From the NCBI GenBank assembly GCA_003564135.1, contig PWNZ01000174.1:1-56998 (forward strand): a stretch of 56,998 nucleotides of DNA, in the 5' to 3' direction. This document shows, in pieces, positions 1-56,998 of the stretch (its first letter is position 1; each line of letters starts with the position of its first letter). The notes beneath the pieces are model-generated. The model was not told where the DNA came from. It saw only the letters and a program-made list of their open reading frames with translations, and did no database searches. The stretch is from Candidatus Cloacimonadota bacterium (GTDB taxonomy: Bacteria > Cloacimonadota > Cloacimonadia > Cloacimonadales > PWNZ01). The translations under genes and the position numbers were made by a program.

Positions 1-156
1 ACTTTTTAACCCGTGAAACCTTTTTTCTGTTTAACCGGGTCAGTCGGCAACTTTCTGCCAAAAAAAAGCACGAACCGAGTTTACGAGCTCGCCGGACGAA
101 GTACGGCAACTAATCTTTTTACGAGCTCGCCGGACGCAGTCAATATTATTGATAAG
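1..156 (+). repeat. Partial copy D (3' modules) of a modular intergenic repeat family; the window starts inside the element
   Basis: Bases 1-48 are the right part of a long hairpin (aacccgtgaaac / gtttaaccgggt, loop ttttttct). Next comes ggcaactttctgcc plus an A-run. A 38-bp unit tacgagctcgccggacgaagtacggcaactaatcttttt occupies 82-119, and a truncated second unit starts at 120. The copy ends cagtcaatattattgataag. It is near-identical to 56836-56998, and its tail matches 55011-55061. Confidence 0.85.
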
Positions 157-624
157 GTACTAATGCTTTAGGCTATTTCAGTCCCACAAGATGAACTATT
201 TTCCCTCGCCAATATCTTAATTAGCACCATACCTAGCTAGGCGATCAACACTGTCGGTTCTAATAATAATCAGGGTCGATGATGCCATCTGTAGCGGCAT
301 ATTCCCTGCGGGTAGGCGGGATCCATGAGCATCTCAATTGTAAATAACTGAATCCCAGGTTTTGTCAAATAAAGTTGGGAGATTACTTTAATAGTCGGGA
401 TTAGTAGAACTTGTAAAGAAGAAAAATATTGCTATCTGCTTTATGTTGTTTTGTTAATTTATAACAATATTCATTTATATACTTCTCTATGCCAATCTTT
501 ATTTAAGTGTGTAGTGCCCAAGATTGTGCATTAGTGCTTGATTAGTTGTTCTTGGTGTGCATTGCGGTCTCATTATTTGGGTTGACATCGAAACGTTCTT
601 TTATAGGTTGTTCGTCAACTTAAC

Positions 625-714
625 GGAGAGTTGCCGGAGTGGTTGATCGGGGCGGTCTCGAAAACCGTTGTGGGTTTGCGCCCACCCAGGGTTCGAATCC
701 CTGACTCTCCGCCA
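625..714 (+). tRNA. tRNA-Ser (anticodon CGA)
   Basis: Hand-folded cloverleaf. The acceptor stem GGAGAGT/ACTCTCC is perfect. The anticodon stem is GCGGT/ACCGT with loop CTCGAAA, giving anticodon CGA. There is a long variable arm TGTGGGTTTGCGCCCACC, a T arm CAGGG-TTCGAAT-CCCTG, and an encoded CCA end. Confidence 0.93.
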
Positions 715-793
715 TTATCCCACCGTAACTATCTTAAAGAAAGACAATCATCAAAGGCCAAACTAACATAAAACAAAGCTAAAGGTGCAGATT

Positions 794-1732
794 ATGACTA
801 ACAAAAGTAAGAATATAGTTTTAGTCAGTTACTTATATTGCTTCATCGGCATGTTCTTCTTTTCTACAACCGAGTTGGTAGGAAAGTTTGCCGGAATAGC
901 TATTTCTCCTGTGGTTATCACTATTGTCCGGTTTTTCATAGGCTCTGCACTGCTATTACCCTTCGCGTATAGCCAACAAACGGTTAAAAAAGGTACAATA
1001 AAGATCAAAGATCTGGTTTTCATGGGTTATCCGGGCATAATAAATGTTGCCGGAGCAATGTTGTTTCTTCAATTCGCTATTTACTATGGTACAGCTTCCA
1101 CCAGCGCCTTACTGATAAGCAGTAACCCTGTTTTTGTGGCTATTTTAGCGGTATTTGTTTTAGGGGAAAAGCTTAATCTTGGGAAGCTGCTGGGGATAGG
1201 GTTAGGCTTGGCAGGAATTGTTTTAGTTATTAAGGGTGATGATCCGTTAGGGTCTACTGCCATTGATCCGTTCTTGGGTCTGTTGTTCGGCATTTTAGCT
1301 TCATTCTTTTTCGCTCTCTATACGGTATTAGCTAAAAAAAGAATTGCAATATACGGCAACTTTTTCTTCAACACGATCTCTTTTGCAGTAGGATCCTCGG
1401 CTTTATTGATAATCTCTGTAGTGTTAAAACTCGATTTCACCTTCATCATTACCCGAGCTAACATTCTGCTCTTGATCTATATGGGGGTTTTTATTACCGG
1501 GGTGGCTTATATTTTCTTTTTCGCCGGTCTCAAGAATATCCCCGCTGCTAATGGGTCGATGTTTTTCTTTTTCAAGCCGATAATTGCTGTAGTACTTGCT
1601 TCGCTCTTTTTAGGTGAACAGGTCACTGTTTGGCAGGTAACGGGAATAGCTTTTATTTTGTCAGGCATCTACATAACCAATATCCGCAAGAAGCCTTCTA
1701 TTCGACGGGCTAATCGATCTTCTCTCGCTTGA
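794..1732 (+). CDS. DMT-superfamily (EamA-like) permease
   Basis: About 10 hydrophobic helices arranged as two similar halves, typical of EamA/RhaT transporters. AAGGTG lies 6 nt upstream of ATG 794. The ORF track opens at GTG 785. Confidence 0.85.
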   Translation: MTNKSKNIVLVSYLYCFIGMFFFSTTELVGKFAGIAISPVVITIVRFFIGSALLLPFAYSQQTVKKGTIKIKDLVFMGYPGIINVAGAMLFLQFAIYYGTASTSALLISSNPVFVAILAVFVLGEKLNLGKLLGIGLGLAGIVLVIKGDDPLGSTAIDPFLGLLFGILASFFFALYTVLAKKRIAIYGNFFFNTISFAVGSSALLIISVVLKLDFTFIITRANILLLIYMGVFITGVAYIFFFAGLKNIPAANGSMFFFFKPIIAVVLASLFLGEQVTVWQVTGIAFILSGIYITNIRKKPSIRRANRSSLA

Positions 1733-1970
1733 TAAGTGTATAATAATTGCCGCTATTTTTCTTAGACACATTTCCCTGCGGAACTTCTGTTAATTCTATT
1801 TCCGTCAAGTAACCATAGACAGAGAACTCGATCTTATCATCAGCTTGGACTGTACTGCTCGCTTTGACCGGCTCACCATTAATAATCACAAGTCCTCTAT
1901 CACACAAGTTCTTTGCAATATTCCGGCTTTTGAGCAGGCATAACTTATTCAATAGAATATCTACTCGCAT
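1710..1970 (-). CDS. Small S4-domain RNA-binding protein (Hsp15/YbcJ-like)
   Basis: 86 aa. The N-terminus MRVDILLNKLCLLKSRNIAKNLCDRGLVIINGEPVKAS fits the S4 alpha-L motif. A GAGGAG SD lies 5 nt upstream. The 3' end overlaps the convergent permease gene by 23 nt. Confidence 0.7.
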   Translation of the reverse strand: MRVDILLNKLCLLKSRNIAKNLCDRGLVIINGEPVKASSTVQADDKIEFSVYGYLTEIELTEVPQGNVSKKNSGNYYTLIKREKID

Positions 1971-2150
1971 TAGATCTCCTCACAATTTTTTAGAGAATAT
2001 TTTTGTCAGCTAACTGTTCTTGTCAATCTTAGTCGTGCAAAGTGGTCAGTAGAAAACAGATTATTTATATTGACATGAAGAGAAAGGACTGCTTGGTGTC
2101 TAATTCTATCTACGTGATAAAGGCAAAAATAAAAAACTGGAGATAACATT

Positions 2151-2867
2151 ATGAAAGTAACCATTTTTAACGGAAGTCCTCGCGGAAGAAAAAGTAACAG
2201 CCACATAATCGCTGAATCAATCTTGAAAGGGGCAGCTAAAGCAGGTGCCGATACGGAAGAAGTTTTCCTTATAGAAAAAGATATCAAGCAATGTCGCGGA
2301 TGTTTTGATTGCTGGGGCAAGACTCCCGGAATCTGTTCAATTAGAGACGAGATGGCCGAACTAATAGAAAAGTTTTTAGGTTCCGACTATGCCGGTATGG
2401 CTACTCCTGTGTATGGAATGCTGATGACTGCATTACTCAAGAATTTCACCGATAGATTCCTTCCATTGGCGACACCGCACATTAGACGCAATCAAGACGG
2501 TAGTTTTTACCATGACGGCCGAGTTAAGCGATTCCCCGGACAGTTTTACATTGCGAACTCCGGTTTCCCCGGCGAAAATAACTTTGATATGCTTAAAGCC
2601 TATATGCAACTACAACACTTCGTATTAGAGATATACCGTAATTGTGGTGAAGCACTACAGCCAACCGAAACCGAAAAACCGGAGATTGTAGATTCGGTCA
2701 ATAATTTTAAGCAGCTATTGGAACAAGCTGGCGAGCAGATGGTTCTTAACGGAACAGTTTGTGATAAACTGTTAGATAAAATTCATGCTCCCTTGATTAG
2801 CGATGAAGAATACATGGAACAAGCAAATAAACAGTGGGACGAGCAATTAGGTAAGAATGGCAGATAG
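2151..2867 (+). CDS. Flavodoxin-fold NAD(P)H-dependent FMN reductase / iron-sulfur flavoprotein (Isf)-like
   Basis: MKVTIFNGSPRG is the N-terminal flavodoxin-like FMN loop. The compact cysteine motif CRGCFDCWGKTPGIC (C-x2-C-x2-C-x7-C) resembles the Isf 4Fe-4S motif. A GGAG SD is present. Confidence 0.7.
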   Translation: MKVTIFNGSPRGRKSNSHIIAESILKGAAKAGADTEEVFLIEKDIKQCRGCFDCWGKTPGICSIRDEMAELIEKFLGSDYAGMATPVYGMLMTALLKNFTDRFLPLATPHIRRNQDGSFYHDGRVKRFPGQFYIANSGFPGENNFDMLKAYMQLQHFVLEIYRNCGEALQPTETEKPEIVDSVNNFKQLLEQAGEQMVLNGTVCDKLLDKIHAPLISDEEYMEQANKQWDEQLGKNGR

Positions 2868-3098
2868 CATTATCAAAAAGAAAATCTAAAGTAGTAACAA
2901 ACGGGTGATAGATTGGAGCTAGAGCTTTATAGCTTTTATTTTCTGTACAGTTTTCGGGCAGCTTTCTGACCCCGGTTTGATATTATATTGACAAATAACA
3001 AGGCTTCAGCAATCAGTTTTAACTAGTAAAATTCTGGAGTCAACGTATCTGAATTATTTTAGCAACGAACAATGGTTCAATGGAGATTAAGAAAATAG

Positions 3099-3749
3099 AT
3101 GTTCACTTACTTGGATGTATTTAAGAAAAACTTCTACCGCAATAAAGGACAGAAGCTGCTACTGCGCGGACGTCCTGAACAAGCATATCCTTATCTGGAA
3201 GCAGCTTTGATGATGGATATAGATCCCCACAATATGTATAACCTAGCATTAGCTTTTTTAGCTATGCAAAAGTATGACGAAGCCGAAGCGTTTTTAACAA
3301 AGATAGTAGAGAGAGCACCCGATAACGCCTTAGCCGTTCTTACACTATCTGACCTGTATACCCAGCGCAGGGATTGGGACAAAGCTTTAGAGATCATGGA
3401 TAGACTGTGCAAGGCATATCCTAATAATCCGGTCTATAAGAAATATTTGCTTGTTATCTCAGATCCCAAGCGGAGAGAAAATTATATCAAGGCTAAAGAG
3501 TTGTTAAATAAGGGCCAAAAAGATATTCTGTCGGGTAATGTGGATGCAGCTTATAACAGTCTTAAGCAAGCTGTGAAGTTAGACCCGGAAAACCCGTATA
3601 TACATAACAATTTAGGGTCGATATGTCTACGAGCTAAAAACGATCCCAAAAAGGCTTTTGAGCACTTTCATAAAGCATATCAGTTGAATCCAAATAGCAA
3701 AGCCTTCAAAGAAAACTTAGAAAAAACACGAAAGCTGATAGCAAATTAG
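3099..3749 (+). CDS. Tetratricopeptide-repeat (TPR) protein
   Basis: Repeated 34-aa A/Y/L/P patterns (e.g. AYPYLEAAL..DP.., YNLALAFLAMQKYDEAEAFLTKIVERAPDN, FEHFHKAYQLNPNS). A GGAG SD is present. Confidence 0.75.
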   Translation: MFTYLDVFKKNFYRNKGQKLLLRGRPEQAYPYLEAALMMDIDPHNMYNLALAFLAMQKYDEAEAFLTKIVERAPDNALAVLTLSDLYTQRRDWDKALEIMDRLCKAYPNNPVYKKYLLVISDPKRRENYIKAKELLNKGQKDILSGNVDAAYNSLKQAVKLDPENPYIHNNLGSICLRAKNDPKKAFEHFHKAYQLNPNSKAFKENLEKTRKLIAN

Positions 3750-3753
3750 AAAA

Positions 3754-4257
3754 GTGGGCAGGAAAAGAAAAAACAAACGTTTAGCACCCATTTTGTGGAT
3801 TATACTACTGATATTTTTAGTTTATAACCCTGTATCAGTTAGAATTATGGCAGTCACTGCTGCAGCTGCTCATGGAGTGGATACCGTTATCTTTTACAGT
3901 TTAATAGCAGCAGAGAGCTCGTTTAACAGCTTTGCTTATTCCGGAAAAAGAGCTATAGGTTTGGGGCAGGTGTTGCCTACAACTGCGAGATACATATACC
4001 GTTATTACCTGCCAGGGATATTGTTTTTTCCACCTGCTAACTTGCATATATCAGCGAAGTATTACCGTTATTTATTGGATAAGTACGGGGGTAATCATTC
4101 ACTATCCTTGGCTGCTTATAACTGGGGTGAAGGTAATGTTGATAGGAAACTTCGGGAAGAGAGTATTTTTATATCTCCTGATGCGGATTATCGTGTTCTG
4201 TTTCGAGGCGTACCGGAAACCTATCATTACATATATAGGATCCTTGACGGTAAATGA
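3754..4257 (+). CDS. Membrane-anchored lytic transglycosylase (SLT domain)
   Basis: Contains the catalytic-Glu motif AESSFN, then GLGQV and AAYNWGEGNV, the three SLT family-1 signature blocks. There is an N-terminal signal anchor. The start codon is GTG. Confidence 0.82.
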   Translation: MGRKRKNKRLAPILWIILLIFLVYNPVSVRIMAVTAAAAHGVDTVIFYSLIAAESSFNSFAYSGKRAIGLGQVLPTTARYIYRYYLPGILFFPPANLHISAKYYRYLLDKYGGNHSLSLAAYNWGEGNVDRKLREESIFISPDADYRVLFRGVPETYHYIYRILDGK

Positions 4258-4280
4258 TTTAATAAACGAAGGTGTAAAAA

Positions 4281-6173
4281 ATGAGTAAGATCAAAGTTTT
4301 AGCCGAAGAAGTTACTAATAAGATCGCCGCCGGTGAGATAATTGAACGACCGGCATCGATAGTTAAAGAGTTGGTTGAGAATTCCATAGATGCCGAAGCC
4401 TCTAAGATTACCGTTATCTTAGAAAAAGGGGGTAAGAAACGGATCGAAATCATTGACGACGGTGTGGGCATGGATGAGGAGGACGCCTTATTAGCCTTGG
4501 AAAGGCATGCAACCAGCAAGATCCGTAAAGTAGAAGACATAATCTGTATATCTTCAATGGGGTTTAGGGGTGAAGCTATGCCCAGTATTGCTTCCGTCAG
4601 CAACATGACAATAACAACTAAGACTGATAGTTCTCAAACTGCTACTAACATCGAAATCGATGGGGGAAGGATACATAATGTCCGGCAATGCTCGGCCAAT
4701 AGAGGGACAAATATTAAAATTACCAGGCTCTTTGAAAACCTGCCGGCCAGGAAAAAGTTTCTTAAATCAGAACCGGTCGAACTGCGGCATATAACCAACT
4801 ATATTCATTATCAGGCTCTTGCTTTTCCCCAAGTTGGTTTTCGTTTGATACATAATGAAAAAGAAAGGTTACATTATCCGGCAGTTAGAGAAAACATGAA
4901 CCGCTATACTGCCGTTTTAGGGAGCAGTTTTTTGCAAGAAAACTTACTTCGGATAGAGGAACAGATTGATAAGGTCTCTGTTCACGGCTTTATATCGTCT
5001 TTAGAGGAGAGCGGTAGCAAGATGAGTGACTTTCGTTATCTTTTTATTAATAATAGGTTTATTAAGGACCGGATAATAATGCATGCTATACATATGGCGT
5101 ATGAGCCGTTTATTAAGAAGCTCAGAATATATAACCAAGGGAAGCTACCACCATTTATACTTTTCTTAAATATCGACCCGGAATTGGTTGATGTAAATGT
5201 CCATCCGGCCAAAAATGAAGTTAGATTCAGAGACGCTCAATTTGTTCACAGTTTTGTCAAAAACTCTATCACAAATGAGTTGTTGAGATATCAAGAAGAA
5301 AAATTCCAGCTACCATCACAAGATAAACAAGCAAATGAAGAAACCACTGGTGAGGAACTTGAGCTAACGGAAAATGCAGAGAATAATCCTGCTGCTGAAA
5401 AGCCTACATTGCCAGCCAGCGAGTATGGTAGTCAGGCAGATCTTATGGTCAAGAAATTCGGGCATAAACAGAATATTTTGCAAGATTTATTTCAGCCTAA
5501 CATCTTTACGGGTAATCAGATGAGACGAGATCCGGTAATTCCGTCTTTCGAACATAAAGGACATCCGTCAGACATTCATTTGCCGGAAGAAGAGGAGTTG
5601 GTCAACCCCTGGCAACTTCACGAGTCTTATGTACTAATGCAATCTGAGGATGGCTTGATAATGATTGACCAACATGCTGCTCACGAACGCATTATATATG
5701 AAAAAATACTTCATAGGATGTCGGGTACACCCGCTACATCTCAGCAATTGCTGTTTCCGGTTGTGATCGATATTCCGCCAATTTTGGCCGATACAGTCGA
5801 TCAACTGTTGGAAGATAATGCCGATCTTCTGACTAAGATTGGATTTATACTGTCATCTTTTAGCGGGAACTCAATAGTGATCAATGAGATACCTGCTGAA
5901 CTAAGTGACTTCGAAGGTGGTGAAATATTTAAAGACTTACTATTCCAGTTACAAGATGAATTTAATCAAACAAAAGATTTTCGGGATAGTATAGCCAAAG
6001 CTGTGTCTTGTAAAGCAGCCATAAAAATCAATAAGCGGCTAGGAAAAAAAGAGATGCTAAAATTAATAAATGACCTCTTTGCTTGTCAAGTGCCTTGGTT
6101 TTGTCCACATGGCAGGCCTGTTTTGATCAAAATGACCTTGCAGGAGTTCGAGCGGCGATTTAAGAGAATATGA
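4281..6173 (+). CDS. mutL: DNA mismatch repair protein MutL
   Basis: GHKL ATPase motifs IAAGEIIERPASIVKELVENSIDA, DDGVGM and GFRGEA. The C-terminal dimerisation domain contains the QHAAHERI and CPHGRP endonuclease-type motifs. Confidence 0.97.
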   Translation: MSKIKVLAEEVTNKIAAGEIIERPASIVKELVENSIDAEASKITVILEKGGKKRIEIIDDGVGMDEEDALLALERHATSKIRKVEDIICISSMGFRGEAMPSIASVSNMTITTKTDSSQTATNIEIDGGRIHNVRQCSANRGTNIKITRLFENLPARKKFLKSEPVELRHITNYIHYQALAFPQVGFRLIHNEKERLHYPAVRENMNRYTAVLGSSFLQENLLRIEEQIDKVSVHGFISSLEESGSKMSDFRYLFINNRFIKDRIIMHAIHMAYEPFIKKLRIYNQGKLPPFILFLNIDPELVDVNVHPAKNEVRFRDAQFVHSFVKNSITNELLRYQEEKFQLPSQDKQANEETTGEELELTENAENNPAAEKPTLPASEYGSQADLMVKKFGHKQNILQDLFQPNIFTGNQMRRDPVIPSFEHKGHPSDIHLPEEEELVNPWQLHESYVLMQSEDGLIMIDQHAAHERIIYEKILHRMSGTPATSQQLLFPVVIDIPPILADTVDQLLEDNADLLTKIGFILSSFSGNSIVINEIPAELSDFEGGEIFKDLLFQLQDEFNQTKDFRDSIAKAVSCKAAIKINKRLGKKEMLKLINDLFACQVPWFCPHGRPVLIKMTLQEFERRFKRI

Positions 6174-7126
6174 AAGAACTTATACCTTTAATAATCATAG
6201 AAGGGCCAACCGGCAGTGGGAAAAGTGGTTTAGCTATGAAGTTAGCTAAATTTCTTAATACGGAGATCATATCTGCCGACTCTAGGCAGATCTATCGTTA
6301 TATGGATATAGGGACTTCCAAGCCTACAATTAAAGACAGAGAGGAGGTTAGCCACCACTTAATTGATATTATTGATCCCGACACGGAATATAGTGCCGGT
6401 AGGTTTGTTTCTGATGCTACAGTTGCTATCAAAACTGTTCACGATAAAGAAAATCAATTGCGAAGTAAAGACCAAAATAGCAGAATACCAATCATAGTCG
6501 GAGGAACAGGGTTTTACATCCAAGCATTGTTGCAAGGGCTTTGTGAAGCACCTGCTGTTAATGAAGGCATCCGCCAAGAACTAGACCGCTATGAACATGA
6601 GAAAGGATCTGAATATTTGTATTCGGTTCTGGAGAAAGTCGATCCTGAATCGGCCCTTAAGGTACACCCAAACGATACTTACCGTCTGAAGCGAGCTTTA
6701 GAAGTTTGGATAGCTACGGGGAAAAAGCTTAGTACACACTGGATGGAGCAGGAAAAGCAGGAGAAGAAATACAATGTATTTAGAATATATGTTGATATTG
6801 ACAGGGATGAACTCTATAGACGAATCGGGATTAGGTTGGAAAAAATGATAGAAAAAGGATTGATTAACGAAATTAAAAAGTTGCTTGACAAAGGATACCG
6901 ATATAATGATCCGGGACTTACATCTGTTGGCTATAAAGAGTTCTTGCCATTTATCTTAGAAAACAAATCTTTCCTCGAAAGTATGGAACAAGCTAAGAAA
7001 AATACAAGAAATTACGCAAAACGACAGGTGACTTGGTACCGAAAGCGGAGCTACAATTTAAAGGTCAACCCCTGTAAGGTGAAGGTCAAAGAAATCCATG
7101 AACTGATAAGAAACTACTTTGACTGA
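6170..7126 (+). CDS. miaA: tRNA dimethylallyltransferase MiaA
   Basis: P-loop GPTGSGKS, then SADSRQIYRYMDIGTSKP and GGTGFY. The start codon overlaps the mutL stop (ATGA). mutL-miaA synteny is classical. Confidence 0.95.
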   Translation: MKELIPLIIIEGPTGSGKSGLAMKLAKFLNTEIISADSRQIYRYMDIGTSKPTIKDREEVSHHLIDIIDPDTEYSAGRFVSDATVAIKTVHDKENQLRSKDQNSRIPIIVGGTGFYIQALLQGLCEAPAVNEGIRQELDRYEHEKGSEYLYSVLEKVDPESALKVHPNDTYRLKRALEVWIATGKKLSTHWMEQEKQEKKYNVFRIYVDIDRDELYRRIGIRLEKMIEKGLINEIKKLLDKGYRYNDPGLTSVGYKEFLPFILENKSFLESMEQAKKNTRNYAKRQVTWYRKRSYNLKVNPCKVKVKEIHELIRNYFD

Positions 7127-7204
7127 ATCAAATAAGGTATTACCTTATTTAGACGACCTGCTAAAATTATAAAGGGAAAAGAGATTTAAGGGATAGAGGT
7201 AGAA

Positions 7205-8065
7205 ATGACACTAATCAAGGTTGATGATTATGAAATAACAGAACAGGAGTTTTGCTCCGAACTGTTTACGTTATGTAGAGATAAAGGGATAGAAAAACCA
7301 GACCATAAAACCATAGAAGAAGCTGTTAATAACCTTGTTGAGGGCTTTATAGTGCTTAAAGAAGCACGGGCTAAGGGCGTTGAAGTAACTGAAGATGAAG
7401 TCGAGAAAGAATTGTTAGACCTTATGGTTGGGTTCGATTCACCTGATCAGTATAATGAGTTCTTAGAATTCTTAAAAACATCGCCTGAAATAGTTGAAAA
7501 ACACTTACAAGACAAACTGATTATACGTAAGTTCCTCAATGCGAATCATGATATGTATTGTACCTGTAGTGAAGAAAAATTAAGACTATTTTATGAAGAA
7601 AACATCGACTCCTTCAGATTAAAAGAAGTTATTCGAGTCTCTCATATTTTGATCAAACCTGAAATGGGAATGGAAAAAGCTGTACAAGTCAGAAGCAATA
7701 TTAAAACTCCTGAAGATTTTAGCCGGGTAGTGGGCTGCTGCTCAGATTGCCCTAGTTGTTCTCAGGCAGGTGACTTAGGGTATATCCAAAAAGGTAAAAT
7801 GGTGCCCGAGTTTGACCGAGCAGCCTTTAGTTTAGATGTGAACGAGATAAGCAAACCTATTGCCACAGAGTATGGTTTCCATATAATTATGCTTACTGAT
7901 AAGAAAAAAGAAATAACTTTGCCTTTCGATCAAGTAAAGGACCTCTTGAAAAAACGGCTCTGTAAAATAGAAAATGAGATAGAAACAATCGAAATGATCC
8001 AAGAACTAAAAATGAAAGCCGCTATCTTTGTTAGTGATGATATTTGGCTTTATGCTAATGAATAG
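7205..8065 (+). CDS. Parvulin-type peptidyl-prolyl isomerase (PpiC/SurA-like)
   Basis: Rotamase block VSHILIK...CSDCPSCSQAGDLGYIQKGKMVPEFDRAAF...GFHIIML. A GAGG SD is present. Confidence 0.85.
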   Translation: MTLIKVDDYEITEQEFCSELFTLCRDKGIEKPDHKTIEEAVNNLVEGFIVLKEARAKGVEVTEDEVEKELLDLMVGFDSPDQYNEFLEFLKTSPEIVEKHLQDKLIIRKFLNANHDMYCTCSEEKLRLFYEENIDSFRLKEVIRVSHILIKPEMGMEKAVQVRSNIKTPEDFSRVVGCCSDCPSCSQAGDLGYIQKGKMVPEFDRAAFSLDVNEISKPIATEYGFHIIMLTDKKKEITLPFDQVKDLLKKRLCKIENEIETIEMIQELKMKAAIFVSDDIWLYANE

Positions 8066-8204
8066 TCCTCTTAATAACAACAGGTTTTTTCTTAGATTAA
8101 TTGTCGCTTAACAGCGTATCAATGAGTCTTATCAAAAAAATCACTATACAGGATTGCAAGAGAGGTTTTCTTGGTGTTAAAAAATAACACAATAAGGAGA
8201 TGAA

Positions 8205-8912
8205 ATGGCAGAATTAGGTGTAAATATTGACCATGTTGCCACTTTAAGGCAAACTAGAATGGGATTGGAGCCCGAACCGGTTTATGCTGCTATGATTGCG
8301 GAACAAAATGGAGCCGATCAAATAACAATTCACCTGAGAGAAGACCGAAGACATATACAACTTCGAGACCTAAAAACATTGAAAAATACCATCCAGACCA
8401 GATTGAATTTAGAAATGGCTCTGACTACCGAGATTATAGCAATTGCTAAGTCCGTTAAACCTCACACAGTCACTCTTGTCCCGGAAAAAAGAGAGGAACT
8501 AACTACTGAAGGCGGGCTTAATCTTCACATCAAAAACATCGAGGGGAAAATCAAAGAGTTGCAAGACGCCGGTTTAGAGGTAAGCCTATTCTTAGAACCG
8601 GAAGCAGAGATGATTCGTCTAGCAGATCGCTTAAAAGTTAGCGCAGTAGAAATACATACGGGTACCTATGCTAATACTAAAACACTCCAAGAGGCTGAGA
8701 ACCAGATAGCACGTATCGCTAAAGCAGCTAAGCTGATTAAGTCGTCCGGAATGAGAGTAGTTGCCGGACATGGTTTGAACTATCATAACGTTCAGGCTCT
8801 GGTGGATCTGGGAACTATTGAAGAGTTTAATATCGGGCACAGCATTGTTTCCAGAGCAGTTTTTACCGGTATGGCTGAAGCTGTCGCCACAATGAAAATA
8901 CTCATTAGCTAA
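8205..8912 (+). CDS. pdxJ: Pyridoxine 5'-phosphate synthase PdxJ
   Basis: LGVNIDHVATLRQTR, ITIHLREDRRHI, LVPE and HAGHGLNY are characteristic PdxJ blocks. A GGAG SD is present. Confidence 0.95.
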   Translation: MAELGVNIDHVATLRQTRMGLEPEPVYAAMIAEQNGADQITIHLREDRRHIQLRDLKTLKNTIQTRLNLEMALTTEIIAIAKSVKPHTVTLVPEKREELTTEGGLNLHIKNIEGKIKELQDAGLEVSLFLEPEAEMIRLADRLKVSAVEIHTGTYANTKTLQEAENQIARIAKAAKLIKSSGMRVVAGHGLNYHNVQALVDLGTIEEFNIGHSIVSRAVFTGMAEAVATMKILIS

Positions 8913-8952
8913 CGAGTCAATAAGCTCAGCTTATCCTGTTAGCAGGTAGATT

Positions 8953-8979
8953 TTGAGGGGGCATTATTTGCCCTCTCAA
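8953..8979. other. 11-bp GC-rich hairpin between convergent pdxJ and the C25/deiminase gene
   Basis: ttgagggggca-ttatt-tgccctctcaa. There is no U-tract downstream on either strand, so this is not a canonical intrinsic terminator. Confidence 0.35.
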
Positions 8980-9052
8980 ACCAAATCAGCACAATAATTA
9001 AGAAAACTTCTTCGGTTGTCACCATTTACGCACTTTTAAAAGAACGAGATAA

Positions 9053-18590: not shown

Positions 18591-18660
18591 AGATATAGTT
18601 CATTGTAGTCTTTGTTTTATTATTAACTATCACCACTATGAAATAGTCTGATTAAGTAGG

Positions 18661-19629
18661 CTACAAATCCATCTGTTTTGCTTCTTTCCTCTTCTCAGCA
18701 AAGTAACCTACATTACCGACGATGATGAATATAATCATCATTAGATGAGCTGCCGTCTGGGAGTTCATACCTATACGTGCGGTTCTGAAAAGTATGGGAA
18801 CATCTTCATCTACGATTGAGACATGTTCACTTCTGGCTATATCTCTACTGAAGGGACGTCCTCTGGCAGCGAAAAGATCTACCATCTTTTCATACTCAGC
18901 AGCCCCTTTCAGGCCGCCTAAATGTCCAATTAGCTGGCCGGTTTGTAGGTATGGGTAGGTGTCGGGTGCAATAACCGCAGTGATACCTGAGGCAACATTA
19001 ACACCATACTGAGACCTTGCATACATGAACCAGGCCTGACCGAAGTCTGAACCTGAGAAATGAAGAACAAGATTCATTTGATCATAGTTTCTTATACCTT
19101 CCATCATCGGTAGGTCGGCGATGTTCCGACCTTCAGCGTCTGTCTCTAATGCCTCGGCAATATCATCTCCCATACCTAATATTATGGGTAAATAGAGTGC
19201 CGGTGGCTTAAAGCCGATATTTATATAATGAACACCGGAAACTATTTCAATATCGGGATGCTGCTGCTGGAGGTCTCTTTTGACGTTATCTATGGTCAAG
19301 TCAATCAGAGGAGCGGCGGTAGTGAATATTGTAAAGGTAAAGACCGGTACTCCCCGAAGGAATGCGTGCCTGAGTATCGCTACTTGCATCGGTCCTAGCT
19401 CCGGAAGAGTTGAAGCATCATGTTGGAAGTTCATAAGTATTGCCCGTCGCTCATCGCCTCTTTCGTTGATTTCGGCGAAGTTATCGATCATTTGGTATAT
19501 ATTTTCAGTAGTCTCTGTTGTATGTGTCGGCGAGTCATAAACAAAAACAAGCGGAATACCGACCGTCAGAGCTACAAGCAAATATATCCAACGTCTATCT
19601 AATTTTTGTATTCTCTCGAAAAAATTCAC
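18661..19629 (-). CDS. Hypothetical bitopic membrane protein (N- and C-terminal TM helices); fourth gene of the membrane operon
   Basis: 322 aa, GTG start with an AGGAG SD. TM helices are WIYLLVALTVGIPLVFV and AHLMMIIFIIVGNVGYF. I recognise no family. Confidence 0.75.
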   Translation of the reverse strand: MNFFERIQKLDRRWIYLLVALTVGIPLVFVYDSPTHTTETTENIYQMIDNFAEINERGDERRAILMNFQHDASTLPELGPMQVAILRHAFLRGVPVFTFTIFTTAAPLIDLTIDNVKRDLQQQHPDIEIVSGVHYINIGFKPPALYLPIILGMGDDIAEALETDAEGRNIADLPMMEGIRNYDQMNLVLHFSGSDFGQAWFMYARSQYGVNVASGITAVIAPDTYPYLQTGQLIGHLGGLKGAAEYEKMVDLFAARGRPFSRDIARSEHVSIVDEDVPILFRTARIGMNSQTAAHLMMIIFIIVGNVGYFAEKRKEAKQMDL

Positions 19630-19651
19630 GTAAAAACTCCTTTTTGTTTAT

Positions 19652-20251
19652 TTACTGGATTAGTCCTAACCAATCACCGACTAAGAATTGTATTCTTCCG
19701 ATTAGCAGGGATAGGCGGGCCATAACGGTGTATCCGAATGAAGCGCCGAAGCCTATCATCATATACCATACTCCTATACGGGTGAACGATTTATATGTGC
19801 CTTCATGAGCTTTAGAGAAGAAGAAGTAAAACAGAATAGTGACTGTACCCACGAAGATTACCACTAAATTAATGTTAGTTAATGGCAGCATTGATGATCT
19901 CATTTGTACTAATGTGTTAGCGTGGAGTGACATTGGAACTCCTAATCCTACCATACCCATACTAAACGTTATCGGGTAACGTGAAAGCCATGAAAGCTTG
20001 CTATGGAATCTGAATACAAACAAGAAACCAATGAGTGAAGGTATGATAATAATAAACTCATGCCTCAAAAATATCGGTGTGTAGACGTAAGGGATGAACA
20101 CATTATGGTAGACAATAGGTAACCCATATCCCACTGAAACGCCTATAAATAGGTGTTCGACAAAGCGATAGAAGGGGTTATCTTTATACAGGAAGGAGAA
20201 GATAGACAGTGTACAAAAAGCTGCCACCCAAGTTCCGATTACTTCAAACAT
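19652..20251 (-). CDS. Hypothetical polytopic membrane protein (about 6 TM); third gene of the membrane operon
   Basis: 199 aa and almost entirely hydrophobic. An AGGAGG SD is present. It lies 22 nt upstream of the next gene. Confidence 0.75.
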   Translation of the reverse strand: MFEVIGTWVAAFCTLSIFSFLYKDNPFYRFVEHLFIGVSVGYGLPIVYHNVFIPYVYTPIFLRHEFIIIIPSLIGFLFVFRFHSKLSWLSRYPITFSMGMVGLGVPMSLHANTLVQMRSSMLPLTNINLVVIFVGTVTILFYFFFSKAHEGTYKSFTRIGVWYMMIGFGASFGYTVMARLSLLIGRIQFLVGDWLGLIQ

Positions 20252-20353
20252 TGTTCCTCCTCATAGGACTACTATTGACACTAAAGATGCTGATATCATC
20301 TTTATTTGTGGAGATTATATTGATACGGTTATTTATGTTTTTTATCTTATTCA

Positions 20354-20983
20354 TTAGTCTGACCCCAAATATGTTCTTTCGATTCCTAAGAGTATGCGTA
20401 CAGATACGGACATGCCGCCTAATCCTACACCGATAAAAATCGCTCTGGTGGCAGCCATATTGGGGACGCTCAATATCCATTGTGAAATATCCGGTATCCA
20501 TCTGCTTATAGCCATCCCTAAAGGTACTTGAGCTATCATAACAATCACCGCTGCTACAAGTAGAACAGTAGCTTCGGCAGATCTTGCCCTAAATGCTTTG
20601 TAGGATGCTGATGCAATATAGAATGCTAAAAGCGAAAAGATAGTTGCACCGGTAGGGATCTGAATGTTTTCGAAGATCCACATATAGATTGTTCCAGCTT
20701 CTCTACCCCAGTAGAAACCAGCAAATGCGGTGAATACCAGGCCTATAAAGGTTACAACACTGAAATACCAGTTAGGAACTTTTCGCTTAATTCTTGTCCA
20801 GTGATTTTTGCTGAAACTCATGATACCTAAGAGAACAGCGAAAGGTGACATAGACCGTGACCAGGTCAGGAACCAATTTCGGTAGTCTTCGGCAATTCTA
20901 TGAGGAACAAATGCATACCCGACAAATAAGAAACCAAGCACGATAACTATTGCTAAGGGTAGCCGATTTTTTATTAATTTCAT
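20354..20983 (-). CDS. Hypothetical polytopic membrane protein (about 5 TM); second gene of the membrane operon
   Basis: 209 aa with an AGGAG SD. It lies 14 nt downstream of the 986-aa gene. Confidence 0.75.
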   Translation of the reverse strand: MKLIKNRLPLAIVIVLGFLFVGYAFVPHRIAEDYRNWFLTWSRSMSPFAVLLGIMSFSKNHWTRIKRKVPNWYFSVVTFIGLVFTAFAGFYWGREAGTIYMWIFENIQIPTGATIFSLLAFYIASASYKAFRARSAEATVLLVAAVIVMIAQVPLGMAISRWIPDISQWILSVPNMAATRAIFIGVGLGGMSVSVRILLGIERTYLGSD

Positions 20984-20997
20984 TATCTAACTCCTTT

Positions 20998-23958
20998 CTA
21001 TTGTTTCGGGAACAGGTTTATAAAGAATGTCAAATGGACGGTAGAGAGTATTGTTCCCGTGATTATGCAAGTTAGGATGAGGATTTTCATATAGTCGACT
21101 GCCTTTAATGTAGCCATTAGCATAGGTTCTCTACCTAAATAGGCGGCAGCTCCATAAAGCTCCTCACCGATTAATGTATAGTCACAAGTTGTGATAAAGA
21201 ATGGAACTTGGGTAATAGCGTCGGTTCCTGCTATCTGGATAGCACCTACAGTATTACCTACCTCAGTCATAATAAGTGCTTCTGCGTAATAAGCACCCAT
21301 GTAGAAGGCAGTTGCACATTTCTCTCTAACCATGATACCACTAACTCCAGCAACGAAAGCGAACTGTTGATTTGCCAGGAAGAAAACACTATTTTTGTCA
21401 AACGTGTCTGGTCTTCCGGCTTCGTAGTGTGCTTCCTTAACAATCTCTTGTGCTATAGGAGTAACAATAAAGTCCCTACAAGGCACGATAATGCGGGTAT
21501 CGTATTCAGCAGCTTTCTTTGCTACTCTGCTCAAAATAGCCAAACCGGCCAAGGTAGGCACACGGCTAATTCCATCAAGACCCGGATTGAAAAGTATCGG
21601 ACGTCCCATCTCTGTTGCTCGTCCAATCGCATTATCAATTTCTTCTATACCGGCTATAGGACGGATGTACATCTCTTTACCCTGTTTAGCTTTTCTAACC
21701 ATAATATAGACTAAGAAGCCAAATATCAGCGTAGCAAAAAGGGTTACGGTTCTTCCCGTATGAAACCAGTTACCTTTAGGGAAGAAATAGGTGTTGCCTT
21801 CTTCGTCTTGGTAAGGGTCAGTTTCTACAAATAAACCATGACCATCAGTCATGATCATCTTATACTGCATTGATCTCGATTCACGCTCTCGACGGCTGGC
21901 GATCATACGCATTCTTGCCTTGTCAGTGGACTGCTGATTAGCCTCAATCATAAACTCATGCTCATTATCAGTTATGAGCTGGTTATACTCGGCTTTGACT
22001 TGCTCTAATGTTGCTGAAATTTCGGCCAATTCCTCAGCAGATTCGGCTTGATTAATTTGTGAATTCAACTCATCTACTTTTGCTCTTTTAAGTTCAATAT
22101 CTCTTTCTACTAAAGAGTAAAAGAGGTGTGTGTTAACCGGACGCTTATTCTCTTTATCGTAAAAAGCATTGATTGTAGTATTGAAAAGTAAAAGCTGTTC
22201 TTCGGGATGAACATCAACTACCGGACGGAAAAAATTGCTCTTAAATCTAACTGCGTCTTCAGCTTCACGCATGATACCTGATATTCTGCTACTAAAGCTA
22301 TAGGTTTCTCCAGAGTATGGCTTCTTATAAAGCCTATAAAAGAAATTTTCGACAGGAGATCCCCTCAGGTTAAGGGAGCGAGGGCGATATGACATGTAGT
22401 TCTCATCGAAAGCTAACTGCTGTTCGAATACATAGTCTTCAGGTAATTCATTTCCGGATACTCGAAAATGCATCCTAAAGTTTATTGGCCGGTCTATTTG
22501 ATATTCAGGCGAATCCAATCCGTATTTATCGGGGAGAGTAACTCTGAAGAAGAGATTTTGATAGAACTCGTTAACAGTAGTTATTTTTTCCCATTCATCA
22601 TCATATATTTCGAAGTAAATATTGTTTACTGTATACTGCTCGTTTGTTTCAAATTCATAATTAACTAATAGCCTATTTCTATTTTGGTTTAAAAAAGACG
22701 TGTCCATCAGGATCACAGTCGGCTTATCCCAGTAAAGGATGTTGTGGTCTCCTTCACAGTTAGGCCTGTCTTTGACTACAAAATCAGGCTCTGGGGGGAG
22801 TGCTTCTGTGGTTGCTAATCTTATATCAGATGGCATACCATAGTTCTGTAAACCCCAGAAATTGCTGTATCCTTGCACTACATAGAAGTCATTAATGTCG
22901 TGCCTTCTTTGATCGAAAACTACATTGCCTTCAACATTTCTAAGTACACCATCTTCTAAGTCAATATAAGTAGTATTTTTCTGGGTGAAACCTTCAGAGT
23001 GAACTAATCTGGCCGGATTCTGAATAGTTGGCTCAAAAGGTTCCAAATCAGGGTCATCCATACGATCAATCCTGTTTTCTTCCGCCTTTTTAACTTGGTC
23101 TATATACTGCTCATACTGCCCTATATCGTTGTTGTGCAGCAAGAAAATGTTTGACGCAGCTATGCCTCCCGAAACAAAAGGCATAAGCCACTCAAATTGA
23201 AGACGTCCACTATCTTCCAAGTATACTGCATCTAATCTTCGCGGCATTTCCGGGTGGTTAATTCGTGGAATTCCAGCGACGGTTGGAGCATGTGGCATCA
23301 TCCTTCTTCTCTGGTCTACGGCCACTACCGTATAGTAGTATGTGTGATCTGCTTTCATTTGCAGCATAGTTTGTTGCAGTTGTCTATCCCTGAGACCTGC
23401 ATAGAACATACTATCTCCACCATCTTCTGAGGGAATTTCAATTTTTCTGGCATTATAGTATAATTGCTTCTTGGGGATAGATGCTAATATTGAATAATTA
23501 TCGAACTTATGTGCCGTAAGTTGTAAGTCTCTGGGTATACTCCGGTATAAAGGACTATCCTCAGGTTGGTTGTCCTCATGTCTTAAACCTCTTGGCGAGT
23601 TAACATTGGCCATTAAGTTATATCCGGTATCGTGATAAATAACTCTTTCACCCGGGAAACCGGTCTCAGGATTAATCTGGACATTCCCGATATAGAAAAG
23701 CTGATCTTCAGTACTACCGCGATAAACTCGATACTCAATTATTCTTGCCTCGGGATCTAAAGGTTTCCAACTGACCATAAGGCCGGTCCCTGTGTCGTTG
23801 GGAATATCTTCGACCCTTAAGTCTTCAACTATGAAATCTTGATAATCAGCTGGATCAAATCCGACCCTGGCAAGGCCTGTCAGTTGCGCCGAGATTAGCA
23901 CAACTAAGAAAAGCAGTGCAGAAACCCTGAACCACTTTATCCTATTTACTTTAGTCAT
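20998..23958 (-). CDS. Large hypothetical protein with a signal peptide, an extracytoplasmic region of about 700 aa (FN3-like modules and a coiled coil), and a 250-aa C-terminal domain bounded by two TM helices; first gene of the membrane operon
   Basis: 986 aa with an AGGAG SD. The signal sequence is FRVSALLFLVVLISAQLTG. The FN3-like block is GLMVSWKPLDPEARIIEYRVYRGS. The coiled coil is RDIELKRAKVDELNSQINQAESAEELAEISATLEQVKAEYNQL. TM helices are TVTLFATLIFGFLVYIMV and ILILTCIITGTILSTVHLTFFINLF. Confidence 0.8.
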   Translation of the reverse strand: MTKVNRIKWFRVSALLFLVVLISAQLTGLARVGFDPADYQDFIVEDLRVEDIPNDTGTGLMVSWKPLDPEARIIEYRVYRGSTEDQLFYIGNVQINPETGFPGERVIYHDTGYNLMANVNSPRGLRHEDNQPEDSPLYRSIPRDLQLTAHKFDNYSILASIPKKQLYYNARKIEIPSEDGGDSMFYAGLRDRQLQQTMLQMKADHTYYYTVVAVDQRRRMMPHAPTVAGIPRINHPEMPRRLDAVYLEDSGRLQFEWLMPFVSGGIAASNIFLLHNNDIGQYEQYIDQVKKAEENRIDRMDDPDLEPFEPTIQNPARLVHSEGFTQKNTTYIDLEDGVLRNVEGNVVFDQRRHDINDFYVVQGYSNFWGLQNYGMPSDIRLATTEALPPEPDFVVKDRPNCEGDHNILYWDKPTVILMDTSFLNQNRNRLLVNYEFETNEQYTVNNIYFEIYDDEWEKITTVNEFYQNLFFRVTLPDKYGLDSPEYQIDRPINFRMHFRVSGNELPEDYVFEQQLAFDENYMSYRPRSLNLRGSPVENFFYRLYKKPYSGETYSFSSRISGIMREAEDAVRFKSNFFRPVVDVHPEEQLLLFNTTINAFYDKENKRPVNTHLFYSLVERDIELKRAKVDELNSQINQAESAEELAEISATLEQVKAEYNQLITDNEHEFMIEANQQSTDKARMRMIASRRERESRSMQYKMIMTDGHGLFVETDPYQDEEGNTYFFPKGNWFHTGRTVTLFATLIFGFLVYIMVRKAKQGKEMYIRPIAGIEEIDNAIGRATEMGRPILFNPGLDGISRVPTLAGLAILSRVAKKAAEYDTRIIVPCRDFIVTPIAQEIVKEAHYEAGRPDTFDKNSVFFLANQQFAFVAGVSGIMVREKCATAFYMGAYYAEALIMTEVGNTVGAIQIAGTDAITQVPFFITTCDYTLIGEELYGAAAYLGREPMLMATLKAVDYMKILILTCIITGTILSTVHLTFFINLFPKQ

Positions 23959-24103
23959 AAAACAACTCCTTGATCAAGTTTGCTTTCTTATTTTGAACCC
24001 CTTCTCAGAAGGGTACTTTGTGTCAAGTCTTACGTTAATCAATTGCTTTGAATGCTTGTTTGATCTATTTGGTGTCAATATAAGTTGACTATTGATGCAA
24101 CAC

Positions 24104-25465
24104 TTATTCTGATGCCTGTGTCACACTCAATGGTAACGAAATACCCACTTCATCGTTGGGGGTATCAATTAAATAGTTAGCTCTTTCGACGATTTTTCTG
24201 AAGTCAGGCATAAGCTTCTCAGGTACCGGAGGCCCCGCTACATTCTCCATCTTGAGAGGGTCAATGGCTGTACCGTGATGATAAACGGTATAATGAAGGT
24301 GAGGACCTGTGGCCAAACCTGTTTGACCAACATAGCCTATAACCTGATTCTGCTCAACTCTGACACCTCTACTAATACCAGGCCCATAACCATTAAGGTG
24401 ACCGTATAAAGTTTCATAATTGTTATTATGTCTAATCATAACGGTCTTTCCATACCCGCCTTGTCGTCCGTTAACAGTTGGATGGCCTCCTTTCCAACCG
24501 CGATGAGAAACTATACCATCTGCGGAAGCTACAACCGGTGTTCCCATAGATGCAGCATAGTCAACACCATTATGAGGCCGGACAATTTTTAGAACTGGAT
24601 GATAACGCCCCTTGGAAAAACGAGATGTAATTCTGCTATAATTTAGTGGAGAACGCAAGAAGGCTCTTTGGAAAGACTCACCTTCACTGGTGAAATATTT
24701 TGCGTGGTCATCATCAATTTCAAAACGATAAGCACGTTTATCGTAGTTACGGCTTTCGTATTCAGCCACTATAATATTGCCATATTTCACAAACTCATCG
24801 CCTAACATGTATTGTTCATAAACTAAACAAAAGCGATCACCTTCACGGGGGTCAATCAAAAAATCTACATCCCATTGAAAGATCTCGGCAAATTTACCAA
24901 TAAGGTAAGGGCCTTCTCCGAATTCTCGCAAAGAAGAATACAATGATCCGGAAATTGTGCCTTCAGTTTTTCTTAGTACCATCTCAACCTGTAAGGTGTC
25001 AATTGACGGCACATAAAATCCTAAAGAGTCTAGGTATACGGAAAAGGATCTAATCCTTTCTCTTTGTGGATAATACGATAGTCGATGAATGACATCAAGA
25101 GTATCCATTTGCACATGAAAGCTGTCAGCAGGCATAAGCCGCCTTAGATCATATAACTTGTTCAGTTCATTAAGAACAGGCATAAACATGCTGTAACCAA
25201 CACCTCTTTCTTGCAGTGCTTGAGCCAATGTTTCTCTTTCTTGGAGAGATCCGGCAATATAGATGTAGGGATCTTTTTCCTCAATAATTTCGACAACATC
25301 ACTACTGCAGCCGTGAGAAAAGAGCATTAACGAAATCACAGCTATAATAGCTACTATTGACATAAAGTGAGCAGGACTAAAGCGTGTCTTACCTGTTTCA
25401 TAAATCCATTCAGCTTGAACTATGAAACTATCTTTTTTCTCTTCAAAACAATTGTTTAGTTCCAT
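24104..25465 (-). CDS. M23-family peptidoglycan metalloendopeptidase
   Basis: HNGVDYAA, GGYGKTVMIRHNNNYETLYGHL and GYVGQTGLATGPHLHY (HxxxD and HxH zinc motifs). There is an N-terminal membrane or lipobox-like anchor. ATG at 25465 follows a GAGGA SD. The ORF track begins one codon earlier at TTG. Confidence 0.9.
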   Translation of the reverse strand: MELNNCFEEKKDSFIVQAEWIYETGKTRFSPAHFMSIVAIIAVISLMLFSHGCSSDVVEIIEEKDPYIYIAGSLQERETLAQALQERGVGYSMFMPVLNELNKLYDLRRLMPADSFHVQMDTLDVIHRLSYYPQRERIRSFSVYLDSLGFYVPSIDTLQVEMVLRKTEGTISGSLYSSLREFGEGPYLIGKFAEIFQWDVDFLIDPREGDRFCLVYEQYMLGDEFVKYGNIIVAEYESRNYDKRAYRFEIDDDHAKYFTSEGESFQRAFLRSPLNYSRITSRFSKGRYHPVLKIVRPHNGVDYAASMGTPVVASADGIVSHRGWKGGHPTVNGRQGGYGKTVMIRHNNNYETLYGHLNGYGPGISRGVRVEQNQVIGYVGQTGLATGPHLHYTVYHHGTAIDPLKMENVAGPPVPEKLMPDFRKIVERANYLIDTPNDEVGISLPLSVTQASE

Positions 25466-25567
25466 CAATCCTCTGAGTTTATCTTATTATTTCAGGAAAA
25501 ATTTGAACTTTAGTGGTTATTTGTGTCAAATAAAAAAACGGCCAACTCATGATTTCTGCTGATAGGC

Positions 25568-25996
25568 TCAGTTCTCACGCAAAACTTCTGAAACTGTATA
25601 AATAGATCCGGTAACGACAATGACATCATCATCGAATGAATCTGCAACAGCTTGCCGGTAAGCATTAATTACTGATGAACATACAGAACAATTAATGCCG
25701 CTGCTGTGGACTATGTCAGCTTGCTGATGGGGATCCGCAGCCCTATCGGAGGTGTTTTTTGCAATATATATTCTTTTTGCAATACCACCCATTTCAGTAA
25801 TCATTTGATGAAAATTTTTGTCTCTGAGAATAGACACAACAAACACTAACTTTCTACATGGGTAGAGCAACTTGAGGTTTTCAACTAAGTTTTCAATTCC
25901 TTCCTCATTATGAGCACAGTCAAGAAAAGTCAAAGGTCGTTTATTAATAACCTGCATTCTTCCTAACCATCTTACCTGCTGAAGACCTCTCGACAT
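25568..25996 (-). CDS. folC: C-terminal segment of folylpolyglutamate/dihydrofolate synthase (after the in-frame TGA)
   Basis: WLGRMQVI...FLDCAHNEEG and VVTGSIYTVSEV are Mur-ligase C-terminal domain blocks. It is in frame with 26018-26890. Confidence 0.8.
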   Translation of the reverse strand: MSRGLQQVRWLGRMQVINKRPLTFLDCAHNEEGIENLVENLKLLYPCRKLVFVVSILRDKNFHQMITEMGGIAKRIYIAKNTSDRAADPHQQADIVHSSGINCSVCSSVINAYRQAVADSFDDDVIVVTGSIYTVSEVLREN

Positions 25997-26017
25997 GAAA
26001 CTGAGGTCAATATTTTC

Positions 26018-26890
26018 TCATAATTGTTGCTTGTATAAAGAATATGCGATCAAAGCTATGGCTGCATTTCTGGCTTGATGCTGACCAACAAGGTTTGTTT
26101 TTAATCTAAGCATTCTTTTTGGCAAAGGGATCCTATCTGAGTTAATCATTATATCGAAAATTGTTCCCGGGGTGTTTCTCAAGCTACTATTAGTGCTAAT
26201 TGCATCCGCTTCAAGGTTGATGTTCTCTACTTGGTAATCTTTTCCATAAATAAAAAGAGGCGCATTTTTTTTAATCGCTACTTCTGAGATGACCTTCAAA
26301 GCCTTGGGGTTGATTCTGCCTATCAAAATGGGGATATTTTCCTTAATAATTCCCGCTTTTTCAAAAGCGATCTTCTCAATAGTGTCACCTAGTGTTTTCT
26401 TATGGTCAAGTGATATAGAGGTGATCATTGTTACCGTAGAGTTAAAAGGATTTGTGCCGTCTAAACGTCCTCCTAAGCCAACTTCAAAAACGCTTGTATC
26501 GAGATTTTTCTCTTTAAACAAGTGAAACGCTAAAGCTGTTGTAATTTCAAAAAAAGAAGCTTGCCATTTTTCTAAAAGGGACTCCCATTTTTCATAAGCT
26601 GAAACTATCTCTTCAGTTGAGATATTCTGTCCGTTGATTCTAAATCTTTCCCGATAATCAAGTAGATGTGGTGAGGTATTGAGGCCACAAGTTTTCCCAT
26701 CTGCAAGGGCTATTGCTTCGCACATAGCAGCGGTAGAACCTTTGCCGTTTGTCCCAGCCACATGGAATCCATTTAGAAAGCATTGAGGATTGCCCATGTC
26801 GCCTAACAGGTTAACAATCCTGTCCAGACCATAGCTAACATTTCCGGAGAAACGGGTGTATATTGAGCCTAAAAGATCTTTATATTCCAA
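26018..26890 (-). CDS. folC: N-terminal segment of folylpolyglutamate/dihydrofolate synthase, ending at an in-frame TGA
   Basis: P-loop VAGTNGKGST, plus EVGLGGRLD, ITSISLDH, FEKAGIIK and GQHQARNAA. The start is TTG with no clear SD. Confidence 0.85.
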   Translation of the reverse strand: MEYKDLLGSIYTRFSGNVSYGLDRIVNLLGDMGNPQCFLNGFHVAGTNGKGSTAAMCEAIALADGKTCGLNTSPHLLDYRERFRINGQNISTEEIVSAYEKWESLLEKWQASFFEITTALAFHLFKEKNLDTSVFEVGLGGRLDGTNPFNSTVTMITSISLDHKKTLGDTIEKIAFEKAGIIKENIPILIGRINPKALKVISEVAIKKNAPLFIYGKDYQVENINLEADAISTNSSLRNTPGTIFDIMINSDRIPLPKRMLRLKTNLVGQHQARNAAIALIAYSLYKQQL

Positions 26891-26932
26891 AATCTGGGCA
26901 CACCAAGGTATTGGTAACTATTTTCAACCTTA

Positions 26933-27349
26933 TTAATTACTGTCAGGTAATATGTGACCCGGATATTCATCGGGATCTTCCAAGTGCAGTGGGCATCTGA
27001 CAATTATTTCTCTGGTGTCCTTGTTGCCTTCTATATAGTAATGGGATTCGGGAGTACCACTCGGACATACGTATATCGCTCTTCGTAGGTGTCCTGTTCT
27101 GTGCAGGTCTTGGGTATCGCCGGAGAAATGTTCATCTCTTTCGTTCATATAGCGAGAAACAGCGTCATATATTTCCCGCATATTGTTGACACATTGTTCT
27201 GCGTTCTCTCTTCTTTGGATGTCCATAGCTTGTGGCAGTATCAGGATAAAAGCCAGAGCCAGCAAGCCCACAATAGAGATTATTTTATACACACTTATGC
27301 CTTTGTCGTCCAGTAAGTGTCCGGTTAGGGCATTCTTTTTAATCGGCAT
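26933..27349 (-). CDS. Hypothetical small membrane-anchored, Cys/His-rich protein
   Basis: 138 aa with a GGAG SD. There is a single TM helix, IISIVGLLALAFILILP. I recognise no family. The pilin-like hydrophobic helix lacks a G/F-T-L-I-E prepilin site. Confidence 0.6.
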   Translation of the reverse strand: MPIKKNALTGHLLDDKGISVYKIISIVGLLALAFILILPQAMDIQRRENAEQCVNNMREIYDAVSRYMNERDEHFSGDTQDLHRTGHLRRAIYVCPSGTPESHYYIEGNKDTREIIVRCPLHLEDPDEYPGHILPDSN

Positions 27350-27824
27350 ATTTGCTCCATAATTTATTTATTCAACGTTAGGAAACCAATTGCCCGAGCA
27401 GGGATGCTCCATAGACATATAAGCCCAACTCAGGATGAACTGGGTATCAATTTCAACCGAATTTCCTTTCCCGTTAGCGTATATCAAAGAAAAACCTGTA
27501 TTTCCCGTCAAGTTTTTTAGAGTTAAACAGCATCTGAGTTGTACTCAAACACCAGTTATTTATGAGGGCAGACAAGGGATCTAATAGCATTTAGCTTTCA
27601 ATGAATTAAAATGTCTCGCACAGATTTCGCTGATTCCACAGATTAGATACTCTGCCATACAGAAACCCTAAACTCTTCTTCATTCTCAATTCAGCGTAGC
27701 GTCTCAACCCTAAACTTTTCCCAGCAGAGATCCTATTTCTAAAATTGATCTTATACAGGTTACGAAGGTAGCAGAAAGCAACAGATCCTGTTACCTTGTA
27801 AATCATTGACTATCAATCACTTAA

Positions 27825-27858
27825 GGGCGAAAGTAAAAAATCGCCCATTTTTGATTTT
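27825..27858 (+). terminator. Hairpin plus U-tract (a plus-strand intrinsic-terminator shape) 50 nt beyond the nrdJ stop
   Basis: gggcga-aagtaaaaaa-tcgccc followed by atttttgatttt on the plus strand. On the minus strand the same hairpin is followed by ttaagtg, which is a poor U-tract. Confidence 0.5.
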
Positions 27859-27906
27859 CAGTTTGATTATTTTATATAGAGCCTCAATATTGGGGTTAAT
27901 TCCTGG

Positions 27907-30180
27907 CTAGCACTTTGACCAGCCACAAAGATTGCACTTACGGCAGCCTTCACTATACTCTATAACACCGCCACAGTCAGGACAGGATCCACTGATTTTT
28001 CTATGCTGGCTAAGGTTGTTGCTGCTTTCTTCATTACTTGCTGCTCCCGGAACCGAATCGCCGTTAAATCCATTAAGCTTACCAGCTTTATAAAGTTTTA
28101 AGTATGAGTCTAAAGAGCGTGCAATAGCATCAGCACAAGAGGTGACAATAGTACCTTTAAACCACATAGGCGAGGGGCAGTGGATTCCTCTAAGTTGCTG
28201 GATCATTGACTCAACTTTAACATTTGACCGCAAACAAAGTGAAGCTAATCTGGCGAGAGCTTCTAATTGCGCTGACGGGCAACCCCCGACTTTGCCCATT
28301 TGTGTGAATACCTCAAAAGCACCTGTTTCGTCTGCGTTGATTGTAATATACAAGTGACCACATCCGGTTTCTATTTTTCGAGTAACACCACTCATGAATT
28401 CTGGTCTGGTTCTTGGTGTTATTCTGTCATCCGGTTCGGATTTGTCGGATTCTTTCTTCCCTACGCTCAATACTTGGTTTTGTCTACTGCCGTCCCGATA
28501 AACGGTTACACCTTTACATCCCAACTCATAAGCTAACAGAAAGCTTTTTCGGATATCGTCTTTAGTGGCTTTTTGTTTGAAGTTAATAGTCTTTGATACG
28601 GCATTATCACAATACTTTTGGAAGGCAGCTTGCATCTTGATATGCCATTCTGGAGTGATATCGTGCGAGGTAACAAAAGTCTTCTTGATTTCCGCAGGAA
28701 TTTCATCAATATCAGACAACGAACCTTTTTCGGCAATTTTTTCCATCAATGATTTAGAATAGATACCGGCTTTCTTGATTCTTTCTTCTAATACCGGGTT
28801 GACATAGAGTAGTTTTTCACCGTCCATAACGGTTTTAACATACACCAAAGAAAACTGTGGTTCGATGCCACCGGAGGTATTGCAGATCATACTTATTGTA
28901 CCTGTAGGCGCCACAGTGGTCACAGTAGCGTTGCGAATACCTTTTTCTTTGATCTTTTTTTTCAAGCTATCCCAGTCATTATTTTTGCCGTTTCTAATTA
29001 GCGAGCCTGTTTCGTAAATACTACCTTTAAAATTGGGGAATGTATCTTTGTTTACAGCAAGTTCGATCGATTTTTCTTTAGCTGTATAGTCAATAGCCTC
29101 CATCAAATCCTCCGCAAAGATAACAGCTTCGTCGCTATTGTATGGGATGTTCATCTTGAATAACAGATCGGCAAAACCCATAATACCTAAACCAATTTTC
29201 CTGTTTTCTTTGGCCATTTTATCAATTTCCAATAAGGGGAACTTAGATTTGTCGATTACACAATCAAGAAATTCCACAGCATCGCCAACAACTTTTGTCA
29301 AAATATCCCAATCGAACTCGTTATTCATAAAAAACTCTGAAACGTTTATTGAGCCTAAATTGCAAGCCTCATTTGGCAGTAAGGGTTGCTCGCCGCAGGG
29401 GTTTGTTGACTCTATCGCTCCTATGTGTGGGGTAGGGTTGAATCTATTTATACGGTCGATAAAGACGATTCCAGGTTCACCATTTTGGTGAGCTAAATCT
29501 ACTATCAAGTCAAAAATATCTTTTGCCTTGAGAGTGTCAGTTACCGCTCCTGAATGTGGAGAGACAAGATCAAAGGAGTTGTCTTTATATAAGGCCTCCA
29601 TGAAGCTGTCGGTAATGCCGACACTGAGATTAAAGTTAGTTAGTTCAGCTAGGTCGCTTTTTGCAGTCACGAATTCTATTATTTGAGGGTGGTCAATGTT
29701 TAGAATTGCCATATTGGCTCCTCGTCTCGTTCCACCTTGCTTGACTGCGTCAGTCGCCGAATTAAAAACTTTAATAAAGGAAATTGGTCCGCTGGACACA
29801 CCACTAGTGGTCTTAACGCGGGCATCAGTTTCTCTTAAACGGCTAAAGCTAAAACCGGTGCCGCCCCCTGATTTATGAATTAGCGCAGCATTTTTTATAC
29901 TGGTAAAAATGCTTTCTATGCTGTCTTCAACTGGGAGCACAAAACAGGCTGACAACTGTTGAAGGTCATTTCCAGCATTCATTAATGTGGGAGAGTTGGG
30001 AAGGAAATTTCCGGAGTCGAGTAGGGAGTAAAATTTATCATAAAGTTTGTCATCTCCACCACTAATATTATCGGCGACTCTTTGGATCATTTTCCCCCAA
30101 TCCTCTATGAGGTTGCCTTTGTTGTCCTTTTTATAGTACCTTTTTTCCAAAACGATTTTGGCATTTTCTGAAAGATTCAT
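27907..30180 (-). CDS. nrdJ: Class II (adenosylcobalamin-dependent) ribonucleotide reductase
   Basis: LPNSPTLMNAG, ACFVL, STNPCGEQPLLP and VAPTGTIS. The C-terminal zinc ribbon is CPDCGGVIEYSEGCRKCNLCGWSKC. A GGAG SD is present. Confidence 0.93.
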   Translation of the reverse strand: MNLSENAKIVLEKRYYKKDNKGNLIEDWGKMIQRVADNISGGDDKLYDKFYSLLDSGNFLPNSPTLMNAGNDLQQLSACFVLPVEDSIESIFTSIKNAALIHKSGGGTGFSFSRLRETDARVKTTSGVSSGPISFIKVFNSATDAVKQGGTRRGANMAILNIDHPQIIEFVTAKSDLAELTNFNLSVGITDSFMEALYKDNSFDLVSPHSGAVTDTLKAKDIFDLIVDLAHQNGEPGIVFIDRINRFNPTPHIGAIESTNPCGEQPLLPNEACNLGSINVSEFFMNNEFDWDILTKVVGDAVEFLDCVIDKSKFPLLEIDKMAKENRKIGLGIMGFADLLFKMNIPYNSDEAVIFAEDLMEAIDYTAKEKSIELAVNKDTFPNFKGSIYETGSLIRNGKNNDWDSLKKKIKEKGIRNATVTTVAPTGTISMICNTSGGIEPQFSLVYVKTVMDGEKLLYVNPVLEERIKKAGIYSKSLMEKIAEKGSLSDIDEIPAEIKKTFVTSHDITPEWHIKMQAAFQKYCDNAVSKTINFKQKATKDDIRKSFLLAYELGCKGVTVYRDGSRQNQVLSVGKKESDKSEPDDRITPRTRPEFMSGVTRKIETGCGHLYITINADETGAFEVFTQMGKVGGCPSAQLEALARLASLCLRSNVKVESMIQQLRGIHCPSPMWFKGTIVTSCADAIARSLDSYLKLYKAGKLNGFNGDSVPGAASNEESSNNLSQHRKISGSCPDCGGVIEYSEGCRKCNLCGWSKC

Positions 30181-30393
30181 TGCTTAACTCCATTTATGTA
30201 TCTAGTTTTTCAATTTATTTAAAAACCGTCGCTCAAGAGCCCTTACAAAGCGGGATGAGCACGAAAAGATTTCCCAAAACAAACATAAGAACCCGTCTTC
30301 TGGCACCCTAAGTAACAGCTGAAACTCTATGTCAGATATGGAAATCTTCTCTTTATCTATAGATTAATCGAGATAGATTGTTCAAGTTGGTTT

Positions 30394-31767
30394 TTATGTC
30401 AATGACTTATCACAAATTTCATCCAAGGTGATGAAGGAGCCGTCTTTTTTAGTCCCATGAGAGTATATCTTTTTAAATACACTTTTTCGATAAGCGGTTA
30501 CCCTAATGCAGTCAAGAAGGTGGAGTGCTGTGTAAAGAGACTTTTTTTTGCGACTGAGTTTTATACTATTCGCTTGATTGTCGATTGCAAAGATCTTTTC
30601 AATAATAGAGATAAAAAAAGTTCGGTCTTTGCTTTGAGACTCTTTTGTGTCAGACATTTTAATAGCTTTTGCCGGGGGGATCTCAAGAATAGGATAAGGC
30701 CGGTTTTCCCGGATGTTGAAAGGTGTGTAAGGAAGAGCAGTGCCGGCACGGTAACCTCTATTATTAAAGAAGAGAGAGCAATCATAAGCGATGCTCGTCT
30801 CTTCAAGAATATCAAGTAGCTTAGAATAATGGGAACCAAGATTAATGTGACAAAATCCACTAACTAAGCTATCATCACCGCCATATATTTCTAAAGAGTT
30901 GTTAATAGCATCGGTCTTAGGCATTTCGGTGGTAAAAATTGCTATGTCATGATGACTAAGGTTTTTTTTCTTGTTTTTTTTATCTATTTTTATCAAACTG
31001 TGAACAGCCTTTATCGAAGAGGGGATCTCTTGTTCAACCCGAATTAACGGGAGGAAAAAAGTCGATGATATGCCCTTTTTGTTTTCAAAATTCAGGATAG
31101 CCTCTATCAAACGAATGACTTTTTTTAAGGGAGGTGGGTTTTCTTTATTACTGTAATTTAATAAGTCAGAAATGTGGGCTAAGGACAAGGAAAGACTAGT
31201 ATCCGTTAAAAATTTATTCTCTCTCTGATAACCGACCATAACTTTTCTTACCGCATACAGGAAGATCTCACAATATCTGTCAACTACTGGTAGGTCAGCA
31301 AATCCGGATGTTATAGCCGTGTTAAAATCTGCGGCCAGCTGTCTTTTTTTTTGCTTGTATCCATGAGTATATTCATCCCAACAGCTTAAAAAGTAGAAGG
31401 CCGAGGCTATAATATCTTTCCTCAAGATTATTTTGTCTTTAGGGTAGTGAAAGATAGGGCCTTTACGCGAAAAAAGGAATGGTAGATGTTCATCATGGAA
31501 CATATAGTAATGAATGTTTCTTGTTTCATAAGGACTTCTATTCTCGTAAAAGAGGGCTGTGTTAGGATCATAACGAATCTCTATCGGGTAATCTTCTTTT
31601 GTTTCTATGCCATAATAAATATGGATATCATCTAAGGAAAAACCGTAGAAAAACTCAGGCTGTAAACCTACCGTCTTGCAAAAAGCACGAAAGATATACT
31701 CTGCTTTTGGCACGTAGCTTTTTTTTACATTAAGCAGGATGTTTAGTTTGCGGCTTACTTCATCCAT
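30394..31767 (-). CDS. Hypothetical protein, possibly polysaccharide-deacetylase-like; translationally coupled to lon
   Basis: 457 aa. Its ATG lies inside the lon stop region (ATGGATGA, 8-nt overlap). KKGISSTFFLPL weakly resembles the NodB-type TFF block, but the metal-binding D/H motifs are not evident. Confidence 0.6.
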   Translation of the reverse strand: MDEVSRKLNILLNVKKSYVPKAEYIFRAFCKTVGLQPEFFYGFSLDDIHIYYGIETKEDYPIEIRYDPNTALFYENRSPYETRNIHYYMFHDEHLPFLFSRKGPIFHYPKDKIILRKDIIASAFYFLSCWDEYTHGYKQKKRQLAADFNTAITSGFADLPVVDRYCEIFLYAVRKVMVGYQRENKFLTDTSLSLSLAHISDLLNYSNKENPPPLKKVIRLIEAILNFENKKGISSTFFLPLIRVEQEIPSSIKAVHSLIKIDKKNKKKNLSHHDIAIFTTEMPKTDAINNSLEIYGGDDSLVSGFCHINLGSHYSKLLDILEETSIAYDCSLFFNNRGYRAGTALPYTPFNIRENRPYPILEIPPAKAIKMSDTKESQSKDRTFFISIIEKIFAIDNQANSIKLSRKKKSLYTALHLLDCIRVTAYRKSVFKKIYSHGTKKDGSFITLDEICDKSLT

Positions 31768-34129
31768 TAGTGCTCACTGTTTCATTTGATTCATCAACAA
31801 CATGTTTTAGGACTTCTGTATACTTGTCCACAAAAACTGTTTTTAGACCTCTACGGATGTCTATGTCTAAATCTTCGTAATTGTCGAGGTTGTCTTGAGG
31901 TAAGATAACGGTTTTTACACCTGCTCTTTTTGCAGCCAACAGCTTTTCTTTTAGACCTCCTACCGGCAAAATTTTTCCTTTTAGCGTCAGCTCTCCTGTC
32001 ATAGCAATATCCGGTTTAATCCTCTTCTCTGTCAAGAGTGAAACAATAGCTGTTGTTAGGGTTATCCCTGCTGAAGGCCCATCTTTCGGGGTGGCTCCAG
32101 CCGGAAGGTGAATATGAAAGTCCATATTGTCTAAGTCTTTCGGGCCTATCTCAAAAACATCATGGTTACCTTTAATATAATTGAAGGCGATTGTCGCCGA
32201 TTCTTTCATTATCTCGCCCAGTAAGCCGGTTAAGATCAGATTTCCCTTTCCGGGAATTTTTATTGCTTCGCAAAACATAATCTCACCGCCAAAGGGTGTC
32301 CAAGCCAGACCGGTTACTACGCCTATTTCCGGTTTTTTAGAAGCTATTTCGACAGAATACTTTTTTCTGCCCAAGTAACATCTTAGATTCTTAGCGGTAG
32401 CAAAATGCCTTTTTGTTTCTCCCATGGCTTTTCTTTTTGCTACTTTTCTCATAACAGAAGCTATGATCCTTTGCAGGTTCCTTACCCCCGCTTCACGAAC
32501 ATAGTAGCGGATCATTTCTGTTAGAGCTGATTCACTAAATCTGATGTCATTACCGGTTAGGCCGTTATTCGCCAATTCTTTCGGGACTAAATATTTTTTC
32601 GCTATATAGACCTTTTCATCTTCCACATAACTGGTAAACTCCAGAACTTCCATACGGTCTTTTAGAGCTGGGGGTATAGTGTCAAGCGTGTTAGCGGTGG
32701 TGATAAATATAACTTCCGACAGATCGAATTTGAGATTAAGGAAATTATCGGTAAACTCCGAATTTTGTTCCGGATCAAGAACCTCTAGTAGTGCAGAGGC
32801 CGGATCACCTCTAAAGTCTGTTCCTATTTTATCTATTTCATCCAACATAAATATAGGATTTGCTTTGCCACACCTTTTTATCTCGTTTATTATTTTCCCT
32901 GGCATTGCCCCGATATATGTTCTTCTGTGACCTCTGATTTCCGCTTCATCGTGAATCCCGCCTAAAGAGATTCGAGTGAACTTGCGATTGAGCGACCTGG
33001 CAATAGACTTGCCAAAAGAAGTTTTACCGACTCCGGGAGGCCCCACGAAGCATAATATAGGGATTTTCAATTTACGAGTAAGCTTTTTTACGGCAATATA
33101 TTCGGTAACCCTTTCTTTTACTTTTTGCAGTCCATAATGATCAGTTTCTAGTATTCTCTCAATTTTTGGGATGTCCAATCTGTCTGTTGTATAGTCAGTC
33201 CAGGGGAGGTTTACTATCCATTCTAAATAATTTAATATTGTGCTATACTCCGGAGATGCCGGAGACATAGTTGCCAGTTTATCCAGCTCGCCAAACGCCT
33301 CATCTTCTACATAGAAAGGAAGGTCAGCTTCTTCAATTCTTTCTTTCCAGAGGATGATTTCCTGGTCATATTCCTCGGGTTCTCCTAATTCTCTTTTAAT
33401 AATAGCCAGTTGTTCTCTTAAAAAAAATCTCTTTTGGCTCTCTTCCATCTCTAATTCAATATCGTTTCGGATGCTATTTTCTAATCTCACCTGCCTGATC
33501 TGTTCTGCTAAGTACTTGTTAAGTTTCTCGAATCTCTCTTTCAACGCGACAGTTTGTAATATGTCCTGCTTATGATGCATGTCAATCAGGACATTCCCGG
33601 CGATTATGTCGGCCACTCTGCCGGACTGATCAATGTTTCTTAGGCTAAGAGATATTTCGTTATATGTGTCCTGTGTTTCGAAACTTAGCCTCTCGATTAG
33701 CTCCATAGAGACATTTCTTAAAGCATTTATTTTTGGTGAGTGTTCCAGATTTTCTGCAATAGGGTGAACGTCAGCTATCGAAAAAGGAGATTTTTGGATT
33801 TCCTGCTCCACCTTTATTCTGGAAACTCCCTGAAACATTAAACTGATCGAATCATCATTGTTCCGAACCATTCTCAAGATTGTTGCTGCTGTACCGATAG
33901 TGTGATAATCACACTCTGACTGGCGGCCGATTTTTCTGGAGTCTTTTGTTAAAAAGAAACCGATCAACTCTTCATTTGATAGTGAATACTCAATAATTCT
34001 CTTCAATTTTGTTTCTGTTACTGTCAGAGGGATAAGCAGGTAAGGAAACATCACGATATTATTCAGATTTATAATCGGTAATGATCGTGGTATACGGCGC
34101 TTGTCTGGGACCATATTATCATACTCCAT
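31760..34129 (-). CDS. lon: ATP-dependent Lon protease (LonA)
   Basis: N-terminal LON domain, Walker A GPPGVGKTS, Walker B FMLDEIDK, and the protease Ser block PKDGPSAGIT with a downstream lysine. Confidence 0.97.
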   Translation of the reverse strand: MEYDNMVPDKRRIPRSLPIINLNNIVMFPYLLIPLTVTETKLKRIIEYSLSNEELIGFFLTKDSRKIGRQSECDYHTIGTAATILRMVRNNDDSISLMFQGVSRIKVEQEIQKSPFSIADVHPIAENLEHSPKINALRNVSMELIERLSFETQDTYNEISLSLRNIDQSGRVADIIAGNVLIDMHHKQDILQTVALKERFEKLNKYLAEQIRQVRLENSIRNDIELEMEESQKRFFLREQLAIIKRELGEPEEYDQEIILWKERIEEADLPFYVEDEAFGELDKLATMSPASPEYSTILNYLEWIVNLPWTDYTTDRLDIPKIERILETDHYGLQKVKERVTEYIAVKKLTRKLKIPILCFVGPPGVGKTSFGKSIARSLNRKFTRISLGGIHDEAEIRGHRRTYIGAMPGKIINEIKRCGKANPIFMLDEIDKIGTDFRGDPASALLEVLDPEQNSEFTDNFLNLKFDLSEVIFITTANTLDTIPPALKDRMEVLEFTSYVEDEKVYIAKKYLVPKELANNGLTGNDIRFSESALTEMIRYYVREAGVRNLQRIIASVMRKVAKRKAMGETKRHFATAKNLRCYLGRKKYSVEIASKKPEIGVVTGLAWTPFGGEIMFCEAIKIPGKGNLILTGLLGEIMKESATIAFNYIKGNHDVFEIGPKDLDNMDFHIHLPAGATPKDGPSAGITLTTAIVSLLTEKRIKPDIAMTGELTLKGKILPVGGLKEKLLAAKRAGVKTVILPQDNLDNYEDLDIDIRRGLKTVFVDKYTEVLKHVVDESNETVSTNG

Positions 34130-34149
34130 TGGTTTATGCTAAAATGTAG

Positions 34150-35364
34150 TCAAAGTACTTTTCTGATAACATCTAGCGGCTGCATATTATTGATCCTACG
34201 AAGAGGTAAAAGGCTTGCAGAGTAAGTTATAATTAGAACAATTAGTGAAACAATAGCAAAATCTCTGCCGGAAAAAGATACCGGTAGCCACTGAACAGGA
34301 AAACCCGGTACAGGAATCTCTACCAGCTTATAGTTGTCCTGAACAAAAATAAATACTGATGAAATTACCATGCCTATAATAGCTCCTGTTAAGCCTATGA
34401 CCATATTTGCTGCCAAAAAGCTGCGGCTGATCCTGCTCTGTTTCATTCCTATAGCTTTCAGGACGCCAATCTCCTTTTGCTTTTCTGAGACAAGTCTAAT
34501 TGAAGAACAGGCCATATTGAAGCCGGAAATTAGAATCATCAAGGTCAGTACTGTCATCATAACGGTTTTCTCTAAGCGCATAGCAGCAAACAAACTTCGA
34601 TCAAAACTACTCCAATCTTCAACCATATAGTTATCGTTCAATTTATTAGATAAACTGGTGGCTACTCTTTGGGATCGATGTGGATTGGTGATTTTCACTG
34701 ATAACATATCGACCTGGTCAATATTTCCTGAGAAAAACTGACCGGTCGACAAAGGAATATATGTGTATCCCTTATCGTACTGGGGCATGCCGGAAGAAAA
34801 AATGCCAACTACCTTAAGCTCTCTGGTCTTGGGAAGCATCCCGAAAGGCGTAGGTCTTCTGTTCAAAGGCGAAGAGACTCTAACATATTCACCGACTGTC
34901 GCTCCAATTTCAAAAGAAAGATCAAGCCCTATAATGATAGTATCTTTATTGTGCGCAAACTCCTCCAGTGAGCCAATCTGTATTTGGCTGTCTAGTTCAG
35001 TGACAGTTAGATGCTTACTTGTTTCTATACCAAAGGCTTCTACTACGGCGATTTGCTCTCCCTTTTGGATCAACAGCTCATTTTTGACAACCGGTGAGAC
35101 ACCCACTACACCCCGAGATTCAGCTATTGCGGCTGCAAGCCGGTGGTAATCGGCAATTGGCTGATTATTCTCTCCGTAAACGTGGATTTCTGCTTTTGTG
35201 CCTATTATTCTGTTCATCATGTCATCCCGCAATCCGTTCATAACGCTGGAAACTATTAACAAGGCAATAACTCCGATAATAATACCGACGAGCGATAAAA
35301 GATGAGTTGACTTCAGCGTCTTACCCTTGCCAAATAGCAATCTTTTAGTTAGAACGGAGGACAT
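34150..35364 (-). CDS. LolC/LolE-like ABC transporter permease (FtsX/MacB type)
   Basis: N-terminal TM helix, a large periplasmic domain, and a C-terminal FtsX-type 3-TM bundle (VLKAIGMKQSRI...). Confidence 0.85.
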   Translation of the reverse strand: MSSVLTKRLLFGKGKTLKSTHLLSLVGIIIGVIALLIVSSVMNGLRDDMMNRIIGTKAEIHVYGENNQPIADYHRLAAAIAESRGVVGVSPVVKNELLIQKGEQIAVVEAFGIETSKHLTVTELDSQIQIGSLEEFAHNKDTIIIGLDLSFEIGATVGEYVRVSSPLNRRPTPFGMLPKTRELKVVGIFSSGMPQYDKGYTYIPLSTGQFFSGNIDQVDMLSVKITNPHRSQRVATSLSNKLNDNYMVEDWSSFDRSLFAAMRLEKTVMMTVLTLMILISGFNMACSSIRLVSEKQKEIGVLKAIGMKQSRISRSFLAANMVIGLTGAIIGMVISSVFIFVQDNYKLVEIPVPGFPVQWLPVSFSGRDFAIVSLIVLIITYSASLLPLRRINNMQPLDVIRKVL

Positions 35365-35372
35365 AAATAAGC

Positions 35373-36869
35373 TTATTTTTCCGGCTTCATTTGTGGAAAG
35401 AGAATTACCTCTTTAATTGACGTATTGTCTGTGAAAAGCATTGTTAGCCTATCTATACCTATGCCTAAACCTCCTGTTGGAGGCATCCCGTATTCTATGG
35501 CCAGCAGAAAGTCTTCGTCCATTGGGGAAGCTTCTACATCGCCGCCTTCACGCATCTTGGCTTGAGCCAGCAATCTTTCTTTTTGGTCAATTGGATCATT
35601 CAACTCACTGAAGGCATTGCCTGTTTCTTGACCGGCGATAAAAAGTTCAAACCTTTCGACAAACATGGGATTATCATGTCTGCTTTTTGCTAATGGTGAT
35701 ACTTCTTTGGGGAAATCTGTAACAAATGTCGGTTGAATTAATTCCTTTTCAACGTAATGTTCAAAAAGTTCGATTATCAAGACGCCCGGTGTAGTCTCAG
35801 AAGGAATCTCTAAATCGTTTTCTTTGAAGAAAGCCAGCATTTTATGGCTGTCACAATCAGAGACATCTAAACCTGTCTTTTCTTTTATGAGCTCTATCAT
35901 ACTTCTTCTTGCCCAGGGACGTTTAAATGATATTGTGTGTTTGCCAAACCGGATATCATCACTATTATTAAGCTCAATTGCTAAGCCGTTGATCATCGCT
36001 TCGGTGATATCCATCATCGTATTGTAATCGCCATAAGCTTCATATAGCTCAAGCATAGTAAATTCGGGGTTGTGAGATCTGTCCATCCCTTCATTGCGAA
36101 AGTCTTTACCTATCTCATAAACCTTTTCAAAACCACCGACAATCAATCTTTTCAGATATAGCTCGGTCGCAATTCTTAAGTATAAATCAATATCCAAAGT
36201 GTTGTGATGGGTGATAAATGGCCGAGCGTAAGCCCCGCCGTAAATGGGCTGGAGGGTAGGGGTCTCAACTTCGATGAATTCTTTTTTGTTGAGAAAATTC
36301 CTGATAAAAGTAATGATATTGGCCCTTTTGATGAAGGTGGATTTAATCTCCGGATTCAGTAGGATGTCTAGATAACGACGCCGATAACGCAATTCTATGT
36401 CGGCAAACTCATCATACCTGACGGCTTTACCATCTACCATCTTTTCCTTTACTGTCGGGATAGGCCTTAAAGTTTTTGTCAGGATCTTTACGCTATGACA
36501 CAAAAGTGAGTACTCGCCTCTCTCGGTGACGACAGCTATCCCTTCCGCTTGAACAAAATCGCCCAGATCGCATAATTTGTATATTTCATAATCATCAGCT
36601 CCAACTTTATCGTATCTGACGTATAACTGAATCTTTCCCGACATATCTTCAATATTAGCAAAACCGAGCTTCCCATGTCTCCTGATGGCGATAATGCGAC
36701 CTGTGATAGTGACGCTTTCTTTATCTTCAAGCAGCTGGTCTTTATGCTTATGAAGGTAAGATATTTTATGTGTTCTTTCACTGTTATTTGGGTAGGGGTC
36801 TATACCTAGTTTCCGTATCTTTTTGAGCTTATCTCTCTTCAGGTTGATGATCTGCGATTCGTTTTGCAT
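35373..36869 (-). CDS. lysS: Lysyl-tRNA synthetase (class II)
   Basis: OB anticodon-binding domain and class II motifs (FRNEG.., YGMPPTGGLGIGIDRL). The second ATG (MQNESQ) is preferred because the first ATG sits inside the GGAG SD. Confidence 0.95.
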   Translation of the reverse strand: MQNESQIINLKRDKLKKIRKLGIDPYPNNSERTHKISYLHKHKDQLLEDKESVTITGRIIAIRRHGKLGFANIEDMSGKIQLYVRYDKVGADDYEIYKLCDLGDFVQAEGIAVVTERGEYSLLCHSVKILTKTLRPIPTVKEKMVDGKAVRYDEFADIELRYRRRYLDILLNPEIKSTFIKRANIITFIRNFLNKKEFIEVETPTLQPIYGGAYARPFITHHNTLDIDLYLRIATELYLKRLIVGGFEKVYEIGKDFRNEGMDRSHNPEFTMLELYEAYGDYNTMMDITEAMINGLAIELNNSDDIRFGKHTISFKRPWARRSMIELIKEKTGLDVSDCDSHKMLAFFKENDLEIPSETTPGVLIIELFEHYVEKELIQPTFVTDFPKEVSPLAKSRHDNPMFVERFELFIAGQETGNAFSELNDPIDQKERLLAQAKMREGGDVEASPMDEDFLLAIEYGMPPTGGLGIGIDRLTMLFTDNTSIKEVILFPQMKPEK

Positions 36870-37270
36870 GTGTATCTCCATATATATTTGTTATTAACAG
36901 CCACCCTTGATGCCTCTAAAAATCACAACAGGATAACTTCACAAGTCATGTTAATTATTAATAGTTAACTCTAACCGAACCAAAGATTTATCTCTCACGG
37001 GTAATGTCAAGAATTAAGAAAAGATCTCTAAGAAGACTACTCTGTTTAAAAGAGTCACCAGTGACTTGTCCCGCAGCCGCATTGAATGATCTGCGGGATA
37101 AACTAATTGTAATAGGTGAATCTATGGCTCGATTGATGCTGATAGGAAAAGCGTTTCCCTAGATATTGGATGTTGGTGGTCAAGGTATTCAGCCCATACC
37201 ATTATTTTGACAAAACATAGGGAACACTCATGATAGAAATATTTGATACTCAGGGGAATGATTAAAATTA

Positions 37271-37494
37271 CCGACTGAAGTCAGCGATCCGGTTCACCTT
37301 ACACAATTTTAAACCGCGATCTGTACGGACAGGACACCCTGATGAAATAAAAAAAGAAGATTCTCCAGGACACCGTGCCTGTCCCTAATCTAAACAGCGA
37401 AGCACTAAACCTTCTAAACTTTTTCATTCTTCATTGTTTTTTCATTCGTGTTCATTTGTGGGTAAAAATTTGGTTCCGGCTTGTCCGGTCTAGG
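37271..37494 (-). repeat. Copy A of the modular intergenic repeat (5' and core modules; hairpin module collapsed)
   Basis: The reverse complement begins cctagaccggacaagccggaaccaaa. It runs through gaatgaaaaa..tttagtgcttcgctgtttagat..gggacaggcacggtgtcc..ggtttaaaattgtgtaaggtgaaccggatcgctgac. It aligns with 54818-55006 and 56624-56837. Confidence 0.85.
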
Positions 37495-37725
37495 ACCCTT
37501 GACAAACAACCTGTAACCAAATAGCAGTCTGAACCGACCGTTGCTGATGTCGAAGGTCAGTCCTCTCTTTCAGCGGTAAATCCAGATTTGCAAGCAGACC
37601 TTATTGATTATGACATTTAATGGCTAAAACGGATTAGAGAGTGCTTCAATGAAGGCCCAAAACACCCAGCATTAGTCGTCCACTCAGGAGGATAAGGTTT
37701 TAGGCCTTCAAAAGTCCATGCCTCA

Positions 37726-39615
37726 CTATTTTATTAGCAGCATTTTTTTGACTTGCTCAAATTCTCCTGCTATTAATCTGTAGAAAAACAATCCCGAACC
37801 GACTATATTGCCATTAGCATCCTTTCCGTTCCATCTAATGCTGTGATTACCTGCCGCTAGGTTATTGTCCATGAGTGTAATAACTCTTCTTCCTCTACTG
37901 TTATAAATAATGAGTGAAACTTCTGCTTCTTCAGCAAGACTGAAGCTGATGTTAGTGTTGGGATTAAAAGGATTAGGGTAGTTTTGGTCAAGTCTGGTAA
38001 GTCTTGGCGTTGAGAGATAATCTACGCTTGTATCGGTTTCTGTTGTAAAAGACCAGACAGGATTATCTTCCGCATCGCCCATGTTTATTAACGCTTTCTG
38101 CTGTTCTCTTCTTGTATGGTTATCAGCCCTTTCTTCTAAGTGTTTTGTTGTAGGCACCACCATCCAATAATAAGCTGTATCGTGGTCTAAAGGAGAATAG
38201 CTCCCGATAGTTAAAGAATAGTGGATTGTTTCCTTATCATAATCAACCCAATAAAAGTTTTCTGGTTCATTAAAATGATCATAAGTACTGAAATATATCC
38301 TAAACCCTTTAGGAGGCGTGAAACCTTCTTCGTGAATATAGTTCCAGAAAAGGGTGTCAATCTTTACCAGTACGTTAGCCATCTCATGCTTAGGATAAGG
38401 ATCAGAAGCGACGTTCGGATATGGTTTGATAACAGGGATCTGCCATTTGAGCACCGGATATCCATCATTATAGAGATTGTCGGGATCAAAGCTCCAAATT
38501 TCTTCGAAATCCCACTCAGAAAAAGTGTTCTCATCATAGGGATAAGTCATCTGGATTGTTGTCCTTCCTTCACCGCCCGGAGAGGTTTCCTTTTGTGAAG
38601 CTTCAACATCCCAATAGCTTCTCAATATTCTGCCCGAGAAGAGATGTCCCATCAAGCCTCCGACATTATTTACACCGTTTACTTTGCCAGTAGAGAAGCT
38701 GTTTTGAACGGTGCCATCAGTATTCACGCCAACTAGCCCGCCTACAGCATTCTCTCCATCGACATTCCCTCTGGCGTAACTGTCATAGATGAAAGCGTTA
38801 TCATTTTTCCCGACTAATCCACCTGTGTCGTATGTACCTTTAACATTTCCTGTAGCAAAGCTGTTTGTAATGTAGGTGCCATTTCTCAGACCGGCAAGAC
38901 CGCCGGTGTTATTCAGTCCGCACCCACCAAAGGTGTAGTTGTTGCCAACTAAACCTCCAATCTGGTAAATACCAGTGACATCAGCACTGCTGCTTGATTT
39001 ATTAATTGTAGTTTCTGTGCTTCCTCCTACTAGTCCGCCGATATCTGTTTGACCGGTCACGGTGCCGGAAGCATGACTTTTGTCTATAGTTGACCACATA
39101 ACTAATCCTGTTAAGCCTCCTGCATAATAATTGGTCCCTTTGACTTTACCCTCAACAGTACAGTTTACTACTATACTATAATCGGTATTGCCGACTAAAC
39201 CGCCAACGTTGTAAGATCCTTTTACATTCACACTTGTCAGGTTGATGTTTTTCAGTTCTGCATCATGAATAAAACCGAAAAGACCTACAGACCTTTGCTC
39301 TTGACGATCGATATACAGGCTCTCTATAAGATAACCATCTCCATCAAAAGACCCGTAGAAAGGTCTACCGATATTGCCTATTGGCTCCCAACCATCTCCG
39401 GTGTTGAATGGTTCAATATCCAAAGAGATATCACCTCTTTGGCGAAAATATGAATTAGGATATTCCCGGACAAGGTCTATATCGTCAGGATTTGATACTA
39501 TAAAAGGATCATAATCAATTCCTCGCCCACCAGAAAACTGGGCTGAAAGATTTGATCCTGTAATCACAAGTAAGACACTTATTAATGCCACTATCAGAAT
39601 ATATCTGTTGCTCAT
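37726..39615 (-). CDS. Secreted GLUG-motif repeat protein with a T9SS C-terminal sorting domain
   Basis: Signal peptide present. At least 10 GGLVG/GGLTG (GLUG-type) repeats. The CTD is NYPNPFNPNTNISFSL...GLFFYRLIAGEFEQVKKMLLIK. A GGAGG SD is present. Confidence 0.88.
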   Translation of the reverse strand: MSNRYILIVALISVLLVITGSNLSAQFSGGRGIDYDPFIVSNPDDIDLVREYPNSYFRQRGDISLDIEPFNTGDGWEPIGNIGRPFYGSFDGDGYLIESLYIDRQEQRSVGLFGFIHDAELKNINLTSVNVKGSYNVGGLVGNTDYSIVVNCTVEGKVKGTNYYAGGLTGLVMWSTIDKSHASGTVTGQTDIGGLVGGSTETTINKSSSSADVTGIYQIGGLVGNNYTFGGCGLNNTGGLAGLRNGTYITNSFATGNVKGTYDTGGLVGKNDNAFIYDSYARGNVDGENAVGGLVGVNTDGTVQNSFSTGKVNGVNNVGGLMGHLFSGRILRSYWDVEASQKETSPGGEGRTTIQMTYPYDENTFSEWDFEEIWSFDPDNLYNDGYPVLKWQIPVIKPYPNVASDPYPKHEMANVLVKIDTLFWNYIHEEGFTPPKGFRIYFSTYDHFNEPENFYWVDYDKETIHYSLTIGSYSPLDHDTAYYWMVVPTTKHLEERADNHTRREQQKALINMGDAEDNPVWSFTTETDTSVDYLSTPRLTRLDQNYPNPFNPNTNISFSLAEEAEVSLIIYNSRGRRVITLMDNNLAAGNHSIRWNGKDANGNIVGSGLFFYRLIAGEFEQVKKMLLIK

Positions 39616-39867
39616 ATAACCTCCGTTATTTGTACACTTATCAAAACAATAGACTTAACCAAAGTATATGGAAAAGATAGCTTATTTATTCTCGCCGCCA
39701 ACTTTTCTAGTTTAGAGAGGTGGTGTGACAGTTGTCCCATTTAGGGGCACTGATTGAACATTAAATCTGGTTAAAAGTTCTCATAATGGTTATGAATGCT
39801 GGATCTTTTTCTGCCGAAGATTAGTTCTCTATTGACATAAACAACTGGTTTGACAGTTTGACCGATT

Positions 39868-40389
39868 ATGGAAATCAAAGAATCAAGTTACAAAGGTGTT
39901 AATTTCTGCCTCAGATGCAGTGGCAGGATGAATTTAGTTAAGGACCGAGAAAATAAGCTCAGGTCTCGATGTAGCAAATGCGGTTGGAATTATTATAAAA
40001 ACGCCGTTCCGGCGGTAGCTTGTCTGGTAATCAATGAGGCGAAAGAGATTTTGATAATCAAACGGCTTGTTGAACCTAAGCCCGGATTTTGGGCTTTACC
40101 CAGCGGATATATCGAAATCAACCAAAGCCCTGAAGAAGCAGCTGTAGATGAATTGCAAGAAGAGACAGGGATTGTCGGAGAGGTAAAAGAGTTTTTAGGT
40201 TATTATGATGGGACCTCACCGATTTATGAGAAAGTGTTATCCCTCGGATTCTGGTTAGACATTAAAGGTGGCCACTTAGAAGCGGGAGATGATGCAGGTG
40301 CAGCGAAATTTGTTCCATTTTCTCGTTTACCTAAACTAGCTTTCGACGCCCATACTTTTTTCGTTGATAAAATTCGCCGGAAATTGTAA
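39868..40389 (+). CDS. NUDIX hydrolase with an N-terminal zinc ribbon
   Basis: The zinc ribbon is CLRCSG...CSKCGW. The Nudix box is GYIEINQSPEEAAVDELQEETG (GX5EX7REUXEEXGU-like). Confidence 0.88.
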   Translation: MEIKESSYKGVNFCLRCSGRMNLVKDRENKLRSRCSKCGWNYYKNAVPAVACLVINEAKEILIIKRLVEPKPGFWALPSGYIEINQSPEEAAVDELQEETGIVGEVKEFLGYYDGTSPIYEKVLSLGFWLDIKGGHLEAGDDAGAAKFVPFSRLPKLAFDAHTFFVDKIRRKL

Positions 40390-40481
40390 GTTTTTGAGAG
40401 CTATCTTTGTAATAAGAAAACCTGATAGAATAAAACTATGAGGAATAGTGTCTGCCAACAAGCAAAAAGGAGTTTACTCGA

Positions 40482-43208
40482 ATGAAAATCGATAAGACAT
40501 ATAGCCCTTCTGATATCGAGCAGAAATGGTATCAATATTGGGAAGACAATCGGTACTTTACTCCTCCTGAGAAAATAGACAAGGCTAAAAAACCCTTCAC
40601 AGTACTGATGCCTCCACCGAACGTGACAGGCATATTACATGTAGGTCACGTTTTGAATAATACTTTGCAAGACATAGCCGTTCGCTACAAGAGAATGACA
40701 GGAGCTCCGACTTTATGGATACCGGGAATGGATCATGCCGGCATAGCGACTCAAAACGTTGTAGAGAAGGATTTAGCGAAGGAAGGGATTGATCGGCACA
40801 GCATAGGTCGGGAAAAATTAGTTGAGAAGATTTGGAAGTGGAAAGACCAGAAAGGTGGGAAAATTGTCGAGCAATTGAGACTTTTAGGTGCTTCTTGCGA
40901 TTGGACACGTGAAAGGTTCACTCTAGATAAAGGGCTCTCCCGTGCAGTGAAAGAGGTTTTCGTAGACCTCTATGAAAAGGGATTAATTTATCAGGGAGAG
41001 TATATAATTAATTGGTGCCCCAGATGTATTAGCGCACTTTCTAACGATGAGGTTGATCACTACGATGAAGTGGGCAAATTATGGTATATCCGCTATCCTA
41101 TTGATAAGGAGAATGGAGAATCAACTAGAACAGATGTGCCTGACTATCTCACGATAGCTACTACCCGTCCGGAAACTATGTTGGGCGACGTAGCGGTAGC
41201 GGTTAACCCTGATGATCCGCGCTATTCACAATTAGCGGATAAAAGAGTTATCCTGCCTTACACGAACCGTAAAATACCGATTATATTAGATGATTATGTT
41301 GATAAAGACTTTGGAACAGGTGTTGTTAAAATCACTCCGGCTCATGACCCCAATGATTTTGAAGTAGGACGACGTCATAAACTTTCTCCTATAGTTGTTA
41401 TGGATGAACAGGGTCGAATGAACGAGGCAGCAGGCGAAATATTTGCCGGTATGGACAGATTTGAATGTAGAACGAAGCTCATTAAAATGCTTGGTGATGA
41501 CGATTTGATAGACAAGATAACTGATCATGATCTTTCTTTAGGAAAGTGTTATCGCTGTGATAGTGTAGTAGAACCTTATCTTTCCAAGCAGTGGTTTGTT
41601 AAAATGAAGCCTCTCAGCGAAAGAGCCATCCAAGCGGTTGAAAACGGTGAAATAACTTTGCAACCGGAAAGGTGGAAAAAAGTGTTCATGCATTGGATGA
41701 ATAATATCCGCGATTGGTGTATATCAAGACAGATTTGGTGGGGGCATCGAATACCGGTCTATTATTGCTCTGATTGTGACCGGATAATGGTTAAGGTCGA
41801 AGCGCCAGAATTATGTCCAGCGTGCAATAGCCGCAATATTAGGCAAGACGAAGATGTGCTGGATACTTGGTTCTCATCATGGTTGTGGCCGTTCTCCACG
41901 ATGGGCTGGCCTGAAAAGACTAAAGATATAGAATATTATCTGCCGACTAACCTATTGGTGACAGCCCCCGAGATCATTTATCTCTGGGTTGCCAGAATGA
42001 TAATGGCTACTTATGAGTTCTGCGATAGCAAACCATTTGATACTGTATTACTGCATGGTACTGTTCGTGATGAAATAGGTCGTAAAATGAGTAAGTCGTT
42101 AGGTAATTCCCCAGATCCGATAAACATTATAGAACAGGTCGGTGCGGATGCTCTAAGATTCAGCATGGTGTTCAATGCACCTAAAGGGGCAGATATTTAT
42201 TATTCCGAAGCTGTGTTGGAAAATGGCCGCAATTTCTGCAATAAGATATGGAACGCCTATCGTTACATCATGACTAATGCTGCTGATATTTGCTCTAATG
42301 ATGACAAATGTATCCCCCAATCAACAGAACCGATCACCATGACAGAATTAGCCGATCGCTGGATCTATAGCCGGTTAAATCAAGTTATCAAACAGGTAGT
42401 GGATTATTATGAAGATCTTAGATACAATGATGCAGCACAACTGCTGCAAGAGTTTATCTGGAAAGAGTTTTGCTCATGGTACTTGGAGCTGACCAAGCCG
42501 AGAGTTTATGCTAAAAAAGAGGAAAGTGATGATTCCTTGCAAATACAACGACAGGTTATTGCTATCCTCTTGGATGTGCTGCAAAAATCAATGAAGCTCC
42601 TACATCCGATCATGCCATTTATCACTGAAGAAATTTGGCAAGGTGTGCAACAAGTCCGTCCAACTGACGAAGAAGCACTGATCATCAGCCGGCTACCTCA
42701 GTTTCAATCCGAAAAGACTGACAACGATATTGATGAGCAGATGAATCTGATTCAAAACAGTGTGACGGCAATCAGAAATCTGCGAAAGCAGGTTAATATA
42801 CCACCAGGTACGGAGGTTTCCGTGCTGATTCGTGTTTCCTCACAGGAAAGAGCCGCTGTAATCAACAAAAGTTATAAGTATTTTAATAAGTTAGCTAAGG
42901 TTTCTGACTTGCAAGTAGGGGTTGCTATATCCAAGCCTAAGGGATCAATCGCATCAGTCATAGGAGACTTAGAGGTATATTTAAAGCTTAGCGGTGTTAT
43001 TGATGTCGAGAAGGAAAAACAGAGGTTGAATAAAATATTAGTGAAAACCGGCAAAGAACTGGAAAGAGCTGCTAAAAAGCTTGCTAATCCAAACTTTTTG
43101 ACCAAAGCCAAAGAAGATGTCGTTGAAAAAGAACGAGTTAAAAAAGAGGAAATGCAATTAACATTTGACAAAACTAAACAACTTTTAAATGATATCCAAA
43201 ACCTATAA
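40482..43208 (+). CDS. valS: Valyl-tRNA synthetase
   Basis: The HIGH-type motif is PNVTGILHVGH and the KMSKS motif is present. The editing domain and C-terminal coiled coil are present. A GGAG SD is present. Confidence 0.97.
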   Translation: MKIDKTYSPSDIEQKWYQYWEDNRYFTPPEKIDKAKKPFTVLMPPPNVTGILHVGHVLNNTLQDIAVRYKRMTGAPTLWIPGMDHAGIATQNVVEKDLAKEGIDRHSIGREKLVEKIWKWKDQKGGKIVEQLRLLGASCDWTRERFTLDKGLSRAVKEVFVDLYEKGLIYQGEYIINWCPRCISALSNDEVDHYDEVGKLWYIRYPIDKENGESTRTDVPDYLTIATTRPETMLGDVAVAVNPDDPRYSQLADKRVILPYTNRKIPIILDDYVDKDFGTGVVKITPAHDPNDFEVGRRHKLSPIVVMDEQGRMNEAAGEIFAGMDRFECRTKLIKMLGDDDLIDKITDHDLSLGKCYRCDSVVEPYLSKQWFVKMKPLSERAIQAVENGEITLQPERWKKVFMHWMNNIRDWCISRQIWWGHRIPVYYCSDCDRIMVKVEAPELCPACNSRNIRQDEDVLDTWFSSWLWPFSTMGWPEKTKDIEYYLPTNLLVTAPEIIYLWVARMIMATYEFCDSKPFDTVLLHGTVRDEIGRKMSKSLGNSPDPINIIEQVGADALRFSMVFNAPKGADIYYSEAVLENGRNFCNKIWNAYRYIMTNAADICSNDDKCIPQSTEPITMTELADRWIYSRLNQVIKQVVDYYEDLRYNDAAQLLQEFIWKEFCSWYLELTKPRVYAKKEESDDSLQIQRQVIAILLDVLQKSMKLLHPIMPFITEEIWQGVQQVRPTDEEALIISRLPQFQSEKTDNDIDEQMNLIQNSVTAIRNLRKQVNIPPGTEVSVLIRVSSQERAAVINKSYKYFNKLAKVSDLQVGVAISKPKGSIASVIGDLEVYLKLSGVIDVEKEKQRLNKILVKTGKELERAAKKLANPNFLTKAKEDVVEKERVKKEEMQLTFDKTKQLLNDIQNL

Positions 43209-43220
43209 AGGAGGCTGGTG

Positions 43221-43772
43221 ATGACTACCAATCACAAGGAAAAGGAAATGATTATAGATCCTGATGTAACTGGTGATGTTGACTTTGAACAGCTGGAAAA
43301 AGTCAAAGAACATATTGCTAAAGACGAAAAGAAAAGGTTTCTCTTCTACGAAAAACTGAGAACTAAATTAGCAGACAAAGCACCGAAAACCAGTGTTATG
43401 AACAAGGTGACAGACTATCTTTTTCTGCTTCCGGATTTTTTTATGTTGCTCTGCCGGTTGATGGTTGATGACCGGGTGGAGAACAAGACTAAGGGGTTTA
43501 TATTAGGTGTTATCGGGTATGTTATTCTGCCTATAGATATTATACCTGACTTCATTCCCGTGATAGGGTTTGTTGATGACCTGATAATCGTGGCTTATGC
43601 ACTGGATCAGATTCTCAAGTATACTGACGAACAGATTTTGATTGATAATTGGAGCGGTAAAGCCGATTTAATCCTATCCATTAGAAAAATCATCGCCGTT
43701 GTGGACAGCGCCGTAGGCCAAAAAATCATCATGAAGATCAAATGTTTTTTATTTAAAAATAAACAAAGATAA
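43221..43772 (+). CDS. DUF1232 (YkvA-family) membrane protein
   Basis: LPIDIIPDFIPVIGFVDDL is the signature of DUF1232. ATG 43221 lies 6 nt after GGAGG. The ORF track opens at GTG 43218. Confidence 0.8.
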   Translation: MTTNHKEKEMIIDPDVTGDVDFEQLEKVKEHIAKDEKKRFLFYEKLRTKLADKAPKTSVMNKVTDYLFLLPDFFMLLCRLMVDDRVENKTKGFILGVIGYVILPIDIIPDFIPVIGFVDDLIIVAYALDQILKYTDEQILIDNWSGKADLILSIRKIIAVVDSAVGQKIIMKIKCFLFKNKQR

Positions 43773-43793
43773 TCTTTACGAGTTGGAGGGATA

Positions 43794-44417
43794 TTGAAAG
43801 CGATAATTTCATCCCGGAACCAAGACAAAATTCGGGAGATCAAGAAAATATTATCGGATCTCGACTTGCAGTTACTTTCTGCTAATGAATATGCAGATTT
43901 GCCCGATGTCATCGAGGATCAGGAGACGTTGCTTGGCAACGCCATTAAAAAGGCAAAGGAAATCGCAAAGCTAACAGGGATGGCTACAATATCCGATGAT
44001 ACCGGTCTTTTTGTAGAAGGCTTGAACGGAGCACCTGGCGTTAGATCGGCTCGATATGCCGGTGATGATTGCTCTTATAGTAAAAATAGAGAAAAGGTCT
44101 TATCCCGCATGCAGGGTATAGAAAATCGAAAAGCTGCTTTTCGCACCGTCGTTGTTATGGCTTTACCTGACAGTGGTTACACCTATGCCGAGGGAGTTTT
44201 AGAAGGAATCATTACCGATCATGAAACAGGGAATCAAGGTTTCGGGTATGACTCAATATTCATGATCCCCGAAAAAGGGAAAACCCTAGCTGAGATGTCC
44301 TCAGAAGAAAAAAACAGTATCAGCCATAGAGGTAAAGCGTTTAGAAAATTGGCTGACCAAATCAAAATACTCCTAAGTGGAGAAGCTGAAACAACTTTTA
44401 AAGATGCTAAAGTCTAG
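43794..44417 (+). CDS. rdgB: Non-canonical purine NTP pyrophosphatase (RdgB/HAM1)
   Basis: SRNQDKIRE, TLLGNAIKKA, SDDTGLFVEGLNGAPGVRSARY, GFGYDSIF and SHRGKA. The start is TTG preceded by GGAGGG. Confidence 0.9.
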   Translation: MKAIISSRNQDKIREIKKILSDLDLQLLSANEYADLPDVIEDQETLLGNAIKKAKEIAKLTGMATISDDTGLFVEGLNGAPGVRSARYAGDDCSYSKNREKVLSRMQGIENRKAAFRTVVVMALPDSGYTYAEGVLEGIITDHETGNQGFGYDSIFMIPEKGKTLAEMSSEEKNSISHRGKAFRKLADQIKILLSGEAETTFKDAKV

Positions 44418-44491
44418 TTGTTGCAGCATATAAAACCTTTCACTCGGGAGGTTTGACTAAGCTATAATCTAAAGTAAAAGGAGATGACGAA

Positions 44492-45844
44492 ATGAAAGTT
44501 AATAAGCTAATTTTTAGAGAATATGATGTCAGAGGGGTAGTAGATAAGGATTTAACCGATGAAACAGTATATCTCTTAGGCAGAGCTTTTGCACGTTTCT
44601 TAAACAAAAGGGGCTTGAAAACAGTAGCGATAGGTGGTGATGCAAGGATCAGTACACCCAGATTTAAGGACCGGTTCTCTCAGGGACTTATCGATAGTGG
44701 TTGTCAAGTTCATGATGTTGGAATATTGGCTACACCGACACTATATTTTTCGATCCAACATCTAAAAGTCGATGCAGGTGTAATGATCACCGGCAGCCAC
44801 AACCCACCCGAGTTTAACGGCTTCAAAATGAATGTAGGTTTAGGAAGTATTTATGGGAAGGATATCCAGGAAATATACGAGAGTATCGTTAATGAAGACT
44901 TTGTCGACGGTAAAGGTAAGGTGAAAGTTGTTGAGGGGATGGTGAAAATCTACCAAGACTATATCGTCGATAATATTGATTTAGCAAGGCCGGTTAAGGT
45001 TGTTATTGATGCCGGTAATGGAGTTGGAGGACCTATCCTCCCGGACATATTGAGAAGAGTCGGCTGTGAGGTTACAGAGCTTTATTGTGATATGGACGGC
45101 AACTTCCCTAACCATCATCCGGATCCAACAGTCGTTGAATACATGCAGGACTTGATTAAAACAGTTTGGGATAGTAAAAGTGAATTAGGAATAGGACTTG
45201 ATGGAGATGCTGATCGTTTGGGAGTCATTGATGAGAATGGTAAGATGTTGTTCGGTGATCAGGTATTGAACATCTTTGCTCGTGAATTCTTAGAGAACTA
45301 TCCGGGAGAGAAGGTTATAGCAGACGTAAAATGCTCAAAAAACCTATTCGATGATATCAAAGAACAAGGCGGCGTACCTATTATGTATAAAACCGGTCAT
45401 TCTCTTATCAAAAAGAAAATGAAAGAGGATAATATAAAGTTTGGCGGTGAAATGAGTGGCCATGTATTTTTCTACGATCGCTACTTCGGATATGATGATG
45501 CAATTTATGCAGCATGCAGGTTTGCAGAAATAGTTTCTAAGTCAAAAGCTAGAGTCAGTCAGATGCTGACCGGACAGCCTAAGATGTTCAACACACCGGA
45601 GATCAGAGTCGATTGTCCGGACGAAAAGAAATTCACCTTAGTCGAAAATATTAAAAAGCAACTTATTAGAGAGGGATTTGAAGTTAATGACATTGACGGT
45701 GTGAGAGTCACCTTCCCGGATGGCTGGGGTTTAGTTAGAGCATCAAATACTCAACCAGTTTTGGTAATGAGATTCGAAGCTCAAACAGAGAAGAGGCTCA
45801 AAGAGATTAGAGACTTAGTAGAAAACACAATGTTCCTTTTCTGA
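44492..45844 (+). CDS. Alpha-D-phosphohexomutase (phosphomannomutase/phosphoglucomutase type)
   Basis: Phosphoserine loop TGSHNPPEFNGFK, metal loop GLDGDADR, sugar loop GGEMSGH and phosphate-binding RASNTQP. Confidence 0.9.
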   Translation: MKVNKLIFREYDVRGVVDKDLTDETVYLLGRAFARFLNKRGLKTVAIGGDARISTPRFKDRFSQGLIDSGCQVHDVGILATPTLYFSIQHLKVDAGVMITGSHNPPEFNGFKMNVGLGSIYGKDIQEIYESIVNEDFVDGKGKVKVVEGMVKIYQDYIVDNIDLARPVKVVIDAGNGVGGPILPDILRRVGCEVTELYCDMDGNFPNHHPDPTVVEYMQDLIKTVWDSKSELGIGLDGDADRLGVIDENGKMLFGDQVLNIFAREFLENYPGEKVIADVKCSKNLFDDIKEQGGVPIMYKTGHSLIKKKMKEDNIKFGGEMSGHVFFYDRYFGYDDAIYAACRFAEIVSKSKARVSQMLTGQPKMFNTPEIRVDCPDEKKFTLVENIKKQLIREGFEVNDIDGVRVTFPDGWGLVRASNTQPVLVMRFEAQTEKRLKEIRDLVENTMFLF

Positions 45845-45885
45845 TAATAAATTTTCAATAATATTAAACTGATGATGGGGAAACC

Positions 45886-47187
45886 ATGAAAACTATATTA
45901 GCAATTGTCGTGGTGCTGTTAATCGTAGGAAGTATTACAGCACAGACCGGTAATAAAGTATCGGTCATTGAAATGGATGGTATGATAGCAGGAGGCTTCC
46001 TCTCTTATTTAGAAAGAGAGATAGACCATGCCGTAGCTAATAATCATGTTGCATGCTTAATCCTGTTGAATACACCCGGAGGTTTAGTTAACACAACCAT
46101 CAAACTCAATGAAGCAATCTTGAATGCAGAGATTCCTGTTATCGTATATGTGTATCCTTCCGGTGCCATGGCGGCATCAGCAGGTGCGTTTGTAGTGTTA
46201 GCGTCGGACATATCAGCAATGTCCTCGGTCACAACTATAGGTTCTGCTCAACCAATCTCGATAACTCCTGAAGGAGCAGCAGATGCAGGAGATAAAACCC
46301 GGAAATTTTTAGCACGTCAGGCTAAAAGCTTAGCTGAAGATAAAGGTCGACCCGTTGATATTGCTAACGACTTTGTCGAGCATAACTTAGCTCTGACTGC
46401 TCAAGAAGCTATGGACGCGGGCGTGATTGATGTTATAGCGGATAGTATTGACGACTTACTGAACCAGATAGATGGGATGGAGATAAGCAAAAGAGGAAGA
46501 ACTTTTGTTATCAACACCGATAGTTATAGGTTGGACTTCCGTGAGTTAAAAAGAAGCGAATCAATAGAACAATTTCTAAGTGACCCTCAGATTGCTATGC
46601 TGTTAATGATGGTTGGACTGATGGGCCTTTATGTCGGTTTTAGTAGTCCGGGTACATTTGTTCCGGAGGTTTTAGGAGGTATAGCTTTGATTTTGGGAGT
46701 TTTCGGATTAGGTCTGTTCGAGATAAATATAGTCGGTATTATTCTTCTGATAGCAGGAGTTTCGCTGATAGTAGCTGAATTCTTTACGTCCGGTTTCGGA
46801 ATCCTGGGGATCGGAGGCCTTATTGCCTTAGTTTTAGGTGGTTTATTGCTTCCTGTCGAACCTCTGATGGGCGGTGATTGGTACGGTACTTTTATCCGTA
46901 CAGTTATCGGATTAGGGGTAGGTATCGGGATCATCTTGGCTTTTGTTGTTCAGCGAGTGATTAACTCAATTCGTAACCCGCAAACCACAAGTATCAATCT
47001 TAGTTATCCTAAAACAGGAATAGTTTTTGAGGACCTTTCTCCAGAGGGTATGATCAAAGCCGGCGGTGAATTATGGCGAGCTAAAAGTTCTCAAGGCTTA
47101 ACCATAGCTGCCAACACTAAAGTTATTATAGAAGGTAAAGACGGTCATTATCTGTTAGCAAGAGAAGATGAGGCCGAAGCTAAATAA
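45886..47187 (+). CDS. nfeD: NfeD-family membrane-bound ClpP-class serine protease
   Basis: N-terminal ClpP-like domain (LNTPGGLV, SGAMAASAGAF), a central multi-TM block and a C-terminal OB-like domain. It lies directly upstream of an SPFH gene. Confidence 0.88.
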   Translation: MKTILAIVVVLLIVGSITAQTGNKVSVIEMDGMIAGGFLSYLEREIDHAVANNHVACLILLNTPGGLVNTTIKLNEAILNAEIPVIVYVYPSGAMAASAGAFVVLASDISAMSSVTTIGSAQPISITPEGAADAGDKTRKFLARQAKSLAEDKGRPVDIANDFVEHNLALTAQEAMDAGVIDVIADSIDDLLNQIDGMEISKRGRTFVINTDSYRLDFRELKRSESIEQFLSDPQIAMLLMMVGLMGLYVGFSSPGTFVPEVLGGIALILGVFGLGLFEINIVGIILLIAGVSLIVAEFFTSGFGILGIGGLIALVLGGLLLPVEPLMGGDWYGTFIRTVIGLGVGIGIILAFVVQRVINSIRNPQTTSINLSYPKTGIVFEDLSPEGMIKAGGELWRAKSSQGLTIAANTKVIIEGKDGHYLLAREDEAEAK

Positions 47188-47215
47188 AAAACTAGTTAAC
47201 AAATAGGAGGAATTA

Positions 47216-47995
47216 ATGGAGTATCAGTGGTACTACCCGGTAGCAGTAGTTGTCTTCTTGTTCTTGATTTCAGCAATTAAAGTTGTTAGAGAGTATGAGC
47301 GATTAGTAGTTTTCAGACTTGGAAGATTAACCAATGAAAAAGGTCCCGGATTAGTTATCGTCATTCCGATAATTGATAAGCTCATCAGAATACCCCTAAG
47401 AATAGTGACGCTCGATGTGCCCGCTCAAGAAGTGATTACCCGGGATAACGTAACTGCAAGTATTAATGCAGTTATTTATTATAAAGTAGTTGAGTCGAGT
47501 AAAGCGGTTGTAAACGTAGAAAATTACCGTTATGCTACAGCTCAACTTGCCCAAACCACATTACGTAGTATTGCCGGACAAGCAGATCTTGATGAAATAC
47601 TTTCAGAAAGAGATAAGCTTAATGTGCAAGTACAGACAATATTAGACGAGGCGACCGATCCCTGGGGAATAAAGGTCACAGCAGTTGAGATTAAAGATGT
47701 GGGGATTCCCGAAAGCCTGCAAAAGGCAATATCCAAACAAGCAACAGCAGAAAGAGAAAGAAGAGCAGTAATAGTTCAGGCTGAAGGTGAGAAGCAGGCT
47801 GCAGAAAAGCTTTCCCAAGCTGCCAAAATACTTAACGCTGAAGAAGGTGCTCTTTTTGTCAGAACTTTAAGAACGCTTTCGGAGATATCCGGGAAGCAGG
47901 GGTCTATCTTTGCCTTCCCTTTCCCGGTTGAGCTTAAAAACTTTTTCCCGAGTGCAGTGCAAAGGGATTTGAAAGATAGTGATAAACCGTCTTAG
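47216..47995 (+). CDS. SPFH/Band-7 (stomatin-like) protein
   Basis: N-terminal TM helix, then VREYERLVVFRLGR and the prohibitin-homology domain. An AGGAGG SD is present. The pairing with nfeD is classical. Confidence 0.93.
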   Translation: MEYQWYYPVAVVVFLFLISAIKVVREYERLVVFRLGRLTNEKGPGLVIVIPIIDKLIRIPLRIVTLDVPAQEVITRDNVTASINAVIYYKVVESSKAVVNVENYRYATAQLAQTTLRSIAGQADLDEILSERDKLNVQVQTILDEATDPWGIKVTAVEIKDVGIPESLQKAISKQATAERERRAVIVQAEGEKQAAEKLSQAAKILNAEEGALFVRTLRTLSEISGKQGSIFAFPFPVELKNFFPSAVQRDLKDSDKPS

Positions 47996-48135
47996 ATCTG
48001 AGCACCCTTAAAAAAAGATTGACAAAAATCAAACTGTAGCATCGAGGTTATACTATGTTGTTATCGACTATAGTATAGGACTATAATGAAAAATAAAAAA
48101 AAGACAAAACAAGAAACTAACTGGAGGTTAGAATT

Positions 48136-51054
48136 ATGAAGAGGTTTTTGATACTGTCGCTTATCATGATGGTTGCTATTGGCCTTACAGCTGCTGATAG
48201 TCAAAACTATGTACCTCAGAGACATTCTGTCGGTGCCGAAGTTACAACGGCTTCAGGTCAAAGAGCAGATATCTCAAGAGCTGAAACTACAAATCAATTC
48301 AGAGATGAAGAGGTTTGGTACGAGCAAGATTTTAACGATGGCTGGGAAGGTTGGACTACTTTTGACCAGACATTCGGTGGTGCGATGTGGCACCTTTCAC
48401 AATTCATGGCTCACGGCGGTGAAGGTTATTCATGGTGGATGGCCGATCCCGAAATTGGAGGTTACTACAACACCCAATATACATACTTGGACACACCTCA
48501 AATAATGGTCACAGCAGACAATAGTACCCTTACATTTAATGTTAACTGGGCTATTGAGGAGCTGGGAAACTGGGTTGACCCTGAAGATCCAAATATATCT
48601 TTTGATGGATGGGATGGCGCTAATGTCAGGATATCTACCGATAATGGCGAATCCTGGTCGGTCATTTCAGGAACACCAGAATACAATTCATCTTCAATGT
48701 TTGCCTTCGGCCGCATTCACGGTGAAGGACCTAATGTACCCGGATGGGGTGGTAGCTCTCATGGCTGGCAAGATGCATCTTTCGATTTGTCAGAATACAT
48801 CGGTCAAAACGTGCGGATAAGATTTGCATTTGCATCCGATAACGCCGTTGATAGTGCTAGTAATCCTGAATTATATTCGATTCTTATTGACAATATCTCT
48901 TTAGGTGATTATGATCAAGACTTTGATGACGGTGAAGAGCATGATATGTCTTACGGTTCGTTAGTTCCAACAGGTGGTGATTTATGGCACATTGCCCAGA
49001 CAACACCTCCTCCACCGGCTCCACCTTATGCAGCGGTTCTTCAAAATGAAGAAGGAACTTATAACCCTAACATGATGAACTACATTACTTCGCCGTTAAT
49101 CGAAATGCCTGATGGTGGAGACATTAGGGTTGATTTCATGTTGAGAGGTGACTTTTTAGTCAACCACGAAGGTAATTTCCCGGATTGTAACTTATTGGGA
49201 TTCCAAGTTTCTCCTGACTCGGGCTCTACATGGTACGCAATGAGTAATCCTTATGGAGATCCGGATGGAAGTAATTATGTTTATGTTAGTGTCCCAGAAG
49301 ATTGGTTCTCAGCAGTGAACTCTTATCAAGGCTTAGATGGTATAATAAACGATTATGCCAACGAAACCCTGATGTTTAGAATATATTTCCAATCTAACGA
49401 TGATGATCCGGTTGGAGAGGGTCTAATGGTAGACCAGTTCAGAGTTTATCATGCGCAGTATTTACCTGCAGCTTCAAATTTGTCAGCAACTGAAGATGAT
49501 GGAGTTGTTCACCTTGATTGGAATGCACCTCTGATGGGTGGTGATACCGGATGGATACATTGGGACAGCGGCGAGAATGACAATGCTGTCGGTCTTTCAG
49601 GTGATGAACCTGCCTTCGATGTAGCGGCGAGATTCAGTCCGCTTGACATTGAGCCTTATATTGGCGGACAAGTAACCAAGGTCAGATTCTTCCCGAATCA
49701 CACCATGGGATCAACATTCACAATTAAACTTTGGTCAGGCCTAAACGGAAACGTAGAATTGCATACACAAGATGTGCCGGCTGCCAACCTAGTTAATCAA
49801 CAATGGAATGAAATAGAATTATCCCAACCGGTTAATCTCGGTATGGGTGAACATTATTGGATCGGATATCACGTTACTCATCCAGCGGGTGGAGGAATAC
49901 ATCCCGCAGGTATGGATGCAGGGCCTGCTATACCGGATCGTGGTGACATGATTAGAACCGGACCTAATTGGGTATCATTGCATCAAGCTAATCCAGATAT
50001 TAACGGTAATTGGAATGTTCAGGCCTTAGTTGAAGCACCGAATGGTGAAAGAATAGCTTTAGACAATACCAATAGAAATCCAGTCGGAAATGACGGGTAC
50101 AAGGTCTACAGATCAGTTATATCCGGTGAGCAGTACGAAGAAATAGGTGAAGTTGAGGATGCTGAAATAACTGTCTTTACTGATACCAATCCTGTCAGAG
50201 GCGGAGTTAATTACTATATAGTCAGAGCAATTTACGGACAAAGTCAATCAGCCCCAACAAATGAAGCAAGAGCTTTTGTTTTAGCTGAAACTGCAACGGA
50301 AATTTATTACGACGATGGCGAGGTCGATTTCGGTTACAATGTAGGTGCAAATAATCAGCTTAGCGTCTATTATGAGAATCCTATGGATGAGGATTCATAC
50401 CTTACTCACTTGAAAGTATACGTTGAACAGAGAAGAACAGGATCGATGATACTTATGGTTAGGCTTGCCGATGAAAACAACGAACCCGGACAAATAGTTT
50501 CCCAGTTTGTGCATCCGGCCAATCGTATTTTTGAAGGATGGAACTTTATACCAATGCCAACGGCAAATCCGGTTGAGATTCCTGAAGGACAAGATTTCTT
50601 CGCTATAATCCAGGAATCAACAAATGCTTCAGCTATTGGAGTTGATGAAAATAGTGCCGGCAACAGTTATATTAGACTCGATAATGTATGGATGCCATAC
50701 GAAGATGGCAACTTCATGATCAGAGCAGTTGTCGATACTCAGTGGCTGGATGTTGAACAGGAAGAACTGCCCAATATTCAAGAACTGAGAGCGATGAACT
50801 ACCCGAATCCTTTCAACCCAGAAACAACTATTGCCTTTGACTTACCTCGATCCGGAGAAGTTAAACTCTCGATCTACAACACCAGAGGTCAGTTGATTAA
50901 AACATTAGTTGATGATAGATTGAATGCGGGATCTCATGAGTTCTTATGGGATGGAAAAGATCAAAGTGGATCTATTAATTCCAGCGGTGTTTATTTCTAT
51001 CGCATCGAGACTCAAGAACAGTCAGTTAGCAGAAGAATGATCTTGTTGAAATAA
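48136..51054 (+). CDS. Secreted multidomain surface protein (two jelly-roll MAM/LamG-like modules plus FN3-like modules) with a T9SS C-terminal sorting domain
   Basis: Signal peptide present. A module ending ...VRIRFAFASDN / ...LMFRIYFQSND is duplicated. The CTD is NYPNPFNPETTIAFDL...GVYFYRIETQEQSVSRRMILLK. A GGAGG SD is present. Confidence 0.85.
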   Translation: MKRFLILSLIMMVAIGLTAADSQNYVPQRHSVGAEVTTASGQRADISRAETTNQFRDEEVWYEQDFNDGWEGWTTFDQTFGGAMWHLSQFMAHGGEGYSWWMADPEIGGYYNTQYTYLDTPQIMVTADNSTLTFNVNWAIEELGNWVDPEDPNISFDGWDGANVRISTDNGESWSVISGTPEYNSSSMFAFGRIHGEGPNVPGWGGSSHGWQDASFDLSEYIGQNVRIRFAFASDNAVDSASNPELYSILIDNISLGDYDQDFDDGEEHDMSYGSLVPTGGDLWHIAQTTPPPPAPPYAAVLQNEEGTYNPNMMNYITSPLIEMPDGGDIRVDFMLRGDFLVNHEGNFPDCNLLGFQVSPDSGSTWYAMSNPYGDPDGSNYVYVSVPEDWFSAVNSYQGLDGIINDYANETLMFRIYFQSNDDDPVGEGLMVDQFRVYHAQYLPAASNLSATEDDGVVHLDWNAPLMGGDTGWIHWDSGENDNAVGLSGDEPAFDVAARFSPLDIEPYIGGQVTKVRFFPNHTMGSTFTIKLWSGLNGNVELHTQDVPAANLVNQQWNEIELSQPVNLGMGEHYWIGYHVTHPAGGGIHPAGMDAGPAIPDRGDMIRTGPNWVSLHQANPDINGNWNVQALVEAPNGERIALDNTNRNPVGNDGYKVYRSVISGEQYEEIGEVEDAEITVFTDTNPVRGGVNYYIVRAIYGQSQSAPTNEARAFVLAETATEIYYDDGEVDFGYNVGANNQLSVYYENPMDEDSYLTHLKVYVEQRRTGSMILMVRLADENNEPGQIVSQFVHPANRIFEGWNFIPMPTANPVEIPEGQDFFAIIQESTNASAIGVDENSAGNSYIRLDNVWMPYEDGNFMIRAVVDTQWLDVEQEELPNIQELRAMNYPNPFNPETTIAFDLPRSGEVKLSIYNTRGQLIKTLVDDRLNAGSHEFLWDGKDQSGSINSSGVYFYRIETQEQSVSRRMILLK

Positions 51055-51079
51055 TAGATTACAAACAACGCAGTTTATT

Positions 51080-51115
51080 GAGAACCGGAGCCATAATGCT
51101 CCGGTTCTCTTTATC
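51080..51115 (+). terminator. Rho-independent terminator of the 972-aa gene
   Basis: Perfect 12-bp stem gagaaccggagc-cataat-gctccggttctc followed by tttatc. Confidence 0.8.
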
Positions 51116-51442
51116 AAAGCATGACTTGCGTTTATAACCGGCAATTATCTGTCCCCAACATCCTCTTTGCCATTAAATAATCTCACCCTGTATGCTGCTA
51201 GGAGACTATGCTTCTGTCCAGGCTATGTCGATTTTATTGACAGTATATCACAGGTTGATGAGACTGGGTAAGCTTACCTCACAGCACAAAATAATTACTG
51301 ACAATCTCCGGGAAACACATTATATTATCAAATAGAAATCACCAAACTAAAACCTTAGCTTGCTTGACTAAATAAAGCGGCAGTAAAACTGCCGGAAAGC
51401 GTTAATAATCAAGTTAGAAATTGATCTAAACAGGAGAACTAA

Positions 51443-54400
51443 ATGCCAGGAAAACAAAAAACTGATACTTTGACTACAAATAAGCCGTCAAAGTTATTAA
51501 CCTACATAACGATTATGGCTGCAATAGTGATATGTAGCCAATTGGTGTTACCAACTGCTTTTCTATATGGAGTTTTAGATAGTAGTACTTCGCAGAAAAG
51601 ACCCTTTATTGAAAGCTACTTCTATCCCAACTCAATTATAGTAGCCTTTTGTGCTGAGGAAGTTGGCAACAGAGACGGTAGAATTACTTTCAAGAAAGAC
51701 GATGGAACAGTTATTACCCATATAGAAAGCTTTAACAAAATAGCTGCCAAATATGGAATTGTCGATTTAGAACAACTATATACCCATGTTACATACCCGG
51801 AATGGAATAATGACGGGGTATACATTCAGAATATCTATCGAATTACTACCAAAACTAACAACAATATAGAAGAAGTGCAGTATGCATTGCAACGGGATAA
51901 AAGCATCCTATTTGCCGAATACGAGACAATTAACCGAACCAGGCAGCATATACCTAATGATCCCGAGTATCACCGTCAGTGGCACCATCAGCAAATAGGA
52001 TCACAATTTGCTTGGGACTATGTCAGGGGTGATAAGGAGATCATCGTTGCCATAACCGATACCGGAGCTAAGTGGAATCATCCGGACCTGCAAGATAACA
52101 TCTGGATCAATGAAGCGGAACTGCCCGGGATAACAATTGACTGGGACAGAGGTGATATTCTTGGTAGAGACGGAATTGATAGAGATGGCAACGGTAAAAT
52201 TGACGATGTAATTGGATGGGATTTCTTTCACGACAACAATAATCCCTATCAAAACTACCCCGGTAACCACCACGGTACGCATGTAGCAGGTACTGTCGGA
52301 GCCGTCGGCAACAATGAGATAGGAGTAACCGGTGCCGCTATGCATGTATCACTAATGACCTGCAAAGGTACACCATCAAACGCCGAAAGTGATGGTGTGC
52401 GTCACGGTTATTCAATGATTCAATATGCGGCACAGTCCGGTGCTCACATTATTAATTGTAGCTGGGGTGGGCCGGGAGATGGTAATCACGCTAATAGTGT
52501 TATAGACTATGCTCATGCTTTAGGGTCATTAGTTGTGGCTGCAGCCGGGAATAATGATAGCGAGCACACAGCTTCCTACACTACTTATCCTGCAAATGCG
52601 CGTAATGCTATGAATATAGCTGCTACCGACCGACACGATAAAAAGGCCAGATTCTCAGATTATGGTCAAGACATTGACTTATCAGCGCCAGGTGTCAATA
52701 TACTCTCTACGTATGGTGATAATCAATACCATTCCACCAGCGGAACGTCTATGGCTGCGCCTTTAGTTTCTGGTGTAGCGGCATTAGTCTTATCTCTACA
52801 TCCGGAATTTACACCAACTCAACTACGAACTCGATTAGTTGAAACTGCTGATTATATAGATGAGCTTAACCCGGGCTACCAAGATTTATTAGGTTCGGGC
52901 AGATTAAATGCCTTTGCTGCTACTATGTACGATAAAACACCTAACGTTAGTTTATTTGACTACGAGATACAAGAATATGACGGTGATGGTGACGGTGTTC
53001 CAAATCCCGGAGAAGAAATCGATCTGATGATCAGTCTTTACAATGAAATAAATTGGAAACAAGCCTCCGATGTTAGGGCTACACTTTCTTCCAATGAGCC
53101 TGGCGTAGAGATACTTGTTGATTCAATTGAGATGTCCGATATCTTCGGCGGATCAGTATCTTTTAATACCGGCAATCCTTTGAGATTTAGAACGCCGGAA
53201 ACTCTATCCGAGTTGGTGGTACCCTTAACTCTTACGGTCGAGGCTAACCATGACCAAGAGTTTCCTTATAGAGTTGATATAGATTTTGTGGTCGAATTGT
53301 CGCTCTCCAAAGCAGGCTGGCCATTAAGTATTGATGGGTCGTCATCTTCGCCTGCCTTGATAACTGATATTAATGCTAATTTAAAGCGAGAGATAATATT
53401 CGGTGATTCCGGTGGAATGTTGCATGTAGTTAAAGAAGACAGATCTTATTTACCCGGATTCCCGGTAGATCTAGAAAGTAATATTAACTCGGCTGTTGCA
53501 GCTGCTGATCTAAACAATAACAACCGTGTCGAAATTGTTGCCAACACTTTTTCCGGGTTTATAAAGTGTGTTGATAACCAAGGGAACATTCTTTTCAGTT
53601 ATGAAGCAGAAGGCCAGTTCAGGAATAATCCGATGATTGTGGATGTCAATAATGACGGTAATTATGAGATTATTGCTCTTTCATTTACCAATCCACATCT
53701 ATTTGTGCTACGTGCAGATGGATCTGATTATCCCGGCTTCCCGCTGGAACTAGATAGCGGTGTAATGTCTTCACCTGCTTCTGCTGACCTGAGTGGAGAT
53801 GGTACTAAAGAGATAATATTTGTCGATGCTGGAGGTAACCTTCATGCTGTATCGGTTGCAACGCAGCAAAATGTTGCCGGATTCCCCGTGTCCATAAATG
53901 CAACTTCTTGGAGCGGACCAACAATTGGGGATCTGACAGGTAATAATGAACCTGATATCGTGGTAGCAAATATTCAAGGATCTCTTTCAGCGCATAACCG
54001 AACAGGGGAAACTCTATTTACCCGCAGTATCGGAAGTACTGTTCGTTCAGGTGTCTTGGTGTTTGACCTCAACCATGACGGACAAAGCGAGATTATTTTT
54101 GGCGATATGTCTGGATCTCTGTATGTTTTGGATAGCGCAGGCAACCAAATTGAACCGTTCCCTCTGGATGTGGGAGCACCGGTAGAAGGAACACCTGTAC
54201 TAGCCGATATGACCAGAAACCTCAATTATGATATCATTTTTGGCGATGGAGACGGCTGGCTGCACTCCATCAACCTGCAAGGAGAAAACACTCCCAATTT
54301 CCCGATAAATTTACGCCGATCATTCGAGATTGGGCCAACTATCGGTTATGTTGGCGAAGTGGATAATGTTGATATTTTGATTCCTAATCAGAACGGATAT

Positions 54401-54817
54401 CAGTATGTCGACTTCAAAAGACCTATCGGAACTATCGGATGGGGAACTTTCAAAGGTAATATTAGACGATCGGGAAATAGCTTTGATATGGTCTCCGTTG
54501 AGGATGAATATATCCGAGAACCTGAGTTGAAAACCAGACTTAAGGGTAACTTCCCGAATCCATTTAATCCTAATACGACTATAGAGTTCTCTATTGGCGA
54601 AGACAATCCCATCCCGGTGAACCTATCAATATTTAATATCAGAGGCCAAAAAATAGCTACCCTGATCGAGGAATATAAATCCACCGGAAAATACTATGTT
54701 AATTGGAACGGTAGAGATGATAATGGTAATCTCGCAGGTAGTGGTGTATATTTCTATATGCTGCGTACTGGAGAAACTGAAGCCGCTCAAACTAAGAGGA
54801 TGATCCTGGTCAAATAA
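51443..54817 (+). CDS. Subtilisin-family (S8) serine protease with FG-GAP/VCBS-like repeats and a T9SS C-terminal sorting domain
   Basis: The catalytic triad blocks are VAITDTG (Asp), HGTHVAGTVGA (His) and GTSMAAPLVSG (Ser). At least 5 D-x-N/D-x-D-G-x-x-E-I repeats are present. The CTD is NFPNPFNPNTTIEFSI...GVYFYMLRTGE...KRMILVK. An AGGAG SD is present. Confidence 0.93.
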   Translation: MPGKQKTDTLTTNKPSKLLTYITIMAAIVICSQLVLPTAFLYGVLDSSTSQKRPFIESYFYPNSIIVAFCAEEVGNRDGRITFKKDDGTVITHIESFNKIAAKYGIVDLEQLYTHVTYPEWNNDGVYIQNIYRITTKTNNNIEEVQYALQRDKSILFAEYETINRTRQHIPNDPEYHRQWHHQQIGSQFAWDYVRGDKEIIVAITDTGAKWNHPDLQDNIWINEAELPGITIDWDRGDILGRDGIDRDGNGKIDDVIGWDFFHDNNNPYQNYPGNHHGTHVAGTVGAVGNNEIGVTGAAMHVSLMTCKGTPSNAESDGVRHGYSMIQYAAQSGAHIINCSWGGPGDGNHANSVIDYAHALGSLVVAAAGNNDSEHTASYTTYPANARNAMNIAATDRHDKKARFSDYGQDIDLSAPGVNILSTYGDNQYHSTSGTSMAAPLVSGVAALVLSLHPEFTPTQLRTRLVETADYIDELNPGYQDLLGSGRLNAFAATMYDKTPNVSLFDYEIQEYDGDGDGVPNPGEEIDLMISLYNEINWKQASDVRATLSSNEPGVEILVDSIEMSDIFGGSVSFNTGNPLRFRTPETLSELVVPLTLTVEANHDQEFPYRVDIDFVVELSLSKAGWPLSIDGSSSSPALITDINANLKREIIFGDSGGMLHVVKEDRSYLPGFPVDLESNINSAVAAADLNNNNRVEIVANTFSGFIKCVDNQGNILFSYEAEGQFRNNPMIVDVNNDGNYEIIALSFTNPHLFVLRADGSDYPGFPLELDSGVMSSPASADLSGDGTKEIIFVDAGGNLHAVSVATQQNVAGFPVSINATSWSGPTIGDLTGNNEPDIVVANIQGSLSAHNRTGETLFTRSIGSTVRSGVLVFDLNHDGQSEIIFGDMSGSLYVLDSAGNQIEPFPLDVGAPVEGTPVLADMTRNLNYDIIFGDGDGWLHSINLQGENTPNFPINLRRSFEIGPTIGYVGEVDNVDILIPNQNGYQYVDFKRPIGTIGWGTFKGNIRRSGNSFDMVSVEDEYIREPELKTRLKGNFPNPFNPNTTIEFSIGEDNPIPVNLSIFNIRGQKIATLIEEYKSTGKYYVNWNGRDDNGNLAGSGVYFYMLRTGETEAAQTKRMILVK

Positions 54818-55061
54818 AAGCCGGAACCAAATATTTAACCACAAATGCACACGAATGAAAAAGAAAGGTTTAGAGAGTTTAGTGCTTCGCTGTTTAGATG
54901 AGGGCAGGCCGTGCCTGCCCTGTGGAATCTTCTTTTTTATTCCATCAGGGTGTCCTGTCCGTACAGATAGCGGTTTAAAATTGTGTAAAGTGAACGGAAT
55001 GCTGACTTTAGGCGGCAACTAGTCTTTTTGCGAGTTCCACGCAGTCAATATTATTGATAAG
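54818..55061 (+). repeat. Copy B of the modular intergenic repeat, starting at the base after the S8 protease stop codon
   Basis: The core 54853-55006 aligns with 56675-56837 and with the reverse complement of 37271-37450. It contains the 8-bp GC hairpin gggcaggc-cgt-gcctgccc (54902-54920). The tail 55011-55061 is a degenerate 38-bp unit plus cagtcaatattattgataag, matching 100-156. Confidence 0.88.
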
Positions 55062-55069
55062 ATAATAAG

Positions 55070-55112
55070 GAGCATACCGGATTCTTTCTCGAGTCCGGGT
55101 GCTCTCTTTATT
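55070..55112 (+). terminator. Candidate intrinsic terminator just after repeat copy B
   Basis: gagca-ta-ccgga ... tccgg-g-tgctc followed by tctttatt. Confidence 0.5.
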
Positions 55113-55477
55113 ACTATTCCAACTTGCACCCCTCTTCAGTCAGCATGTTATTTTCATCCATTTTGATGGTAAAATTTCCTGATTAACGAATCATTCGGGC
55201 AGACCGGCAACTCGTGAACAGCGTTCAGAAAAATCAATTGTTTTATTTAGCTATTATGTAATGTATTTAACGATTTATTCACCTTTTAATGATCGGCTTT
55301 GCTTACTAATTGTCTGCTTGGTGCCCGCTTATATGGCTGAGTTAGTTGTCGGGTTATACCACAAATTCGAACCTGATTGCAGGTATCATGATCGGAACCA
55401 CTGCTACAACAGATAAAAGGTCTGATCTGACATTACATATTGACTGATTAACTCACACCTTCATAATATCCAGCCGG

Positions 55478-56419
55478 CTACAAAGAGTCATCAAGATAGC
55501 CTGATTTTTTCAGCTTTTCGTGTTTAGACTGCATTATTTTGTAGTAATTGTAGAAGTGGTTTAAGTTGCTCAGATAGCTTTCCAGAGCGGGTTTTATAGC
55601 ATCTATTGCTGTTTGATTATGATTATCGATGAACATTAGATCAACCCTCTCTTCTATGCTTTTGTGAACTTCTTCTATCATTTTATTGAGGCTTAAACCT
55701 TTAGTGAATATATTGGCAGCTGTGAACTTTTCGTTGTCGACATTTTCGGTTTTTGTCTCAAAATTTATCTCATCCTGCCAGATAAACTGCAATACATTAG
55801 ACCTTGCGTTGTTTCGGGCGTTGACGGCATAATAGTGTTGCTGCTCAGTCTGCTGATAGTCAAAGCCGATCACTCTTTTTTCACCGTATTCTTTTTCCTG
55901 GTATAAGGGGTCTTTATGCGGATTCGTGTTTTGCGGATCAACTGCCCGATATATTCTGATTAAATCGCCTTTATTCACTTGCCGGTCGAAATAAAAGTTT
56001 TTCATCCGCAGTTTCACCGGTTCACTTTTCAGCAGATGATAGGGATAGCTGCGATACAGCTCTTTGACCTTTGCTTGGCGAATCTCTTTCGGTTCCTGCG
56101 AGGAGAGTTGCATAATTTTCCGGGCTCTGATGCGCAGCGGTGTGTTGACCTCGTTTTTGTAAATCCACGGTTGATAAAGCTTAATCTGCTGCCGGCCGTG
56201 TGAGGATTGGAACACAAACATCCCGTATCTGCCCTGAATGATACTGGCTCGCTGGAAATTACGCTGCATTCCTTTGGTCATGCCCCAATAGTGCCATAAC
56301 GAGGCCGGAATAGTCCGAAACAGAGCTGCCGGGGGTGTCGGCATCACCATAAACAGTCCGTCGGTAGTTGCCATCATTGCTTCGTTGGCCGCTTCGATTT
56401 TTTGATCATGTTTAGTCAT
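55478..56419 (-). CDS. Orphan hypothetical protein (313 aa) bracketed by direct repeat copies
   Basis: A strong AGGAGG SD lies 5 nt upstream of the ATG. The frame is uninterrupted. I recognise no motif or family. The 5' half is visibly GC-richer than the rest of the window. Confidence 0.8.
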   Translation of the reverse strand: MTKHDQKIEAANEAMMATTDGLFMVMPTPPAALFRTIPASLWHYWGMTKGMQRNFQRASIIQGRYGMFVFQSSHGRQQIKLYQPWIYKNEVNTPLRIRARKIMQLSSQEPKEIRQAKVKELYRSYPYHLLKSEPVKLRMKNFYFDRQVNKGDLIRIYRAVDPQNTNPHKDPLYQEKEYGEKRVIGFDYQQTEQQHYYAVNARNNARSNVLQFIWQDEINFETKTENVDNEKFTAANIFTKGLSLNKMIEEVHKSIEERVDLMFIDNHNQTAIDAIKPALESYLSNLNHFYNYYKIMQSKHEKLKKSGYLDDSL

Positions 56420-56623
56420 TATGTCCTCCTGTAAATATCCTTTGGTTAGTAACTAAGATTTCTAAGATTTTATCCACACTTTCTCCCTGATAAAACCAAT
56501 AATCAGGCTTATTCCTGCTGTCAATGATTATTTTCGTGACAGGTAACTTAAATGACGGGCGAATTGTTGACTATCAATACCATAATGGCTCTATGTATCG
56601 GGAAGAAAATCTTAATAAATCTT

Positions 56624-56998: not shown

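Follow-up and report, generated by a model that had tools for sequence, protein, structure and literature searches.

The stretch of DNA analysed here (the window, 56,998 nucleotides) originates from an uncultured Cloacimonadota bacterium and contains four consecutive genes on the minus strand, referred to as A, B, C and D, with psd as their downstream neighbour on the same strand. Listed in reading direction, the features of the locus are:

20998–23958, minus strand: gene A, ORF of 986 aa, ATG start
23869–23925, minus strand: A aa 12–30, N-terminal hydrophobic helix, signal peptide or anchor (hydropathy 2.21; four K/R ahead)
21754–23868, minus strand: A aa 31–735, ectodomain, some three FN3-like beta modules plus a helical stalk resembling a coiled coil (weak fn3 match, sequence patterns)
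21859–22146, minus strand: A about aa 605–700, coiled-coil-like helical stretch adjoining the membrane (heptad heuristic, weak family matches)
21013–21777, minus strand: A aa 728–982, DUF6754 domain with TM helix 736–754, a helix, six beta/alpha units and TM helix 953–971 (Pfam, AF2 model)
20354–20983, minus strand: gene B, ORF of 209 aa, ATG start
20252–20353, minus strand: B–C spacer of 102 nt, unusually long for a DUF6754 cassette
19652–20251, minus strand: gene C, ORF of 199 aa, ATG start
18661–19629, minus strand: gene D, ORF of 322 aa, GTG start
18560–18591, minus strand: perfect hairpin between D and psd, stem of 12–13 bp (TATGGGAGGATA / TATCCTCCCATA), loop CGCTGT
17553–18557, minus strand: psd, phosphatidylserine decarboxylase (Pfam PS_Dcarbxylase, E 2.9e-53)

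The intergenic gaps are 14 nt (A–B), 102 nt (B–C) and 22 nt (C–D), and the genes are preceded by the Shine-Dalgarno sequences AAGGAG (A), AGGAG (B), GGAGG (C) and AGGAG (D): ORFs and Shine-Dalgarno sites agree with an earlier note on this DNA, which had described four consecutive minus-strand genes with these gaps and good ribosome binding sites. Because each of the four has hundreds to thousands of homologues, A–D are to be regarded as genuine genes, well beyond chance ORFs. The earlier note had set co-localisation in other genomes as a test, and A, B, C and D were found together in 86/86 related loci from at least 12 phyla, mostly uncultured (Cloacimonadota, Zixibacteria, WOR-3, Ignavibacteria, Poribacteria, Latescibacterota, Eisenbacteria and others). 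These loci hold 97 complete cassettes, all 97 of which display the order A-B-D-C on one strand with median gaps of only 11, 1 and 2 nt; the gap is close to zero in more than 100 pairs of adjacent genes, and a B homologue directly follows A in 107 A–B gene pairs. Whole cassettes, rather than single genes, are often duplicated two or three times, with paralogue types common to Zixibacteria and Ignavibacteria. Across phyla, the DUF6754 domain of A is very highly conserved, whilst the predicted periplasmic parts vary freely. On this comparative basis A–D constitute a tightly conserved four-protein inner-membrane module. The order A-B-C-D is restricted to the narrow clade of the window, and a second giant A gene (A2) is usual in Cloacimonadota cassettes and absent from the window, where A corresponds by orthology to the A copy that lies upstream (A1) in relatives; compared with the canonical order A-B-D-C, the state of the window is derived, and the 102-nt B–C spacer is probably a scar left by the swap of C and D.

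In case of gene A, hydropathy yields a signal or anchor helix (aa 12–30), about 705 aa outside the membrane, a TM helix (736–754), a domain of 198 aa and a final TM helix (953–971), in line with the signal peptide, the roughly 700 external residues and the domain between two TM helices that had been proposed; this domain is the already catalogued DUF6754. Inspection of the N-terminal sequence of A revealed no visible lipobox Cys. The proposed FN3-like modules and long coiled coil both find weak support. FN3-type sequence patterns occur at about aa 42–230, 240–375 and 388–520, with a weak fn3 match (PF00041) that covers aa 54–84 only (15.4 bits, E 0.022; gathering cut-off 25 bits), and the heptad heuristic is positive for aa 611–646, a segment without Pro/Gly inside the helical-looking stretch of aa 605–700, with weak matches of this region to coiled-coil families and to M protein. 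The A homologue P0006 has a precomputed PF00041 match, and short A proteins have one ectodomain, to which the N-terminal module of the long ectodomain can be aligned; NCBI names two such short proteins (P0103 and P0113) "fibronectin type III domain-containing protein", whilst Pfam gave no fn3 match for them at E<=0.01. Full-length homologues of A number 58 and belong to Cloacimonadota without exception. Since A in most phyla comprises only some 380–440 aa, with one small ectodomain of about 100–130 aa, the giant ectodomain is peculiar to Cloacimonadota, and a periplasmic location is more likely for it than exposure at the surface: the idea of a surface-exposed giant subunit was not borne out.

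The C-terminal 255 aa of A match Pfam DUF6754 (PF20539) end to end, with 371.1 bits against a gathering cut-off of 27 bits (E 2.9e-111, model positions 2–256 of 257), and A thus carries this domain, which is present in all relatives found. PF20539 is a catalogue entry for one domain, silent on B, C, D, the cassette and any mechanism, and neither DUF6754 nor PF20539 is mentioned in the literature searched. The domain shows 51–60% identity to other phyla and 62 invariant columns, and in the AF2 model (pLDDT 81.5, pTM 0.70) the invariant residues T90, D117, Q153, E181, D201 and E220/E221 directly follow strands beta1 to beta6. The flanks of the two TM helices are rich in K/R on the DUF6754 side, and because of this charge bias the domain is predicted to be cytoplasmic. 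Profile searches for DUF6754 and D against PDB sequences were empty, and Foldseek identified no specific PDB neighbour for either model: all matches have E > 1e-3 and TM-scores of 0.2–0.49. The best neighbours of the DUF6754 model (best E 1.1e-3, TM-scores 0.25–0.49, sequence identities 8–16%) are generic Rossmann proteins, namely SIS domains (MurQ, GmhA, RpiR/MurR), RCK/KTN domains (MthK) and Moco-carrier/LOG-like proteins (6y01); these all have a three-layer alpha/beta/alpha fold in which the ligand binds where the strands end C-terminally, but no pair of TM helices encloses any of them. Measured against the thresholds for family assignment (Foldseek E < 1e-3, TM-score > 0.5 and the binding motif of the family), the modelled likeness is one of fold class and gives no family assignment.

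For genes B and C the helix counts of the earlier note (about five and about six) proved roughly right, with hydropathy giving six segments for B and six, possibly seven, for C, where the last hydrophobic stretch is ambiguous and itself K/R-rich. Topologies of all four proteins were derived from the positive-inside rule and hydropathy alone. The loops of B alternate in charge bias (+1.8/-1.2/+3.5/-0.4/+3.1/-0.6), with loops 0, 2 and 4 being K/R-rich and of fixed length and the other loops varying in length, whereas in C it is loops 1, 3 and 5 that are K/R-rich and of fixed length, with loops 2 and 4 variable; B is hence predicted to have six TM helices with both termini inside, and C six (perhaps seven) with the N-terminus outside, inverted relative to B. 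Identities are 39–60% overall and 39–47% across phyla for B, 38–69% and 38–51% for C. D, for which one TM helix at each end had been claimed, indeed displays these at aa 15–33 and 286–304 by hydropathy, and its AF2 model (pLDDT 87.1, pTM 0.84) comprises TM helix, helix, six beta/alpha units and TM helix, so that the models give D and the DUF6754 domain one plan in common. A DRR motif lies ahead of TM1 (R12 invariant, D11 and R13 in >=90% of sequences), an R/K cluster follows TM2 and the domain has a net charge of -7.6; because of this charge bias the D domain is predicted to be periplasmic. Identity across phyla is 29–40% for D, its family comprises 2413 clusters at 50% identity, and some relatives contain inserted CARDB, PDZ or HEAT modules. 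Its best Foldseek match in the PDB has an E of 6.6e-3, and 6y01 is among the matches for D as well as for DUF6754. B, C and D gave no matches in Pfam, NCBIfam, PADLOC or PDB sequences, and no sequence homology was found between B and C or between DUF6754 and D.

A tentative explanation for these observations, and the one that we favour, is that the DUF6754 cassette serves translocation, as a device whose core consists of two inverted halves. Since the same four families recur in the same order and on the same strand in 97 cassettes, with tiny gaps and duplication of the entire cassette, we infer that A, B, C and D act as a single functional unit and would be subunits of one conserved inner-membrane complex. 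Given the opposite distribution of fixed-length K/R-rich loops, B and C could together make up a core of inverted topology with about 12 helices, although this two-halves picture is architectural only because neither B and C nor DUF6754 and D are homologous in sequence. The complex would present two faces: the K/R flanks of A place its near-invariant Rossmann-like DUF6754 at the cytoplasmic face, whereas the DRR motif, R/K cluster, negative charge and module insertions of D place its Rossmann-like alpha/beta domain at the periplasmic face, each between two TM helices, with the FN3-type ectodomain of A also outside and here grown to about 700 aa with a coiled-coil stalk. Such a device may be a transporter, flippase or exporter-like machine, with the polar helices of B, C and D as the path through the membrane; candidate path residues are the invariant His295 and Asn306 in TM2 of D, the invariant Arg179 and Arg186 of C, and Arg180 of B. 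At the C-terminal edge of its beta-sheet, which is lined with carboxylates, DUF6754 could bind a ligand (phosphorylated or metal-bound) that gates or drives translocation, and the variable periplasmic modules might receive or deliver the cargo. A–D have no homologues among transporter, flippase or channel families, and a catalytic enzyme would account for the very high conservation of DUF6754 no less well than a gating domain.

This last point leads to the possibility, which we consider rather unlikely but worth weighing, of a membrane-bound enzyme complex of envelope biogenesis, in which DUF6754 would be catalytic, for example on a phosphosugar, nucleotide-sugar or lipid-linked precursor, whilst B, C and D hold a lipid substrate or pass the product to the periplasm. 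The 62 invariant columns with several carboxylates at the ligand edge resemble an active site, and both SIS phosphosugar domains (including MurQ, MurR, RpiR and GmhA) and GT-B halves (MurG, BshA, WaaG) recur among the weak Foldseek matches; these, however, have TM-scores of about 0.3–0.45 that denote generic Rossmann likeness, and no known catalytic motif was recognised. In Cloacimonadota psd and an M23 peptidase are same-strand neighbours, but this neighbourhood appears to be lineage-specific synteny, and a biosynthetic enzyme would less usually be encoded in two or three divergent tandem cassettes per genome. A synthase-translocon pair with a comparable layout is BcsA-BcsB, where a cytoplasmic alpha/beta domain lies between TM helices and the periplasmic partner combines flavodoxin-like and Ig-like modules with a TM anchor. 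The cassette is alike in both respects (inserted cytoplasmic domain, TM-anchored periplasmic partner), yet the DUF6754 model has six consecutive beta/alpha units and does not look like GT-A, and neither a GT2 or BcsB match (Pfam, Foldseek) nor a D,D,D,QxxRW-type motif was found. An ion-driven motor or trans-envelope tether resembling ExbBD-TonB, TolQRA or GldLM, whose core would turn ion flow into movement of periplasmic A and D so as to reach the wall or outer membrane, is unlikely. It would account for a conserved membrane core with highly variable periplasmic adaptors, for the long stalk with a coiled-coil-like segment adjoining the membrane in Cloacimonadota A, and for a distribution centred on diderm FCB-type phyla that use T9SS; ExbB-ExbD-TonB, TolQ-TolR-TolA, MotAB and GldL-GldM are likewise small ATPase-free inner-membrane sets of diderms with bitopic subunits projecting into the periplasm. 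These motors differ, however, in subunit sizes and helix numbers and have no counterpart of a cytoplasmic Rossmann domain, the ectodomain of A in most phyla is too short to span the periplasm, and no MotA/ExbB/TolQ, MotB/ExbD/TolR, TonB/TolA or GldL/M match passed the cut-off. The only trace was exbB TIGR02797 (E 0.37) on the coiled-coil part of A, and the TM helices of B, C and D contain no invariant Asp/Glu (C E32 and B E202 lie at helix ends or in loops), and A–D were not assigned to these motor families.

Less probable again is a transmembrane sensor, in which a cue from the envelope or from outside would be detected by the variable periplasmic modules and relayed by DUF6754 to a conserved partner: a variable outside with a conserved inside is the pattern of a receptor and the weak fold matches include RCK regulatory domains, which are Rossmann-like, but the cassette contains no output domain (kinase, cyclase, HTH or other) and has no recurrent regulator gene beside it, signalling needs no twelve extra TM helices, and signalling domains are seldom conserved to this degree between phyla. 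It is hardly credible that A–D are mere neighbours without joint function or that some ORFs are not genes. In favour of such a reading, neither homology nor a fusion ties B–C, A–D or other pairings together as proof of contact; against it stand the single order and strand, the near-zero gaps, the co-duplication across phyla, and the strong Shine-Dalgarno sequence and deep conservation of every ORF. Na+-NQR/Rnf is a known complex of similar layout, with two six-helix subunits of about 200 aa in opposite orientation (NqrD-NqrE or RnfA-RnfE), a subunit with a TM anchor and periplasmic alpha/beta domain (NqrC/RnfG), another with a TM anchor and a cytoplasmic Rossmann-type domain (NqrF), and NqrA. 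The cassette matches the opposed pair, the periplasmic alpha/beta subunit and the cytoplasmic Rossmann subunit, and a 375-aa neighbour in some phyla has a faint NqrA_N/RnfC_N barrel-sandwich match. Pfam nevertheless gave no Rnf-Nqr (PF02508), FMN_bind or NQR2_RnfD_RnfE match in A–D even at E<=1, per-member scans returned noise, D has no SGAT-type flavinylation motif, the cassette contains no flavin, NADH or Fe-S domain and B and C have no invariant Cys for an Fe-S centre: membership was rejected, the likeness being one of layout only.

Further candidates were rejected as well. For ABC, ECF or TRAP/TTT transporters there is no family domain in A–D, and no ABC ATPase, EcfT/S, DctQ/M, TctA/B or SBP gene recurs beside the cassette in the 86 loci. 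A–D gave no GldK/L/M/N, SprA/E/T, PorU/V or CTD sorting domain match that would indicate a T9SS/gliding component; CTD (Por_Secre_tail) domains do occur in the window, in other genes only. A Wzz-type polysaccharide co-polymerase is similar to D in its two-TM plan, but Pfam gave no match, the AF2 model has six beta/alpha units and the 50 best listed Foldseek matches for D include no such structure. Anti-phage defence was dismissed with no PADLOC family at E<=0.1 for any of A–D. The earlier note had recognised no ATPase, transporter, T9SS, gliding, Tol or Mot motif, and Pfam and NCBIfam showed none even at E<=1; nor did a confident profile or fold match, which it had given as grounds for abandoning its reading, link the proteins to a known complex, with A matching only DUF6754. 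Its dedicated four-subunit envelope machine is hence supported as a conserved membrane cassette, whilst its undescribed system holds insofar as no known complex matches, one part being already catalogued in Pfam. Because no known transporter, motor, secretion or enzyme family matches, the DUF6754 cassette makes a good candidate for a membrane machine not yet described.

The surroundings of the cassette, including riboswitches, provided no clue to a substrate. The psd gene also follows the cassette in six other loci (L001, L007, L011, L015, L020 and L087) and is thus syntenic in several Cloacimonadota; nothing points to its membership of the module. The operon had been proposed to end at a perfect 10-bp hairpin just upstream of psd: the hairpin exists and is longer, and it ends 3 nt ahead of the TTG given as the start of psd, but it has no T-run, is absent from the output of the terminator scan and is not a canonical terminator. 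Neither the window nor any other Cloacimonadota locus contains a MutL-type actin-like ATPase; in 11 loci of several phyla one adjoins the cassette on the same strand together with the 375-aa partner, and it is possible that this ATPase energises the cassette there.

The four minus-strand open reading frames are present exactly as the earlier note had described them, separated by 14, 102 and 22 nt (A/B, B/C and C/D, respectively) and each preceded by a strong Shine-Dalgarno (SD) sequence (AAGGAG for A, AGGAG for B, GGAGG for C and AGGAG for D):

20998-23958, minus strand: gene A, ORF of 986 aa
20354-20983, minus strand: gene B, ORF of 209 aa
19652-20251, minus strand: gene C, ORF of 199 aa
18661-19629, minus strand: gene D, ORF of 322 aa with a GTG start

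Hydropathy analysis places an N-terminal signal or anchor helix in A (aa 12-30), followed by approximately 705 residues outside the membrane, a TM helix (aa 736-754), a domain of 198 residues and a second TM helix (aa 953-971). D exhibits a single TM helix close to either end (aa 15-33 and 286-304), while B contains six hydrophobic segments and C six or seven. The ectodomain of A, to which FN3-like modules and a coiled coil had been ascribed, hints at both features through a weak fn3 match (E 0.022), FN3-type sequence patterns and a heptad-like stretch free of proline and glycine at about aa 611-646; no internal repeats were detected in it by BLAST. The operon had also been thought to end at a perfect 10-bp hairpin upstream of psd, the phosphatidylserine decarboxylase gene downstream of D on the same strand. 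This hairpin is real (18560-18591, between D and psd) and its perfect stem spans 12-13 bp; however, it is not clearly a terminator, as it lacks a T-run and does not figure among the terminators predicted by the scan. It stops 3 nt short of the annotated psd start (TTG), with an SD-like 5' arm (GGGAGGA) paired to an anti-SD-like 3' arm (TCCTCCC) right at this position, and could control translation of psd instead of terminating the operon.

In searches of Pfam and NCBIfam, the TM-flanked domain of A was assigned to DUF6754 (PF20539; 371 bits, E 2.9e-111): this is the sole family membership that holds, and the entry carries no functional information. No credible match was obtained for B, C or D at E≤1, and at the same threshold none of the four proteins credibly matched ATPase, transporter, Tol/Mot/Exb, T9SS or gliding families, which upholds the initial impression that no such family is recognisable. 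Profile searches of PDB sequences with all four families were empty or returned noise, and the diverged members aligned for B, C and D, when scanned one by one for Pfam links, yielded scattered hydrophobic noise. An assignment as an anti-phage defence system was rejected, with no match from PADLOC, as was a riboswitch or leader as a clue to the substrate, with no Rfam match at E≤1 in positions 17000-25600 of the window or in 10 diverse loci. Neither DUF6754 nor PF20539 is mentioned by any paper in the literature searched, and searches on the phyla carrying the cassette together with FN3 found nothing relevant.

Gene order was analysed by calling ORFs in 86 related loci from other genomes and searching these with iterated HMMs built from the four window proteins. 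In every locus with enough sequence, the same four families share a strand and follow the order A-B-D-C, affording 97 complete cassettes from the 86 loci with median gaps of 11 nt (A-B), 1 nt (B-D) and 2 nt (D-C). The four genes, whose co-localisation in other genomes had been named as the point that could refute the proposal, are thus found together very widely, which argues strongly for their acting together: it is near-certain that A, B, C and D constitute one functional module. The suggestion that the window contains a compact operon for a dedicated membrane system of unrecognised function is borne out, and the operon proves to be a widespread, ancient and strongly conserved cassette, not a local oddity. 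Full-length A has 58 homologues, and all those with a source name belong to Cloacimonadota, which places the window in an uncultured representative of this phylum; for the isolated DUF6754 domain the number of homologous clusters (90% identity) exceeds 7,000, and the D profile retrieved 2,413 clusters (50% identity) at E≤1e-3, with 1,396 of these at E≤1e-10. Beyond Cloacimonadota, A typically comprises just 380-440 aa, arranged as a signal peptide and one small ectodomain (named FN3 by NCBI in some records), followed by DUF6754 with a TM helix on either side. Species-representative genomes yielded at least 597 matching stretches when scanned, and the best 80 loci are hosted by Cloacimonadota, Zixibacteria, WOR-3, Stahlbacteria, Coatesbacteria, Aegiribacteria, Eisenbacteria, Edwardsbacteria, Ignavibacteria, Poribacteria, Latescibacterota, CSSED10-310 and one Brocadiaceae bin. 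Tandem arrays of two or three complete A-B-D-C cassettes occur in Zixibacteria, Ignavibacteria and others (loci L004, L026, L030, L045, L052, L060, L062, L073 and others). Clustering of concatenated subunits reveals duplication of the whole cassette, with paralogue types common to several phyla; those common to Zixibacteria and Ignavibacteria imply either an ancient whole-cassette duplication or transfer of the cassette between these two groups.

Cloacimonadota usually exhibit a second giant A copy, in the order A1 (~1000 aa)-B-D-C-A2 (~940 aa). The order A-B-C-D without A2 is found only in the window and in its two closest relatives, loci L087 and L088, whose D proteins are 95% and 81% identical to that of the window, respectively:

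window, 18661-20353: swapped C/D order, A2 lost
L087, 3900-6221: swapped C/D order, A2 lost
L088, 6672-8963: swapped C/D order, A2 lost

The window A is the orthologue of A1, and the gap of 102 nt between B and C is probably a scar of the C/D rearrangement. In L088 the giant A (3703-6657) is split into products of 200 and 673 aa and represents a frameshift or pseudogene.

The DUF6754 domains of Cloacimonadota and other phyla share 51-60% identity, with 62 of 274 columns invariant. An AlphaFold2 model built from a 33-sequence alignment (pLDDT 81.5, pTM 0.70) exhibits six consecutive beta/alpha units, preceded by a TM helix and a further helix and followed by a second TM helix, with the invariant GRATEMG motif located before beta1. 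When the alignment is placed on this model, invariant polar residues directly follow each strand (T90, D117, Q153, E181, D201 and E220/E221 in the numbering of the 274-aa domain). Such a post-strand edge is the usual ligand site of Rossmann-like folds, and the many carboxylates on the modelled edge suggest a cation or a metal-phosphoryl ligand. Foldseek comparison of the model with the PDB returned nothing with E below 1e-3: the best matches were generic Rossmann-like domains with TM-scores of 0.25-0.49, including SIS domains (MurQ, RpiR, MurR, GmhA), Sir2, the MthK RCK domain, GT-B halves and a Moco carrier protein. The AlphaFold2 model of D (40-sequence alignment; pLDDT 87.1, pTM 0.84) displays the same order of elements (TM helix, helix, six beta/alpha units, TM helix), and Foldseek identified no specific neighbour in the PDB (best E 6.6e-3). 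The likeness between the predicted D and DUF6754 folds is one of architecture only, in the order of secondary structure elements: D as a distant DUF6754 homologue was rejected by hhalign (probability <2%, relaxed settings included), as was homology of B to C (0.8%). Invariant residues in the smaller subunits comprise His295 and Asn306 in TM2 of D, Arg179 and Arg186 in the last hydrophobic stretch of C, and Arg132, Arg180 and Arg203 in B; no intramembrane Asp or Glu is invariant, and neither conserved Cys residues nor a cofactor motif are present.

The topology of all four proteins was deduced from charge bias. A begins with a signal helix and the DUF6754-side flanks of both TM helices are rich in K/R (7 versus 1-2), so that DUF6754 should be cytoplasmic. 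In case of D, TM1 is preceded by a DRR motif (R12 invariant, D11 and R13 near-invariant), TM2 is followed by an R/K cluster and the domain carries a mean net charge of -7.6, which together indicate that this domain should be periplasmic. Several relatives of D carry large insertions (proteins P0345, P0443 and P0213): CARDB or HEAT-repeat insertions share a single fixed position behind helix alpha2, and a PDZ domain is inserted ahead of TM2; the CARDB and PDZ insertions fit an extracytoplasmic adaptor face. Loops 0, 2 and 4 of B are of fixed length and rich in K/R, placing its N-terminus inside, whilst the same holds for loops 1, 3 and 5 of C, placing its N-terminus outside; B and C would thus be oppositely oriented, with the last hydrophobic stretch of C being ambiguous. 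Taken with the gene order, this topology leads us to infer an architecture of two inverted halves, as distinct from a demonstrated duplication: A+B would combine a Rossmann domain inside with six helices N-in, and D+C a Rossmann domain outside with six helices N-out.

Clustering of the ORFs flanking cassette loci revealed only one neighbour association that crosses phyla: in 11 loci, a MutL-type ATPase (PF13941, actin/Hsp70-like) of ~600 aa and a 375-aa partner directly adjoin the cassette and share its strand. These loci include:

L005, 11695-14445, cassette strand: MutL-type ATPase and partner
L006, 1943-4693, cassette strand: MutL-type ATPase and partner
L046, 3626-6609, cassette strand: MutL-type ATPase and partner
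L089, 6138-9939, cassette strand: MutL-type ATPase and partner
L091, 3930-6701, cassette strand: MutL-type ATPase and partner

Some loci encode the two as a single fusion protein of ~916 aa, and the pair is at times preceded by two small membrane proteins. The partner shows a faint barrel-sandwich match (NqrA_N/RnfC_N/biotin-lipoyl), and neither protein matched PDB sequences. The pair may be an energising or regulatory add-on; since neither the window nor any Cloacimonadota locus contains it, it points to a possible energiser and is not part of the window finding. Other neighbours were rejected as partners: psd is syntenic within Cloacimonadota only, an M23 peptidase shows lineage-specific synteny, and PPDK, which follows the cassette at a distance of 0.5-1.5 kb in the triple-cassette lineage alone, is otherwise encoded on the opposite strand, indicating synteny and not linkage.

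The cassette is best explained, if tentatively, as a translocation device, in which the inverted B/C core would form the path through the membrane, the predicted cytoplasmic ligand-binding DUF6754 domain would gate or drive translocation, and variable periplasmic adaptor parts (the A ectodomain and D) would handle the cargo. This reading is favoured by the inverted pair, the polar residues in helices, the expansion of paralogues and the pattern of conservation inside and variability outside. A membrane-bound enzyme of envelope biogenesis, which would suit the extreme conservation of DUF6754 and its weak likeness to SIS and GT-B proteins, appears rather improbable. We consider an ion-driven motor or tether unlikely, since most A ectodomains are too short and the cassette has neither a motor family match nor an intramembrane carboxylate; a role as a sensor is given little credence, and chance neighbourhood of the four genes next to none. 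In a broader and slightly less probable reading, the cassette represents an unrecognised, ancient class of inner-membrane machine from FCB-type and neighbouring phyla, a new transporter/energy-coupling superfamily driven in some lineages by the MutL-type ATPase. Each of its two inverted half-modules would pair a bitopic TM-Rossmann-TM subunit with a six-helix subunit, which would match the A-B/D-C gene order.

The nearest known system in layout is Na+-NQR/Rnf, which contains two oppositely oriented six-helix subunits of ~200 aa each as well as two TM-anchored subunits, one periplasmic (alpha/beta) and one cytoplasmic (Rossmann). The cassette differs, however, in every defining feature tested, having no family profiles, conserved Cys or flavin motifs of this system. 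Membership of the Exb/Tol/Mot/Gld motors, the ABC/ECF/TRAP transporters, T9SS or the PCP proteins was likewise rejected: no known kind of system accounts for the cassette, with the caveat that a DUF entry exists for one of its domains. AlphaFold DB searches or multimer models might still link it to a known superfamily. If our reading is true, a highly conserved four-subunit membrane complex, studied by nobody, extends across a number of poorly characterised phyla (Cloacimonadota, Zixibacteria, WOR-3, Ignavibacteria, Poribacteria, Latescibacterota and Eisenbacteria), with two or three copies in many genomes and a cross-phylum identity of the cytoplasmic domain at a level typical of core cell machinery. 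Knowledge of its function would allow thousands of "hypothetical" membrane proteins to be annotated in one step and would close a gap in envelope physiology models of these uncultured groups, abundant inhabitants of digesters, sediments and sponges. The combination of a Rossmann-like domain on either face with two oppositely oriented six-helix subunits would be unusual in itself, and the cassette might display a novel architecture for transport across membranes.

Elsewhere in the window, a paralogous second system at 40482-51054 (large, small, small ... large genes) was rejected: these genes encode ValRS, DUF1232, Ham1, PGM, NfeD, SPFH and a T9SS cargo protein. A folC-like Mur-ligase gene (25568-26890, minus strand) is interrupted by one in-frame TGA (26018-26020), with Mur_ligase_M in an ORF of 290 aa and Mur_ligase_C in one of 142 aa; this may reflect a pseudogene, read-through or a sequencing error. 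One in-frame TAA (12131-12133) likewise divides a gingipain-like C25 peptidase fused to a Porphyromonas-type peptidylarginine deiminase (9053-13603, minus strand) into ORFs of 490 and 1016 aa, while L087 encodes a single product of 1515 aa. The alanine racemase (15302-17239) carries an extra C-terminal extension of ~275 aa without a Pfam match, and this long form (643 aa) is also present in L087. Finally, T9SS C-terminal sorting domains are found on three large proteins, a GLUG-motif protein (37726-39615), an InhA-like/MAM protein (48136-51054) and a subtilase with a beta-propeller (51443-54817), which indicates that the organism uses type IX secretion.
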